59,299 bases of DNA from a virus (IMGVR_UViG_3300046000_006837:1-59299); one strand, 5' to 3'. Positions 1 to 59,299 are shown, counted from the first letter of the stretch. Translations and numbers: made by a program. The notes: generated by a model not told the origin, from the sequence alone.

Positions 1-17
1 AGAGAAGACATTTTTTT

Positions 18-150
18 AGCACCCTAATTTAATAAAATAATGCAATTAATTTGAGCAAAGTTATGAAATATCAAATTACTGTTGTATATTTGTAGGGCAA
101 TAGCGAAGAGGCTAAAGCACTTTATTAATCACTTAAACAAAAACAAAGTT
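18..150 (+). promoter_or_regulatory. Type I early promoter/leader block (copy 1 of 4)
   Basis: TATATTTG -7 box at 85-92 and leader hairpin; similar blocks at 1046, 1835, 2516. Confidence 0.8.
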
Positions 151-387
151 ATGTCAGAATCAATGGTAAGAGAATTAGAAAATCGCTCTTTTGAAGTTGG
201 GAGAGTTTTATTTGCAGGTTGCATTTATATGCTTCACACTGCCAATAAAAAAGCGGTTGAAACACTTTTGAATGAAATGTTGGCTACTCCTGATGTTGCC
301 TGTTCTTTATCTAAAGCACGCGAATTAGTTATTCAGGCGTGTTATGATAGATTGATTGAATTAGAAAATGATTCAACCGAAAAGTAA
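151..387 (+). CDS. hypothetical early protein
   Basis: ATG 151 downstream of promoter; the TTG start at 82 in the ORF track abuts the -7 box. Confidence 0.7.
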   Translation: MSESMVRELENRSFEVGRVLFAGCIYMLHTANKKAVETLLNEMLATPDVACSLSKARELVIQACYDRLIELENDSTEK

Positions 388-395
388 ACCAACAA

Positions 396-424
396 GCCCC
401 GCGGTTATATCGCGGGGCACTTTT
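396..424 (+). terminator. hairpin/intrinsic terminator
   Basis: GCCCCGCG/CGCGGGGC stem followed by short T run. Confidence 0.55.
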
Positions 425-448
425 ACCACCACTCAAACAAAAAAAATC

Positions 449-583
449 ATGTCAAGAACTCAAAGAATCCTAATCGACATCAAAAACAATTATGCAATCA
501 TTTTTTGCCTATCTTTCTACCTAGGAATATGGCTAATGATTATTGCAATGGTAGTCGACATCATCATTAAGAACATTTTTTAG
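449..583 (+). CDS. small membrane protein
   Basis: A-rich leader, ATG 449, one hydrophobic helix. Confidence 0.55.
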   Translation: MSRTQRILIDIKNNYAIIFCLSFYLGIWLMIIAMVVDIIIKNIF

Positions 584-673
584 AACGGTCGAACCCCGGC
601 TTAGAACGGTCGGGGTTCATCTTATCATCGGAACGGATTACATTTCATCATATACATTTTAAAATCTATAAAC

Positions 674-952
674 ATGAATAACTTATCATCTCTTTTAAAT
701 AATGATGCAATTAATTTTGGAACAAGTGTAATGAGATTTTTATCCATTGATGCTGTTCCTAATGATTGGACATTCTGGATTAAATTATTATTAGTTATCA
801 TTGTCATTAATAACATTTGGGATCTATGTAGAGAATTGATAAACATTATAAGCAATTTAGGAAATGGAAGTAAGATTGATTTAGGATCTATCTTTAATGA
901 TATTGTTTGGATCTATATTGCATTGGTTTGTCTTAAGTATTGGTTTTTATAG
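674..952 (+). CDS. hypothetical membrane protein
   Basis: ORF with two hydrophobic segments. Confidence 0.6.
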   Translation: MNNLSSLLNNDAINFGTSVMRFLSIDAVPNDWTFWIKLLLVIIVINNIWDLCRELINIISNLGNGSKIDLGSIFNDIVWIYIALVCLKYWFL

Positions 953-1001
953 ACATGGAATATATAATCGGCTGGGGATTGGTTAATAGGTGGTCCCCGC
1001 C

Positions 1002-1045
1002 GAATTTTGCTTGGGTCATTCGATAGAATGACCCGAGCCATTTTT
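1002..1045. repeat. cassette-boundary hairpin H1
   Basis: GAATTTT GCTTGGGTCATTC-gata-GAATGACCCGAGC CATTTTT. Confidence 0.9.
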
Positions 1046-1163
1046 TACAGGCCTAATTTAATAAAAAAGTAACAATTTAATTAGTAAAATTAGGAAATAT
1101 GAAATTACTGTTGTATATTTGTGACGCAGTCGCAATGAAGCGAAGGCGATAAATAAACAGGTT
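1046..1163 (+). promoter_or_regulatory. Type I early promoter block (copy 2)
   Basis: TTAGG 1090-1094, 19-bp spacer, TATATTTG 1114-1121. Confidence 0.85.
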
Positions 1164-1463
1164 ATGCAAAATTTAGAAATGGTGGCTATTGAGTTAAAAG
1201 AAGTATTAGCCGCGAAAGCAATTTTAGAAGCGAGAGAAAAAGCACTACGTTCTGAAATTATCGAAGGTTTACAGTCCCAAAATTTAACCCTATTAAAAGT
1301 AGGTGGGTTTACAGTGTCCATTCGTAAAAACAAAACGTGGGCATATTCAAAATGGGTTAGAACGTTGGAAAAAATGCTTAAGACGCGTAAAACTAACGAG
1401 CAAAACAGCGGAGTAGCTACTTTTGAAGAAACGCCTACATGGCAATTCTTAAGCGCAAAGTAA
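1164..1463 (+). CDS. hypothetical coiled-coil protein, paralog of 2636..2935 and 19156..19509
   Basis: near-identical to 2636..2935. Confidence 0.85.
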   Translation: MQNLEMVAIELKEVLAAKAILEAREKALRSEIIEGLQSQNLTLLKVGGFTVSIRKNKTWAYSKWVRTLEKMLKTRKTNEQNSGVATFEETPTWQFLSAK

Positions 1464-1529
1464 GACAAAAGGGGTGAACGAAAGTTCACCCCGCTTTAAA
1501 AAAATTTTTAACCTTTAAATTTTATATCA

Positions 1530-1766
1530 ATGTTAGGCAAATTAATAATAATTTCAATTTACGTTTATGTTTGTGTTCCACACCCGAACGGCGGTAAAAC
1601 GGAATACATTGAAACGGCGGGTACAAGATCCTGGGAGATGCCGGGAACGTTCACCAAAACGGATTCACTTGTAAAGGAAGCTATCAAGTTCTACGGAATT
1701 GACCTCGAGTATAACACTATTAAAGTAGATGTTAATACACTACGGGTGAAATGCGAGTGCAACTAA
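1530..1766 (+). CDS. hypothetical protein, paralog of 3000..3236
   Basis: shared RSWEMPGTFTKTDSLV and KCECN. Confidence 0.8.
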   Translation: MLGKLIIISIYVYVCVPHPNGGKTEYIETAGTRSWEMPGTFTKTDSLVKEAIKFYGIDLEYNTIKVDVNTLRVKCECN

Positions 1767-1791
1767 GGTAAGCAAGAAACTAGGTCGGAGC

Positions 1792-1834
1792 GAATTTCGC
1801 TCCGGCTATTCTATCGAATAGCCTGAGCAAATTT
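1792..1834. repeat. cassette-boundary hairpin H2
   Basis: GAATTTC GCTCcGGCTATTC-tatc-GAATAGCCtGAGC AAATTT. Confidence 0.9.
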
Positions 1835-1968
1835 TTAGCACCCTAATTTAATAAAAAAGTAACAATTTAATTAGTAAAATTAGGATATATCAAATTACTG
1901 TTGTATATTTGTAGGGCAATAGCAAGTAAGCGAAAGCACTTTAATAATCACTTAAACAAAATCAAGTT
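1835..1968 (+). promoter_or_regulatory. Type I early promoter block (copy 3)
   Basis: repeat of the 1046 block with TATATTTG. Confidence 0.85.
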
Positions 1969-2394
1969 ATGAACAATCTAAAGTCAATGGGAACTATGTT
2001 CAATGCCATGTTTCCAATTTTAAATGTAGCTCAAACGTATGTAAGTGGCATATACATGCCAAAAGAGAACACAGCAAAAGCATTTCTTGAGGCATTTCAA
2101 GAATGTCAAAGCAGATTAGAAGAAGGATCAAAATATGACTTTGAACCTGAATACTACATTAAACAATTAAAAGATTGGGCAAAGAAAACAGAGGAGTCAA
2201 TATTTATGTCCTTACTACCCTACAATCCCGAAGGTTTCTACCCACAGCAAATTGAGGATATGCCTGAAGATCTTTGTTTCTGGGAAGGGCTTTATCAAGC
2301 AGAGCAATGGGATTTAATTACAGAGCACCCATTCTTTGACAGCTGGTTGCAAGAAGCTCAAGAAATTACTCAAGAAATGTGGCAAGAGCATTAA
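1969..2394 (+). CDS. acidic hypothetical protein
   Basis: 141-aa ORF directly after promoter; E/W-rich. Confidence 0.8.
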   Translation: MNNLKSMGTMFNAMFPILNVAQTYVSGIYMPKENTAKAFLEAFQECQSRLEEGSKYDFEPEYYIKQLKDWAKKTEESIFMSLLPYNPEGFYPQQIEDMPEDLCFWEGLYQAEQWDLITEHPFFDSWLQEAQEITQEMWQEH

Positions 2395-2402
2395 ACGAAA
2401 CG

Positions 2403-2432
2403 ACCCCGGCCGGAAACGGTCGGGGTTTCTTT
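2403..2432 (+). terminator. intrinsic terminator
   Basis: ACCCCGGCCG-gaaa-CGGTCGGGGT then TTCTTT. Confidence 0.8.
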
Positions 2433-2471
2433 TGTTAGAACGGAACGGATCCATAACGGAACGGAGCTGAT

Positions 2472-2515
2472 GAATTTTGCTTGGGTCATTCGATAGAATG
2501 ACCCGAGCAATTTTT
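2472..2515. repeat. cassette-boundary hairpin H3
   Basis: same stem as H1. Confidence 0.9.
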
Positions 2516-2635
2516 TCGGGGCCTAATTTAATAAAAAGTAACAATTTAATTAGTAAAATTAGGATATATCAAATTGTTGTTGTATATTTGTAGGGCAATA
2601 GCAAAGAGGCTAAAGCACTAAACAAAAATCAAGTT
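2516..2635 (+). promoter_or_regulatory. Type I early promoter block (copy 4)
   Basis: repeat of the 1046 block. Confidence 0.85.
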
Positions 2636-2935
2636 ATGAGAAATTTAGAAATTGTTGCGGTTGAACTAAAAGAGGTAATGGCTGCAAAATCAATCTTAGA
2701 GGCAAAAGAAAAAATGCTTCGCAATGAAATTATTGAGGGTTTACAGTCTCAAAATTTAACCCTATTAAAAGTAGGTGGGTTCACGGTGTCCATTAGAAAG
2801 AACAAAACATGGGCATATTCAAAATGGGTTCGCACCTTAGAAAAGATGCTCAAAACTAGAAAAGCGAACGAGCAAAACAACGGTACCGCAACCTACGAAG
2901 AAACGCCTACATGGCAATTCTTAAGCGCAAAGTAA
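2636..2935 (+). CDS. hypothetical protein, paralog of 1164..1463
   Basis: sequence near-identity. Confidence 0.85.
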   Translation: MRNLEIVAVELKEVMAAKSILEAKEKMLRNEIIEGLQSQNLTLLKVGGFTVSIRKNKTWAYSKWVRTLEKMLKTRKANEQNNGTATYEETPTWQFLSAK

Positions 2936-2999
2936 AACAAAAGGGGTAGGCGAAAGCCTACCCTACTTTAACAAACTTTTAACCTTCAAATAATAGACC

Positions 3000-3236
3000 A
3001 TGTTAGGCAAATTAGTAATTGTTGTAATTTATGTTTATGTATGTATTCCTAACCCGAACGGTGGCAAAACGGACTACATGGAGAGGGTAGGCGCTAGGTC
3101 CTGGGAGATGCCGGGAACGTTCACCAAAACGGATTCTTTAGTCAATGAAACTATTAAGTACTACGGAATTGACCTTGAACATATCAATATCAACGTAGAC
3201 GTTAACACACTACGAATCAAATGTGAGTGCAACTAA
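3000..3236 (+). CDS. hypothetical protein, paralog of 1530..1766
   Basis: sequence similarity. Confidence 0.8.
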   Translation: MLGKLVIVVIYVYVCIPNPNGGKTDYMERVGARSWEMPGTFTKTDSLVNETIKYYGIDLEHININVDVNTLRIKCECN

Positions 3237-3262
3237 AGTAAAGCAGGGAGCCAGGTCGGAGC

Positions 3263-3305
3263 GAATTTCGCTCCGGCAAGGCTTTAGCCTTGCCTGAGAA
3301 AATTT
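3263..3305. repeat. cassette-boundary hairpin H4
   Basis: GAATTTCG CTCcGGCAAGGC-ttta-GCCTTGCCtGAG AAAATTT. Confidence 0.9.
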
Positions 3306-3440
3306 TTGCAGGGGCGGATCTTAACACTTCTTTAACTAAAATAGCTAAAAATATTAACACTTATTAACTACTACTTATTACTTTTATGCTTATCTTTGTC
3401 ATGCAGTCGCAATGAAGCGAAGGCGTTAAAAAATCAAGTT
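3306..3440 (+). promoter_or_regulatory. Type II early promoter block (copy 1 of 2) with phased TTAAC boxes
   Basis: TTAAC at 3321, 3332, 3354, 3364; TATCTTTG 3391-3398; repeated at 4063-4197. Confidence 0.85.
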
Positions 3441-3668
3441 ATGGAAATCATTTGTTTGTTTAAAAAAGCCGCTCATACTTACACACTATTCTTTAAACCA
3501 GTCTTGATTGGTTATTCTTTTGCGGAAGGTGATTTACGTATGTATGACGATACTGTCGAAGAATTTACAATGGATACTCCTATATTCGATACCTATGAAG
3601 AAGCTGTCAAGTATGCTTATATAAAAACCCACGGAGAGGCTAACTACCTTAGAGAGTTCGAGGAATAA
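3441..3668 (+). CDS. hypothetical protein
   Basis: ATG 3441 after leader. Confidence 0.7.
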   Translation: MEIICLFKKAAHTYTLFFKPVLIGYSFAEGDLRMYDDTVEEFTMDTPIFDTYEEAVKYAYIKTHGEANYLREFEE

Positions 3669-3674
3669 AATACC

Positions 3675-3731
3675 TTAACAAAACATTAACACTAAGGGTA
3701 TTGCATAATACATTCAATACCCTTATATTTG
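3675..3731 (+). promoter_or_regulatory. TTAAC-box / hairpin-embedded promoter
   Basis: TTAAC 3675, 3686; TAAGGGTATTG/CAATACCCTTA inverted repeat; TATATTTG 3724. Confidence 0.85.
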
Positions 3732-3771
3732 TTTTATAATTTTTAATCACTTAAACGTAAAGACAAGCACC

Positions 3772-3960
3772 ATGAAAAGCACAATGTTAGAATCAAACGG
3801 AATTAGAATTGTTTTCTCTTTTGGCGGCAAAGTACGCGTCAACCAGAACGACAAAGAGGTTGAATCGGTAAACAACTTTTCAACATTCAGAAAGTGGGCG
3901 AAGGAGGTTTTATCCGATACTCAATTCAAAGTAGCGAAGGCTCAATTCAACCGTATGTAA
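3772..3960 (+). CDS. hypothetical protein
   Basis: ORF after promoter. Confidence 0.7.
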   Translation: MKSTMLESNGIRIVFSFGGKVRVNQNDKEVESVNNFSTFRKWAKEVLSDTQFKVAKAQFNRM

Positions 3961-4019
3961 TGCGTCCAAAGGATACAACCCACCGAACGGAACGGTTCGG
4001 TGGGAATTCCTATGCTAGC

Positions 4020-4062
4020 GAATTTCGCTCAGGGCAGGGCGGAGCCCTGCCTGAGTAAATTT
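4020..4062. repeat. cassette-boundary hairpin H5
   Basis: GAATTTCG CTCAGgGCAGGGC-gga-GCCCTGCCTGAG TAAATTT. Confidence 0.9.
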
Positions 4063-4197
4063 TTGCAGGGGCGGATCTTAACATTTCTTTAACTAAAATA
4101 GCTAAAAATATTAACACTTATTAACTACTACTTATTACTTTTATTCTTATCTTTGTCATGCAGTCGCAATGAAGCGAAGGCGTTAAATAAACAAGTT
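4063..4197 (+). promoter_or_regulatory. Type II early promoter block (copy 2)
   Basis: near-identical to 3306-3440. Confidence 0.85.
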
Positions 4198-4374
4198 ATG
4201 TACTTATTCATTTTAATTTTCTTCTTAGGTTGTTGGTTCCCTATTAGCTTATACGCTATGATTTTAAATAGCGAATCGGACGGGGATACAGTAAAAGAGA
4301 CGTTATCAAAATTTTTCATCGGTTCGTCTTTATGGATATTATTAATTGTATTTTTTGCAACACTAATAATTTAA
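4198..4374 (+). CDS. small two-helix membrane protein
   Basis: ATG 4198; two hydrophobic segments. Confidence 0.65.
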   Translation: MYLFILIFFLGCWFPISLYAMILNSESDGDTVKETLSKFFIGSSLWILLIVFFATLII

Positions 4375-4427
4375 CAGAACGTTAACACTAAGGGTATTGC
4401 ATAATACATTCAATACCCTTATCTTTG
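4371..4427 (+). promoter_or_regulatory. TTAAC-box / hairpin-embedded promoter
   Basis: TTAAC 4371, 4382; TATCTTTG 4420; copy of 3675 element. Confidence 0.85.
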
Positions 4428-4462
4428 CTTTATAATTTTTTAATCACTTAAACTTAAAAACA

Positions 4463-4693
4463 ATGTTAGCTGAAAAGAAAAATGTATTAAAGACTTTAAA
4501 GTCAGCCATCTTAAAGTCATATTCTGAAAACAAAAATTTAGATTTTACCGATTTTGAGGACGTGGCTTTTGATTTACAAGTAGATATAGAAACGGAAGAG
4601 GACGAACTGGAAACGGAACATAATAGGTTTTATATGGATTATCAAAAAAGCGTAGACGCTGACTATTACGCATTCAGACAAGCGCAAAGATAG
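4463..4693 (+). CDS. acidic hypothetical protein
   Basis: ORF after promoter. Confidence 0.7.
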   Translation: MLAEKKNVLKTLKSAILKSYSENKNLDFTDFEDVAFDLQVDIETEEDELETEHNRFYMDYQKSVDADYYAFRQAQR

Positions 4694-4759
4694 AACGGAA
4701 TTTATAAACAGGGAGGGCTTAAATGCTCTCCCTATCTTAAACATCTTAAAATAATTGTT

Positions 4760-5191
4760 ATGAAGGTTAATGAAGTAAAAGTAAGCTATAAAAAAGGAGT
4801 TTTTGGTAATGTATTAAATTCCTTAAATGCCGTTGATTATTGCAGAAACATTCCGGAATTTGAAAACAGAATGGAGTATCAAGAAGTATTTGCAGCCATA
4901 TATTTAGATAATGCAAATAACATTCTTTGCCATCAAATTATAGGTATTGGTAACATCACTGGGGCAGTGGTAGATCTAAGAATTATTTTCTCCACCGCGC
5001 TTAAGACATTATGCACTAGCCTAGTTCTTTGCCATAACCACCCATCGGGAACTTTAAAAGTATCAAAAGCAGATTTTGACGTAACGAACAAAGTAAAGGA
5101 AGCGGGTAAATTATTTGATATACAGGTATTAGACCACATTATACTAACTAAAAATAGTTATTTGTCCTTTGCGGACGAAGGACACTTATAA
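4760..5191 (+). CDS. radC: RadC-like JAB/MPN domain protein
   Basis: E..., HNHPSG, S..D JAB motif and LDHII. Confidence 0.9.
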   Translation: MKVNEVKVSYKKGVFGNVLNSLNAVDYCRNIPEFENRMEYQEVFAAIYLDNANNILCHQIIGIGNITGAVVDLRIIFSTALKTLCTSLVLCHNHPSGTLKVSKADFDVTNKVKEAGKLFDIQVLDHIILTKNSYLSFADEGHL

Positions 5192-5212
5192 AATACCATT
5201 GTTTTAAGTTTA

Positions 5213-5243
5213 CCCGTCAAATGTAAAAGTTTGGCGGGCTTTT
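5213..5243 (+). terminator. intrinsic terminator
   Basis: CCCGTCAAA/TTTGGCGGG then CTTTT. Confidence 0.7.
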
Positions 5244-5253
5244 CTATGCCAGT

Positions 5254-5296
5254 GAATTTCGCTAAGGCAAGGCTTTAGCCTTGCCTGAGTAAATTT
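5254..5296. repeat. cassette-boundary hairpin H6
   Basis: GAATTTCG CTaAGGCAAGGC-ttta-GCCTTGCCTgAG TAAATTT. Confidence 0.9.
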
Positions 5297-5520
5297 TGGC
5301 GGGATCCCTTTTTAACATTTCCTTAACTATACCAGGGAAAACATTAACACTCCGTTAACTACTAGGTATTGTTTTTATGCTTATCTTTGCAGTGTTATAA
5401 AGAGAGAGGGTAAATAGAAAGGCAAAAAAGTAATTTAAAAAAAGTTTGCCTAAAATTTGGAAATTAGAAAAATAACCCTTATCTTTGCATCAGATTCTTT
5501 ACCACTTAAACAAACAGGTT
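5297..5520 (+). promoter_or_regulatory. Type III tandem-promoter block, about 220 bp (copy 1 of 4)
   Basis: TTAAC 5312, 5323, 5344, 5355; TATCTTTG at 5382 and 5480; repeated at 6625, 8745, 10890. Confidence 0.9.
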
Positions 5521-6225
5521 ATGAAATTAGTCGGTTTTAATTTTATCCATGGCGCAAATGTACATTCAGTTGACTTAAGACTGTCAGGTACAAAAAAATT
5601 AGGATATGCCTTTATAGTGCAAACATATCACTTTGATATGGAACAAGTTATAAATAATAATCTTGTTTTGGATTCGGGAACTTGCTTTAATTGCCCTTTA
5701 AGTTTCAACCAAAATAACGGCAAAACAGGCGGCTGTTATACGCATAAAGGAAATTTAAGAAAGGGCTTAGGCTCTAAATTAAGGTCGTTAAATAAGCAGT
5801 ACAAAGCCGGTAAATTGCTTAATAATTACGATACCGTTTTAAGCGGTTTAAATAAATTCGCAAAGGACGTAAAAATTTCCTTAGTACGGTTTGGGACGTA
5901 TGGCGAAGCGGTTACATTGCCTTTAGACCTATTAGACGGTTTGGCAAAGCTATCAAAGCGTAAAACGGGTTATACGCACCAATGGAACAAACCAGAGTAT
6001 AAAGACTACTCAAAATTTTTAATGGCATCTACTCACAATGTTTTTGAGGTTAACATTGCAAAGGATTATGGATTCAGGACGTTCAATGTAGGACAAATTG
6101 AGAATAGTTTAATGTGTCCATCTTCGCCAACAATCAAAAAAGAAAACAGAACGCCATGTTCGGATTGTGGATTGTGCGCGGGAAATTCAATACAGGCAAA
6201 GGATATTTATATTCCTAAACACTAA
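5521..6225 (+). CDS. Cys-rich putative Fe-S protein (Gp88/radical-SAM-like), paralog of 11116..11823
   Basis: CxxC...CY, RFGTYGE, YTHQW, C-terminal CP...CxxCxxC. Confidence 0.55.
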   Translation: MKLVGFNFIHGANVHSVDLRLSGTKKLGYAFIVQTYHFDMEQVINNNLVLDSGTCFNCPLSFNQNNGKTGGCYTHKGNLRKGLGSKLRSLNKQYKAGKLLNNYDTVLSGLNKFAKDVKISLVRFGTYGEAVTLPLDLLDGLAKLSKRKTGYTHQWNKPEYKDYSKFLMASTHNVFEVNIAKDYGFRTFNVGQIENSLMCPSSPTIKKENRTPCSDCGLCAGNSIQAKDIYIPKH

Positions 6226-6233
6226 AAAAAATA

Positions 6234-6275
6234 TGGGAGAATGTTTGGATATGTCAAATATTCTCCCTATCTTTG
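6234..6275 (+). promoter_or_regulatory. hairpin-embedded promoter
   Basis: GGGAGAATGTTTG/CAAATATTCTCCC; TTTGG-19bp-TATCTTTG; similar at 7353, 7832, 9723. Confidence 0.8.
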
Positions 6276-6306
6276 AAACATATTAATCACTTAAATACTT
6301 AAAAAA

Positions 6307-6516
6307 ATGAATAACAGGCATGTTTGGGAAGGTTGGACGGTTCAAGATTTTATAGATGAATTAGAACCATTCTTTAATTTAGTCATGAGTGGAAGGACAC
6401 ATATCAAGCCATTTAAGGACGACAAAGAACTAAAACAGTATCTTAGAGATAATCAACCATATTATAAGAAACACATTCCAGAGGTCTTTAAGTACTTCAA
6501 AAATAAAATGAAATAA
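6307..6516 (+). CDS. hypothetical protein
   Basis: ORF after promoter. Confidence 0.75.
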   Translation: MNNRHVWEGWTVQDFIDELEPFFNLVMSGRTHIKPFKDDKELKQYLRDNQPYYKKHIPEVFKYFKNKMK

Positions 6517-6538
6517 AGAGATAGTAACTTGTTTTTTG

Positions 6539-6570
6539 CCCCGTTGGATCCAGTGTCCGACGGGGATTTT
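6539..6570 (+). terminator. intrinsic terminator
   Basis: CCCCGTTGGA/TCCGACGGGG then ATTTT; related copy at 8659-8692. Confidence 0.75.
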
Positions 6571-6580
6571 GTGTGCCAGT

Positions 6581-6624
6581 GAATTTCGCTCAGGGCAGGG
6601 CTAAAGCCCTGCCTGAGTAAATTT
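6581..6624. repeat. cassette-boundary hairpin H7
   Basis: GAATTTCG CTCAGgGCAGGGC-taaa-GCCCTGCCTGAG TAAATTT. Confidence 0.9.
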
Positions 6625-6846
6625 GGCGGGATCCCTTTTTAACATTTCCTTAACTATAATAGGGAAAACATTAACACTCCCTTAACTACTTTGTATTGGT
6701 TTTACCCTTATCTTTGTGTTGTTATTAAGAGAGAGGGTAAATAGAAAGGCAAAAAAGTAATTTAAAAAAAGTTTGCCTTAAATTTGGAAATTAGAAAAAT
6801 AACCCTTATCTTTGCATCAGATTCTTAACCACTTTAAATATTTGCT
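6625..6846 (+). promoter_or_regulatory. Type III tandem-promoter block (copy 2)
   Basis: repeat of 5297-5520. Confidence 0.9.
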
Positions 6847-7344
6847 ATGAAGTCCATTAATGAGTTTATTTCCAATTTGTCAGCAAGAAACACGTTTGCA
6901 GCTATTCAATACGAGTCGGCAGCAGATAAGGTTGCTAAAAAATTAACCTATGGTTGGTTGGCAGCCAATGGTATTTCTCGCGAAGAAGTACGTTGTATTA
7001 CTTTCCGTACTTGTCAGTTAGGCAGTACGTACAAAACAAGAGTAGAAAACAGAGAAGGCGAAGGAACGGTTATTAATCCAGGTTGGGCTCGGTCGTTAGA
7101 CAACAAAGGGCACTTATTTGACAATCCTAAGAACGGTAAAAAGTTTCTCCGCGTGTTCTTAGTGCCAGGCAAACAGGTTACTTGGGGCTTTCCGGACGCA
7201 ACAACAGAACGGAACAGATTAGCCTTAGTACAGAGAATGAAGGAAATAGAGCCACAAACGGAATCGGATACGTTTGAAGTAAGAATGATTGAGCTTGATT
7301 GTATCCAGAGTTTAAAGGCAAAAGAAATTTTTCAATTAGCGTAA
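6847..7344 (+). CDS. hypothetical protein
   Basis: 165-aa ORF after promoter block. Confidence 0.8.
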   Translation: MKSINEFISNLSARNTFAAIQYESAADKVAKKLTYGWLAANGISREEVRCITFRTCQLGSTYKTRVENREGEGTVINPGWARSLDNKGHLFDNPKNGKKFLRVFLVPGKQVTWGFPDATTERNRLALVQRMKEIEPQTESDTFEVRMIELDCIQSLKAKEIFQLA

Positions 7345-7424
7345 AAAAAAGTAGGGGAATGTTTGGATATTTTAAATATTCCCCTTATCTTTGCAACATA
7401 TTAATCACTTAAATACTTAAAAAA

Positions 7425-7817
7425 ATGAACAAGGAAGGTTTAGAAATTTCGCTAACAAATGATTTAAGCGAAGAGATTTTTTTCAATGCTTTATGTAATT
7501 CAATGGATTATATGTGTAGCTCGTATGGACTTGATTTAAAGTACAAACAATCGGACTACCTTAAGGCAAAAGCTAAATTGACTAATCCATGTTTAGAAGA
7601 TGTTTTAATGCAGATGCTAAGGGATGGAGCTAAAATTGGATTGAAAGATCTTGAGGGTGGAATGGGTACGGAATACATTACATTAGATACGATACATGAA
7701 AGAGTTAAGAATGTTCCTATTACCGATTTGTTAGATATGATAGATGAAAATGATGATGCCACTACGGGAGAAGTTGTTTTACAGATTGTTTTCCTTAATG
7801 AAATAATGTATGGATAG
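7425..7817 (+). CDS. hypothetical protein
   Basis: ORF after promoter at 7353-7393. Confidence 0.8.
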   Translation: MNKEGLEISLTNDLSEEIFFNALCNSMDYMCSSYGLDLKYKQSDYLKAKAKLTNPCLEDVLMQMLRDGAKIGLKDLEGGMGTEYITLDTIHERVKNVPITDLLDMIDENDDATTGEVVLQIVFLNEIMYG

Positions 7818-7902
7818 GATTTAAAAAAGATGGGAGAATGTTTGGAAATGTGAAATGTTCTCCCTATCTTTGCAACATATTAATCACTTAAATTTTAAAA
7901 CA

Positions 7903-8127
7903 ATGCAGTATCAAATCAAAAGAGAATGTTGGAATGAGAAAACATTTAATGGGTATACAGATAATCCATATTGGAAAATTGAGTTGAAAGGTTTAGGATT
8001 TGTGTTAAATGATGATGGCAGAGTATGGAGTTCTATTGGTATAAAAATGACAGAATTTTATTTAGAGGATATTAGGACAATTATAAAAGAATGTAAACTT
8101 AATATTGATATTGTTTCACCACTTTAA
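7903..8127 (+). CDS. hypothetical protein
   Basis: ATG 7903 after promoter at 7832-7872. Confidence 0.7.
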   Translation: MQYQIKRECWNEKTFNGYTDNPYWKIELKGLGFVLNDDGRVWSSIGIKMTEFYLEDIRTIIKECKLNIDIVSPL

Positions 8128-8138
8128 ATTTTAAAAGA

Positions 8139-8327
8139 ATGTTAGTAAAGAATGATGTTAGATGTAATTGGTGTGACTGGGAAGGATATGAGGATGAATT
8201 AGATTTGATTGTTGATTTATCTGATGATGGTATTTCACATGATGTACATTATCTTAAAGTATGTCCTGAATGTAAGCAAGATGATTATTTGATGGATATT
8301 GATATTGATAACCCCGCGGAAAATTAA
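8139..8327 (+). CDS. small zinc-ribbon protein
   Basis: CxxC...CPxC. Confidence 0.7.
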   Translation: MLVKNDVRCNWCDWEGYEDELDLIVDLSDDGISHDVHYLKVCPECKQDDYLMDIDIDNPAEN

Positions 8328-8331
8328 TAAA

Positions 8332-8628
8332 ATGAGAAGCGAAGTAATTGTAAAAAGACGTGAGGATTTTGGCCATGACTGGATTTTGGTCCTCGAAACA
8401 AAAAAGAATAAAATCCTGAGACGCAAAAGTTTTTACTTAGGTCAAGATGTAAAATTTTGTAGTAGAGTATTGGGAATGTCCCCGCGCGATGTTGTCAATG
8501 AAATTGGTTCTGGAGATTTTACCAAAGATAATAACTTAAAATTGTTAGGAAAATTTATTAGTAAGCGTTTAGAATTATCCTCTAAGTCCATAGATGAATT
8601 AGAAGCGTGGGATTTGTGCTGTCAATAA
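8332..8628 (+). CDS. hypothetical protein
   Basis: ATG 8332 right after previous stop. Confidence 0.7.
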   Translation: MRSEVIVKRREDFGHDWILVLETKKNKILRRKSFYLGQDVKFCSRVLGMSPRDVVNEIGSGDFTKDNNLKLLGKFISKRLELSSKSIDELEAWDLCCQ

Positions 8629-8701
8629 ATTTTAAAGATAACATAACTTGTTTTTTTGCCCCGTCGGATTTAGTATCTGGCGGGGATTTTTTATGGCCAG
8701 T

Positions 8702-8744
8702 GAATTTCGCTCAGGGCAGGGCAAAGCCCTGCCTGAGTAATTTT
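8702..8744. repeat. cassette-boundary hairpin H8
   Basis: same stem as H7, loop aaa. Confidence 0.9.
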
Positions 8745-8971
8745 TGGCGGGATCCCTTTTTAACATTTCCTTAACTATACCAGGGAAAACATTAACACTC
8801 CGTTAACTACTAGGTATTGTTTTTATGCTTATCTTTGCAGTGTTATAAAGAGAGAGGGTAAATAGAAAGGCAAAAAATTAATTTAAAAAAAGTTTGCCTT
8901 AAATTTGGAAATTAGAAAATTAACCCTTATCTTTGCATCAGATTCTTAACCACTTTAAATTTTTAAAGACT
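8745..8971 (+). promoter_or_regulatory. Type III tandem-promoter block (copy 3)
   Basis: repeat of 5297-5520. Confidence 0.9.
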
Positions 8972-9709
8972 ATGATTATTTCAGAAGTAAAAGGCGCAAA
9001 TTTAAGCGCGAAGTATGTAGCTATTAGCTCACAAAAATTGATTAATGACCTTAAGTCTAATGGCTTTGAGATTTCAGACTTTAGAACTAAAAAGAAAGGT
9101 TCTAAAAGTTCCGCGCACCTTATTAGAATGAGGTACAATAAGGAATTAATCTTAAATGGTGAAACCTTATATCCGGAGGTCGTTATCCGTAATTCTTTTG
9201 ACGGAACGGTTGGGTTTGAATGTTCAATGGGAATATTCAGGTTAGTATGTGAAAACGGACTAACTGTAGCTGATTCCAGATTTGAAGCTAAGATTTACAA
9301 AATAAAGCATTTCGGAAAGAAAGCAATGGATATTTCGGAAAAGGTTATTTCGGGTGAAATTGTAGCTAACTTTTTTGAATTGTTACCTAAACTCGAAGAA
9401 TACGTATTGCAGCAAATGTCTGTAAACTTGACCGAAGAGAAGGCTATTGAATTTGCCATGAAGGCTGCTGCTTTGCGTTTTAAGAGAGCCTTTACAGAAA
9501 GTGAAGCCAAATTATTACTCACTTCAGAAAGGTTCGCAGATGATGATAATACGCTTTGGGCTATTCAGAATCGTCTTCAGGAAAAATTGATTAATGGGTT
9601 TGGGCTTGGGGCTATTCGCGGTAGAAAATATTCCTCATTAAAAGATCCTAATAAAATTGCGGTTATCAATGAGAGGTTAGCTAATCTTTCTATGGAGTTC
9701 GCAAATTAA
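8972..9709 (+). CDS. DUF932/DUF945-like phage/plasmid protein
   Basis: H.IR.R, NSFDGT, G.FRLVC.NGL, R..D...LW...NR.QE motifs. Confidence 0.75.
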   Translation: MIISEVKGANLSAKYVAISSQKLINDLKSNGFEISDFRTKKKGSKSSAHLIRMRYNKELILNGETLYPEVVIRNSFDGTVGFECSMGIFRLVCENGLTVADSRFEAKIYKIKHFGKKAMDISEKVISGEIVANFFELLPKLEEYVLQQMSVNLTEEKAIEFAMKAAALRFKRAFTESEAKLLLTSERFADDDNTLWAIQNRLQEKLINGFGLGAIRGRKYSSLKDPNKIAVINERLANLSMEFAN

Positions 9710-9796
9710 TTTAAAAAAATGTGGGGGAATGTTTGGAAATGTAAAATGTTCCCCCTATCTTTGCAGCATATTATTGACCACTTAAAAATTAAAAAC

Positions 9797-10231
9797 ATGA
9801 GAAGGATTAAGGTTAGATTCTCTTTACAGCGTGGAGAAAATTATATGAAATGGAGAGTGATTGATAGAGATGGGGTTGTCACATATTACAATCCATGTGA
9901 CGTTCAATTAATCATGAGAGGTTGCACGTTAAGGAACAATAAGAAATTAGCTACTAAGATTTACAATGGCGAAAGTACGAAGGTAGTGTGCGCCTGGATT
10001 TTATGTGATGAGTTAGAGATTAGACATTCTGATTTTATTAAGGGGTCTGATTTTAAAATCAAGTACAATCCTAAACTTGCCCCCCACTGGATGTTCCTGG
10101 GTGCAGATGTAGATGATAGGTATGTTTCTTACATTGTTTCGGTTGACTTTAAGTTACATATTGATTTGATTCCCGACGGTATGAAATTGGGAGGATACAA
10201 AACTTCGGGAGAAGAGCCCGCAGATTATTAA
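9797..10231 (+). CDS. hypothetical protein
   Basis: ATG 9797 after promoter at 9723-9763. Confidence 0.75.
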   Translation: MRRIKVRFSLQRGENYMKWRVIDRDGVVTYYNPCDVQLIMRGCTLRNNKKLATKIYNGESTKVVCAWILCDELEIRHSDFIKGSDFKIKYNPKLAPHWMFLGADVDDRYVSYIVSVDFKLHIDLIPDGMKLGGYKTSGEEPADY

Positions 10232-10284
10232 CAAAACATTAACGATAGGGGTATTGCATAATATATCCGATGCCCCTATCTTTG
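10228..10284 (+). promoter_or_regulatory. TTAAC-box / hairpin-embedded promoter
   Basis: TTAAC 10228, 10239; TATCTTTG 10277. Confidence 0.85.
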
Positions 10285-10318
10285 CACTATAATTATTCAC
10301 CACTTAATATTTTAAATC

Positions 10319-10801
10319 ATGCACAGTATTCATTTAGTTAGATTAAAAGCAGATTCTCATTCCGATGCTTATTCCATAGTAGAAGATTATCTATTCGATT
10401 GGGGCACAGAGAATAACTGGTTTACTATCCTGGGTTCTCATTGCAAAGAGGATAAATCATTTTCAGAATCTTTTGAAGAAAGATACGTAACTAAAGATGA
10501 ATTGCTTAATAACCCTGATAGATTTAATAGCCTAACAAATATATCTGATTACTACAAAGAGGCATTTGAAAAGGTAGCAAATTTTAAAGGTACTGTTTTA
10601 GTTGAACCTATAGATTGGTTTCTTGCATTAAATCATTGTAAGGAACAACATCAAAGAGCTTTACTTTCCGACCCTGATAAAATTGATATATGGTCGGATA
10701 CTTTCTATGATGGTTCTATAGATGAAAATGGGATTACAGAGCTTTACACAGGTGCAGATAGCCAATTAACTTTTATTGTGTTGGTTGATATGCACTCGTA
10801 A
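10319..10801 (+). CDS. acidic hypothetical protein
   Basis: 160-aa ORF ending VDMHS. Confidence 0.8.
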   Translation: MHSIHLVRLKADSHSDAYSIVEDYLFDWGTENNWFTILGSHCKEDKSFSESFEERYVTKDELLNNPDRFNSLTNISDYYKEAFEKVANFKGTVLVEPIDWFLALNHCKEQHQRALLSDPDKIDIWSDTFYDGSIDENGITELYTGADSQLTFIVLVDMHS

Positions 10802-10807
10802 AAAAAG

Positions 10808-10836
10808 CCCTCCTGGTTAACGCTGGGAGGGTTTTT
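10808..10836 (+). terminator. intrinsic terminator
   Basis: CCCTCCTGG/CTGGGAGGG then TTTTT. Confidence 0.8.
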
Positions 10837-10846
10837 CTATGCCAGT

Positions 10847-10889
10847 GAATTTCGCTCAGAGCAGAGCTCCGCTCTGCCTGAGTAAATTT
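10847..10889. repeat. cassette-boundary hairpin H9
   Basis: GAATTTCG CTCAGaGCAGAGC-tcc-GCTCTGCCTGAG TAAATTT. Confidence 0.9.
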
Positions 10890-11115
10890 TGGCGGGATCC
10901 CTTCTTAACATTTCCTTAACTATACCAGGGAAAACATTAACACTCCGTTAACTACTAGGCATTGTTTTTATGCTTATCTTTGCAGTGTTATAAAGAGAGA
11001 GGGTAAATAGAAAGGCAAAAAATTAATTTAAAAAAAGTTTGCCTTAAATTTGGAAATTAGAAAAATAACCCTTATCTTTGCATCAGATTCTTAACCACTT
11101 AACTTTTAAAAAATT
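10890..11115 (+). promoter_or_regulatory. Type III tandem-promoter block (copy 4)
   Basis: repeat of 5297-5520. Confidence 0.9.
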
Positions 11116-11823
11116 ATGTTAAAGCAAATTAATTTCAGATTAGGCGACGTTATTCACTGTATTGATATCAAGCCTAGTGCTACGCCTAAGCTCGCTCAAA
11201 AAGGCGAAATCATTCTGCAAACTTATCATTTTTCCATTGACCAGATTAATGAGGGTAGCCTAAAAAATGATTCTAAGGTGTGTTTTGATTGTAAGTTCTC
11301 TTATAATGCAAACGGTGGAAAATCAGGCGGTTGCTATACCCATGCGAACGGATCCCTAGCTTGGGGATTGGTTGCAAAATTAAAGGCTTTAAAAAGGCGT
11401 TTAGACAACGGATTAATTCCAGAAGGGACGGACGGTGTAATGGAACAAATTACAAGCGTTACAAAAAAGGTTAAAATATCCTTTGCTCGAATGGGAACGT
11501 ATGGGGAGCCTACCTTATTACCTTTTGAATTGCTAGAACAAATAAGGCCTTTGGTCGGCAAAGTATCGGGCTATACTCACCAATGGCATAAACCAGAGAA
11601 TAAGCAATATGCAAAATACTTAATGGCAAGTACGCATAATATCTTTGACGTAAAATTGGCCGAAGGTTTAGGATTCAGGTCTTACAATGCTAGCCAGGTT
11701 GAAGGTGCTATCCTTTGTCCATCAGCGCCAACCATAGCAAAGGAGAAGCAAGTAAGTTGCGCTAAATGTGGATTGTGTGAAGGTGGAAAGAAAGCTAAGA
11801 ATATTTACAATGTAATCCATTAA
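11116..11823 (+). CDS. Cys-rich putative Fe-S protein, paralog of 5521..6225
   Basis: QTYHF, GGCYTH, RMGTYGE, YTHQW, MASTH shared. Confidence 0.55.
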   Translation: MLKQINFRLGDVIHCIDIKPSATPKLAQKGEIILQTYHFSIDQINEGSLKNDSKVCFDCKFSYNANGGKSGGCYTHANGSLAWGLVAKLKALKRRLDNGLIPEGTDGVMEQITSVTKKVKISFARMGTYGEPTLLPFELLEQIRPLVGKVSGYTHQWHKPENKQYAKYLMASTHNIFDVKLAEGLGFRSYNASQVEGAILCPSAPTIAKEKQVSCAKCGLCEGGKKAKNIYNVIH

Positions 11824-11906
11824 CATAATCTTAACGTGGGGGGATTTGGTTTTCTCAATTACCCCCCCTATATTTGCATCATAATTAATCACTTAAATTG
11901 TAAAAC

Positions 11907-12116
11907 ATGAAAAGTAAATATGATAATATATTAAAGGCATACGAAAAGGTGCTAGGCATGGCAGAAGCTAAGTTACAAAATGCCATTGACAAAAATAAAG
12001 AATGGGATATTGAACATTATAAAACTGATGTTCAAACGATAAAGAATGAAATTGAGTTCACAAATAATCTCAAAAAGAATGAACTTGAAATCAAAAAAAA
12101 TGCTAAAAAAAGTTAA
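11907..12116 (+). CDS. hypothetical coiled-coil protein
   Basis: ORF after promoter 11820-11876. Confidence 0.7.
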   Translation: MKSKYDNILKAYEKVLGMAEAKLQNAIDKNKEWDIEHYKTDVQTIKNEIEFTNNLKKNELEIKKNAKKS

Positions 12117-12213
12117 ATTAAATTAACAAAACATTAACGATAGGGGTATTGCATATTATATCCGATACCCTTATCTTTGCATCATAATTAATCACCACTT
12201 AATATTTAAACTT

Positions 12214-12546
12214 ATGGCAATTTACGGAGATGGAAAGCACAATGAAAACATGGAACACATTGAGCAGCCAATGGAAACTTTTGATTTTTTCCTTGACCAA
12301 AAAATAACTACATGGATGCGTACTAGATTTAGCGTGGAGGCTACATCAAGAGAGGAGGCGATAGAGAAAGCTAAGAAGGAGTATGAGGAGTTATGTTGGG
12401 ATGAATCTTGGGAGGAGATTCCGGACGTTCAAGAAACAATGAGTGTAAGAGATAACGCTGGTTTTAGCACCGAAGAAGTTTACATACATGAATTTCCGAC
12501 AATTAAGATTTGGGAGAATGGCATGAATTCTTTAGACCATTTTTAA
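12214..12546 (+). CDS. hypothetical protein
   Basis: ORF after promoter 12123-12179; VEA.S.EEA.EKA motif. Confidence 0.75.
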   Translation: MAIYGDGKHNENMEHIEQPMETFDFFLDQKITTWMRTRFSVEATSREEAIEKAKKEYEELCWDESWEEIPDVQETMSVRDNAGFSTEEVYIHEFPTIKIWENGMNSLDHF

Positions 12547-12631
12547 CAAAACATTAACGATAGGGGTATTGCATAGTATATCCAATACCCTTATCTTTGC
12601 CACATATTAATCATCACTTAAAAAACAAAAA

Positions 12632-12937
12632 ATGCACGTTTCAGAAAAAAATGTAGCAGGCACTTCTTTCCACGGGGATACCATTAATGCGTCGGTTAAA
12701 GAGCTAACTAAAATTCTTGGTAAACCTACTTATGAGGATAAATCCATAGTAGAGAAAGTAAACTTTGAATGGGTTCTAGAAACTTCAAATGGACACGTTG
12801 TTACTTTGTACACTTGGAAAGAATATAGAAGGTTTAAAAAGAGCGAGGTAGTTAACTTGCACATAGGAGGATTTAAAAAATCAGCTACTTCAATAGCCAA
12901 AGGAGAACTAGAATTTTTGTTGAACTTAAAAAGATAA
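12632..12937 (+). CDS. hypothetical protein
   Basis: ORF after promoter 12543-12599. Confidence 0.75.
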   Translation: MHVSEKNVAGTSFHGDTINASVKELTKILGKPTYEDKSIVEKVNFEWVLETSNGHVVTLYTWKEYRRFKKSEVVNLHIGGFKKSATSIAKGELEFLLNLKR

Positions 12938-12942
12938 TAACC

Positions 12943-13107
12943 ATGATAACTTTAAAGGAAATTTCAAGAAGAGATTTAGTAGAGGCTTTAGAAGTATTAC
13001 TTTCAGATGAGTTTGATTCATCAGAGCTTGTTTACTTGACCGAAGAAGAACTCATTAGGTCTATAATTACCGCAGCTATTTTCTACAAGGAAGCAGCTAA
13101 TGATTAA
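12943..13107 (+). CDS. small acidic protein (54 aa, not in ORF track)
   Basis: MITLKEISRRDLVEALEVLL...EAAND*, translated by hand. Confidence 0.6.
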   Translation: MITLKEISRRDLVEALEVLLSDEFDSSELVYLTEEELIRSIITAAIFYKEAAND

Positions 13108-13117
13108 ATAAAAAGTA

Positions 13118-13242
13118 AGTCAGGTAGCTCAGTTGGGTAGAGCAACCGGTGACAACGGTTCGAGTCCGTTCCATACGAAAGTGTGAGGTGTGTAGGGTAG
13201 CAAGCGGGTGTGACGCAGGTTCGATTCCTGTCCTGACTTCCA
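13118..13242 (+). ncRNA. tRNA-like RNA T1 with encoded CCA and expanded anticodon region
   Basis: AGTCAGG/CCTGACT acceptor, GCTC/GAGC D-stem, GCAGG-TTCGATT-CCTGT T-arm, TCCA end. Confidence 0.8.
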
Positions 13243-13269
13243 AAGGTTAATAGATGTTTAAGTGGTTTG

Positions 13270-13301
13270 GCTCCTGGCAGTAGATGTCAGGAGTTTTTTT
13301 T
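13270..13301 (+). terminator. intrinsic terminator
   Basis: GCTCCTGGCA/TGTCAGGAGT then T run. Confidence 0.85.
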
Positions 13302-13310
13302 GTTGCCAGT

Positions 13311-13353
13311 GAATTTCGCTCAGAGCAGAGCGAAGCTCTGCCTGAGTAAATTT
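13311..13353. repeat. cassette-boundary hairpin H10
   Basis: same stem as H9, loop gaa. Confidence 0.9.
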
Positions 13354-13405
13354 TCCCCCTCCTCCTTTCCAGGATGGCCAGGGATCTATGGGGGAAATCC
13401 AGGCG

Positions 13406-13605
13406 TTAACATTTTTTAACATTTCTTTAAGATCCTTTTAACATTTGAAATTAGGATATTAGATAGATTGGGTGTATCTTTGCAATGTCAATTAGATGAT
13501 GGGGAATAGATGAGATATGGTATGGGTTACATTTTACTACATTTCATTTTAACATGACTTTAACATTTTAGGATTAGGATATTAGATGGAATGTCATTAT
13601 CTTTG
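13406..13605 (+). promoter_or_regulatory. two tandem TTAAC-box promoters
   Basis: TTAAC/TTAAG 13406, 13416, 13427, 13438 with TATCTTTG 13475; TTAAC 13549, 13560 with TATCTTTG 13598. Confidence 0.8.
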
Positions 13606-13640
13606 CGACATATTATTAACCACTTTAAATTTTTAGAATC

Positions 13641-14210
13641 ATGCCAAATTGGTGTTCAAATTGTATCTCATTTGAAGGTAATGAGAAAGCTATGGAAACA
13701 TTTAGAAAAGATGTTGCCAGTATTGAGGACGGTCATTGTATATTTACTGCATTGACTGATTTTAAAGAAGAATGGTGTTATGATGATTGGTGTAATGAGT
13801 TCGGCACTAAATGGAGTGTAACGATGGACGATGACATTAGGAGTAACGTGAAAGAATGTGATTACTTTAATTGTGAAACGGCTTGGAGTCCATGTACGGA
13901 ATTTGTTAAGAAGGTATGTAAGAAGTACGGAATAGAAGGACGGATTGAATATACAGAAGGGGGGTGTGACATTGCAGGTATTGTTGAGATTGATGTAAAT
14001 GGTGATGAAGTAAGTAGAAGAGATATGACTTATAATGAATATCAGTATGAAGAAGTACCTGAGAGTTTCTTCTATGATTTTATTATGAATGTTGAAGATG
14101 GATTGATTGAAAGTGAGGAGCAGATAAGAGAAGAATATTCATTTGTTACTGAGGAGGATATGTTGGAATTGATTGTATTGTTTAATGAGAATGTCCCCTC
14201 GAAAAATTAA
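13641..14210 (+). CDS. YubB/Api92-like ferredoxin-fold protein
   Basis: MPNWC.N, W....FGTKW, TAWSP motifs. Confidence 0.6.
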   Translation: MPNWCSNCISFEGNEKAMETFRKDVASIEDGHCIFTALTDFKEEWCYDDWCNEFGTKWSVTMDDDIRSNVKECDYFNCETAWSPCTEFVKKVCKKYGIEGRIEYTEGGCDIAGIVEIDVNGDEVSRRDMTYNEYQYEEVPESFFYDFIMNVEDGLIESEEQIREEYSFVTEEDMLELIVLFNENVPSKN

Positions 14211-14294
14211 CATAATATTAACATGAGGGGATTTGGTTTTCTCAATTATCCCCCCTATATTTGCACTATATTCTTTACCACTAAACTAAAAAAA

Positions 14295-15020
14295 ATGGGC
14301 GACCAAAAAATTAAGATTGTAGAAGATTTTGTATGGCTATTGATTACCGACAAAGCTAAGGAAGTTTACCAGTCGGGTTTATTTGATGGTTCTATCTGTG
14401 CGCTACATGATGACGGTAGCGAGAGTTTATGTGATACCTACGAAGACCTTACCGAAGCATTAGAGAGAGGTCTTGAAATCGGAATAGAGGTTGGCCATAT
14501 AACCAAACCAAAACCTAAAGAAGTAGAATGGTATAATACCCTATACAATTTAGATGTTACGACCTTCAGGAACTTAGACCCTATCATGGAAGCTAAGACA
14601 GATGAGGAGTGGATTAAGGCAGGAGAACAGGGCATTCCAGCTTGGTGCTACTACGACAATGACCCAGCGAACAACGAACTATTTGGCAAGCTATATAATT
14701 GGCATGCGGTAAATGATAAGAGAGGACTTGCACCCGAAGGATTTAGAATTCCAACCATAGAGGAGTTAGATAACTTATATATTAGCCCAGGTTATTTGTA
14801 TCCGTCAGGGTCTCGTACTCATGAGAAAACCAGTTATGGGAAGTACTTTAATAGCTTTGATGCTATTAGAGAAATGGGGTTCTTTTGGAGTTCTACGGAA
14901 GATGATATTGATAGAAATTTTGCTTGGTACAGATACTTTACGAATCACCCTGATAACAATGCGGGCATAGATGTAAATCATAAGTCAATGGGTGCATCGG
15001 TTATCTGCATCAAAGATTAA
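14295..15020 (+). CDS. protein with C-terminal FISUMP (Fibrobacter succinogenes major paralogous) domain
   Basis: GKLYNW.AV.D.RGLAP.G.RIPT, FFWSST, G.SV.C motifs. Confidence 0.7.
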   Translation: MGDQKIKIVEDFVWLLITDKAKEVYQSGLFDGSICALHDDGSESLCDTYEDLTEALERGLEIGIEVGHITKPKPKEVEWYNTLYNLDVTTFRNLDPIMEAKTDEEWIKAGEQGIPAWCYYDNDPANNELFGKLYNWHAVNDKRGLAPEGFRIPTIEELDNLYISPGYLYPSGSRTHEKTSYGKYFNSFDAIREMGFFWSSTEDDIDRNFAWYRYFTNHPDNNAGIDVNHKSMGASVICIKD

Positions 15021-15104
15021 CATAATCTTAACATGGGGGGATTTGGTTTTCTCGAATATCCCCCCTATATTTGCATCATATTATTCACCACTTTAAAAAA
15101 CAAC

Positions 15105-15317
15105 ATGAGAAATAGTAAAGAATGGATAGCTGTCTTAAATGGCACAAGGATTGATTCTAATGGGTTCTATTGCAGTGAGTTCTTTCGTAGGACATGTGTT
15201 ACCTCCTACAATAAGAAAGAAGCTGTACGATTACTCTCGAAGGCTAAGATGCACTACTTCGGTACTTATAAGATTCCCAAGGAAGTTAGGATGAGGACAG
15301 GCATCATTTCTAATTAA
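15105..15317 (+). CDS. hypothetical protein, tandem duplicate A
   Basis: near-identical to 15401..15601 including promoter. Confidence 0.75.
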   Translation: MRNSKEWIAVLNGTRIDSNGFYCSEFFRRTCVTSYNKKEAVRLLSKAKMHYFGTYKIPKEVRMRTGIISN

Positions 15318-15400
15318 CAAAATATTAACATGGGGGGATTTGGTTTTCTCGAATATCCCCCCTATATTTGCATCATATTATTCATCACTTAAAAAACAAC

Positions 15401-15601
15401 ATGAGAAATAGTAAAGAATGGATAGCTGTCTTAAATGGCACAAGGATTGATTCTAATGGGTTCTACTGTGGTGCGGCCTGTGTTACCTCATACAATAAGA
15501 AAGAGGCCATACGATTACTCTCTAAGGCTAAGATGCATTACTTCGGTACCTATAAGATTAGTAAGGAAGTTAGAAGGAATACAAACATCTACGCTAATTA
15601 A
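15401..15601 (+). CDS. hypothetical protein, tandem duplicate B
   Basis: near-identical to 15105..15317. Confidence 0.75.
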   Translation: MRNSKEWIAVLNGTRIDSNGFYCGAACVTSYNKKEAIRLLSKAKMHYFGTYKISKEVRRNTNIYAN

Positions 15602-15687
15602 CAAAACTTTAACATGAGGGGTATTGTATATATCATGTAAGCTCCTTATCTTTGTATCATATTAATAATCACTTTAAATTTTAAATC

Positions 15688-15918
15688 ATGCAGTTAGATA
15701 AAGTAATGTTGGATAAATTGGAATCTTGGTTTGAGACCTATAATCCTGATAGTATGTTATTAAATTTTGATATAGATGAAGAGGAGGATGAGTTGATGTA
15801 TAAAGATTATCAAGAGTTAATGGAGTTACTGGAGAGAGCTAAGAAGAATGAGTTAACAGATGATGATAAAGATGTTATAGAATTCCATTTAGATTGTATT
15901 GCAAATGATGAAGATTAA
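15688..15918 (+). CDS. highly acidic small protein
   Basis: D/E-rich ORF after promoter 15598-15654. Confidence 0.75.
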   Translation: MQLDKVMLDKLESWFETYNPDSMLLNFDIDEEEDELMYKDYQELMELLERAKKNELTDDDKDVIEFHLDCIANDED

Positions 15919-15948
15919 TTTTTAGTCACCGCGAAAAACTTAAAAAAA

Positions 15949-16218
15949 ATGTCAGTATTCAAGTATTTAGAAGATTTTCTTCCAGGGAGAGACCCAAACA
16001 ATTTTGTATTCACTGTGTTAGAACCTCTATATAATGAAGAATTTACATGGGATATATTAGATATCCTTGATGAAATAAATAGAGACAGGTTAGCTGATTG
16101 GACTGACTACTCAAAGGATGATTGGTTTGATGGTTGGTCGGAATGGTGTGAGGGTGATGTCTATAAAATTCTCTCCATAGAAGACAAGGGAGATATAATA
16201 CACAAACCTTTCATGTAG
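15949..16218 (+). CDS. acidic Trp-rich protein, tandem paralog A
   Basis: DEINRDR..DW.DY...WFDGW shared with next gene. Confidence 0.8.
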   Translation: MSVFKYLEDFLPGRDPNNFVFTVLEPLYNEEFTWDILDILDEINRDRLADWTDYSKDDWFDGWSEWCEGDVYKILSIEDKGDIIHKPFM

Positions 16219-16253
16219 ATAAATTATTAGTCACCAGGAAAAACTTAAAAAAA

Positions 16254-16535
16254 ATGTTAGTATTCAAGTATTTAGAAGATTTCTTACCAGGCAGACCTGT
16301 CGATGATTTTGTGTTCACAGTGTTTGATAAGCACAGCGATGAAGAACTTATATGGGATATACTAGATGTCCTTGACGAAATAAACAGAGATAGGACTGCG
16401 GATTGGATTGACTACACGGAAGATAATTGGTTTGATGGTTGGGCTTCATGGTGTGAGGATGATGCGTACACAATACTATCAATAGAGGATAGGGGAGATA
16501 AAGTGAACAAACCTTTCCTATCTATGCACATGTAG
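16254..16535 (+). CDS. acidic Trp-rich protein, tandem paralog B
   Basis: paralog of 15949..16218. Confidence 0.8.
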   Translation: MLVFKYLEDFLPGRPVDDFVFTVFDKHSDEELIWDILDVLDEINRDRTADWIDYTEDNWFDGWASWCEDDAYTILSIEDRGDKVNKPFLSMHM

Positions 16536-16542
16536 ATAAAAT

Positions 16543-16675
16543 AGCAAGGTGGCGTAATTGGTAGACGCATATATGGTGTAAGTGAATCTAACTCGCGAGG
16601 TAGTTGAGCGGAGAATAAAGCACCAGATAGATGAAGTTACTTATCATCATGCAGGTTCGAATCCTGCCCTTGCTA
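16543..16675 (+). ncRNA. tRNA-Leu-like RNA T2 with anticodon-arm insert
   Basis: AGCAAGG/CCTTGCT, TGGCGTAATTGGTAGACGC, GCAGG-TTCGAAT-CCTGC. Confidence 0.85.
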
Positions 16676-16689
16676 CTAAAATTGTAATT

Positions 16690-16866
16690 ATGGAAATAGC
16701 AATGATTGTAGGATGGGTATTTTTAATATCGAGTTGGACAATACCATCTTTTATTAAAGATGTACCTATTAAAGACGTATCTAAAAGAAGATTTGTAGGA
16801 CTAATGTTATCAACTTTAGCAACAGGTGTTTTTATAGGTCATGGATTATCTTTATTATTTAGTTAA
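16690..16866 (+). CDS. small two-helix membrane protein
   Basis: ATG just after T2. Confidence 0.6.
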   Translation: MEIAMIVGWVFLISSWTIPSFIKDVPIKDVSKRRFVGLMLSTLATGVFIGHGLSLLFS

Positions 16867-16879
16867 TTTAAAATTAATT

Positions 16880-16953
16880 AGCAAGGTAGCGTAACGGTAA
16901 CGCAATGAACAGGGAAGGCTGCATAGATACAGGTTCGAATCCTGTCCTTGCTA
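16880..16953 (+). ncRNA. tRNA-like RNA T3 (74 nt, non-canonical anticodon arm)
   Basis: AGCAAGG/CCTTGCT, GCGT/ACGC D-stem, bulged anticodon stem with 6-nt loop, ACAGG-TTCGAAT-CCTGT. Confidence 0.8.
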
Positions 16954-16968
16954 CAAAAAAATAATAAC

Positions 16969-17145
16969 ATGAGCTACGAACCAAAGTATATTGAGCAGCC
17001 AGTTGTGAGCGTGCATGATTCAGGTGAGCAGGGACCTATGCTTGTAATCCACAGTTACATCAACCAGAAGGGTAAGATGATTCTAAGCAAAGACGAAGCA
17101 TCCCTGCTGTTTCTAGAGTTGTATAAATTCATTCAAAACAACTAA
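16969..17145 (+). CDS. hypothetical protein
   Basis: ATG just after T3. Confidence 0.6.
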   Translation: MSYEPKYIEQPVVSVHDSGEQGPMLVIHSYINQKGKMILSKDEASLLFLELYKFIQNN

Positions 17146-17146
17146 C

Positions 17147-18154
17147 ATGAAAGTATTAATAACGGGTGTCGCAGGATTCATTGGCAGTCATCTAGCGCAT
17201 TCTATGTTAACCCAATGCCACAAAGTGATAGGTGTGGACTTCTTTGATGGAGGCGATACTCAGTTATTAAAAAAGATGAGGTTGGATGATATATGGAACA
17301 ATCGCCAGGATGGAAAAGGTATTGGCTGCTACGAATTGGACATAACAGAAAAGTGGAAGGTAGATTTTCTATTCTCCATACACAAGTTTGACATAGTAGT
17401 GAACTTAGCAGGACAGGCCGGAGTTAGAGCCAGCGTCAAGGATCCGGATCTATTTGCCCGATCAAACGTTCAAGGATTCTTAAACATTATAGAAGCATGT
17501 AAGAAATATGAAGTAAAGCATTTAGTGTATGCATCTAGTTCAAGTGTATATGGAATGGGTAGTAACATGGATATGGCATTTAGTACAGATGATAGAACAG
17601 ATGGGCCGGTATCCTTTTATGCAGCGACTAAGAAGATGAATGAATTGACGGCACATGTATATAGTCATTTGTTCAACATGCGTACTACAGGTCTTAGATT
17701 CTTTACAGTGTATGGTCCATGGGGTAGACCGGATATGATGGTTTATAAATTTACATATAACATCCATAATAACATTCCTATTGACATTTATAATCATGGA
17801 GAGATGTTTAGAGAATTTACTTACATTGATGATATTATTGATGGGATTAATATTGTGATTAAAAATGAAACGGATGTCAAGTACATGTTATATAATGTAG
17901 GGAGCAATGAGAGTATTAAGATTTTAGATTTCATTGATGTTCTGGAGGAGGAGATTGGAAAGAAGGCCCGCCGGAATTTAGAACGGATGCAAGATGGAGA
18001 CGTTTACTTCACTGCGTCCGACGTATCACCTCTAAGAAGATTGGGATACGAACCGAAAGTAAAATACAGAGAAGGGATCAGACGGTTTTTAAAATGGTAT
18101 GATTCAATAGACAATATAGAACACCGGACTATAATGGAACAGACCGGTGTGTAA
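17147..18154 (+). CDS. NAD-dependent nucleotide-sugar epimerase (UDP-glucuronate 4-epimerase-like)
   Basis: GVAGFIG Rossmann motif, ASSSSVYG, YAATK, RFFTVYGPWGRPDM. Confidence 0.9.
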   Translation: MKVLITGVAGFIGSHLAHSMLTQCHKVIGVDFFDGGDTQLLKKMRLDDIWNNRQDGKGIGCYELDITEKWKVDFLFSIHKFDIVVNLAGQAGVRASVKDPDLFARSNVQGFLNIIEACKKYEVKHLVYASSSSVYGMGSNMDMAFSTDDRTDGPVSFYAATKKMNELTAHVYSHLFNMRTTGLRFFTVYGPWGRPDMMVYKFTYNIHNNIPIDIYNHGEMFREFTYIDDIIDGINIVIKNETDVKYMLYNVGSNESIKILDFIDVLEEEIGKKARRNLERMQDGDVYFTASDVSPLRRLGYEPKVKYREGIRRFLKWYDSIDNIEHRTIMEQTGV

Positions 18155-18242
18155 GAGCAAAGTTTAAGTGGTGTATATAGAAGGTGGGCTCTGGCCTCCC
18201 CGGTTATCCTACCTTCCTTTTTAAAACAAACAAATCAATTAT

Positions 18243-18590
18243 ATGAGATCAATCCTTTCAACCTTTTTACTCTTAGGAGTGTTTTATTCTTATGGCCAAG
18301 AACCGATTAACTGTGTAATAAACAACACCGTTCTATTCGAAAGCCTATTGCCTGATCAAGATAAGTTCGAGTACGTTATCGTGGACCGAAGCACAGACCT
18401 AATAGACGGTATCAATCACATGCTAATGTTCGTGTTACCGCAAAGGAACAACCGGGTTGTATCTTTCCGGGGAGAAGAGCGAGAGGTCATCTACAACCCG
18501 AAGAAGAGACGGTACATCTTTGACGGGGGCACATACAAGACCTACCCGGATCTACTCTCGGCGGTAAAGTTCTTTTTATTAACCAATTAA
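18243..18590 (+). CDS. hypothetical secreted protein
   Basis: signal-peptide-like N-terminus. Confidence 0.7.
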   Translation: MRSILSTFLLLGVFYSYGQEPINCVINNTVLFESLLPDQDKFEYVIVDRSTDLIDGINHMLMFVLPQRNNRVVSFRGEEREVIYNPKKRRYIFDGGTYKTYPDLLSAVKFFLLTN

Positions 18591-18602
18591 AACATTTCTT
18601 AC

Positions 18603-19013
18603 ATGTCCAAAAAATTAAATACAACGGATCTTATACCATTAGATTCATTATCATTAGGAGAGCCATTAGATAATAAGATGGAAATATTCAATAACGTTAT
18701 TACATCTATTAAAACATTTCCAGATTCAAATTATCTATGTTGTGCTTACTTGCTTATAGAAGATCCGGAAGATGAAACAAATGTATTCTTCTTTCCATTG
18801 TTTGAAGATGATGATAAAAACATGCAGGCATTCTTATTGAAAACGGAAGATGATACAAAAGTATTTTTAGATTACATGAAGAAAGTATCTGAAAATGTAA
18901 AAGTTCCAAAGTTAAAAGAATTCATAGATGAGATAAATCATGAGATTAAAATAGATTCTGAAAGAGGAAAATATTATAAATCATGTAAAGGAATATTAAC
19001 CCTACCTGCATAA
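18603..19013 (+). CDS. hypothetical protein
   Basis: 136-aa ORF. Confidence 0.75.
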   Translation: MSKKLNTTDLIPLDSLSLGEPLDNKMEIFNNVITSIKTFPDSNYLCCAYLLIEDPEDETNVFFFPLFEDDDKNMQAFLLKTEDDTKVFLDYMKKVSENVKVPKLKEFIDEINHEIKIDSERGKYYKSCKGILTLPA

Positions 19014-19155
19014 ATTAATCGCCGGGCCTGGAAAATTGGCCCTGCGGAAAATTAAGGAACGGATTTGCATTAGAGCCCAAAAAAATATATGGAAAAAAAT
19101 ATTCGCCTGGGCTTGCATATATCAAAAGAATGTATTATCTTTGCAGCATATTAAA

Positions 19156-19509
19156 ATGATCAACATGGAGAATGAGAAAATAGAACGGCTGTTAAATAGA
19201 ACGGCAATCCTTATACAACAACGGAAAGAGTTAGAGGATAAAGAGAACGCACTTAAGAAAGAAGTACAGGAAGCATTAATAGAAGCAGATCTCTCAACGC
19301 TATCGACTTCAATGATATCGGTAATAAAAGTAACAAAGAAGTCCTTTACTTACTCTCCTGCAATTCAACTGCTGGAGAAAGAACTAAAGTTAAAGAAAAG
19401 CCAGGAAGAGATTTACGGCGCAGCAAAAGAAACGCTTAAGTCCCACTACATGTATACACTTAGTAAACAATTCGTAAAGGATGCTTATGACGACTTCGGA
19501 GATAATTAA
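19156..19509 (+). CDS. distant paralog of 1164..1463
   Basis: L...E..L..E..E.L, YS.....LEK.LK..K..E...G.A; promoter at 19113-19143. Confidence 0.7.
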   Translation: MINMENEKIERLLNRTAILIQQRKELEDKENALKKEVQEALIEADLSTLSTSMISVIKVTKKSFTYSPAIQLLEKELKLKKSQEEIYGAAKETLKSHYMYTLSKQFVKDAYDDFGDN

Positions 19510-19789
19510 AGAACGATTCACCGACGCACTTTCTATTAGGTTGAACGGTGTTAGATACTGCGGTAAACGACTACAAACCGACGGAGTTGAATTATATGTT
19601 TTAACCGGTGACTTTAATCCGGTTCATAAACAATACATGGAGTACATGGCAATGGTCCACTCTCCAACCGGTAACATAAACATAGTAAGCATGGAAGAGA
19701 ACGGTAAGTTATTTCCTTGGATTACTTTGAACATGGCAAAACAGATCACAGAATTTATAAACATTAATAAAAAGGGTGCAGCCCATTAA
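19481..19789 (+). CDS. hypothetical protein
   Basis: ORF overlapping previous stop. Confidence 0.7.
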   Translation: MLMTTSEIIKERFTDALSIRLNGVRYCGKRLQTDGVELYVLTGDFNPVHKQYMEYMAMVHSPTGNINIVSMEENGKLFPWITLNMAKQITEFININKKGAAH

Positions 19790-19798
19790 TAAACTAAC

Positions 19799-20200
19799 AT
19801 GGAACAACAGAAGAGTAAAAAGTTTGTAGGTAACGGCAGACTAATCACAACAAAAGATTCGACCGGCTTTGGTATGAGTATATGTATCACAGACCTATTC
19901 GAATTATGTATGAAGGATCCGGAAGTATCTCAATTCATTTATGTGTCAGAGAAGACCGGTAAGAAGTATCTACCACTTATCGCATGGCCATTAAAAGAAG
20001 TAAGAGAAGAAGACAAGTTCCGGACCCACGCCATTAGCATAGACACTTATAAGAAGGATGAAGCTAAAGGACAGACAACCTACGCGGCAAAACCGAAGGC
20101 CGCACCGAAAGAGAATAAGTTTGATGATGTGTTTGAGAATGCATTTCCAACAGCACAGGCATCAACTTCAACAATAACGGACGACGACTTACCGTTTTAA
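19799..20200 (+). CDS. probable single-stranded DNA-binding protein
   Basis: beta-rich N-terminus, flexible linker, acidic DDDLPF tail typical of SSBs. Confidence 0.55.
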   Translation: MEQQKSKKFVGNGRLITTKDSTGFGMSICITDLFELCMKDPEVSQFIYVSEKTGKKYLPLIAWPLKEVREEDKFRTHAISIDTYKKDEAKGQTTYAAKPKAAPKENKFDDVFENAFPTAQASTSTITDDDLPF

Positions 20201-20242
20201 TTTCACATGTTTTAATTTTCACATAACCATAATCTTTTTAAA

Positions 20243-20428
20243 ATGTTATCAACAACCGTTTTAATTTCGCTATCAGTTATTGCCGTTATCTTTATGATCA
20301 TGGGTTTAGTAATCCTATCCGACAGATCTAAAGTTGATTCTCCATGGGAAAAGAAAGTACCAGGAGCGTTACTAGTGTTCTCCGGATTAGCCCTATCCCT
20401 AGCATGTGTCATAGACGTACTTGGTTAA
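20243..20428 (+). CDS. small membrane protein
   Basis: two hydrophobic segments. Confidence 0.6.
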   Translation: MLSTTVLISLSVIAVIFMIMGLVILSDRSKVDSPWEKKVPGALLVFSGLALSLACVIDVLG

Positions 20429-20442
20429 TGGTTGCATGTGAG

Positions 20443-20474
20443 AAGGGGGCTGGTGAAAGCCGGCCCCCTTTCTT
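20443..20474 (+). terminator. intrinsic terminator
   Basis: AAGGGGGCTGG/CCGGCCCCCTT then TCTT. Confidence 0.85.
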
Positions 20475-20480
20475 TATGTT

Positions 20481-20722
20481 TCTATCTCCCTGGTCACAAA
20501 AAGATCAACAAAAAATGTAAATGATTGATTGTCAATGGTATTTCAATTTCAAACATGTCAATTAGATCAAAAAGATGCATTTTATTCTATCTCCCTGGCC
20601 ACAAAAAGATCAAAAAAAACATAAAACGTTGACAATCAATGCTATTTTTTAACAACAATTCTTAAAAATGCACAGTAAAATGTCTAAAAAATGCACAAAA
20701 TGTCTAAAAATGTCTAAAAATT
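20481..20722. repeat. cluster of direct, inverted and tandem repeats (candidate origin)
   Basis: TCTATCTCCCTGGYCACAAAAAGATCAA x2; ATTGATTGTCAA/TTGACAATCAAT; AAAATGTCTAAAAA x3. Confidence 0.7.
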
Positions 20723-20729
20723 AATCAAA

Positions 20730-21092
20730 ATGGATAAAAAACCTAAGAAAAAGCTAGTATGGACCTCTACATTTGGTGGTTGTAGAGCTTATGAACATAC
20801 AATAATTTGGCATGATGTAAAGTCGGAAGTACCGGAAGATGCTGCAAGAAGTTACGATCTAGACATGAATGTAGATGGTTGTAAGTTATTGTTGTTAGTT
20901 GAGGTAAAAGAAGAAGGCGAAACATATCTTGAGCTAGAACAAGGATGGTATGATGCTAAGATAGATAGAAATAACATAGTAGTAGATAAAGACGTGGACG
21001 GAAGAATTATCGCCTACGCTTTTGAACAGGCCCTCGAACCGATAAGAGTATTTAATAGAACAGAAGAATATCAAACAAATGGAAGAAAATAA
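20730..21092 (+). CDS. hypothetical protein
   Basis: 120-aa ORF. Confidence 0.7.
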   Translation: MDKKPKKKLVWTSTFGGCRAYEHTIIWHDVKSEVPEDAARSYDLDMNVDGCKLLLLVEVKEEGETYLELEQGWYDAKIDRNNIVVDKDVDGRIIAYAFEQALEPIRVFNRTEEYQTNGRK

Positions 21093-21641
21093 CGAACATT
21101 GGATATCTAAACTAACGGACAGACAGGTATACATCATATCTTTCATCCTAATAGTCACTCCAACACTCTTATATTATGGATTTAAATATGTGTTTAACAT
21201 GCTTTCCCATTAGACATCATAGAATCCATTTTAAGGCATGTAGCGTTCATTCTGCTGCATCTTCTCATGGTGGGTGGAACTACACGAAGGGTTCCACCCA
21301 AAGTTCATTAGGAGCCAACTGTGTGCGAAAAAAAGGCATTCGATGAAAAAATTCGCCTGATACCCAAGGCCTTATCCACATATTAACCCAGATGCACTAC
21401 AATTTAACTTACCACATAGAACGTATTTTTTGCTGCTCCTTTCCCGATACTTGCACGTCATTTCCAGTACTACTCTTACACGTTATTGATTTACTCATCC
21501 TATTTTTATCATTTTCTTTCATTTATCATCTATCTTTTCATGTTACAGTCATGTTCATTAGGATTACATTTATTATTCTTTATGTTCTTGATATGTTTTA
21601 TAGATGACTTTATTTGATGTTATATGGATGATGTATGGAAG

Positions 21642-21672
21642 ACATGATACCGTACATGATACCGTACATGAT
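21642..21672. repeat. 12-bp tandem repeat
   Basis: ACATGATACCGT x2.6. Confidence 0.85.
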
Positions 21673-21838
21673 GTTAGAATGTTATAGATGATTTTATTGA
21701 TTTTATTTTATGTTTTATTTGGATATTATTATTTTATGTTGTATCTTTGTGTTCATGTTATTGATGTATATTAATGTTATTATTTAATTAATTGCTGGGA
21801 TTGTATATTATGTAGTGTCCCCGCGCAAAAACTGTTTT

Positions 21839-22075
21839 ATGGATTATAATTTTAGAGTATTGGCTCACCTAATTGGAAGGACTGTAGTGTTCCAAATTCA
21901 TGATGTATATTATAATGATGAGGATGGAAGTCCGGAAGGTTATAATATGGAATCTGCTAAATTGAAGACAAGGGATGTAAAAGATTTTAGACTCATGTTG
22001 GAAAAGATGTATGAATGTTTGGACAAGCCTATTTTGTGGAGTGGTGATAGATTTCCGGAAGAGTTTAATGATTGA
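21839..22075 (+). CDS. hypothetical phage protein
   Basis: NFRV...IHDVYY...G.P; promoter at 21718-21749. Confidence 0.7.
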   Translation: MDYNFRVLAHLIGRTVVFQIHDVYYNDEDGSPEGYNMESAKLKTRDVKDFRLMLEKMYECLDKPILWSGDRFPEEFND

Positions 22076-22433
22076 CTTGAATAATCTGGAAAGGAAATTA
22101 GATGAAGCATTGAGTAAAGAGACCAAAGAAACATTGACTGATTTTGTAAACATGAAAAGAAACAAAATGAAAATCAATAAAGGCAAGAGAACAAAGCAAA
22201 CAGGGATTGAATATTTGAGAGACATTTATAAGCATGATTACAGATGTCCGGTAAAATTTGACACCGCCGAAAAAATGCAACTTGAAATCATGGATGAGTT
22301 TTCTGAATGGCTTGCGAAGGAGGAGTATATTTTAGGTCACTTAAGCAGTACTTGGCGAAAGCGTGTAAAGGATCCTCCAATATCAATGTCGGTACTTTAC
22401 CAAATGTTTTTAGACAACGAAAAAACAAAGTAA
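22068..22433 (+). CDS. hypothetical protein
   Basis: ATG overlapping previous gene end. Confidence 0.6.
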   Translation: MIDLNNLERKLDEALSKETKETLTDFVNMKRNKMKINKGKRTKQTGIEYLRDIYKHDYRCPVKFDTAEKMQLEIMDEFSEWLAKEEYILGHLSSTWRKRVKDPPISMSVLYQMFLDNEKTK

Positions 22434-22435
22434 AT

Positions 22436-22648
22436 ATGGAAACAAAACCAAATGAACCAATCATTACGTTAGAATATAATAATGATTACACATCCATGGG
22501 CTTAACCAAACGTGAATACTTTGCAGCAATGGCAATGAAAGGAATAATCACTAACAAGGATGGACTTGATATTAAAATTGAGCGTATAGCTGAAAGTGCT
22601 GTAGATATGGCAGATGCACTTATTGAGGAATTAAATAAAAAAAGATAA
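22436..22648 (+). CDS. conserved small phage protein
   Basis: GLTKREYFAAMAM...AV.MADAL motif common in phages. Confidence 0.75.
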   Translation: METKPNEPIITLEYNNDYTSMGLTKREYFAAMAMKGIITNKDGLDIKIERIAESAVDMADALIEELNKKR

Positions 22649-22649
22649 A

Positions 22650-22844
22650 ATGATAGAAAATATTAAAGCACGTCTCTTTGCAAAAAGATTCAATATTTGG
22701 AAAGAAGAAATAGATGCTAACGATAAAGAAGGTTATTTTATTTACAATAAACAAATCTATTTTGGAAATAGGTTTTTTGTATTTATTAAATCAAATCAAA
22801 TACTATTTCGTTTAGAAGTTAAAGAAGAGAACAAAACAAAATAA
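22650..22844 (+). CDS. hypothetical protein
   Basis: tightly packed ORF. Confidence 0.55.
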   Translation: MIENIKARLFAKRFNIWKEEIDANDKEGYFIYNKQIYFGNRFFVFIKSNQILFRLEVKEENKTK

Positions 22845-22847
22845 CAA

Positions 22848-23051
22848 ATGGAAAACAAAGAAGAAGAATCGTCGTTAAAGTATTACGATAGTAAAGTATC
22901 GCTTTTTATCATTCACAATAGAAGCACTGATGCAGGTTTTTTATTTGATGCTTTTGAAGAAGCTAAGAAAATGTATGAAATAGAAATTGCTAAAGCCTAC
23001 GAAAAAGGATATCGAGATGCAATAAAATTTTACAACCAATTTGAAAAATGA
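22848..23051 (+). CDS. hypothetical protein
   Basis: EAK.M...I..AY..G motif. Confidence 0.65.
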   Translation: MENKEEESSLKYYDSKVSLFIIHNRSTDAGFLFDAFEEAKKMYEIEIAKAYEKGYRDAIKFYNQFEK

Positions 23052-23560
23052 TTATGGCAGAGCAAGAAGAGAAAACAGTAGTAGAGTTATTGTTTTTGGA
23101 ATTTAAAACATTAGCAACTAACATGAGATTTGCAGGTGATGAATCCGGAGCTGGCTTAATAGATTTTTTATGCGAACGTGAAGTAGATGCTTTGAGAGAA
23201 GAGCAAGAACAACTTCAAGAAGCATACGAAGAAGGTTATGGGGATGCTCTAAATGCTGTAGATTCTATAATTAATAAAGTAAAGGAAATTTCTCTACCCG
23301 AAGTAAAAAAAATTATTGGTGAGGTGGATATGGAGGAGTTGGAACTTAAATACCACAAAAAACTTATGGAACGTAGAGAAATTGCTAAAAACTTTCGTGG
23401 TCAAGTTGCCGGTAATCATCCAGATATGTTTACTAGTCGAGAAATGTTAAGTATGATGGAAGGTTTTACAGATGGCTACACCCAGGCTCTTGAAGATACT
23501 AAGAATAAAAAGACTCATTGGGAAGTAGAATTTATTGATGGTGAATTAAAACTTATATAA
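23048..23560 (+). CDS. hypothetical protein
   Basis: 170-aa ORF, ATGA overlap. Confidence 0.75.
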   Translation: MIMAEQEEKTVVELLFLEFKTLATNMRFAGDESGAGLIDFLCEREVDALREEQEQLQEAYEEGYGDALNAVDSIINKVKEISLPEVKKIIGEVDMEELELKYHKKLMERREIAKNFRGQVAGNHPDMFTSREMLSMMEGFTDGYTQALEDTKNKKTHWEVEFIDGELKLI

Positions 23561-24069
23561 TGAAAAACCCAAAAGAAGAAAAATGTACTTGTAAAGAACA
23601 CGACCCTTATTGTTGTCAAATTCATGGTAATTGTCCTACTTGTGTAAAAAAAGAAGAACCTAAACAAGAAAATTGTTGCACTCCTCTAGGACAGATAAAA
23701 AGATATGAAGATTGTTATGGTTGTGATAGAAAACCTAAACAAGAAAAACTCACTTACACAGAATCAGCAAAGAAAGAGGAAAGAATATCTAATTCTATTA
23801 TGATGAAACGTAAACAAGAAACACTTGAAGAAGCTGCTGAAAAATTTTGGCTCAATGATGATTCTATGACTGATTATGTACAACGAGCTTATATAACTGG
23901 TTTTATTCAAGGTGCTAAATGGCAACAAGAAAAAATGTATAGTGAGGAAGATTTGATTAGTTTTGCACATTTTTATTTTAGAGAAGAATTTAATTCAACA
24001 ATGCAAAACTCTGATAAACCAATAGATGAAATTTTACAAGAGTGGTTTAACCAATTTAAAAAGAAATAA
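23560..24069 (+). CDS. family A paralog (ETxEEAAE...GAKWQ) with Cys-rich N-terminus
   Basis: motif shared with next two genes. Confidence 0.8.
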   Translation: MKNPKEEKCTCKEHDPYCCQIHGNCPTCVKKEEPKQENCCTPLGQIKRYEDCYGCDRKPKQEKLTYTESAKKEERISNSIMMKRKQETLEEAAEKFWLNDDSMTDYVQRAYITGFIQGAKWQQEKMYSEEDLISFAHFYFREEFNSTMQNSDKPIDEILQEWFNQFKKK

Positions 24070-24070
24070 G

Positions 24071-24391
24071 ATGAACTATATTGCTAGAGGTTGTATGTAT
24101 TGCGAAGGTATTTGTAACAAAGAATGTCTTCCTAAAAAAGAAACAGTTGATGAGGCGGCCGAAAAACAATATCCCACAATTCACGAGCAGTATCAATATG
24201 ATGCTTTTATAGAAGGTGCTAAATGGCAAATGGATAAACAAAGTGATTTTATTATAGGGTTTTTAGAGTTTATAGAAGGAACTTATTCTTATAGTAACAT
24301 ATATGACCATTGGTATTTACACGCAAACACTTCTAAAACTTATAGCAAAAAACAACTATTAGAAGTTTACTTAAAAAGAAATAAACTATGA
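24071..24391 (+). CDS. family A paralog
   Basis: KETVDEAAE...FIEGAKWQ. Confidence 0.8.
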   Translation: MNYIARGCMYCEGICNKECLPKKETVDEAAEKQYPTIHEQYQYDAFIEGAKWQMDKQSDFIIGFLEFIEGTYSYSNIYDHWYLHANTSKTYSKKQLLEVYLKRNKL

Positions 24392-24648
24392 AAAAAGAAA
24401 CAGTTGAAGAAGCTGCCGAAAGAATTTACCCAACTCCCAACCCTTACATTATGGGTATAGACCTAGGTAACTCAATGAGAAGAGAAGCATTTAAAGAAGG
24501 TGCTAAATGGCAACAAGAAAGAATGTATAGTGAAGATGATATGAAAGAGTGTTGGAATGCTTCTTATGTAGATGCTATGTCATTCGATGAAATAACTTAC
24601 AAACCATTATTCTTTGAAGATTTTATGGAACAACTTAAAAAGAAATAA
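24388..24648 (+). CDS. family A paralog
   Basis: KETVEEAAE...FKEGAKWQQERMYSE. Confidence 0.8.
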   Translation: MKKETVEEAAERIYPTPNPYIMGIDLGNSMRREAFKEGAKWQQERMYSEDDMKECWNASYVDAMSFDEITYKPLFFEDFMEQLKKK

Positions 24649-24651
24649 ACT

Positions 24652-24984
24652 ATGGAAAAAGAATTTGTAAGTTACGAAATAGCATTAGAACTTAAGGAAT
24701 TAGGTTTTGATGAAGAATGTTTTAAATATTATACAAACACGGGAGAATTATATCTTAGTAACCTTTATGGAATACACGCTCCAACATATTCCCAAGCATT
24801 TAGATTTTTTAGAGAGAAATACAAATTACCTTCTTGGGTATATACTAGCGATAATGAAAAATTTTACTACGGCATTCTCAGAGATACACGTTTCCTTATC
24901 GATGGTAATAAACCTTATGAGACATACGAAGAAGCGGAGTGGGCGTGTTTACTAAAATTAATTGAAGTAGTTAAAAAAAAATGA
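24652..24984 (+). CDS. family B paralog (LGFDE.C...SQAFRFFREKY...ACLxKLIE)
   Basis: motif shared with next two genes. Confidence 0.85.
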   Translation: MEKEFVSYEIALELKELGFDEECFKYYTNTGELYLSNLYGIHAPTYSQAFRFFREKYKLPSWVYTSDNEKFYYGILRDTRFLIDGNKPYETYEEAEWACLLKLIEVVKKK

Positions 24985-24985
24985 T

Positions 24986-25420
24986 ATGATTATGAGTTCT
25001 AAAGATATTATTATTTATGAATTCGCTATAAAAATTAAAAACCTTGGATTTGATGAGCCTTGTATTGGTAATTACAGAAAAGTTCAAGTAACAGATGCTA
25101 AAACGGGAGACTCTTCCGAATCTACCGTATATTTGGATATGATGACTTTTACTATGAATTTTAATGAGAATAATAAAGATACAGATGCTTCGGCTCTCAC
25201 ATTTTCTCAAGCATTTAGATTTTTTAGAGAGAAATATGATCTTTTTGGATGTATTGATTTACATGTGAGTACACCTCTTCATTGGTATGTAAGAATTGAT
25301 AAAATTTCTATTAATGATTATGTTTACCATTCAGAAGATGATTCTAAATATTATGCTAATTACGAGGATGCCGAGTTAGCATGTTTAATGAAATTAATTG
25401 AAATTGTTGAAAATATATAA
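24986..25420 (+). CDS. family B paralog
   Basis: shared motifs. Confidence 0.85.
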   Translation: MIMSSKDIIIYEFAIKIKNLGFDEPCIGNYRKVQVTDAKTGDSSESTVYLDMMTFTMNFNENNKDTDASALTFSQAFRFFREKYDLFGCIDLHVSTPLHWYVRIDKISINDYVYHSEDDSKYYANYEDAELACLMKLIEIVENI

Positions 25421-25422
25421 TT

Positions 25423-25824
25423 ATGATGAAGGAACTTATTTCTTATAATGATTCTTTAATGCTTAGAGAATTAGGATTTGATGAGGCATGTTTTGCTTGG
25501 TATAGTAATGGTCAATTAATACTTGAACATCATATCATATTTACTGGAGATCAATATTACATGAGAAAAGAGGATTGTAATGCCCCCACATTTTCTCAAG
25601 CATTTAGATTTTTTAGGGAGAAGTATCAATGGCAATCATACATAGAACCAACTTCTGATCAACATAGTCGAGAACTTGGATACAACTATTGTCTTTGGAA
25701 TTATAAAACAGGTGAGGAATATAATACAATGCCTCAAAATTGCCCCTCCGGAGATTGGGAGTTTGAAAAGTATGAAGATGCAGAATTGGCATGTTTGATT
25801 AAATTAATTGAAATAAACTCATGA
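25423..25824 (+). CDS. family B paralog
   Basis: shared motifs. Confidence 0.85.
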   Translation: MMKELISYNDSLMLRELGFDEACFAWYSNGQLILEHHIIFTGDQYYMRKEDCNAPTFSQAFRFFREKYQWQSYIEPTSDQHSRELGYNYCLWNYKTGEEYNTMPQNCPSGDWEFEKYEDAELACLIKLIEINS

Positions 25825-26042
25825 TACTAACACCAAGACAAAAAGCGTATGAGCTTCACACTTTCTATCGAAAGGTCATCTGGGATATTGGAGGTGAACT
25901 GGCGAGGACAATCCCTGTTTCAGAACGTGCAAAGGAATGCGCCTTGTTTACGGCAAATCAATGTCAAAAAGAATTGGAAGAGATTGGCCATTATAATTAT
26001 TTTTATTGGGAAGAAGTTAAAGAAGAAATAGAGAAATTATGA
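25821..26042 (+). CDS. family C paralog (P.EKA.EL...AK.CAL...EVK.EIEKL)
   Basis: motif shared with next three genes. Confidence 0.8.
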   Translation: MILTPRQKAYELHTFYRKVIWDIGGELARTIPVSERAKECALFTANQCQKELEEIGHYNYFYWEEVKEEIEKL

Positions 26043-26284
26043 CACCAAAAGAAGAAGCAAAAGAATTAGTTGATACATTCTATCAAACAACGCCTAATGA
26101 GACTTGGATTGATGAGCCTTTAGGAGAATTTATGGAAACCTATACAGCTTGGGGGCAGGCTAAACAATGTGCTTTGATTGCAGTTGATAAGATATTGTTT
26201 GTACTTGAATTTAATCTTGATTTTAAAATGGAAAGGTCTATTGGATATTATTTAGAAGTTAAACAAGAAATAGAGAAATTATGA
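26039..26284 (+). CDS. family C paralog
   Basis: shared motifs. Confidence 0.85.
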   Translation: MTPKEEAKELVDTFYQTTPNETWIDEPLGEFMETYTAWGQAKQCALIAVDKILFVLEFNLDFKMERSIGYYLEVKQEIEKL

Positions 26285-26517
26285 GATTATCACCTAAAGA
26301 AAAAGCAGAAGAATTAGTATTGAGGTATCTAAGAATTGATAATAATACTAAAGAATGGTTTAATTCGTATATAGCTAAACAATGTGCATTGATTGCGGTT
26401 GATGAAATACTACAAATTTTTAATAACGAATGGACAAAATTAGATTTTTGGACAGAAGAAATAAACGGAACAATTAATTTTTGGCAAGAAGTTAAAAAAG
26501 AAATAGAGAAATTATGA
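26281..26517 (+). CDS. family C paralog
   Basis: shared motifs. Confidence 0.85.
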   Translation: MRLSPKEKAEELVLRYLRIDNNTKEWFNSYIAKQCALIAVDEILQIFNNEWTKLDFWTEEINGTINFWQEVKKEIEKL

Positions 26518-33345: not shown

Positions 33346-33747
33346 ATGAATAAAACACTCTTTTTATTAAGAGGATTGCCAGGTTCAGGTAAAACAACTT
33401 TGGCAAATCAATTAGGCGGATCTCTAGTTGAAGCCGACAGATATTTTATGGTATATGGTGAATATAAGTTTGATGCTGCTAAATTGAAAGAAGCTCATGC
33501 TTGGTGCAGGAATCAGGTTAAAGAGTGGATGGAAACCAATGATAGAGGATTTGATGTTCCCAGGATTGTTGTTTCCAATACCTTTACACAAGAATGGGAA
33601 ATGAAACCTTACTTTGATTTGGCAAAAGAACATGGTTATACGGTCTTTTCATTAATTGTGGAAAATAGACATGGAGGTAAAAATGTTCATGATTGCTCGG
33701 AAGAAACTATAACAAAGATGAGAGAAAGATTTGAAATTTCATTGTGA
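33346..33747 (+). CDS. P-loop kinase (AAA_33 / polynucleotide kinase-like)
   Basis: RGLPGSGKTT Walker A, EAD.YF, VSNTFT. Confidence 0.8.
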   Translation: MNKTLFLLRGLPGSGKTTLANQLGGSLVEADRYFMVYGEYKFDAAKLKEAHAWCRNQVKEWMETNDRGFDVPRIVVSNTFTQEWEMKPYFDLAKEHGYTVFSLIVENRHGGKNVHDCSEETITKMRERFEISL

Positions 33748-34036
33748 AAAAATATGAGACATAGTATTAAAAATAATTTTAAAACTCTTTAAATTATTTC
33801 CCTTATGACAGATGATTTAGAAAAAGAACTAATAAAGATTATGAAAGTACCGGTTAGACAAAATGTTTATGAATACATTTGGTCAAAGGTATTTCCAAAT
33901 GAAGAATTTGATTATAATGATTTCTATGATTGGTCAAGAGAAAACGCTAATATTGCATTAGAATTAGCTTTGCAGTATTGCGACCTAATGACTTGGAAAA
34001 GATGAGAGGAAGATTTGAAATTTCATTGTGAAAAAA
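33714..34036 (+). repeat. 39-bp direct repeat (33714-33752 and 33998-34036) flanking one ORF
   Basis: AAAGATGAGAGRAAGATTTGAAATTTCATTGTGAAAAAA, one mismatch. Confidence 0.9.
33805..34005 (+). CDS. hypothetical protein between direct repeats
   Basis: 66-aa ORF. Confidence 0.65.
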   Translation: MTDDLEKELIKIMKVPVRQNVYEYIWSKVFPNEEFDYNDFYDWSRENANIALELALQYCDLMTWKR

Positions 34037-34040
34037 CAAC

Positions 34041-34343
34041 ATGAAAAATAAAGGCGCGCTAAAAATAAAGATTGAGTCGTTCTCTAAATTAGAAAAAAAT
34101 TGGGGGAGTTACAATGAAGATGAAATAACCATTGAATCAATTATAACAGCGAACAAAGTTTTAGATAAGTTATCTGATATTGTAGAAATACAAAAAGTTC
34201 ATGTGTTTCCAATGAGAGATGGCGGTGTGCAGATTCAAATAGGAGAGTACAAAGAAATTGAAATATTCAATTATACAGTAACAGAAATAGAATTTGACAT
34301 AAACTTTAACGTCATCAACAAATATGTTTATGAACTTTATTAA
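34041..34343 (+). CDS. hypothetical protein
   Basis: L..NW.SY...P..DGGVQI motif. Confidence 0.7.
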   Translation: MKNKGALKIKIESFSKLEKNWGSYNEDEITIESIITANKVLDKLSDIVEIQKVHVFPMRDGGVQIQIGEYKEIEIFNYTVTEIEFDINFNVINKYVYELY

Positions 34344-34362
34344 CACTATAAAAAAAATAACC

Positions 34363-34707
34363 ATGAGTGGAGGATTTTTTAATTATGACCAGGCTCGAAT
34401 GAAGAATATGATTGATTCTATCGAAGAGTTAATTGAGAAAAATGGAAGGGCTAAAACAGAAGAAGAAATTAGGGAGGGTGCTTGGGGAACTCTTGATGAT
34501 GATTATTTTACTAAGTATCCTGATGAAAAGTTTTGGTATAAGTATTCGGATGAAGTTATAGAAGAGTTTAAAGAAGCAGTAAAGTACTTGAGTATTGCTT
34601 ATGTATATGCTCAAAGAGTTGATTGGTTAGTATCAGGTGATGATAGCGAGGAATCATTTATGGAAAGACTAAAGAAAGATTTAACCTTAAAAGTATATTT
34701 GAAATGA
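34363..34707 (+). CDS. conserved phage protein
   Basis: MSGG.F.Y...RVDWLVSGDD.EE motif. Confidence 0.8.
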   Translation: MSGGFFNYDQARMKNMIDSIEELIEKNGRAKTEEEIREGAWGTLDDDYFTKYPDEKFWYKYSDEVIEEFKEAVKYLSIAYVYAQRVDWLVSGDDSEESFMERLKKDLTLKVYLK

Positions 34708-34925
34708 AAAGCATGTTACTTCTTATTTTATTAGCGTGTGGGCTTACCTTTTTAGGATTGTATTGTGAATCTAAGAAAGATCCTTACGAGATTGGTATGC
34801 ACTGGTCATATAGTATCAGTTGTGAAAATGGATTTATCTTTAAAATACTAGATCAGCGAAGGGGTACGATTCAAATTTTTAATAGCGACGGGACTCCTTT
34901 AAAATGTGGAGAAAAAATATACTAA
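34704..34925 (+). CDS. small secreted/membrane protein
   Basis: hydrophobic N-terminus. Confidence 0.6.
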   Translation: MKSMLLLILLACGLTFLGLYCESKKDPYEIGMHWSYSISCENGFIFKILDQRRGTIQIFNSDGTPLKCGEKIY

Positions 34926-35083
34926 AAACTTGCATATCGGATATATATTTTCGATAGCCTGTACCCTTGAGAAACTCGTATTAGCCAAGCTGTGAATATA
35001 ACGGCAGGTAAGATAAGCAGGCATGCTCTGATATAAAGGGGTAGTAGAATAAAGAGCAAATTTTAACTTATAAATGAAAAAAG

Positions 35084-35257
35084 ATGTTTGAGAAGATGTA
35101 TGAAGGTTTTAAAGATGTGGATGATCCTAGTAGATTGTATGAGATTAAAATGGATATTAGGAGATCCAGATATGAAATGTATGAAAAATATTTTAGTAAC
35201 CTAGCAAAGCCTATCGTTAAATTTTTTACCGATGATTGGTTTGTTTTAAAAAGATAA
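35084..35257 (+). CDS. hypothetical protein (57 aa, not in ORF track)
   Basis: MFEKMYEGFKDVDD...WFVLKR*; ends 1 bp before next ATG. Confidence 0.5.
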   Translation: MFEKMYEGFKDVDDPSRLYEIKMDIRRSRYEMYEKYFSNLAKPIVKFFTDDWFVLKR

Positions 35258-35258
35258 T

Positions 35259-36023
35259 ATGAAGACAGTAATTATTGGAGACATTCATGGTAGAATATCA
35301 TGGGAGAAGATTGTAGAAAAAGAAAATGATGCAGATAGATTTATATTTGTAGGAGATTACTTTGATACACATGAAGATATAAGAATTATAGTTCAATTAC
35401 ATAATTTTAAACGTTTGATTGACTTTAAGAAGGAGTCTAAAGCAGATGTTATTATGTTAATTGGTAATCATGACTTTCATTACATGCCTTTTGCTAATGA
35501 GACGTATTCAGGACATCAGAGAGGACACCATCATACTATTCAGGAGTTATTGATGGAAAATATAAATGAGTTATCTATGTGTTATAAGATGGATAATTAT
35601 TTATTTAGTCATGCGGGAGTTAGTTCTGAATGGTTAGAGTACTGGGGTGGTCGGATGAAGGTAAATATGAAGAATGATGTTGATGTTATTGTTAATGATT
35701 TATTTATTGGTTCTCCCCGCGCTTTTAAATTTGCCGGATGGGACCCTTATGGAGACAGTGTTGAATCTTCCCCTATATGGATCCGGCCTAAGTCATTACA
35801 GGAATCTAACTATGATACCTTCCGGAAAAAGTACATCCAGGTTGTAGGCCATACACAACAAAAGAAAATAGATATTAAGGGGCAAACTACGGGAGGGAGA
35901 TACTACTACATTGACACTCTAGGTACCAGCCAGGAATATCTAATTATCAAAGATGGTGAAGTTAGCGTAGGTCAATTATCAGATGATTTTACTTCATATC
36001 AATCTTCTTCGAAAGAAATTTAG
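35259..36023 (+). CDS. calcineurin-like metallophosphoesterase
   Basis: GDIHG, GDYFD, GNHD, HAG, GHT motifs. Confidence 0.9.
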   Translation: MKTVIIGDIHGRISWEKIVEKENDADRFIFVGDYFDTHEDIRIIVQLHNFKRLIDFKKESKADVIMLIGNHDFHYMPFANETYSGHQRGHHHTIQELLMENINELSMCYKMDNYLFSHAGVSSEWLEYWGGRMKVNMKNDVDVIVNDLFIGSPRAFKFAGWDPYGDSVESSPIWIRPKSLQESNYDTFRKKYIQVVGHTQQKKIDIKGQTTGGRYYYIDTLGTSQEYLIIKDGEVSVGQLSDDFTSYQSSSKEI

Positions 36024-36071
36024 GTTTTCTAGAAAAATTGTTTTATATTTGTAAAGTTGTAAAAATAAAGT

Positions 36072-36437
36072 ATGAAAAAAGAAAATTTTAAAAACATTTT
36101 GAAATCTTATCGTGATGTATTCACTCACTTATGTGATTTACATGATATTGGATTTGACTTATTAGATAATAAACGTTTTCCCATAAACGATTTGATTTCT
36201 AATATATTTAGCCAAAGTATCCTATCCCACTACAACGATGAAGGATTAGATTGGGTAACATGGTATCTTTTGGAATTTATTAAAGTTGATGCTCTTAGTT
36301 CAGATGCTGATTTGATGTACCCGGATAGAGAACCTGCCGCATGGGATTCCAATGGAGCTCCTATATGTTTTAATATTGATGTATTATATGATTACATTAA
36401 TAAGAATTGTAAACCTGAAAAACAAGAATGTTGCTAG
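36072..36437 (+). CDS. hypothetical protein
   Basis: ORF after promoter 36020-36051. Confidence 0.75.
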   Translation: MKKENFKNILKSYRDVFTHLCDLHDIGFDLLDNKRFPINDLISNIFSQSILSHYNDEGLDWVTWYLLEFIKVDALSSDADLMYPDREPAAWDSNGAPICFNIDVLYDYINKNCKPEKQECC

Positions 36438-36745
36438 TAAAATCAAAAGTTGTACATTGTAAGAAAGAAAGTTATAATGTATATATTGGAAGGCCGAGCA
36501 AGTGGGGGAACCCTTTCACGCACCGGCCAGATGGAAAAACTCTTGCTAAGTATGTAGTTAAAGATAGAGATACTGCTGTCAATGCTTATAGAGAGTGGAT
36601 TACAAATGGAGAAGGAAAACATTTATTGGATGATTTACATGAATTAAAAGGTGGAAAGATTCTTGGATGTTGGTGTAAGCCACAAGCATGTCATGGAGAT
36701 GTTTTATTAGAATTGTTAGATAAATTAACCCCGCAAAATAAATAA
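36428..36745 (+). CDS. DUF4326-like protein
   Basis: YIGRPSKWGNPF...LGCWCKP..CHGDVL. Confidence 0.8.
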   Translation: MLLVKSKVVHCKKESYNVYIGRPSKWGNPFTHRPDGKTLAKYVVKDRDTAVNAYREWITNGEGKHLLDDLHELKGGKILGCWCKPQACHGDVLLELLDKLTPQNK

Positions 36746-36746
36746 C

Positions 36747-36989
36747 ATGAATTTAGAATCTATACTTGAAAAATATCCGGATGAAACATTTTTAAAAGCA
36801 GATGGATTTGATGATGCTATACTTGGAGTGGATGAATCTTCCATGCGTCTTATCTATTCTATATCTAAATGTATTGATATTCTGATGGAAGACATGTCAG
36901 ATGAAGATGCCTTAGAACATTTTTATTATAATGTCAGCGGTTCATATATGGGAGAACAAACTCCTATCTGGTGCGATGATCTTGATTAA
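36747..36989 (+). CDS. conserved phage protein
   Basis: DGFDDAI.G...A.E.F.YN..G.Y.GE.TP. Confidence 0.8.
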   Translation: MNLESILEKYPDETFLKADGFDDAILGVDESSMRLIYSISKCIDILMEDMSDEDALEHFYYNVSGSYMGEQTPIWCDDLD

Positions 36990-37004
36990 CTTAAATTAAA
37001 GGAC

Positions 37005-37262
37005 ATGGAAGATAAATTATATGAAGAATATTTGGTTTGGTTAAAAAAAACACATAACATCACTCCAGATGATAAGTATATGGGATTAAAAGAGCTCGAA
37101 TCATTAAAAACATTGAGAGATGAGTTTATGGGTTTGTTGGGTGAAACTCAAATGGTGGTGATGATGAAAGAAGAAGGTAGTTTTGAAAAAAACAAGAATT
37201 ATTGGGAAGCCAAATATTCCATTCTTACATTTGATGAATACAAAAACTCAAAACAAAAATAA
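37005..37262 (+). CDS. hypothetical protein
   Basis: ORF. Confidence 0.7.
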   Translation: MEDKLYEEYLVWLKKTHNITPDDKYMGLKELESLKTLRDEFMGLLGETQMVVMMKEEGSFEKNKNYWEAKYSILTFDEYKNSKQK

Positions 37263-37268
37263 CATTAC

Positions 37269-37459
37269 TTATAACGGTTACAGATAAACGCAGTTCTAAC
37301 TTAAATTAAATGATATGACAAACGAAGATTTATTAAAAGAAAATGGATGGGAAATTGAATGTGAAAGCCCATTTGAGATACGACACGAAGATGGAAGTTT
37401 TGCAAGTATGAACGCTGCTTATAGAGTAGTTGAAGAATTGCGTTTATCTGATGTTATGA
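37269..37459. mobile_element. attC-like site 1 (large loop)
   Basis: TTATAAC...CAGATAAACGCAGTTCT / AGAATTGCGTTTATCTG...GTTATGA. Confidence 0.55.
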
Positions 37460-37560
37460 GTAGTGTTTTATTGATTAAAGATGCCTACAAAGCTGAACTG
37501 ATTAATAAAGATATGTTCATAACTAAAATGATAGACTTACTTGAAAAACATTACTCATAA
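37315..37560 (+). CDS. hypothetical protein spanning attC-like site 1
   Basis: starts in loop of site 1, stop is the TAA of the next TAAC. Confidence 0.7.
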   Translation: MTNEDLLKENGWEIECESPFEIRHEDGSFASMNAAYRVVEELRLSDVMSSVLLIKDAYKAELINKDMFITKMIDLLEKHYS

Positions 37561-37688
37561 CGGATTGACGGTTGGCGTTCTTTGTCGACTTTGAAACACG
37601 ACACTTTAACGTAAAAACAAAATTTGATATGGAAAACACTATTTCAATAAACCACGAAAACGGCAATGACGCTAAACGCTTGTTAACA
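37555..37688. mobile_element. attC-like site 2
   Basis: TCATAAC...GTTGGCGTT / GACGCTAAACG...GTTAACA. Confidence 0.5.
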
Positions 37689-37910
37689 GCCGTTACTTTT
37701 GATGCCATTCATAATGCAGTAAGCAATTTCGTTCTTACGAACAATCGAAGACCAGCGTTAATTGTAATGCATCCTGCCGATGGCCAAAAGTTCATAGAAT
37801 TACTTTACAATGAATATGGTTACTGTGCGATGCCAAATCTTATGAATTATCGAGGAATGAAATTGATTCGCTCTTTTGATGTCGAAGAAGGTCGTTGGTT
37901 GGTCTATTAA
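37629..37910 (+). CDS. hypothetical protein spanning attC-like site 2
   Basis: ATG 37629 in loop of site 2. Confidence 0.7.
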   Translation: MENTISINHENGNDAKRLLTAVTFDAIHNAVSNFVLTNNRRPALIVMHPADGQKFIELLYNEYGYCAMPNLMNYRGMKLIRSFDVEEGRWLVY

Positions 37911-37976
37911 TGGCTTGGAGATATTATATCAAAAGTAAAAAGGTTATTATAAATTCTTAAACCTAAATTTATTATT

Positions 37977-38534
37977 ATGTACATTTTAATTATTTTATTC
38001 ATTGTTGTAATTTGTTATATCCCCGCGATAATTCTGTATTACTACATTAAATCATACATATCTTATAAAATAGGATTGTATAAGTTAGAGAAGAAGTTTG
38101 GTTCAATGTCAAGCAAAGGTGCGAGGTATAAATTTCCTCCCGTAGCTTTCAAAGATATTCTACTATGTTTCTCCAACCACAGAGAAGATAGATATAACTA
38201 TCTAGGCATTTCTTGGAATATATTTAAAGAAGGTACAGATTTACATGAATACCTAGAAGACTTTATTATGTTTGTTGCAAAGAAAGCTAAACCTTGGTGG
38301 TGTCCTACATTTGTGCTAAATCTCCTTAATTTATTTGCTAATGATAACTCGATTGTTAGGTGCAGGAACCAACATTTAGCATCTGCTTTTAGAAATATTA
38401 CTGGCGGATTGTTAATAACTGACATAAAAGAAAAGTACGGTACAATAAGAGTTTATGGTTATTTTACTAAAGAGGTTGACGAGGAATTAACAAAACTAGA
38501 AAAACTAGTTAATCCGCATTTAAAGGCTTATTAA
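37977..38534 (+). CDS. membrane-anchored hypothetical protein
   Basis: N-terminal TM; IKEKYG.IR.Y motif. Confidence 0.75.
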   Translation: MYILIILFIVVICYIPAIILYYYIKSYISYKIGLYKLEKKFGSMSSKGARYKFPPVAFKDILLCFSNHREDRYNYLGISWNIFKEGTDLHEYLEDFIMFVAKKAKPWWCPTFVLNLLNLFANDNSIVRCRNQHLASAFRNITGGLLITDIKEKYGTIRVYGYFTKEVDEELTKLEKLVNPHLKAY

Positions 38535-38535
38535 T

Positions 38536-38835
38536 ATGGTTGTAAAAAACAGAAAAGAATATCTTAGAAACAGGTTTGCTAATTTACCGGAGGAAAAGAA
38601 GGAGGAGCATAAGAGAAAAAGATTAGCTGATTACCACTCCATGTCTGAGTATGCTAGGCAAAAAGAAGTGAAAAGACGACAACAATATTACATAGAAAAC
38701 AAAGAGAAGTTGAAAGAAAAACAAAGAGCATACTACGCAGAAAACAGGGAAATTTATGTTGAATACGCTAGGAATAAAAGAGAACAAGAAAAAGAATTAA
38801 AAAAGTCCTTAATTAGTTTGGAAGTTACAAAATAA
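38536..38835 (+). CDS. basic helical hypothetical protein
   Basis: K/R/E-rich YY..N repeats. Confidence 0.7.
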   Translation: MVVKNRKEYLRNRFANLPEEKKEEHKRKRLADYHSMSEYARQKEVKRRQQYYIENKEKLKEKQRAYYAENREIYVEYARNKREQEKELKKSLISLEVTK

Positions 38836-38867
38836 TAAGTTATCTTTGTGCCATTAAATCATAGTTT

Positions 38868-39998
38868 ATGAAAAATGAAAATAGTGTTTGTTTCGTGTCC
38901 GTGATAAATGATATTCAATCTATTCCGGATGCTGATAACATAGAACTAGCTGTTATAAATGGCTGGCACTGTGTTGTAAAAAAAGGTTCTCACTCAATCG
39001 GAGATTTAGTTATTTGCGCTACTACAGATGCTATGATACCTTTAGAAATTTCAGAGAAATTAGGTATCACCAATTATCTCCGTAACAAAGAAAGAGTTAG
39101 GACAATTAAGCTAAGAGGTGTTTACAGTGAATGTTTGATAATGCCTATTGATTTGATTCCGGAAAATAAAAGGAAAAAATGGGAGGATGTAATGGATGTT
39201 CTTAAAATAGCTAAGTATGAACCTGCGGTTAAAATGATTAGATTAGCCAATGGTAAAAAAAGAAAATACCGTGAAAATCCTAATTTTCCTATTTACTATA
39301 AATTCCCTAATTTTAAAAATGTTCCTAATATTTTTGATGAAAATGATTATGTCGAAATTACTAGGAAAATACATGGAACAAATGCAAGATACGGGATTGT
39401 TAAGAAGAATAAGCTATCTCTGTGGATCAAAATTAAAAAATTCTTTGGTTTTGAGACAGGTTGGGATGAATATGAATTCGTGGTAGGTTCTCATAACGTA
39501 GAAAAAGGATCTGATAGTCAAGGTTTTTATGATACTAATGTTTGGTATGATATTGAAAAAAAATATGATATCAAAAATAAGCTCTGGAACCTTGTTAAGA
39601 AAAATTTTGGTGGTTATACTCGCATGAGCTCTGGTTTTATAATCTACGGAGAAATATATGGAAAAGGAATCCAGAAAAACTATGAGTATGGATTAGATGA
39701 TATACAGCTATGTATTTTCGATATTGAACTAGATAAAAAGTATTTCAATTTGTCCGCAGCTCAATATATGACTGAAGAATATTTAAATCTACCCTACGTT
39801 GAAGTCCTATATAAAGGACTTTATTTAGAGGAAGTAAAAAATTTATTCGTGTTTAATAATTTTATAGACAACACTAAAGTTCCTCATGAAGGTGTTGTTA
39901 TAAAAGCTGTTGATGGAAATAGAGCAAAAGTAGCTAAAGTAATAAACCCAGATTACTTAATTTATAGCGAAAAAAATAATGTTGGGGATTCACATTAA
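38868..39998 (+). CDS. ATP-dependent RNA ligase (DRB0094-like) with N-terminal OB-like domain
   Basis: I..I..AD.IE...GW..VV.KG N-terminus; KIHGTN (motif I), YGEIYG, FDI, EGVV, K..N..YL. Confidence 0.85.
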   Translation: MKNENSVCFVSVINDIQSIPDADNIELAVINGWHCVVKKGSHSIGDLVICATTDAMIPLEISEKLGITNYLRNKERVRTIKLRGVYSECLIMPIDLIPENKRKKWEDVMDVLKIAKYEPAVKMIRLANGKKRKYRENPNFPIYYKFPNFKNVPNIFDENDYVEITRKIHGTNARYGIVKKNKLSLWIKIKKFFGFETGWDEYEFVVGSHNVEKGSDSQGFYDTNVWYDIEKKYDIKNKLWNLVKKNFGGYTRMSSGFIIYGEIYGKGIQKNYEYGLDDIQLCIFDIELDKKYFNLSAAQYMTEEYLNLPYVEVLYKGLYLEEVKNLFVFNNFIDNTKVPHEGVVIKAVDGNRAKVAKVINPDYLIYSEKNNVGDSH

Positions 39999-40022
39999 TC
40001 AATCACAATTATATCACAAAGT

Positions 40023-40247
40023 ATGAGAAAAGTTTTTGTTAATTTATTGGTTTTATTGTTCTTCTTAATAACAACTTGTATTGGGTCTTTTATGGTTATG
40101 GTATGTTGGAATTTTTCAATTGCTGATTATTTTGAATTGAAAGATTTATCCTTCCTTCAATCTTTTGGATTCTATGTCATGTTAAGAATTATCCTAGACA
40201 ATCCTATAAAGATAGAGGCAACGGATCAGTCTGATAAGGACGAATAA
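40023..40247 (+). CDS. small membrane protein
   Basis: hydrophobic segments. Confidence 0.65.
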   Translation: MRKVFVNLLVLLFFLITTCIGSFMVMVCWNFSIADYFELKDLSFLQSFGFYVMLRIILDNPIKIEATDQSDKDE

Positions 40248-40302
40248 AATAAACAAGTATGAGGCCTTTTTACAAAGGCTTCATATTTATTTAAAAGATA
40301 TT

Positions 40303-40956
40303 ATGGATTCTAAGAAAATAGACTCGGTTAAATTTGGAAATCAACCAGAAGATTATGTAAGAAAAATTGAGAAAGATAAGTACGGAACTCTAGAAAAATC
40401 AAAAGATTCCGGTATGATAGATGAATTTATAAAAAAGTTCCCTCCTCCAAAGAATTCTTCCGATACTACAAAGAAAGAACTTGAACATCTTAAAAAGATT
40501 TCTGATAATGTTACGGATAAAGAAAAAAGTATGTGTTTTTACATGGAGCATCATCATTTAGATTTCTTCGTGAAAACGGCGGAAAAATTGGGTATTAAAG
40601 GTGTAGACCGGAAAAAAGTTAACTCCTGGGCTGATGAGGCTTTTCCTATAGTGTACTATCTTAAAGATCACTTCAATAGACCTAGGCCAAATGAACTAGC
40701 CGGAGAGTACGGAATTAAGCTACATCCTATAACTAGAACCGATGCAAATTCAGCTGCTTACCCTTCCGGACATACCATGGATTTCCTAGTTATGATTTAC
40801 CAATTAATGAAATTGAAACCCTCCTCTAGAAAATATTTTGTAGATCTCTACAATAAAATAAAGGATGTTAGAGAGTTATCGGGAGTTCACTATCCGTCTG
40901 ACGGCGATGGAAGTGAAGAATTGTTCAAATTAATGTTGAAATACAAAATAATATAG
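40303..40956 (+). CDS. PAP2/haloperoxidase-superfamily phosphatase
   Basis: K....RPRP, YPSGH, R...GVHYPSD. Confidence 0.85.
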   Translation: MDSKKIDSVKFGNQPEDYVRKIEKDKYGTLEKSKDSGMIDEFIKKFPPPKNSSDTTKKELEHLKKISDNVTDKEKSMCFYMEHHHLDFFVKTAEKLGIKGVDRKKVNSWADEAFPIVYYLKDHFNRPRPNELAGEYGIKLHPITRTDANSAAYPSGHTMDFLVMIYQLMKLKPSSRKYFVDLYNKIKDVRELSGVHYPSDGDGSEELFKLMLKYKII

Positions 40957-41023
40957 TTATATTTGCGCAATAAACTTAATGGGTTTATTAAACAAAATTT
41001 AGTTTACTAAAAAGTTTCAAAAA

Positions 41024-41887
41024 ATGAAAGCAGAATTAATTGATTTTATGGGAAGCGACCTTAAGATTGCAAATGTCGCTAGAGTTTCTTATGACAAAGA
41101 GGCATCAAATTATCCGGATAGTCAAAATGAAAACCTATTAGAATTCTTATGGGAGGAAGGGCACGTATCTCCCTTCAGGCATGCGCAATTACAATTTAGG
41201 TTGTCATGTCCAATATATGTAGAAAGGCAGCTTAGAAAGCACGAAATTGGCGTTGAAGTGAATTTACCAATGGAGAATATGTCTGTAAATTCGATATCCG
41301 GAAGGTATGTAGATTTCTCAGATTCTTACTATGCTATTCAAACATTTAGATCACAGTCAAAAGACTCAAAACAAGGCAGTGGCGAAGATCTAAATAAATT
41401 AAGTAATGTAATAGCGAATCTTATTCAAGATGAACTAATAGAGAATGCTAGAGTAGCTTATGAAAAGTTACTTGAGTTAGGAACAAGCAAAGAACAGGCT
41501 AGATCAGTACTTCCATTATCCTTAGAGACAACTTTTATTTGGACTATGAGTTTTTTAGCTTTCATGCACTTAGTTAAATTAAGAATCAAAAAAGATGTGC
41601 AAAAAGAGACTAGAGACTTAGTTGCAGATATGTTGGAACAAGTAAAAAACATGCCGGGTAATCCTTTTAAGAAGTCTTTAGAACTCTTGGAAAGAAAAGA
41701 AGAAGCGTTTATTGTGACAAATAATAGCGGAGATATTGTATCTATATTTACTAGTCTAAGAAAATTAAAAAAACATTTCTCGAATAAAGGTTGGATTTTT
41801 GATAAAACTTCCTTATCTTTGCAGAATAATTTGAGAACATTATTTATTACCAAAATGGGATTAGACGGAAGTTATGAAGAGATCTAA
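41024..41887 (+). CDS. thyX: FAD-dependent thymidylate synthase
   Basis: ARVS, H.SPF.H, S.RY, E.AR.VLP, Q.E.R motifs. Confidence 0.9.
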   Translation: MKAELIDFMGSDLKIANVARVSYDKEASNYPDSQNENLLEFLWEEGHVSPFRHAQLQFRLSCPIYVERQLRKHEIGVEVNLPMENMSVNSISGRYVDFSDSYYAIQTFRSQSKDSKQGSGEDLNKLSNVIANLIQDELIENARVAYEKLLELGTSKEQARSVLPLSLETTFIWTMSFLAFMHLVKLRIKKDVQKETRDLVADMLEQVKNMPGNPFKKSLELLERKEEAFIVTNNSGDIVSIFTSLRKLKKHFSNKGWIFDKTSLSLQNNLRTLFITKMGLDGSYEEI

Positions 41888-42377
41888 AGGTATTTTTTAC
41901 ATTGAGGGAGTTATAGGAAGCGAAGTATATGCTTCTCTATTTAGAAAAAATTTGTACGGAAAAGAGAATTATGATAAAACCATAATTTTTGATGAAATCA
42001 TGCATAAAATAGATGGAGAGATAAGAATAGAGTCTTTAGTCTATCCAGGAAAAGATGCTAAGATAATTCAGCAAAATGAGTTTGATAAGAAAGGAATTTC
42101 AAAAATTGGACTTGTTTCAGATAAAATAGATAATGTTTACTTTCTATATCCTCCTACGGGTTGGTATGATAGCGAAATCCATTTAGATGAGCATGGAGAA
42201 GTTGAACAAGTCATTTTTGATTTCAAGTATTTAGATTCAGAGGATCCGAATGATATAGATGATTTACTATTCTTTGATTCAAAGTACCTTCGTCTATTTA
42301 TGGATAATTCTCTAAAAGTAAAGGACTGTTATAAATTCACAAACTTAAATTTACTATGTTACAATCACCAGATTTAA
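41874..42377 (+). CDS. hypothetical protein
   Basis: ORF; promoter at 41791-41821 inside thyX 3' end. Confidence 0.7.
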   Translation: MKRSKGIFYIEGVIGSEVYASLFRKNLYGKENYDKTIIFDEIMHKIDGEIRIESLVYPGKDAKIIQQNEFDKKGISKIGLVSDKIDNVYFLYPPTGWYDSEIHLDEHGEVEQVIFDFKYLDSEDPNDIDDLLFFDSKYLRLFMDNSLKVKDCYKFTNLNLLCYNHQI

Positions 42378-42649
42378 AAAGGGAGTTACCTAAATTTATT
42401 ATTGCTTCTACTTCTTACTTAGCACAAGAAACATTTATATTTGAAGCAGAGGACATGGGAGGATTCCCTAAAATAGTAAAATCAGGAGGACTAGAAGAAT
42501 TAACCGGATTGGCGAAAAGGTGGGGAGATGAAAATTGGGCATCTAAAGAAGATGCGGTAAATTTATATGCCTCGGGTTCTTATGTGCGTGTTAATAATGA
42601 AGTACCTAATTTTGATAGTGCTTATTTGTATATGTTAAAAAATGATTAA
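42356..42649 (+). CDS. hypothetical protein
   Basis: ORF. Confidence 0.7.
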   Translation: MLQSPDLKRELPKFIIASTSYLAQETFIFEAEDMGGFPKIVKSGGLEELTGLAKRWGDENWASKEDAVNLYASGSYVRVNNEVPNFDSAYLYMLKND

Positions 42650-43085
42650 AATGAAAAAATTGTTTGTTTTTGTGTTATTTTTTTCTACTGTGAAAGGTTT
42701 TTCTCAATATTTCAGTCTTAATAATCCTGTTAGAAAATCAATTGACAGTATTGTGTGCGTAACGATTGAATACAAAAAAAGAGCTCCTGCTCCTTGTAGT
42801 ATTGAAATGGATACTTACGAAGTTCCCATCTATATGATTAGGGTCGGCCTTTATGATAGGGCAGTAAAGTCAGGGCCCGAAATCATTAAAATAAAGTTGG
42901 GAATACAAAATTACTACTATTATGCACGTATGTATAATTCCTACAAGAAGGCTGCTATTGATTTAGAAAAATTAAAGAAAGCCGGATTTTGTGATGCGTT
43001 TATTGCAGCCGCTCCTTTTGATATGCAAGGATTCTCGTTTTTTCCGGAAGGGGCAGGTTTTTCTAGCGAGATTATTTTTAAGTAA
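42642..43085 (+). CDS. secreted protein with SPOR-like C-terminus
   Basis: signal peptide; Y..A...L..LK..GF.DAFI. Confidence 0.5.
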   Translation: MIKMKKLFVFVLFFSTVKGFSQYFSLNNPVRKSIDSIVCVTIEYKKRAPAPCSIEMDTYEVPIYMIRVGLYDRAVKSGPEIIKIKLGIQNYYYYARMYNSYKKAAIDLEKLKKAGFCDAFIAAAPFDMQGFSFFPEGAGFSSEIIFK

Positions 43086-43128
43086 TATTAAGGCCTGCTT
43101 TTTAGCGGGCCTTTTCAATTTAACTTTT

Positions 43129-43380
43129 ATGGAAACACCTTTAGAACATATTTTATATTGGGCAGAAACAAAGAAAGATCAATACAGTGCTTTATCAAAT
43201 GTATCGAATGATCCTTCTTTTCATTTGGGTAGACTAGACGTAATGTTGGAGTTAGTAGCTTTAATTTACAAAAAACTACCAGAAGAAAAAGAAATGATTG
43301 AAAATGCTTATGAAGATGGTAAAACAGGGAATGGTAGAGGTAGCCACTACTATGAATCCTTATTTAATCAAGATTCTTAA
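43129..43380 (+). CDS. hypothetical protein
   Basis: EK..I..AY.DG motif. Confidence 0.7.
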   Translation: METPLEHILYWAETKKDQYSALSNVSNDPSFHLGRLDVMLELVALIYKKLPEEKEMIENAYEDGKTGNGRGSHYYESLFNQDS

Positions 43381-43729
43381 GCAAGTAAGTCGTTTGGTAT
43401 ATTAAACTTGCTATTTCGTCACAGGTATTCATCAAATAAGTATCTTTTGGAAGACTTTTAGATTTACTTTCAACATATTTACTTAACATATCAAAGTATT
43501 TTATAATATCTTCATCTGTTTTTATATTGTATATACTACCAGGGACTTTAATATCCTTAATGATTCCATATTTACCTTGATATGATTCTGCTAGTGTATC
43601 AACTAAATCAAGAATACTATCATAATAAGATTGCAGAGCTTTATGCTTGGCAAAAGAAGATGTTTGTAAATGATAAATTCTTGTTTGAGTACTAGAGTGT
43701 AGCAAAAATCCGATATATTCGTTTATCAT
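43364..43729 (-). CDS. ferritin/Dps-like protein (DUF5856-like)
   Basis: H.QT.S.A.HKAL..YYD....D..AE.YQG.YG. Confidence 0.65.
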   Translation of the reverse strand: MINEYIGFLLHSSTQTRIYHLQTSSFAKHKALQSYYDSILDLVDTLAESYQGKYGIIKDIKVPGSIYNIKTDEDIIKYFDMLSKYVESKSKSLPKDTYLMNTCDEIASLIYQTTYLLKNLD

Positions 43730-43766
43730 AGTTTTTTCCTATAAATAGTGTGCTACAATACAAAAA

Positions 43767-44366
43767 TTAACTTCTCAGATAAAAATCCAATAGCCTAACC
43801 AATACTTCTTCGTGGTCTACACATGTTTCTTTATCCATTATACTATTCATGGAATCTATAGTGGTATCATAATCATCGGCATCAAAGTTTATTTTTAGCG
43901 TCTTTAACTTATGTACGACCATGGCATCCGGATCTTTCTCTTTAAACATTGAGTCTATGAACTTTCTGTTAAAACCTAGTAAGTCAATGTCCATTTCACT
44001 CTTTAGTATAATATCGAACTCTTCCTTTAGCATATCGTAATCCCATTCTCCGGAAAGTGCTATCTTATTGTCTGCTATGATGAAAGCTCTTTTTTTATCG
44101 TCAGTAAGGTGGGTAAGTCTTATTGTGGGAACCTCTTCAAGATTTAGATGCTTAGCTGCCATAAATCTTCCATGCCCAGCTATAATCTCGTTATCTTCGT
44201 CTATGATAATCGGATTAACAAAGCCAAATTCTGCTATGCTATTCGCAATCTTTTCTACTTGAGCTTCGCTATGTATTCTCGAGTTATAATTTGATTCTTT
44301 TATTTCCTCAATGTCAAAAATTTCTATATTTAATTTACTCATGGTGTCTTTCATTATAGTGTTCAA
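43767..44366 (-). CDS. ParB/Sulfiredoxin N-terminal domain protein
   Basis: N.R.H...Q...I..SI.EFGF..PI.ID....IIAGHGR..AA, ADNK. Confidence 0.85.
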   Translation of the reverse strand: MNTIMKDTMSKLNIEIFDIEEIKESNYNSRIHSEAQVEKIANSIAEFGFVNPIIIDEDNEIIAGHGRFMAAKHLNLEEVPTIRLTHLTDDKKRAFIIADNKIALSGEWDYDMLKEEFDIILKSEMDIDLLGFNRKFIDSMFKEKDPDAMVVHKLKTLKINFDADDYDTTIDSMNSIMDKETCVDHEEVLVRLLDFYLRS

Positions 44367-44949
44367 TCAATAATCTTATAACTTCTGCGTTAGCTTTTAT
44401 GTCGTTCTCATTCATTACCGTCTTGAATTTCTTCATCATGTTCGTATAATCTTCTATGTTATAGGAGAAGACAATGCTTTTTTTATTTTTAGATGCAGGA
44501 GAAGATTCAGATTTAGTCGCAGATAAGATGTCGTCATCATTTTGGAAAGATTCATTTAACATTTCAAAATCCTCATAATCAAATCCCATGGCCATTGCAT
44601 CTATGTCAACAGAATTGAGATACTCTAATTCATCGCTTAATTTTGTATAATCCCATTCACCTAATTCTGTTAGTTTGTTATCTGCTATGGAGTAGGCTCT
44701 TATTTGATCATCTGTTAAATTTTCAATGCGGATAGATGGAATGGAATCTATATGTAATGCCTTAGCTGCCAGGAATCGAGCATGTCCAGCAATAATCATG
44801 TTTTTCTTATCAATGAGGATAGGAATGTTAAATCCGAACTCTGTGATGCTCTTCATTAATTTTGCTATCTGTTCATCCGGATGTATCTTACTGTTTCTTG
44901 GATTCTCTGATAATCTATTTACATCTATATATTCAATCTTATTCTTCAT
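44335..44949 (-). CDS. ParB/Sulfiredoxin N-terminal domain protein (tandem paralog)
   Basis: SI.EFGF..PILID...IIAGHAR..AA, ADNK. Confidence 0.85.
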   Translation of the reverse strand: MKNKIEYIDVNRLSENPRNSKIHPDEQIAKLMKSITEFGFNIPILIDKKNMIIAGHARFLAAKALHIDSIPSIRIENLTDDQIRAYSIADNKLTELGEWDYTKLSDELEYLNSVDIDAMAMGFDYEDFEMLNESFQNDDDILSATKSESSPASKNKKSIVFSYNIEDYTNMMKKFKTVMNENDIKANAEVIRLLIEHYNERHHE

Positions 44950-45256
44950 CTTTTAATGTTTGGGCTCTCCGTTGTCTATATATTTCTTTATCTTTTCTTT
45001 CTTCATATTTTTTTAAAGCTCTTATGTTTCCACTTTTAGCTTCTTCAAATAGTTTCATGTCTATAACGTAGTCTGCTTTATCTATTCCTTTCTTGTATGC
45101 TCTATATACTTCACTATTCTTATTGTAAAATTCATCTGTAAATGATTTCATATCAGATGTAGGAATATCTAATACATTCATTATTTTTTCTAATGAGTAT
45201 CCTAATGTTCCTACGCCTACTATTCTTCTTAGGAAGTCTTCATCATTATAATTCAT
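44939..45256 (-). CDS. possible terminase small subunit / HTH protein
   Basis: AY.KG.......L...AK.GN..A pattern and position next to ParB-like genes. Confidence 0.4.
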   Translation of the reverse strand: MNYNDEDFLRRIVGVGTLGYSLEKIMNVLDIPTSDMKSFTDEFYNKNSEVYRAYKKGIDKADYVIDMKLFEEAKSGNIRALKKYEERKDKEIYRQRRAQTLKDEE

Positions 45257-45777
45257 GTTTCTGGGTTTATGGATTGGTTTCTTAAATCTTTGTTCTTTAC
45301 TCTTTCTTTATATGCTTTTTTCATTTTCATTGATTCATTCTTTGATTCTTCCCATTGTGCTCCTAGTATCTGATGCATCCATTTCCAATAATCCCCGCCC
45401 TTTTTTTTGACTAGCCATTTCTCATACTCCGATCTCCTCAATACATCCTCTTTCCTACATTCCTTGATAAAGACATCATAAATGAATGCTTCATCTTTTT
45501 TCATCTTTTCATGTCTTCCGAATGGGAAATAATAATACATGGCATCAATTAGAAAATAAATTCTATCTGCGGAAGAGATGTCATTAAATGTTTTAGAATC
45601 TACGACAAATGCAAACAATCCTTTAATAGCATTTAGATGTAGTTTATCCCTGCGACGAATTAACCTGTCACTATAATCAGCACCCTCTTCTGCTATAATC
45701 TGTAAGTATTTATGAAAGTTGTCTAAATCTTTTCGTAAATATCTTCTCAAATAATCAGTAATGATAATACCACTCAT
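45253..45777 (-). CDS. hypothetical protein
   Basis: 174-aa ORF. Confidence 0.75.
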   Translation of the reverse strand: MSGIIITDYLRRYLRKDLDNFHKYLQIIAEEGADYSDRLIRRRDKLHLNAIKGLFAFVVDSKTFNDISSADRIYFLIDAMYYYFPFGRHEKMKKDEAFIYDVFIKECRKEDVLRRSEYEKWLVKKKGGDYWKWMHQILGAQWEESKNESMKMKKAYKERVKNKDLRNQSINPET

Positions 45778-45783
45778 GTAAAA

Positions 45784-46170
45784 CTATTTTTTAAATCTTC
45801 TGAAAAAACTTAGTGTAGCATCTTTTAATTTATGTAATATAGATTTTTCTGCATTGGAAAAGTTTTCCTGAACCATTCTTGGATTGCTTTTGATAACTTT
45901 ATCCGGGTCTATTTTAATATTGCATGAATTTTGTCTTTCATATTTAATTGCGTGAACTATCCTTGATACACTGTCGGTAACTATAACTCGGTCTCCTTGC
46001 GAAGTATTTAGATTGAGCTTATACACGTGCTCTGAAGGTATTGTAGTTCTAAATCCCGAAGCGTCCTCTCTTGTCTTATTTACAGGAGATGCTTTCTTTT
46101 TATTTTTAACTTCTTGATCCGTCTTTACTTCTTTTTGCGAATCTATTTCTGTTTTCCTAGGTCTGCCCAT
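45784..46170 (-). CDS. basic hypothetical protein
   Basis: MGRPRK AT-hook-like start. Confidence 0.7.
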   Translation of the reverse strand: MGRPRKTEIDSQKEVKTDQEVKNKKKASPVNKTREDASGFRTTIPSEHVYKLNLNTSQGDRVIVTDSVSRIVHAIKYERQNSCNIKIDPDKVIKSNPRMVQENFSNAEKSILHKLKDATLSFFRRFKK

Positions 46171-46236
46171 AATTACAGCGTTTTATTATAAATAGTGTTA
46201 TTTTGCTATAAACTTACTTTTTTATATAATTACACA

Positions 46237-46935
46237 TTAATAACGATTATTTGGTATCGGTTTTATGTTGTAATATAATTCTAAGTCTTTCTCCGCCAAA
46301 CATTTAATTAAGTTCTTAGATCCTTCGCTATGACTTAATTTATGGGAATCAGATGTATTCAATCTCTTTAATTCGGTAAATGGTATATTTAATTTATTGC
46401 ATATATCCCTAAAGTCCTCATCTAAAAATTCTGTCCGTCCTATAAAATTAATTGGCTTATCTATCCATGATATTTGAGTTACATGACTATCCATTATATT
46501 TTCATTTATAGTAGGATAAAACCAAAAATCATTTAGTAATTGAATTATCATTACATGCTTCTCGTGCAACGTTCCATTTACAGGTTCCGGGAGTGAATTG
46601 TCCTCTGTTAAAATCAATCCCAAACTTTTTTTTGCTAGCTCGCTGTCCTCATCCCATGAATAATTTAAAAGATCTGAATAATATGATTTGTACCACTGGT
46701 AAGGTTCGCGTATGAAAGTGAATTTGTAATAAGAGTTCCATACTGTATGACCATGTTCTTCTAATAACTGTGAGCATGTGTCGTGTCCATACGGAGGTTT
46801 ATCCCCTGATGAAATACAATCCGGGTCGACTTCTTTTAAATAGGTCTCTACACTAGTTGAACCAGTTTTGGGAATTCTTATGAAAATACATTTATATTTA
46901 TGAGATATAATCATGACATATAGATCTATAAACAA
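46237..46935 (-). CDS. sulfotransferase family protein
   Basis: FIRIPKTGSTS (5'-PSB loop), FIREP, Q..W, FIGR.E. Confidence 0.8.
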   Translation of the reverse strand: MFIDLYVMIISHKYKCIFIRIPKTGSTSVETYLKEVDPDCISSGDKPPYGHDTCSQLLEEHGHTVWNSYYKFTFIREPYQWYKSYYSDLLNYSWDEDSELAKKSLGLILTEDNSLPEPVNGTLHEKHVMIIQLLNDFWFYPTINENIMDSHVTQISWIDKPINFIGRTEFLDEDFRDICNKLNIPFTELKRLNTSDSHKLSHSEGSKNLIKCLAEKDLELYYNIKPIPNNRY

Positions 46936-47026
46936 TTATTTAACGTAAAAATGAAAAAATAGTTGCGTAAGTGAATTGTTTTTACTATATTTGCGCTTAT
47001 TATTTATTTTTAAACATGAACATACT

Positions 47027-47605
47027 ATGGAGACTATTTTTAGACTGAGGTTTAGAGCGGAAAAAAGTTTTGCGGAATTAAAGAAAGGTGAAATTATTGA
47101 AGTATTTGAAAACATATTCGATACCGACAACAAAGATTTAGGATATGTCTATGCGGGAACACCTAGAGGATTCTCTCTTGAGTCCTGTGATGCGTGGACG
47201 GGCTTTAGAGACTCTCTAGGGAATCGAATCTATGAAAATGATAACATACTAAGTAGATCCCTTGGAGACGATTACAAGCTATATATAAGGCTAGAAAGGG
47301 TAAGATGGAATCCGGTAACTCTTCAATTTTTCTGCGGGGACTATCCATTATATAGGTACCAAGAAATTAAAAGATTAAATATCATTAGTAACATAACAAA
47401 AGATAAACTTAATGAGATACAAAAGATTTTAGGAAATGATTTCTCGAATGAAGATCTAACTCATTTAATATGCCCTTTTGAAGTAATGGGGAATATCTAT
47501 GACCTGTCAAAAGATATAGACGGCAAAGAAGATAACTTCTACCTGCCGCCAAGTAAAAAAATAAGAAATCCAAAAAAATCAGAAACGTATGACCCGGTTG
47601 TTTAA
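47027..47605 (+). CDS. YopX-like protein
   Basis: TG..D..G..IYE.D and EV.GNIY; promoter at 46963-46993. Confidence 0.55.
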   Translation: METIFRLRFRAEKSFAELKKGEIIEVFENIFDTDNKDLGYVYAGTPRGFSLESCDAWTGFRDSLGNRIYENDNILSRSLGDDYKLYIRLERVRWNPVTLQFFCGDYPLYRYQEIKRLNIISNITKDKLNEIQKILGNDFSNEDLTHLICPFEVMGNIYDLSKDIDGKEDNFYLPPSKKIRNPKKSETYDPVV

Positions 47606-48510
47606 ATGCTTTTTATCATGTCAATCATTTCATCCTGCGGGAAAATATCCCATTTGCCGGACATGATAACGTTTGTATGAGAGAATACACCTTTTACAAG
47701 ACCTTTCTTTACATCATCCTTATAATCTAATGCTACGAATGGGTCTTGTGAATTAAAGTAAGTGTATAATCCTCCTTTTAAATCAATAGAGTGATCATTA
47801 GATATTTTTATAAGTAATTTTTTCAATGAAGATATTTGATTGTCAGAATATTTATGGAAATATCTAAATCCTCTAAAATCTTTTTTCAATGTGACTACTT
47901 GACTAGGATCTACTTCTCTTTTAGTGTATGTATAAAATTTAGTTCCTTCTTTTGTCAAGTATCCAAAATTACATAATTCAATTCCTACAGACCTAGAGTG
48001 CATATAAGTAGCTCCGATTCCTAAATGATATGCGTAATATTCTTTAGGGAAAGCCTCCACAATTACGCCGTCGTATTTATGTGAAACATTTGTAACATTC
48101 TGCCCACCGATAACATATTGAGTTCCTATTCTACCTCTAGTATCCGCGGTCCATCCATGAATAACATTGTACGGATTATCCCATCCTGCTGTGTGATGTA
48201 AAAATATATACTCTTTTTTTGTTTCTGTCTTTATATACTCTTTGTCAGGCATGTGTCTCCGGTCAATAACTAAATCTCCGGATACTTCTACTCTACTTAA
48301 AAAATCGGTAGTTAGCTCTCCTTCAAAAATAAGATTAACGGTATAATTATCTAATTTTCCGTCGGGGTAAACTTCATTATTTCTTTGTATATTCTTTACC
48401 GCAGCTTCTGTCAACGGATCATATTGTCCAGTTTTACTAAATCCAAAATACTCTTGAATCCTTTTTATTAAATCCATGTCTTGCATTTTATTACATTGTT
48501 TTAATCCCAA
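47602..48510 (-). CDS. endolysin: peptidoglycan-binding domain plus N-acetylmuramoyl-L-alanine amidase
   Basis: G.Y...T..AVK..Q...DG; LHHTAG, SVGIE, SH, K.D..P. Confidence 0.85.
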   Translation of the reverse strand: MGLKQCNKMQDMDLIKRIQEYFGFSKTGQYDPLTEAAVKNIQRNNEVYPDGKLDNYTVNLIFEGELTTDFLSRVEVSGDLVIDRRHMPDKEYIKTETKKEYIFLHHTAGWDNPYNVIHGWTADTRGRIGTQYVIGGQNVTNVSHKYDGVIVEAFPKEYYAYHLGIGATYMHSRSVGIELCNFGYLTKEGTKFYTYTKREVDPSQVVTLKKDFRGFRYFHKYSDNQISSLKKLLIKISNDHSIDLKGGLYTYFNSQDPFVALDYKDDVKKGLVKGVFSHTNVIMSGKWDIFPQDEMIDMIKSI

Positions 48511-48527
48511 AAAATATATACAACATC

Positions 48528-49061
48528 TTATTTCTTTCCTATCGACATGGCAGCACCAACTAACCTGCCAATACCTCCAACTTTTCCACTCTTAGGTTTT
48601 CTGCTGTAATATCCTTCATCTGTCTTTTTAAATGCATTAGAATCATTTTCTAATTCATTTGACATGTATTGACATAGGGTTGTCATGTAATCATGAGCTT
48701 TAGTTATTTTAGATTCAACCCATTCCGGTAAATCATCTCTTTCATTTATCATCTTGTGAATCTCTAAAGCATATTTCATAATGTCTTTAGCTTGATTTTT
48801 TGCCATTCTACCTTCTTCTGCATTTTCTCCATCATTAGGTTTTACATCTGGCATTACATTTTCTTTTTTCATGTTTAATAATTCTCTTAGTTCATCAATA
48901 TCTTCTTTTGTCAATTTAGTATATTTATCGACTTCTTTATCGGACATGTCTTTAGCTGCATCTTCTACGTTCTTTCCTACATCTGCTGCGGACATTTTCT
49001 TATCTTTATAGGCTTTTACTATTTGAAAGAATTTTTGCTGTTTTTCTGATTTTGATGGCAT
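48528..49061 (-). CDS. hypothetical (virion-associated?) protein
   Basis: MPSKS.KQQ.F and LPEWV.SKIT.A.DY motifs. Confidence 0.75.
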   Translation of the reverse strand: MPSKSEKQQKFFQIVKAYKDKKMSAADVGKNVEDAAKDMSDKEVDKYTKLTKEDIDELRELLNMKKENVMPDVKPNDGENAEEGRMAKNQAKDIMKYALEIHKMINERDDLPEWVESKITKAHDYMTTLCQYMSNELENDSNAFKKTDEGYYSRKPKSGKVGGIGRLVGAAMSIGKK

Positions 49062-49071
49062 TTTGTTTTGT

Positions 49072-49473
49072 TTATTCGTTTATTAAATCCCAAGTTTGTG
49101 TATCTTCATTCCATTCATATATGTTTCCATCGTTAGGATATGGTATAGGTGATTCCCATAAACAAGAGAATTCATTTAGTATCCACGATGGGAATGGTTT
49201 TGGTGGGATAAATGCATCTCTTTCTTCATCGTAATAATACCCAATTCCTGCGTAGTTTTTTCGGAATGCTTTAGTTTGGTCTTCGGATGGTTCATTGGTT
49301 ATTGGATTTAAATGAATTCCACCAATTGTATTGTATGAAGTTCTTTTCACGATACAATTATATATAGATGCATACGATTTTTCAGGATTATCTCCACTAA
49401 TGAGATAATCCTCGTCAGCTCCTACGATAACTTGATATACTATATTATTAGTCAAAAGTGCGTAATGTGCCAT
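49072..49473 (-). CDS. tail-fibre-associated small protein, paralog of 56379..56744
   Basis: MAHYA...TSYN...FRKNYAGIG..YD...DAFIPPKP..SW. Confidence 0.75.
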   Translation of the reverse strand: MAHYALLTNNIVYQVIVGADEDYLISGDNPEKSYASIYNCIVKRTSYNTIGGIHLNPITNEPSEDQTKAFRKNYAGIGYYYDEERDAFIPPKPFPSWILNEFSCLWESPIPYPNDGNIYEWNEDTQTWDLINE

Positions 49474-49474
49474 G

Positions 49475-50575
49475 TTATAAAAATGCTACTAATCCTGAAG
49501 TTCTTATTTCTACAGCAGTATACAACCCGTCCGTATAAGTTACTGCATTTGTCTGCGCTCCACCTGTTAATGAAATTGTTGCTCTGCTTGTTAACCATCT
49601 AATTATTACTACGCCGGAACCTCCATTGCCAGCTGAACCCGGAACACTACCATTAAAACCACCGCCTTCACCTCCATTGCCAGTGTTAGCAGTCCCAGGG
49701 GAACCCGGTGGTGAAGCTGTGGCTACCCCTCCTGCCCCTCCTACTGCTCTTGTTACTGAAGTTCCTGTTATACTGGAAGCTACACCGATCCCTCCGTTTA
49801 TCCCAGATCCGGCAGATCCAGCACCACCACCACCACCGCCTGAATTAGCAAGTCCCGAAGCACCTGCATTTCCCTGACTTGGACTTGTCGAGGGAACGTT
49901 GCCAGCAGCTCCACCACCGGAGGGTCCGTTACCACCACCGCCAGACCCACCCGATCTTGCACTACCACCACCACCAGCGGATGTAATTTGTCCGTAGGTA
50001 GAAGGGCTTCCATCACCAGCTGAATTATTGACACCACCCGCGCCTACTGTAACAAGGTATATTACTCCTTTTTCAATAACTTGACTTGATAGTAATCGAT
50101 AACCTCCAGCACCTCCTCCTCCACCCCGAGTGGCATTAGGTCCGCTACCTCCTCCTCCAATAATAAGAAAATCTACAGAAACAAAACCCCTTGATCCAAA
50201 GTTAACCCAGATGTTAGAGTAAGAATCGTACCATTCCGGATTTCCTGTTGAAGTATTGAATCTTATATACCCATCAAAATTACTGACTGGTCTTTGTGCC
50301 GTTGTTCCTACGGGTATTTTTAATACTGATGTTGTATCTAATGAGAATATAGATTCGTTAAATGTAAAAGAACCTGATGCAGTTGTTGCTTTAATTCCTC
50401 CCCGTATAGATGCACTTCCTGTTACCACCAATTTTGAAGTAGGATTACTAGTTCCTATCCCTACATTACCTGTGTTTGAGACAAATAGGTACGTTTTATT
50501 TACCCTTAATGGACTTGCCGCTAAACTTGATGATATGGATAAAGAACCTGTTAATTCTATTTGATCTATTCTCAT
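49475..50575 (-). CDS. glycine-rich tail fibre/baseplate-type protein
   Basis: GNVGIGT.NP, P.GTTAQRP, GGGGAGG repeats, GGSGVVIIR. Confidence 0.75.
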   Translation of the reverse strand: MRIDQIELTGSLSISSSLAASPLRVNKTYLFVSNTGNVGIGTSNPTSKLVVTGSASIRGGIKATTASGSFTFNESIFSLDTTSVLKIPVGTTAQRPVSNFDGYIRFNTSTGNPEWYDSYSNIWVNFGSRGFVSVDFLIIGGGGSGPNATRGGGGGAGGYRLLSSQVIEKGVIYLVTVGAGGVNNSAGDGSPSTYGQITSAGGGGSARSGGSGGGGNGPSGGGAAGNVPSTSPSQGNAGASGLANSGGGGGGAGSAGSGINGGIGVASSITGTSVTRAVGGAGGVATASPPGSPGTANTGNGGEGGGFNGSVPGSAGNGGSGVVIIRWLTSRATISLTGGAQTNAVTYTDGLYTAVEIRTSGLVAFL

Positions 50576-50614
50576 TACTTATCTGTTATTACTTATAAAT
50601 ATGTAGTAACTAAT

Positions 50615-51280
50615 TTAAATGTTATATTTCTCCATGTATATTTTAGTGTCATTATCCAGGATGTTATTAAATGTCGATGATGATAATGTCTGTGAGAATG
50701 GTGATGCTTTTATGTTTTTGAATGTATAGACTTTTCCTCCATTGCTTAGTACATGTTTTGTTAGGTAATCATCGCCGAACCATATTTTTAATTCATTTGG
50801 GATGTCTGTCCATGTATATCTATGTAATATGAAGAAGCATCCCCACCCGGTTCCTCTACCTTCATTGTCTGTTAAATATATTTTATTGGATGTTGGTTCT
50901 TCTATGTAACATGATGTTGATACTCCATAAATGCTAGTATATATGTCTTTATTATCTTGATGTGTTTTTATTATGTTCTGTAATGTTTTTTTAGATGTTA
51001 TATGGAAGTCATCATTTACTATCATTAAGTGTTTCCCGCGGGCTTCTAATGCGCCTAAGTTCCATGCCGGGTTTACATATATATTTTCATCTTGTGGATA
51101 GTATTTTATTTTAGGACTTATGTTTAATATGTTTTGTTTTATTGTTTGTTTGAATGTTATGTCATTGTCTATTAGAATGATTTCTTTTATTTGAGGTTCC
51201 CCGCTGAAAATTAGCATGGTCTTATAAAAGTTTTCTAAATTGCATTTCCATAATGTAGGAATGATTACGCTATAAGTCAT
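50615..51280 (-). CDS. GT-A (family 2-like) glycosyltransferase
   Basis: SVIIPT, IDN, WN.G, NDD. Confidence 0.8.
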   Translation of the reverse strand: MTYSVIIPTLWKCNLENFYKTMLIFSGEPQIKEIILIDNDITFKQTIKQNILNISPKIKYYPQDENIYVNPAWNLGALEARGKHLMIVNDDFHITSKKTLQNIIKTHQDNKDIYTSIYGVSTSCYIEEPTSNKIYLTDNEGRGTGWGCFFILHRYTWTDIPNELKIWFGDDYLTKHVLSNGGKVYTFKNIKASPFSQTLSSSTFNNILDNDTKIYMEKYNI

Positions 51281-53123
51281 TGTATATAAAATTTACATGA
51301 TTTTCATCTTTTCCAAATCTACTTTCTACATTTAAAGGATTGTCTTTATTTTCTTTATATGCATAATCAATAACTCCTAATTCTTCAAATCTTTCATTTA
51401 TTGCATCATTATAGAAATACATGATAGACCTAACTCTTCTCTGGATATCTGCTCTAGCTAAATCATGGGTATTTCTTCCATTTGAATTATTATAGATGTA
51501 TTGAAGATATCCTAATTTTGGTATTTTTACAAATTTAGTTTTTAGGAATGTTCTAACAATTAATTCATAATCATCTGCAATGGATAGATTTCTATTATGA
51601 CCTCCCACCGAAAAATATACATCTCTCCTCCATGTTCTTATGTGATTAGGTACTCCTACGATATGTCTAATTGTTTTTGGATTAATATTTGGCGAATCGA
51701 CAACATCCCAAGTATTCCGGAAATGATTCTCTGTTCTATACTTTCCATACCCAAAACAAAAACCATCTGGGTATTTCATAGAGTTATGCCATTCATCTAA
51801 TTCTGCACTATCCGTATATATAAAACCTGCATCTGGAAACTTATTGGCCGCTTCTATTATATACTTAGCACAATCCGGCATTAAGTAATCATCATGGTCT
51901 AATTCTGCTAACCATCTGCCTTTAGTAAGCGTAGCGGCCCTATATTTAGATTCACCTATAATTCCTCCCGATTTTTCTCTGAAGTCATACACTCTAACTC
52001 TGTGATCCTGTGAAGCTATCTCTAAGGCAATCTTTAGAGTTTTGCCTCCGTCGGAAGAATCATTTACTATAACCCATTCCCAATCCGGATAAGTTTGATT
52101 CTTAACTGACTCATAAGTTCTCCAAAGTTTTTCTTTTGTATTATAAATTGGTGTGAAGAAAGATACCACGGAATCGTAGTCAGACCTAAGTATGCTACTC
52201 ATTGCACAATTATACGCTATCTCTCCCGTATTATAAGCTATCCCTGTTTCTTTATCATGGTATGGATTTAAGTTTATCCATCTATTTCTCACATAGGAAG
52301 GCTGGTTGCATAGATTCCTGTATTGGTCATAATAATCGTCGGAAATGCTTATGATAGAGTCCGGATTAAACGAAGATATAGCTTTACTTATGTTTTCGTC
52401 GTTCTCAATATATTTTACATTTAAAGAATCGTCTTCATAATCTGCATATTTTATACTTTTTAATTCGGGTTTATCAGGTCCTAAATATAATACTTTAGGA
52501 ACTTTAGCTTTCGACCCACTTGTTAAAGCATTGTAATAGCATAGTGTTTTTTCTATGAAGCCAAATTCATCAGGATATTCATCATATAATTTTTCTATGA
52601 ATTTACCGTCAGCATCATATCCGGATTCGTATTTTAATTTTTGATGTAATTCCGTGTGTATGATATATTGTGCGGAATCAATATGTTTTAATTTCATGTG
52701 CTCCGGTCCGACTTTCCTTATATCTAACCCGGTAAAATCCCTACCATTGACTTCTTGTTCATACGCATAAGCAGCCTTTTTACTAGCTCTTATTTCATCA
52801 TTAAGGACATCAAAATAATTAGGATAACATACATTATCATCATCCATAATTAAAACCCATCCTATATTAAGATTACTTACAACATCGCTTATTTGAGGAT
52901 ATAAATAATCTGTACCATCACTTTCCACAAAATGTAAGTGAGCGTCTAACTTACTTAAATCTAAAAGCAATTTGGAATCAATATCAATCAAAGATGAAGT
53001 ATCGAATAAGACATGCCAAAGTACACAATATCGATTATTTTCTGTGTAATTAAAGCTATCATATATCTGTAAAAGATTTTGAGGTCTTGTACATCTGGTT
53101 ATAACATGGAATCTAATCTTCAT
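51270..53123 (-). CDS. two-domain GT2 glycosyltransferase
   Basis: N-terminal GT-A (DDDN) and C-terminal GT2 (TP.YN, QTY..WEW...D, DHDD, DDYEL). Confidence 0.85.
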   Translation of the reverse strand: MKIRFHVITRCTRPQNLLQIYDSFNYTENNRYCVLWHVLFDTSSLIDIDSKLLLDLSKLDAHLHFVESDGTDYLYPQISDVVSNLNIGWVLIMDDDNVCYPNYFDVLNDEIRASKKAAYAYEQEVNGRDFTGLDIRKVGPEHMKLKHIDSAQYIIHTELHQKLKYESGYDADGKFIEKLYDEYPDEFGFIEKTLCYYNALTSGSKAKVPKVLYLGPDKPELKSIKYADYEDDSLNVKYIENDENISKAISSFNPDSIISISDDYYDQYRNLCNQPSYVRNRWINLNPYHDKETGIAYNTGEIAYNCAMSSILRSDYDSVVSFFTPIYNTKEKLWRTYESVKNQTYPDWEWVIVNDSSDGGKTLKIALEIASQDHRVRVYDFREKSGGIIGESKYRAATLTKGRWLAELDHDDYLMPDCAKYIIEAANKFPDAGFIYTDSAELDEWHNSMKYPDGFCFGYGKYRTENHFRNTWDVVDSPNINPKTIRHIVGVPNHIRTWRRDVYFSVGGHNRNLSIADDYELIVRTFLKTKFVKIPKLGYLQYIYNNSNGRNTHDLARADIQRRVRSIMYFYNDAINERFEELGVIDYAYKENKDNPLNVESRFGKDENHVNFIYNDL

Positions 53124-54049
53124 ATATCAAAAAAGAATAAGTGAAAAAATCTACTATTTTCCTTAGTGTCACCAAAGTAATTTACGGCGGCATGTATATT
53201 TTTAGCATCGAATAAAACTAATCTATTATATACATTTGCAATATTATCTACGAGTTCAAAAGATGTTTTATCGTAAAAATTTAATCCGCTACTTCTTCCT
53301 TTGAATGTCTTCTCATAATCTCCCCCCTGTGCTTCTTCAAACTTTGTCTTATTTGTATAGATACTTTTATAAGTTGCTGTACCACTCTGCAAAGGTGCAT
53401 CCGGAGTTAAGTAAACCATGGCAGCATAGTTTTGAGAATCTACATGATAAACAATTGGATCTGTCGATGTACAATACTGGAATTTACCATTAGCATAATT
53501 AGGATTATTCCAATTATAAATAGGTCTTCCTAATATCTCTTCAAATCTTTCTAGTGTTCCATTTAGTATAAAAGAGGTCTCACTTCTTTTTCCTCTATGA
53601 TAATCAGATTCAGAGTACTTTAGATTATGAATTGCATGGCTTCTGACTAAATCAGGTTGCATGTAAAAATTATCTACAACAATAATGTCTTTAGAAGCGT
53701 AAGGGTTAAAACCTGAATTAAATACATGCCAGGAATCTAAAGTACCTATATTTAAAATTTCAACTTCATTATCCAAAATAATATCTATAGGAGAATTTAC
53801 ATTAGAAGGTTTAACCATAAAAGTCCAACCTATTAAATCATTAGGTAAATCCGGGTAAACATCCTTAACATCTTTTCTAGGGTACAATCCATTTTGTAGA
53901 TTTGTATACTCTACATCTCCTATGATTATTTTTTTAATACTCCCCTCTGTACTGAAAATCCAACCACTTACTTCATATAAATCGTTGCTAATTAATCGCA
54001 TGCTATCTATATGCCAAAAAACATTTTCAAAATTACTTTTATGTGTCAT
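53120..54049 (-). CDS. 2OG-Fe(II) oxygenase-like protein (DUF6445-like)
   Basis: VVDNFY..PD, H.D, YL, NRLVLF...H, R. Confidence 0.7.
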   Translation of the reverse strand: MTHKSNFENVFWHIDSMRLISNDLYEVSGWIFSTEGSIKKIIIGDVEYTNLQNGLYPRKDVKDVYPDLPNDLIGWTFMVKPSNVNSPIDIILDNEVEILNIGTLDSWHVFNSGFNPYASKDIIVVDNFYMQPDLVRSHAIHNLKYSESDYHRGKRSETSFILNGTLERFEEILGRPIYNWNNPNYANGKFQYCTSTDPIVYHVDSQNYAAMVYLTPDAPLQSGTATYKSIYTNKTKFEEAQGGDYEKTFKGRSSGLNFYDKTSFELVDNIANVYNRLVLFDAKNIHAAVNYFGDTKENSRFFHLFFFDI

Positions 54050-54074
54050 ATATTTAAAATTTACTTTTAGTCTC

Positions 54075-54890
54075 TTAGTTATTCATTATACTTAATAATT
54101 CAGGTGTCAAATTATTTTCAATAGCATAGAAAAATTCATTTCTTCCTAACAAATCTTCAAAATTAGAAATACGTCTATTTATTTCTTCGTCTGATAAATT
54201 GGATATATGTTTATACTCACAATGAGAAAAATTCTTCAATTTCTCTTTTATCTTAGATATTCCACCAAAATAACTAAAATGCCATGCGTTATTTTCTATT
54301 ATTTTTTTAAATCCTGCATTTGGGCTGTTTCTCATTCCTTGGATGTCATAACAATGATTTTCTTGTCCATCCCATTCTGTATTTTTAAACTTTTTATATT
54401 GATTTTTTGTAAACATTTGAGTACCCGGAATTAAATACTTTATATTATTTGGTCTAATATATTGGATATAATCGTATTTAAAATAATTATTTGTCATTAA
54501 AAATGTTATTGGTTTATCTTGAGGTACTAAATAATCTCTATTATAAAATTCATCTACATCACTTATTGTGATAATATCATCATCATTTAACTCCTCTATA
54601 ATTTTTGTTGCACTTTGTCTTAGTTTGTACTCATTTTCCCAAGGTCCTTGAGACCATGAATAATTACTTATTTTCTCATCAATATCATGAAAATTTTCAC
54701 ATACTATATATTCTACATTTACATTAATTTTATTACGTATTGATTCATATTTAAGATTTCTTTTTTTTCCATAAAATGTTTTATCTGATTCAACAACATA
54801 AAAGATATCTATATGGTTTTTATAATACTCAAATCTTTTAAGCAATAAATCGGTTTCCTCCGAAAAAAAACAAATATCAACTTTTTTCAT
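54075..54890 (-). CDS. GT17-like glycosyltransferase
   Basis: F..E...L..R, VES..TF.G, SDVDE, WHFSY.G...K...F.H.E. Confidence 0.75.
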   Translation of the reverse strand: MKKVDICFFSEETDLLLKRFEYYKNHIDIFYVVESDKTFYGKKRNLKYESIRNKINVNVEYIVCENFHDIDEKISNYSWSQGPWENEYKLRQSATKIIEELNDDDIITISDVDEFYNRDYLVPQDKPITFLMTNNYFKYDYIQYIRPNNIKYLIPGTQMFTKNQYKKFKNTEWDGQENHCYDIQGMRNSPNAGFKKIIENNAWHFSYFGGISKIKEKLKNFSHCEYKHISNLSDEEINRRISNFEDLLGRNEFFYAIENNLTPELLSIMNN

Positions 54891-55444
54891 ATTGTTAGAT
54901 TTATTTTTTTAATCCAACTAGTGTCTATAAAGATTGAGTCTGGTTCTCCTAGTATTTCGTTTATTCCCTTAACAACACCATACCAATTTAAATGATAATC
55001 ATGTCCACCTATTAAACCATCTTTCTTTATCAAGGGAAGATAATTAGTTATGTCTTTTTTTATCTGTTCGTAGGTATGTAGTCCATCTATATATATAAAA
55101 TCAAATTTTTCATCCTTTAGCTCGCTTACAGCATCGTCAGATGTCATTCTTATATGTTTTATGTTAGGATGTTTATTTACAACCTCTCTAAAAATATCAT
55201 AGACTTTATCTAATGGCATAAATTGACATGTAATATCATTTGAATCATAATCATTGATAAACGGGTCAATTGAAATTACTTCTTTAAAATTTTCAGAAAA
55301 AATCTTAGTAGATTCACCAGCATAAGATCCGATTTCAATCATTGACATTTCTTCTGGTTTTCTATGTTGTCTAATGTAATTAATTAAATCGACAAGTCCC
55401 TGCGTATATGTCTGATCACGCATTTGAAATAAATCATTTACCAT
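54887..55444 (-). CDS. class I SAM methyltransferase (Methyltransf_24-like)
   Basis: EIGS..G.S, FIYIDG.H.Y, GG.I.GHDY. Confidence 0.85.
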   Translation of the reverse strand: MVNDLFQMRDQTYTQGLVDLINYIRQHRKPEEMSMIEIGSYAGESTKIFSENFKEVISIDPFINDYDSNDITCQFMPLDKVYDIFREVVNKHPNIKHIRMTSDDAVSELKDEKFDFIYIDGLHTYEQIKKDITNYLPLIKKDGLIGGHDYHLNWYGVVKGINEILGEPDSIFIDTSWIKKINLTI

Positions 55445-55457
55445 ATTTTACTTTTTA

Positions 55458-56378
55458 TTAACCTAAATTTGCTACATAATCGTGTCCATGTCTTTCCATA
55501 TCAGTATAGTTCTTAGAATGGTCACATAATTTACAAAATAATTCTTCAGGGAAAAAATACCCATATTTACATCCTCCACATCCTGTTTCTTGGTATTTTC
55601 TACATGTTTTTATCTCACTACAAAGATTTTCATACTTTTCATAATAATTCCATGATTCACAATGTACCATATTGCCGAGTAGAAGATAAGCCGAATTGAG
55701 AACAAAAGCCCTAGATTCAGCATCTATCTCTGCTTGGCCCCACATAGGTAAACCTTTTAATTCAGCCGGATTTCCTTCGTCGTCATAGAATTCTTTTAAA
55801 GGTAAAACTCCAGCATCATAAAAATCTTTAGTTCGTCGTATATGAGGATTATTTACATACTCCTTTTTTACTAATTCTAAATATTTGTTTTTAAGCTGTA
55901 CTATATTTTTTATATTGTCTTCCTTTATCCAATATCCTAAACCGTACTGCCTATCATCATAATCACTAATATACCTTCTTAGTAACACTTGACTAATGGT
56001 TTTGTTTTGTTCCATGTAATTTAAACAATCTCTTAACCAATCCTCTTGGCCAGAAATATCGCGGGGCAAACAAATCCAATCTCCTTCCAAAAATAAAACA
56101 TACTCATAGTCCCTAACCAATGAATTCAGATAGTTTATCCCTACTCCACACCCCATGTTTTTTTCAGAAAATGAGTATATAAAATTAATCACATCTTTAT
56201 AATTATCAATACATTCTTTTACCACATCATCAATCAATTCATTTTTACCATTACAATGAATGAACCAATCAATAATACCATCAAATTCTGTATTATTAAT
56301 GAAACTATCTATTGTTCTTTTTAAATAAACATCTCTGCTAGTATCATTGTGAGTTAGTGTAGCTATGCAAAATTTCAT
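55458..56378 (-). CDS. GT-A fold glycosyltransferase-like protein with Cys-rich C-terminus
   Basis: N.G...G.N, LEGDW, NNPH. Confidence 0.6.
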   Translation of the reverse strand: MKFCIATLTHNDTSRDVYLKRTIDSFINNTEFDGIIDWFIHCNGKNELIDDVVKECIDNYKDVINFIYSFSEKNMGCGVGINYLNSLVRDYEYVLFLEGDWICLPRDISGQEDWLRDCLNYMEQNKTISQVLLRRYISDYDDRQYGLGYWIKEDNIKNIVQLKNKYLELVKKEYVNNPHIRRTKDFYDAGVLPLKEFYDDEGNPAELKGLPMWGQAEIDAESRAFVLNSAYLLLGNMVHCESWNYYEKYENLCSEIKTCRKYQETGCGGCKYGYFFPEELFCKLCDHSKNYTDMERHGHDYVANLG

Positions 56379-56744
56379 CTATATATTATTTATTAAATCC
56401 CAAGTTTGTGATTCCTCATTCCACATATACATATTACCATCATTAGGATATGGTACAAGTGATTCCCATAAGCAAGAGAATTCATTTAATACCCAAGATG
56501 GATAAGGTTTTGGTGGGATGAATGCGTCTCTTTGTTCATCGTAATAATATCCAATTCCTGCGTAGTTTTTGCGAAAGTTTCCATTATATGATGTTTGCTT
56601 CCATGAATTATAACCATGTAAATTGGTTAAAAAATCAACGCCAACCTGTTCAAATTCTACTTCATTAATAGTTATAATGTCATTAACTACTGTATGAACA
56701 GCAATCACATAATTATTTTCATCAAGTTTTGCAAAATGTGCCAT
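56379..56744 (-). CDS. tail-fibre-associated small protein, paralog of 49072..49473
   Basis: MAHFA...QTSYN...FRKNYAGIG. Confidence 0.75.
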   Translation of the reverse strand: MAHFAKLDENNYVIAVHTVVNDIITINEVEFEQVGVDFLTNLHGYNSWKQTSYNGNFRKNYAGIGYYYDEQRDAFIPPKPYPSWVLNEFSCLWESLVPYPNDGNMYMWNEESQTWDLINNI

Positions 56745-56746
56745 AT

Positions 56747-57730
56747 TTAATAAGTTATTGTTCCATCTCCATTAAATTGATATATATGATAAATTCCTGA
56801 TGTTGTATACACAGGTGAACCTGTTGTTGATACTGCCTGCACAGTTGCTCGGATGATTACAACTCCTGAACCGCCATTCATTCCATTACCACCATTGTCA
56901 CCTCCACCACCACCACCTGTGTTACTAGTTCCAGCTACTCCGCCATTTCCTCCTCCACCATTACCTCCAAGATTAGACGCACCACCACCACCACCACCAC
57001 CACCTCTAAATACACCAGTACCCGTTATAAAACTTTGTACGCCATCACCACCCTGTTTTCCTCCATCTGTACCACCTGCTTCAGCAGCACCCCCACCTCC
57101 TCCTTGATACAGACCTGGTGTATTTTCACCAGCAAAACCTTGACCTGATGGTGATGCTGCACCGCCACTTCGAGAACCTTGTTGACCCCCGGCACCACCA
57201 CCCGAACCACCGCTTAGACCCTGTGCAAGAGTAGCGGGTGTTGTAGAAGGGCCTGCTCCACCTCCTCCTCCCCCTCCTGCTGATGTTATTGATGTAATAT
57301 CAACACCACTTATTGAAGATAATGTTCCACTAGACCCTTGAAAAGTTGAACCATTCCCCCCGGCACCTCCACCTCCTCTTATAATAGTATAACTTACCCC
57401 TTTTGATAACTGCAAACTAGATTCAGCACTATTTCCACCGCCAGAATTTTCACCAACAACACTACTTCTATATCCTCCTGCTCCACCTCCAGCTCCGTAA
57501 TAATAACCACCACCACCACCACCTGCAACTACAATATACTCAACTGTAATGGGATATTCAGAAAGTGATACTTTTTGCCATCTACCACTCAAATGTATTT
57601 CTAATGCAGATGTAGTTGTATTATATCTCATAGAACCTGTTGTAGGTGTAGCAGGTCTTTCTGCGCTAGTACCAACGGGTAATTTAAAAAATCCCGTATC
57701 GTTAATACTTGTATTTTTTAATGTTGCCAT
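56747..57730 (-). CDS. glycine-rich tail fibre/baseplate-type protein, paralog of 49475..50575
   Basis: P.GT.A.RP, G.MRYNT, GGGGGGG, GGSGVVIIR. Confidence 0.75.
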   Translation of the reverse strand: MATLKNTSINDTGFFKLPVGTSAERPATPTTGSMRYNTTTSALEIHLSGRWQKVSLSEYPITVEYIVVAGGGGGGYYYGAGGGAGGYRSSVVGENSGGGNSAESSLQLSKGVSYTIIRGGGGAGGNGSTFQGSSGTLSSISGVDITSITSAGGGGGGGAGPSTTPATLAQGLSGGSGGGAGGQQGSRSGGAASPSGQGFAGENTPGLYQGGGGGAAEAGGTDGGKQGGDGVQSFITGTGVFRGGGGGGGGASNLGGNGGGGNGGVAGTSNTGGGGGGDNGGNGMNGGSGVVIIRATVQAVSTTGSPVYTTSGIYHIYQFNGDGTITY

Positions 57731-59299
57731 TTGTTTATTTTGTTATCTAATTCTTTTACCGCTTCTATCAATAAGGCAGTTAATCTACCGTATGATACTG
57801 AATTAGGATTCCCTTCTTTATCTCTTGTAACTATTTGAGGTAGAATCTCCTCTACTTCCTCTGCTATAACACCTATTTCTTTATTATTGTTTCCTATCTT
57901 ATTATATTGTACTCCTCTTAATTTTTTTATAGTATCTAATGCCTTTATTATGTTTTCTACATTCTCTTTTACATTAGCTGTAGATGTTTCTGTGATAGTA
58001 CCTGTAACTGTTAATGTACTACCATCAAATGTTAAATTTGATTCTGCATTTATTGTTGTAGAAGATACCGATGTTAATACTCTATTGTCGGCAGGATTTG
58101 TGTATGATGTTATAACTCCAATACTACTACCGCTAACTAAATGACCTCCTTTAGCTACAACTACATATCCTGTAGATGGGCTAGCAAAAGATAGTTTTAC
58201 TCTATTATTATCTAATAATCTAACTTGATTTGGAACGAAATAAAAATCAGAAGAATCATACGTAGATATTATGACATTTTTTGAATTAAAGTTATGTGCT
58301 ACTGTTATGGATGCAGTTACTGAGAATGATGCTGATACCGTAGCTGTTTGTGATATATTTGTACCAGCTATTCCTTGATTACCCTGTGGTCCCTGTCTCC
58401 CCTGAAAACCTTGGAAACCCTGTGTACCTACAGTACCTTGGATTCCTTGTATTCCGGTAGGTCCCTGATTACCTTGGAAACCCTGTGGTCCCGCTACAGA
58501 ACTTGGATTACCTGTAAGACCCTGGTTTCCCTGCGGTCCTTGATTACCTTGAAAACCTTGGAAACCTTGTGTACCTACAGTACCTTGGATTCCCTGTAGA
58601 CCAGTAGGTCCCTGATTTCCTTGAGCTCCGGTAGTACCTTGTAAACCGGTAGGTCCCTGATTTCCCTGTGGTCCTTGATTTCCTTGGAAACCTATTATAC
58701 CTTGTGGTCCTTGATTACCCTGTGGTCCCTGTCTCCCCTGAAAACCTTGGAAACCCTGTGTACCTACAGTACCTTGGATTCCTTGTATTCCGGTAGGTCC
58801 CTGATTACCTTGGAAACCCTGTGGTCCCGCTACAGAACTTGGATTACCTGTAAGACCCTGGTTTCCCTGCGGTCCTTGATTACCTTGCGGTCCTTGATTA
58901 CCTTGCGGTCCCGCTACAGAACTTGGATTACCTGTAAGACCCTGGTTTCCCTGCGGTCCTTGATTACCTTGGAAACCTATTATACCTTGAGGTCCTTGAT
59001 TACCCTGTGACCCCTGTAGTCCAGTAGGTCCCTGATTACCTTGGAAGCCTATAATACCTTGTGGTCCTTGATTACCCTGTGGTCCCTGATTACCTTGGAA
59101 ACCTATTATACCTTGAGGTCCTTGATTTCCTTGTGGTCCTTGATTACCCTGTGGTCCTTGTCTTCCCTGAAAACCTTGTGTACCTACAGTACCTTGGATT
59201 CCCTGTAGTCCAGTAGGTCCCTGATTACCTTGGAAGCCTATAATACCTTGTGGTCCTTGATTACCCTGTGACCCCTGTAGTCCAGTAGGTCCCTGATTA
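57718..59299 (-). CDS. collagen-like tail fibre with C-terminal Peptidase S74 intramolecular chaperone (5' end outside window)
   Basis: reverse strand reads (G-X-Y)n such as GNQGPQGPTGLQ, then S...KEN.. and GVIAEEV..ILP..V...YGRLTALLIEAVKEL...WQH*. Confidence 0.85.
   Translation of the reverse strand, partial: NQGPTGLQGSQGNQGPQGIIGFQGNQGPTGLQGIQGTVGTQGFQGRQGPQGNQGPQGNQGPQGIIGFQGNQGPQGNQGPQGIIGFQGNQGPTGLQGSQGNQGPQGIIGFQGNQGPQGNQGLTGNPSSVAGPQGNQGPQGNQGPQGNQGLTGNPSSVAGPQGFQGNQGPTGIQGIQGTVGTQGFQGFQGRQGPQGNQGPQGIIGFQGNQGPQGNQGPTGLQGTTGAQGNQGPTGLQGIQGTVGTQGFQGFQGNQGPQGNQGLTGNPSSVAGPQGFQGNQGPTGIQGIQGTVGTQGFQGFQGRQGPQGNQGIAGTNISQTATVSASFSVTASITVAHNFNSKNVIISTYDSSDFYFVPNQVRLLDNNRVKLSFASPSTGYVVVAKGGHLVSGSSIGVITSYTNPADNRVLTSVSSTTINAESNLTFDGSTLTVTGTITETSTANVKENVENIIKALDTIKKLRGVQYNKIGNNNKEIGVIAEEVEEILPQIVTRDKEGNPNSVSYGRLTALLIEAVKELDNKINKWQH
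58370..59299. repeat. 9-bp-period collagen repeat with larger internal block duplications
   Basis: CCYTG/CCNGT period-9 pattern; about 58375-58550 recurs at about 58711-58886. Confidence 0.9.

Follow-up and report, generated by a model that had tools for sequence, protein, structure and literature searches.

The early region of an uncultured lake phage (IMGVR_UViG_3300046000_006837) is divided into cassettes by ten copies of a boundary hairpin, here called H, which forms the constant middle piece of a repeated terminator-hairpin-promoter unit. The unit is a variant of a known phage design of the PeSL type and not a new gene-shuffling machine. PeSL units, as described in PMC2839356 and PMC4122927, consist of a strong early promoter together with a stem-loop terminator, flank orphan genes and recombine with one another. 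H is tentatively read as the unit's own stop or insulator, at a little less than an even chance.

The window, which is the whole stretch of 59.3 kb analysed, was searched with the pattern GAATTTYGCT-N20-30-GAGNNAWTTT. Ten matches were obtained, all on the plus strand and at the ten starts named in the preliminary description, while 0 of 100 shuffled sequences matched. A covariance model search, proposed in the same description, recovered the same 10 copies (E ≤ 2.4e-08) between 998 and 13359. The remainder of the window gave weak reverse-strand echoes of known H sites only, and H was confined to 1-13.4 kb. The arms were GAATTTYGCT ... GAGTAAATTT in all copies, which were as follows.

1002-1046, plus strand: H copy 1, class A, T.G wobble, loop GATA, T6 tail, weak upstream terminator
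1792-1836, plus strand: H copy 2, C/T mismatch, loop TATC, stop codon 26 nt upstream, terminator absent
2472-2516, plus strand: H copy 3, arms, stem and loop as in copy 1 (T.G wobble), terminator 2402-2427 upstream
3263-3307, plus strand: H copy 4, C/T mismatch, loop TTTA, stop codon 27 nt upstream, terminator absent
4020-4064, plus strand: H copy 5, bulged G, loop GGA, hairpin 3979-4004 upstream with a poor T tail
5254-5297, plus strand: H copy 6, A/G mismatch, loop TTTA, terminator 5213-5238 upstream
6581-6624, plus strand: H copy 7, bulged G, loop TAAA, terminator 6539-6565 upstream
8702-8745, plus strand: H copy 8, bulged G, loop AAA, terminator 8659-8685 upstream
10847-10890, plus strand: H copy 9, bulged A, loop TCC, terminator 10808-10831 upstream
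13311-13354, plus strand: H copy 10, bulged A, loop GAA, terminator 13269-13295 upstream, last copy of the block and followed by a different block

The 5' arm of copy 2 could also be used by an alternative small hairpin at 1786-1804. Five related virus records held 4-16 copies each, invariably in a single block on a single strand. The 67 copies of the six records lay on the gene strand throughout, in a block of about 15 kb, and no other element was present at every boundary. In three relatives the sequence directly ahead of the first H was not a gene but about 800 nt of non-coding repeats. This repeat tract adjoining the block may be a genome end.

The promoter blocks after copies 1-9 fell into three classes, represented by the following.

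1047-1121, plus strand: class A promoter block after copy 1, with TATATTTG at 1114
3308-3398, plus strand: class B promoter block, with TTAACA/TTAACTA boxes at 3321, 3332, 3354 and 3364 and TATCTTTG at 3391
5298-5487, plus strand: class C promoter block, with four TTAAC boxes and TATCTTTG at 5382, repeated at 5480

Class A blocks also followed copy 2 (box at 1904) and copy 3 (box at 2583), a class B block followed copy 5 (box at 4148) and near-identical class C blocks followed copies 7, 8 and 9. The expectation that every hairpin precedes a promoter block was confirmed, with a TAnnTTTG box 111-164 nt downstream of all ten window copies. Across the six records the first such box lay 111-112 nt from H in class A and 125-128 nt in classes B and C. 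The spacing was therefore fixed in two classes although the spacer sequence had diverged, and two spacings accounted for 123 of 152 metagenome copies. TATCTTTG was found 30 times where 5.2 occurrences were expected, and 27 of the 30 were on the plus strand. The promoter boxes point to a putative Bacteroidota host.

Upstream terminators were less regular. By a strict test of hairpin plus T-run, one was present at 36 of 67 boundaries in the six records and at 6 of 10 in the window. The preliminary description had placed most copies just after a terminator-like stem, which holds for these six; the tail at 4020 is poor, the terminator at 1002 is weak and 1792 and 3263 have none. At the boundaries of one gene family, in all five records that carry it, the stop codon is followed after 26-28 nt by H with nothing between. 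The upstream hairpin-plus-tail was found unchanged behind different genes (f46, f50, f60, f13 and f18), and the unit therefore moves in its entirety.

Folding of H as DNA gave -12 to -15.2 kcal/mol (z -4.4 to -9.3), with a GC-rich stem of 12-13 bp. Predicted RNA stems in classes B and C reached -17 to -28 kcal/mol, and the class A relatives have an interrupted helix of just 5-9 bp. Covariation was scored on an alignment of 62 distinct rows fitted to the model, with a few reverse-strand echoes among them. Paired cells made up 88.6% compared to 81.1% in shuffles, the covariation score was 0.221 compared to 0.116 with 0 of 500 shuffles as high, and six pairs had changed on both sides. The proposal of conserved outer arms around a covarying inner stem was thus upheld. 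The arms were near-invariant, including across promoter classes with unalignable flanks, while the upper stem and loop changed. H was 100% identical between two units whose genes had diverged by about 15%.

The loops do not vary freely, as had been supposed. They form a small set of reverse-complement pairs (AAA/TTT, GGA/TCC, TTTA/TAAA, GATA/TATC), with counts of 5 GGA to 4 TCC and 11 AAA to 3 TTT. Three-base purine loops were closed by C-G and lay within AT-rich flanks. Between genomes 1.6% apart loops had flipped, with 5 of 27 loop bases differing against the 1.6% background. Stem variants were common to neighbouring copies of one genome and not to same-place copies across genomes. These two observations show that events at the DNA level act on H.

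The helix defect was found at three positions among the ten copies and not at one constant place. The T.G wobble (1002, 2472) and the A/G mismatch (5254) are at stem pair 4, the C/T mismatch (1792, 3263) is at pair 5, and the 5'-arm bulge (4020, 6581, 8702, 10847, 13311) is two to three bases further in. All ten window copies carry a defect, but the rule does not extend to the family: in the larger set, perfect helices made up 38 of 107 unique copies, and among the relatives 9 of 31. Among 50 unique copies there were 33 G.T and 5 T.G mismatches to 1 A.C, 44 purine-purine mismatches and bulges on the 5' arm in 8 of 8 cases. The 107 unique copies gave 80 G.T/T.G to 5 A.C. The fold is specific to the sense strand, since G.T/T.G mismatches outnumber A.C by 38 to 1. 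In class A relatives the antisense strand had a poor predicted fold, as tandem G.A becomes C/T.

H-bounded units were duplicated, swapped and lost among the relatives, and the order and number of cassettes differed across the six records. The window has one extra H-f4-f5 unit, and the order of the f8 and f9-f10 units is reversed between G001 and G004. An old duplication (1002-1836 and 2472-3307) begins with H's first base and stops within H. Cassette shuffling at the hairpins, as first suggested, was therefore seen, but gene moves and one population deletion end at promoter boxes without a hairpin. The population variants were seen among assembled contigs, which break at the repeats. General recombination between units, and not an attC-like process, is the best reading.

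Protein families were searched in five records that are 39-56% complete (CheckV) and cover different genome parts. A search for recombinases elsewhere in the genome had been suggested; the tyrosine recombinase family PF00589 and the Y1 transposase family PF01797 were found in 0 of 5 records, while positive controls matched in 14 of 14 genomes and in 6 genomes, respectively. PF00940, searched for as a virion RNA polymerase, was found in 0 of these 5 incomplete genomes and matched no control genome either. Relative G001 is a myovirus; its largest ORF (1493 aa) is a tape-measure protein and a giant polymerase ORF was not found in this record. Three of 20 early proteins scanned had a Pfam family above cut-off, none a known hairpin binder. 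Early cassettes include RadC-like, DUF932 and Api92-like genes, which we take to be typical of anti-defence gene sets, and on that assumption the H units probably help the turnover of counter-defence genes. An H scan of bacterial contigs matched at least 120 stretches; those listed were 118 single-match and 2 double-match stretches from unrelated taxa, and no multi-copy family was among them.

Like the PeSL of T4-type phages, the H units combine a repeated intergenic stem-loop with a strong host-type early promoter and lie on either side of small genes, mostly orphans, within a variable region, in keeping with the few Pfam matches here. Indels and swaps occur at the units between related phages in both; PeSL exchange involves no dedicated recombinase, and none was found in the five records here. 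PeSL stem-loops terminate transcription, and exchange between PeSL units forms mini-circles. The H unit differs in its Bacteroidota -7 type promoter and in having two hairpins, of which H is the conserved one, with sequence-fixed arms and a sense-strand-only fold. The PeSL stem-loop lies within or beside the core promoter, between or over its two boxes, whereas H is placed 90-110 nt upstream of the box, with its end 65-85 nt ahead of the -7 box. T4 and this phage are not close relatives, the RNA ligase having its best match in any deposited phage at <30% identity.

In the proposed mechanism each early transcription unit of this lytic, contractile-tailed phage is opened by one control unit of about 250 bp, comprising a GC hairpin with T-rich tail, H and a promoter block. 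H would most likely work in RNA. Three points of this are inferred: transcription of H in the first place, its action as a stop for polymerase, and the part played in this by the conserved arm sequence. Polymerase arriving from the upstream gene would transcribe the 13-bp GC-rich stem, which would be closed by G.U and extendable through 5' UUU-AAA pairing. A U run of 3-7 would come next and release the polymerase ahead of the next strong promoter. With 10-16 copies in each genome, the unit would also supply portable homology, which the general recombination of the phage and template switching in replication may use to duplicate, swap and delete cassettes and to flip loops, as at PeSL units.

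The stop or insulator reading is favoured by the presence of H as the sole element at every boundary, where a strict upstream terminator is found at little more than half. H shares with intrinsic and tandem terminators a GC-rich stem, a short loop, a T run, a position at transcription-unit ends and co-orientation with genes. Its sense-strand fold and its travelling with the promoter also fit. Of the 67 copies, 62 had a T run of at least 4 and 50 one of at least 5, and in 55 the run ended in G. However, the run was only three T in 5 of 67, and 2-3 A stand between stem and run. A classical terminator score, uncalibrated, was positive for 2 of 67 copies (14 of 67 with the AAA/UUU extension); by this score upstream terminators were positive in 2 of 5, with tail scores far above those of H. 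A consensus terminator scan called 3 of 10 window copies terminator-like. In the predicted RNA fold of the class C window copies the entire T run is paired within a longer helix. Unlike intrinsic terminators, H has conserved arm sequence and is distance-coupled to the downstream promoter and not to the upstream gene. A fixed sequence is not required of a plain terminator, but the arms hardly vary between unalignable contexts, which suggests a sequence-specific reader. The C-G-closed purine triloops resemble stable DNA mini-hairpins more than RNA terminator loops, and the first H of the three relatives has no gene directly upstream.

Such a reader is a possible though doubtful alternative. A phage or host protein would recognise the shape and arm sequence of H, either as RNA or as a sense-strand DNA hairpin extruded by supercoiling, and from the fixed upstream position would switch, insulate or boost each early promoter. 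The near-invariant arms beside a changing upper stem and loop, the promoter spacing kept across diverged spacers, the poor T tail and the presence of one H ahead of every early unit, the first included, are all consistent with this. Purine triloops closed by C-G and AT-rich flanks are also features of the supercoil-extruded N4 hairpins in PMC4496689. However, no hairpin binder was recognised among the early proteins with a Pfam match, the loops flip freely and so are not read, the poor antisense fold in class A relatives counts against a true cruciform, and fixed spacing could also come from a block copied as a unit. It is rather unlikely that H is, more specifically, a new upstream control element for Bacteroidota-type promoters. 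Transcription-driven supercoiling, aided by GNA-like triloops and AT-rich flanks, would then extrude the sense-strand hairpin, and a putative phage or host factor at a set distance would license or insulate each early promoter. This would be like the N4 hairpin in principle, but serving host polymerase. A true N4-like promoter for a virion-carried phage RNA polymerase is very improbable. The N4 hairpins (PMC4496689) are small GC-rich DNA hairpins with a three-base purine loop and conserved flanks, with conserved and variable stem positions mixed, and are clustered among first-expressed genes. H is similar in these respects (loops GGA and GAA), is co-oriented with genes and forms a single block adjoining the non-coding repeat tract, possibly a genome end. 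Its loop orientation is not fixed, however, whereas N4 polymerase reads specific template-strand loop bases (PMC4496689); its stem is 12-13 bp and not 5-7, there are 10-16 copies compared to 3 in N4, and host-type boxes follow every H. The virion polymerase gene was not seen in the incomplete genomes, and G001 is a myovirus.

H could also be a neutral or selfish palindrome that hitch-hikes with the promoter block, functionless and kept paired by template switching and gene conversion, but this is unlikely. Template switching at inverted repeats gives loop inversions and multi-base compensatory changes as single events (PMC8794818), and the reverse-complement loop pairs, the flips between genomes 1.6% apart and the variants common to neighbouring copies agree with it. 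It is a mutation process and not a function, and accounts for the changes in H but not for the kept arms. Strict orientation, one-strand mismatches and arm invariance in unalignable contexts would not result from drift, and the identity of H between units with diverged genes points the same way. An RNase III-type processing site, at which read-through RNA would be cleaved to yield a 3' end protected by a hairpin, is similarly improbable. With the AAUUU/AAAUU extension the helix spans 18-23 bp, interrupted by either a bulge on one side or a small internal loop, G.U pairs are kept on the sense strand and the lower-stem sequence is conserved; H may resemble the RNase III sites between T7 early genes. 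Against this, little RNA should contain H, since a terminator often stands before it and a promoter follows it at all boundaries, and the helix in class A relatives is short and interrupted. The attC- or HUH/REP-like folded-DNA site of the preliminary description, recognised through extrahelical bases by a dedicated recombinase that excises or inserts cassettes, is highly unlikely. Like integron attC sites, H is an imperfect palindrome whose outer arms are conserved while its centre varies, folds on one strand with bulges on one arm and lies between cassettes, which vary in number and order; the old duplication has both ends at H. The attC core sites are RYYYAAC ... GTTRRRY, and none was seen when the H arms were compared by eye with this consensus. 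Whereas attC cassettes are promoterless, H cassettes carry their own promoters and terminators. The extrahelical bases are not constant and are missing from about one third of unique copies, other rearrangements end at hairpin-less promoter boxes, neither an integrase nor the Y1 transposase of REP/RAYT and IS200/IS605 hairpins was found in the five records, and the bacterial matches listed held no multi-copy family.

PeSL-type units are thus now seen in an uncultured freshwater myovirus with Bacteroidota-style promoters, and the idea of portable stop-plus-start units with a trade in small early genes reaches beyond T4-type coliphages. In this three-part unit the middle hairpin is better conserved than the genes on either side. 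Should H be a compact insulator that works independently of context, genetic tools for Bacteroidota would gain a useful part; if a protein reads it instead, it would mark a new level in the early control of phage genes. In the loop flips, mutation by template switching can be seen cleanly in nature and over a very short time. Compact hairpin-then-box composites, with the hairpin within or beside the core promoter, also occur in the window at 6235, 7353 and 15035, and their layout is closer to that of PeSL than H is.

The hairpin termed H was present in ten copies, starting at 1002, 1792, 2472, 3263, 4020, 5254, 6581, 8702, 10847 and 13311. The full motif gave these ten matches in the window and none in 100 shuffles. 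A covariance model built on 41 sequences (the 10 window copies and 31 unique copies from related viruses) recovered the same ten, all on the plus strand between 998 and 13359, and gave only weak reverse-strand echoes elsewhere in the window. Folded as DNA, the copies ranged from -12 to -15.2 kcal/mol each, with z-scores of -4.4 to -9.3. The anatomy of H is real and well beyond chance. No Rfam family matched it.

A pattern scan of viral contigs identified five records with many H copies, named G001 to G005. A looser pattern added two more, both ending inside the H block. Covariance-model hits formed a single block on a single strand in each record:

G001, 74,090-89,112, one strand, H block
G002, 9,428-23,322, one strand, H block
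G003, 85,995-92,599, one strand, H block
G004, 14,409-30,123, one strand, H block
G005, 37,948-49,677, one strand, H block

The copies extracted from the five relatives numbered 16 (G001), 14 (G002), 14 (G004), 9 (G005) and 4 (G003), giving 67 with the ten of the window (50 unique), a set which leaves out weaker covariance-model matches. A metagenome scan gave 163 further copies in 104 stretches, with 57 new sequences.

The preliminary description had reported conserved outer arms and a covarying inner stem. The arms GAATTTYGCT and GAGNAAWTTT were indeed near-invariant and the upper stem varied with compensation, in an alignment which was fitted to the covariance model and included a few reverse-strand echoes. 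The loop had been said to vary freely and was found to be confined to a limited set, AAA/TTT, GGA/TCC, TTTA/TAAA, GATA/TATC and GAA, made of reverse-complement pairs. The helix defect, reported at the same place in every copy, was a wobble, mismatch or bulge spread across three adjacent positions. It was not constant in the family, as the helix was perfect in 9 of the 31 unique copies of the relatives and in 38 of 107 in a larger harvest, which a regular expression defined and which included some chance matches.

Non-Watson-Crick positions in the 50 unique copies were G.T (33), T.G (5), A/G (25), G/A (14), C/T (6), A/A (5) and A.C (1). All eight bulges lay on the 5' arm. The 107 unique copies contained 80 wobbles compared to 5 A.C or C.A. 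At the stem base, most copies had G.T, thirteen A-T and four G-C. Such a fold suits the plus (sense) strand, as RNA or single-stranded DNA, and the complementary strand is unsuited to it. A mismatch pattern suiting the plus strand only counts against the idea that H works as a symmetrical cruciform. An outer helix, GCCAG/TTGGC, was seen in the window copies followed by promoter-block class C and was dropped because it was not kept in G001, G002 and G005. Behind genes of ORF family f5 (window 1786-1804 and 3257-3275) an alternative pairing, CGGAGCG-AATTT-CGCTCCG, is available between the 5' arm of H and the bases ahead of it, in competition with H's lower stem. The window, G004 and G005 retain this alternative, and G001 and G002 retain it in part.

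A promoter block followed every H copy, as had been described. Three classes of block were distinguished in the window: A behind copies 1 to 3, B behind copies 4 and 5, and C behind copies 6 to 9. In class A copies of the relatives tandem G.A/A.G took the place of the upper stem, followed by a short stem and triloop. The octamer TATCTTTG occurred 30 times in the window compared to 5.2 expected, with 27 occurrences on the plus strand, mostly directly upstream of genes. It conforms to TAnnTTTG, given as the Bacteroidetes -7 consensus (PMC2483708), and on this match the host was probably a member of the Bacteroidota. The literature on early promoters of Bacteroidota phages yielded the host consensus only. 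By eye, no convincing -33 TTTG at the correct distance, promoter upstream of H, promoter or terminator on the minus strand, or IHF-like site was seen.

Across all six records, the distance from the start of H to the first TAnnTTTG was 111-112 nt in class A, 125-128 nt (137 in a few) in classes B and C, and 158-164 nt after the final copy. Of the metagenome copies, 152 had sufficient flanking sequence, and in these the box lay at 112-113 in 50 and at 127-130 in 73, these spacings being counted one higher than those in the six records. Sixteen of the 152 had no box, and chance matches are among those 16. Class C units carried two TATCTTTG boxes 98 nt apart (window 5390-5480, and likewise after copies 7, 8 and 9), with a small hairpin, GGCAAA...TTTGCC, and a weak T-rich tail between them. 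The stretch between the paired boxes may represent either a small RNA or a short leader.

Upstream of H, 36 of the 67 copies (six of ten in the window) had a GC hairpin and T run by a strict test, and in about a dozen further copies the hairpin was there but its tail had decayed. Behind f5, the copies lay 26-28 nt after the stop codon with nothing between. Where the upstream hairpin existed, conservation covered its T-rich tail and continued as far as H, at a spacing of approximately 15-16 nt, and the identical upstream hairpin was found behind different genes. This conservation and recurrence indicate that the mobile unit is hairpin-tail-H-promoter. The first H in G001, G002 and G004 was preceded not by a gene but by a non-coding, AT-rich tract of iteron-like repeats approximately 800 nt long, which may be a replication origin or genome end. 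In G001 (approximately 73,300-74,090) TAGATG/ATAGAT units stood directly left of the first hairpin, then ACGGA repeats, and the same tract was present in G002 and G004. The window begins to the right of this tract.

The cassette picture was borne out. Cassette order was compared across the six blocks using ORF families, and several differences were found. The window had an extra [H-f4-f5] unit, G001 and G002 had H-f8-H-f9-f10-H compared to H-f9-f10-H-f8-f10-H in G004, and the number of class A units differed. In the window, the pair of f4-f5 units shared 87% identity overall and had identical H. Their homology started with H's first base and stopped within the following H, after which the promoter classes differed. 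Many other rearrangements did not involve H. All five relatives had segments 9744-10308 and 10275-11914 with their order exchanged, the junctions lying at -7 boxes, and the join of 11856 to 9744 was also present in contigs of two RNA-labelled runs. Two DNA runs contained a form without 8334-9744 (gene, terminator, H, promoter and next gene), in which 28 other letters replaced the segment. The ends of this deletion were a gene start and a position just before a -7 box. As many moves occurred without H, exchange takes place at any repeated control sequence, as for the promoter-early stem-loop cassettes (PeSLs) of T4-type phages. PeSL crossovers were mapped within the stem-loop's loop, or next to it, according to one report (PMC2839356). 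Literature on conserved stem-loops in phage early regions offered nothing closer than PeSLs. PeSL is the nearest known system and the H unit is a new variant, differing in its extra conserved sense-strand hairpin. Closer to the PeSL layout than H were compact composites at window 6235-6275, 7353-7393, 15035-15073 and 15332-15370, each a GC-clamped hairpin with a -7 box of the form TATCTTTG or TATATTTG directly after it. Ahead of most genes between 13.4 and 16 kb, a TTAACA-N5-TTAACA double box stood 38 nt before the -7 box. Together these look like a further, putative promoter class that would depend on an activator and have its terminator built in.

The suggestion that H is a folded-DNA recombination site of the attC or HUH type is unlikely. 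The window and four relatives gave neither a Phage_integrase nor a Y1 transposase domain, in searches where the positive controls were detected. These five records are 39-56% complete each, so absence of a recombinase is not proven; judged by the place of the H block in each, they cover different parts of the genome. No long DNA match between records was found outside the early and middle region. The arms of H do not match attC core sites. A pattern scan of bacterial genomes gave no multi-copy H family among at least 120 stretches listed, and the single matches were chance-like.

H is the sole universal boundary element, which counts for a terminator, as do RNA stems reaching -17 to -28 kcal/mol, a run of at least four T after H in 62 of 67 copies and the flagging of three window copies by a terminator consensus scan. 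Against this, two or three A separate the stem from the T run, five of 67 copies have only three T, the tails of the upstream terminators are much better, and in class C window copies the RNA fold draws the T run into a longer helix. A classical terminator score, uncalibrated, was positive in only 2 of 67 copies, or in 14 of 67 when pairing of the 5' TTT with AAA is allowed. A plain terminator would also leave unexplained the arms that stay fixed across promoter classes with unalignable flanks. On this mixed evidence a stop or insulator function is a tentative reading, somewhat short of an even chance, and an element read by a protein is kept as the main rival. A search for the T7-like polymerase family, run without a positive control, gave no match. 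Assembled contigs from two RNA-labelled and two DNA runs alike ended at repeated blocks (e.g., 5470/5478, 6805 and 11071).

G001 and G002 differed at 210 of 13,005 aligned columns. In nine H copies 8 of 423 bases differed, five of them within the 27 loop bases, as loop changes of AAA to TTT and TTT to TCC. Stem variants were common to neighboring copies within one genome: the CAGAG stem occurred only in window copies 10847 and 13311, and a CGGG/CCCG stem was seen in G001 and G002, in two adjacent copies. Of the seven class B and C copies of the window, five had a 5' bulge, and the class B and C copies of G001 and G002 had none. These patterns are concerted evolution with loop inversion. Template switching during replication can yield both as single events, as described in a further source (PMC8794818), and the covariation of H may therefore be partly mutational rather than selected.

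The window is an entire IMG/VR virus record of 59,299 bp, classed as linear and 39% complete (CheckV). Genes are on the plus strand up to approximately 44 kb, among them RNA ligase, thymidylate-synthase-like and sugar-epimerase genes, and on the minus strand beyond, where tail-fiber-like proteins are encoded. Deposited phages gave no megablast match to window 1-14000, and the RNA ligase had best matches below 30% identity among deposited phages, with no close deposited phage. Each of 14 lake-water metagenome runs contained at least 0.87 of the sampled words of the window, and one of these runs may be where it came from. The 98.6-kb record G001 carries genes for terminase, portal, major head, tail sheath, DNA polymerase, ribonucleotide reductase and a tape-measure protein of 1493 aa. 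The clade of the window and G001 is therefore a lytic-looking myovirus. A 769-aa protein of G001 (L118 12478-14787) joins glucosyltransferase-like and 2OG-Fe(II) oxygenase parts. With the nucleotide-sugar epimerase (17147-18154) and thymidylate-synthase-like gene (41024-41887) of the window, it hints at possible hypermodified DNA. The early cassettes of the window encode:

4760-5191, RadC-like JAB domain protein
8972-9709, DUF932 protein
13641-14210, Api92-like DUF1281_C protein

These families are common in anti-defense or plasmid leading-region gene sets. After the last early ORF, before the terminator preceding hairpin 10, Rfam matched a tRNA at 13118-13239 on the plus strand, with 43.6 bits across the 122 nt. 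Its acceptor, D and T arms are normal, its anticodon loop is GUGACAA, and approximately 50 extra nt separate the anticodon arm from the T arm; it was not called by ARAGORN. ARAGORN predicted two unusual tRNAs on the plus strand, one of unknown type with the four-base anticodon ggaa (16880-16954) and a tRNA-Phe with anticodon aaa (31872-31950).
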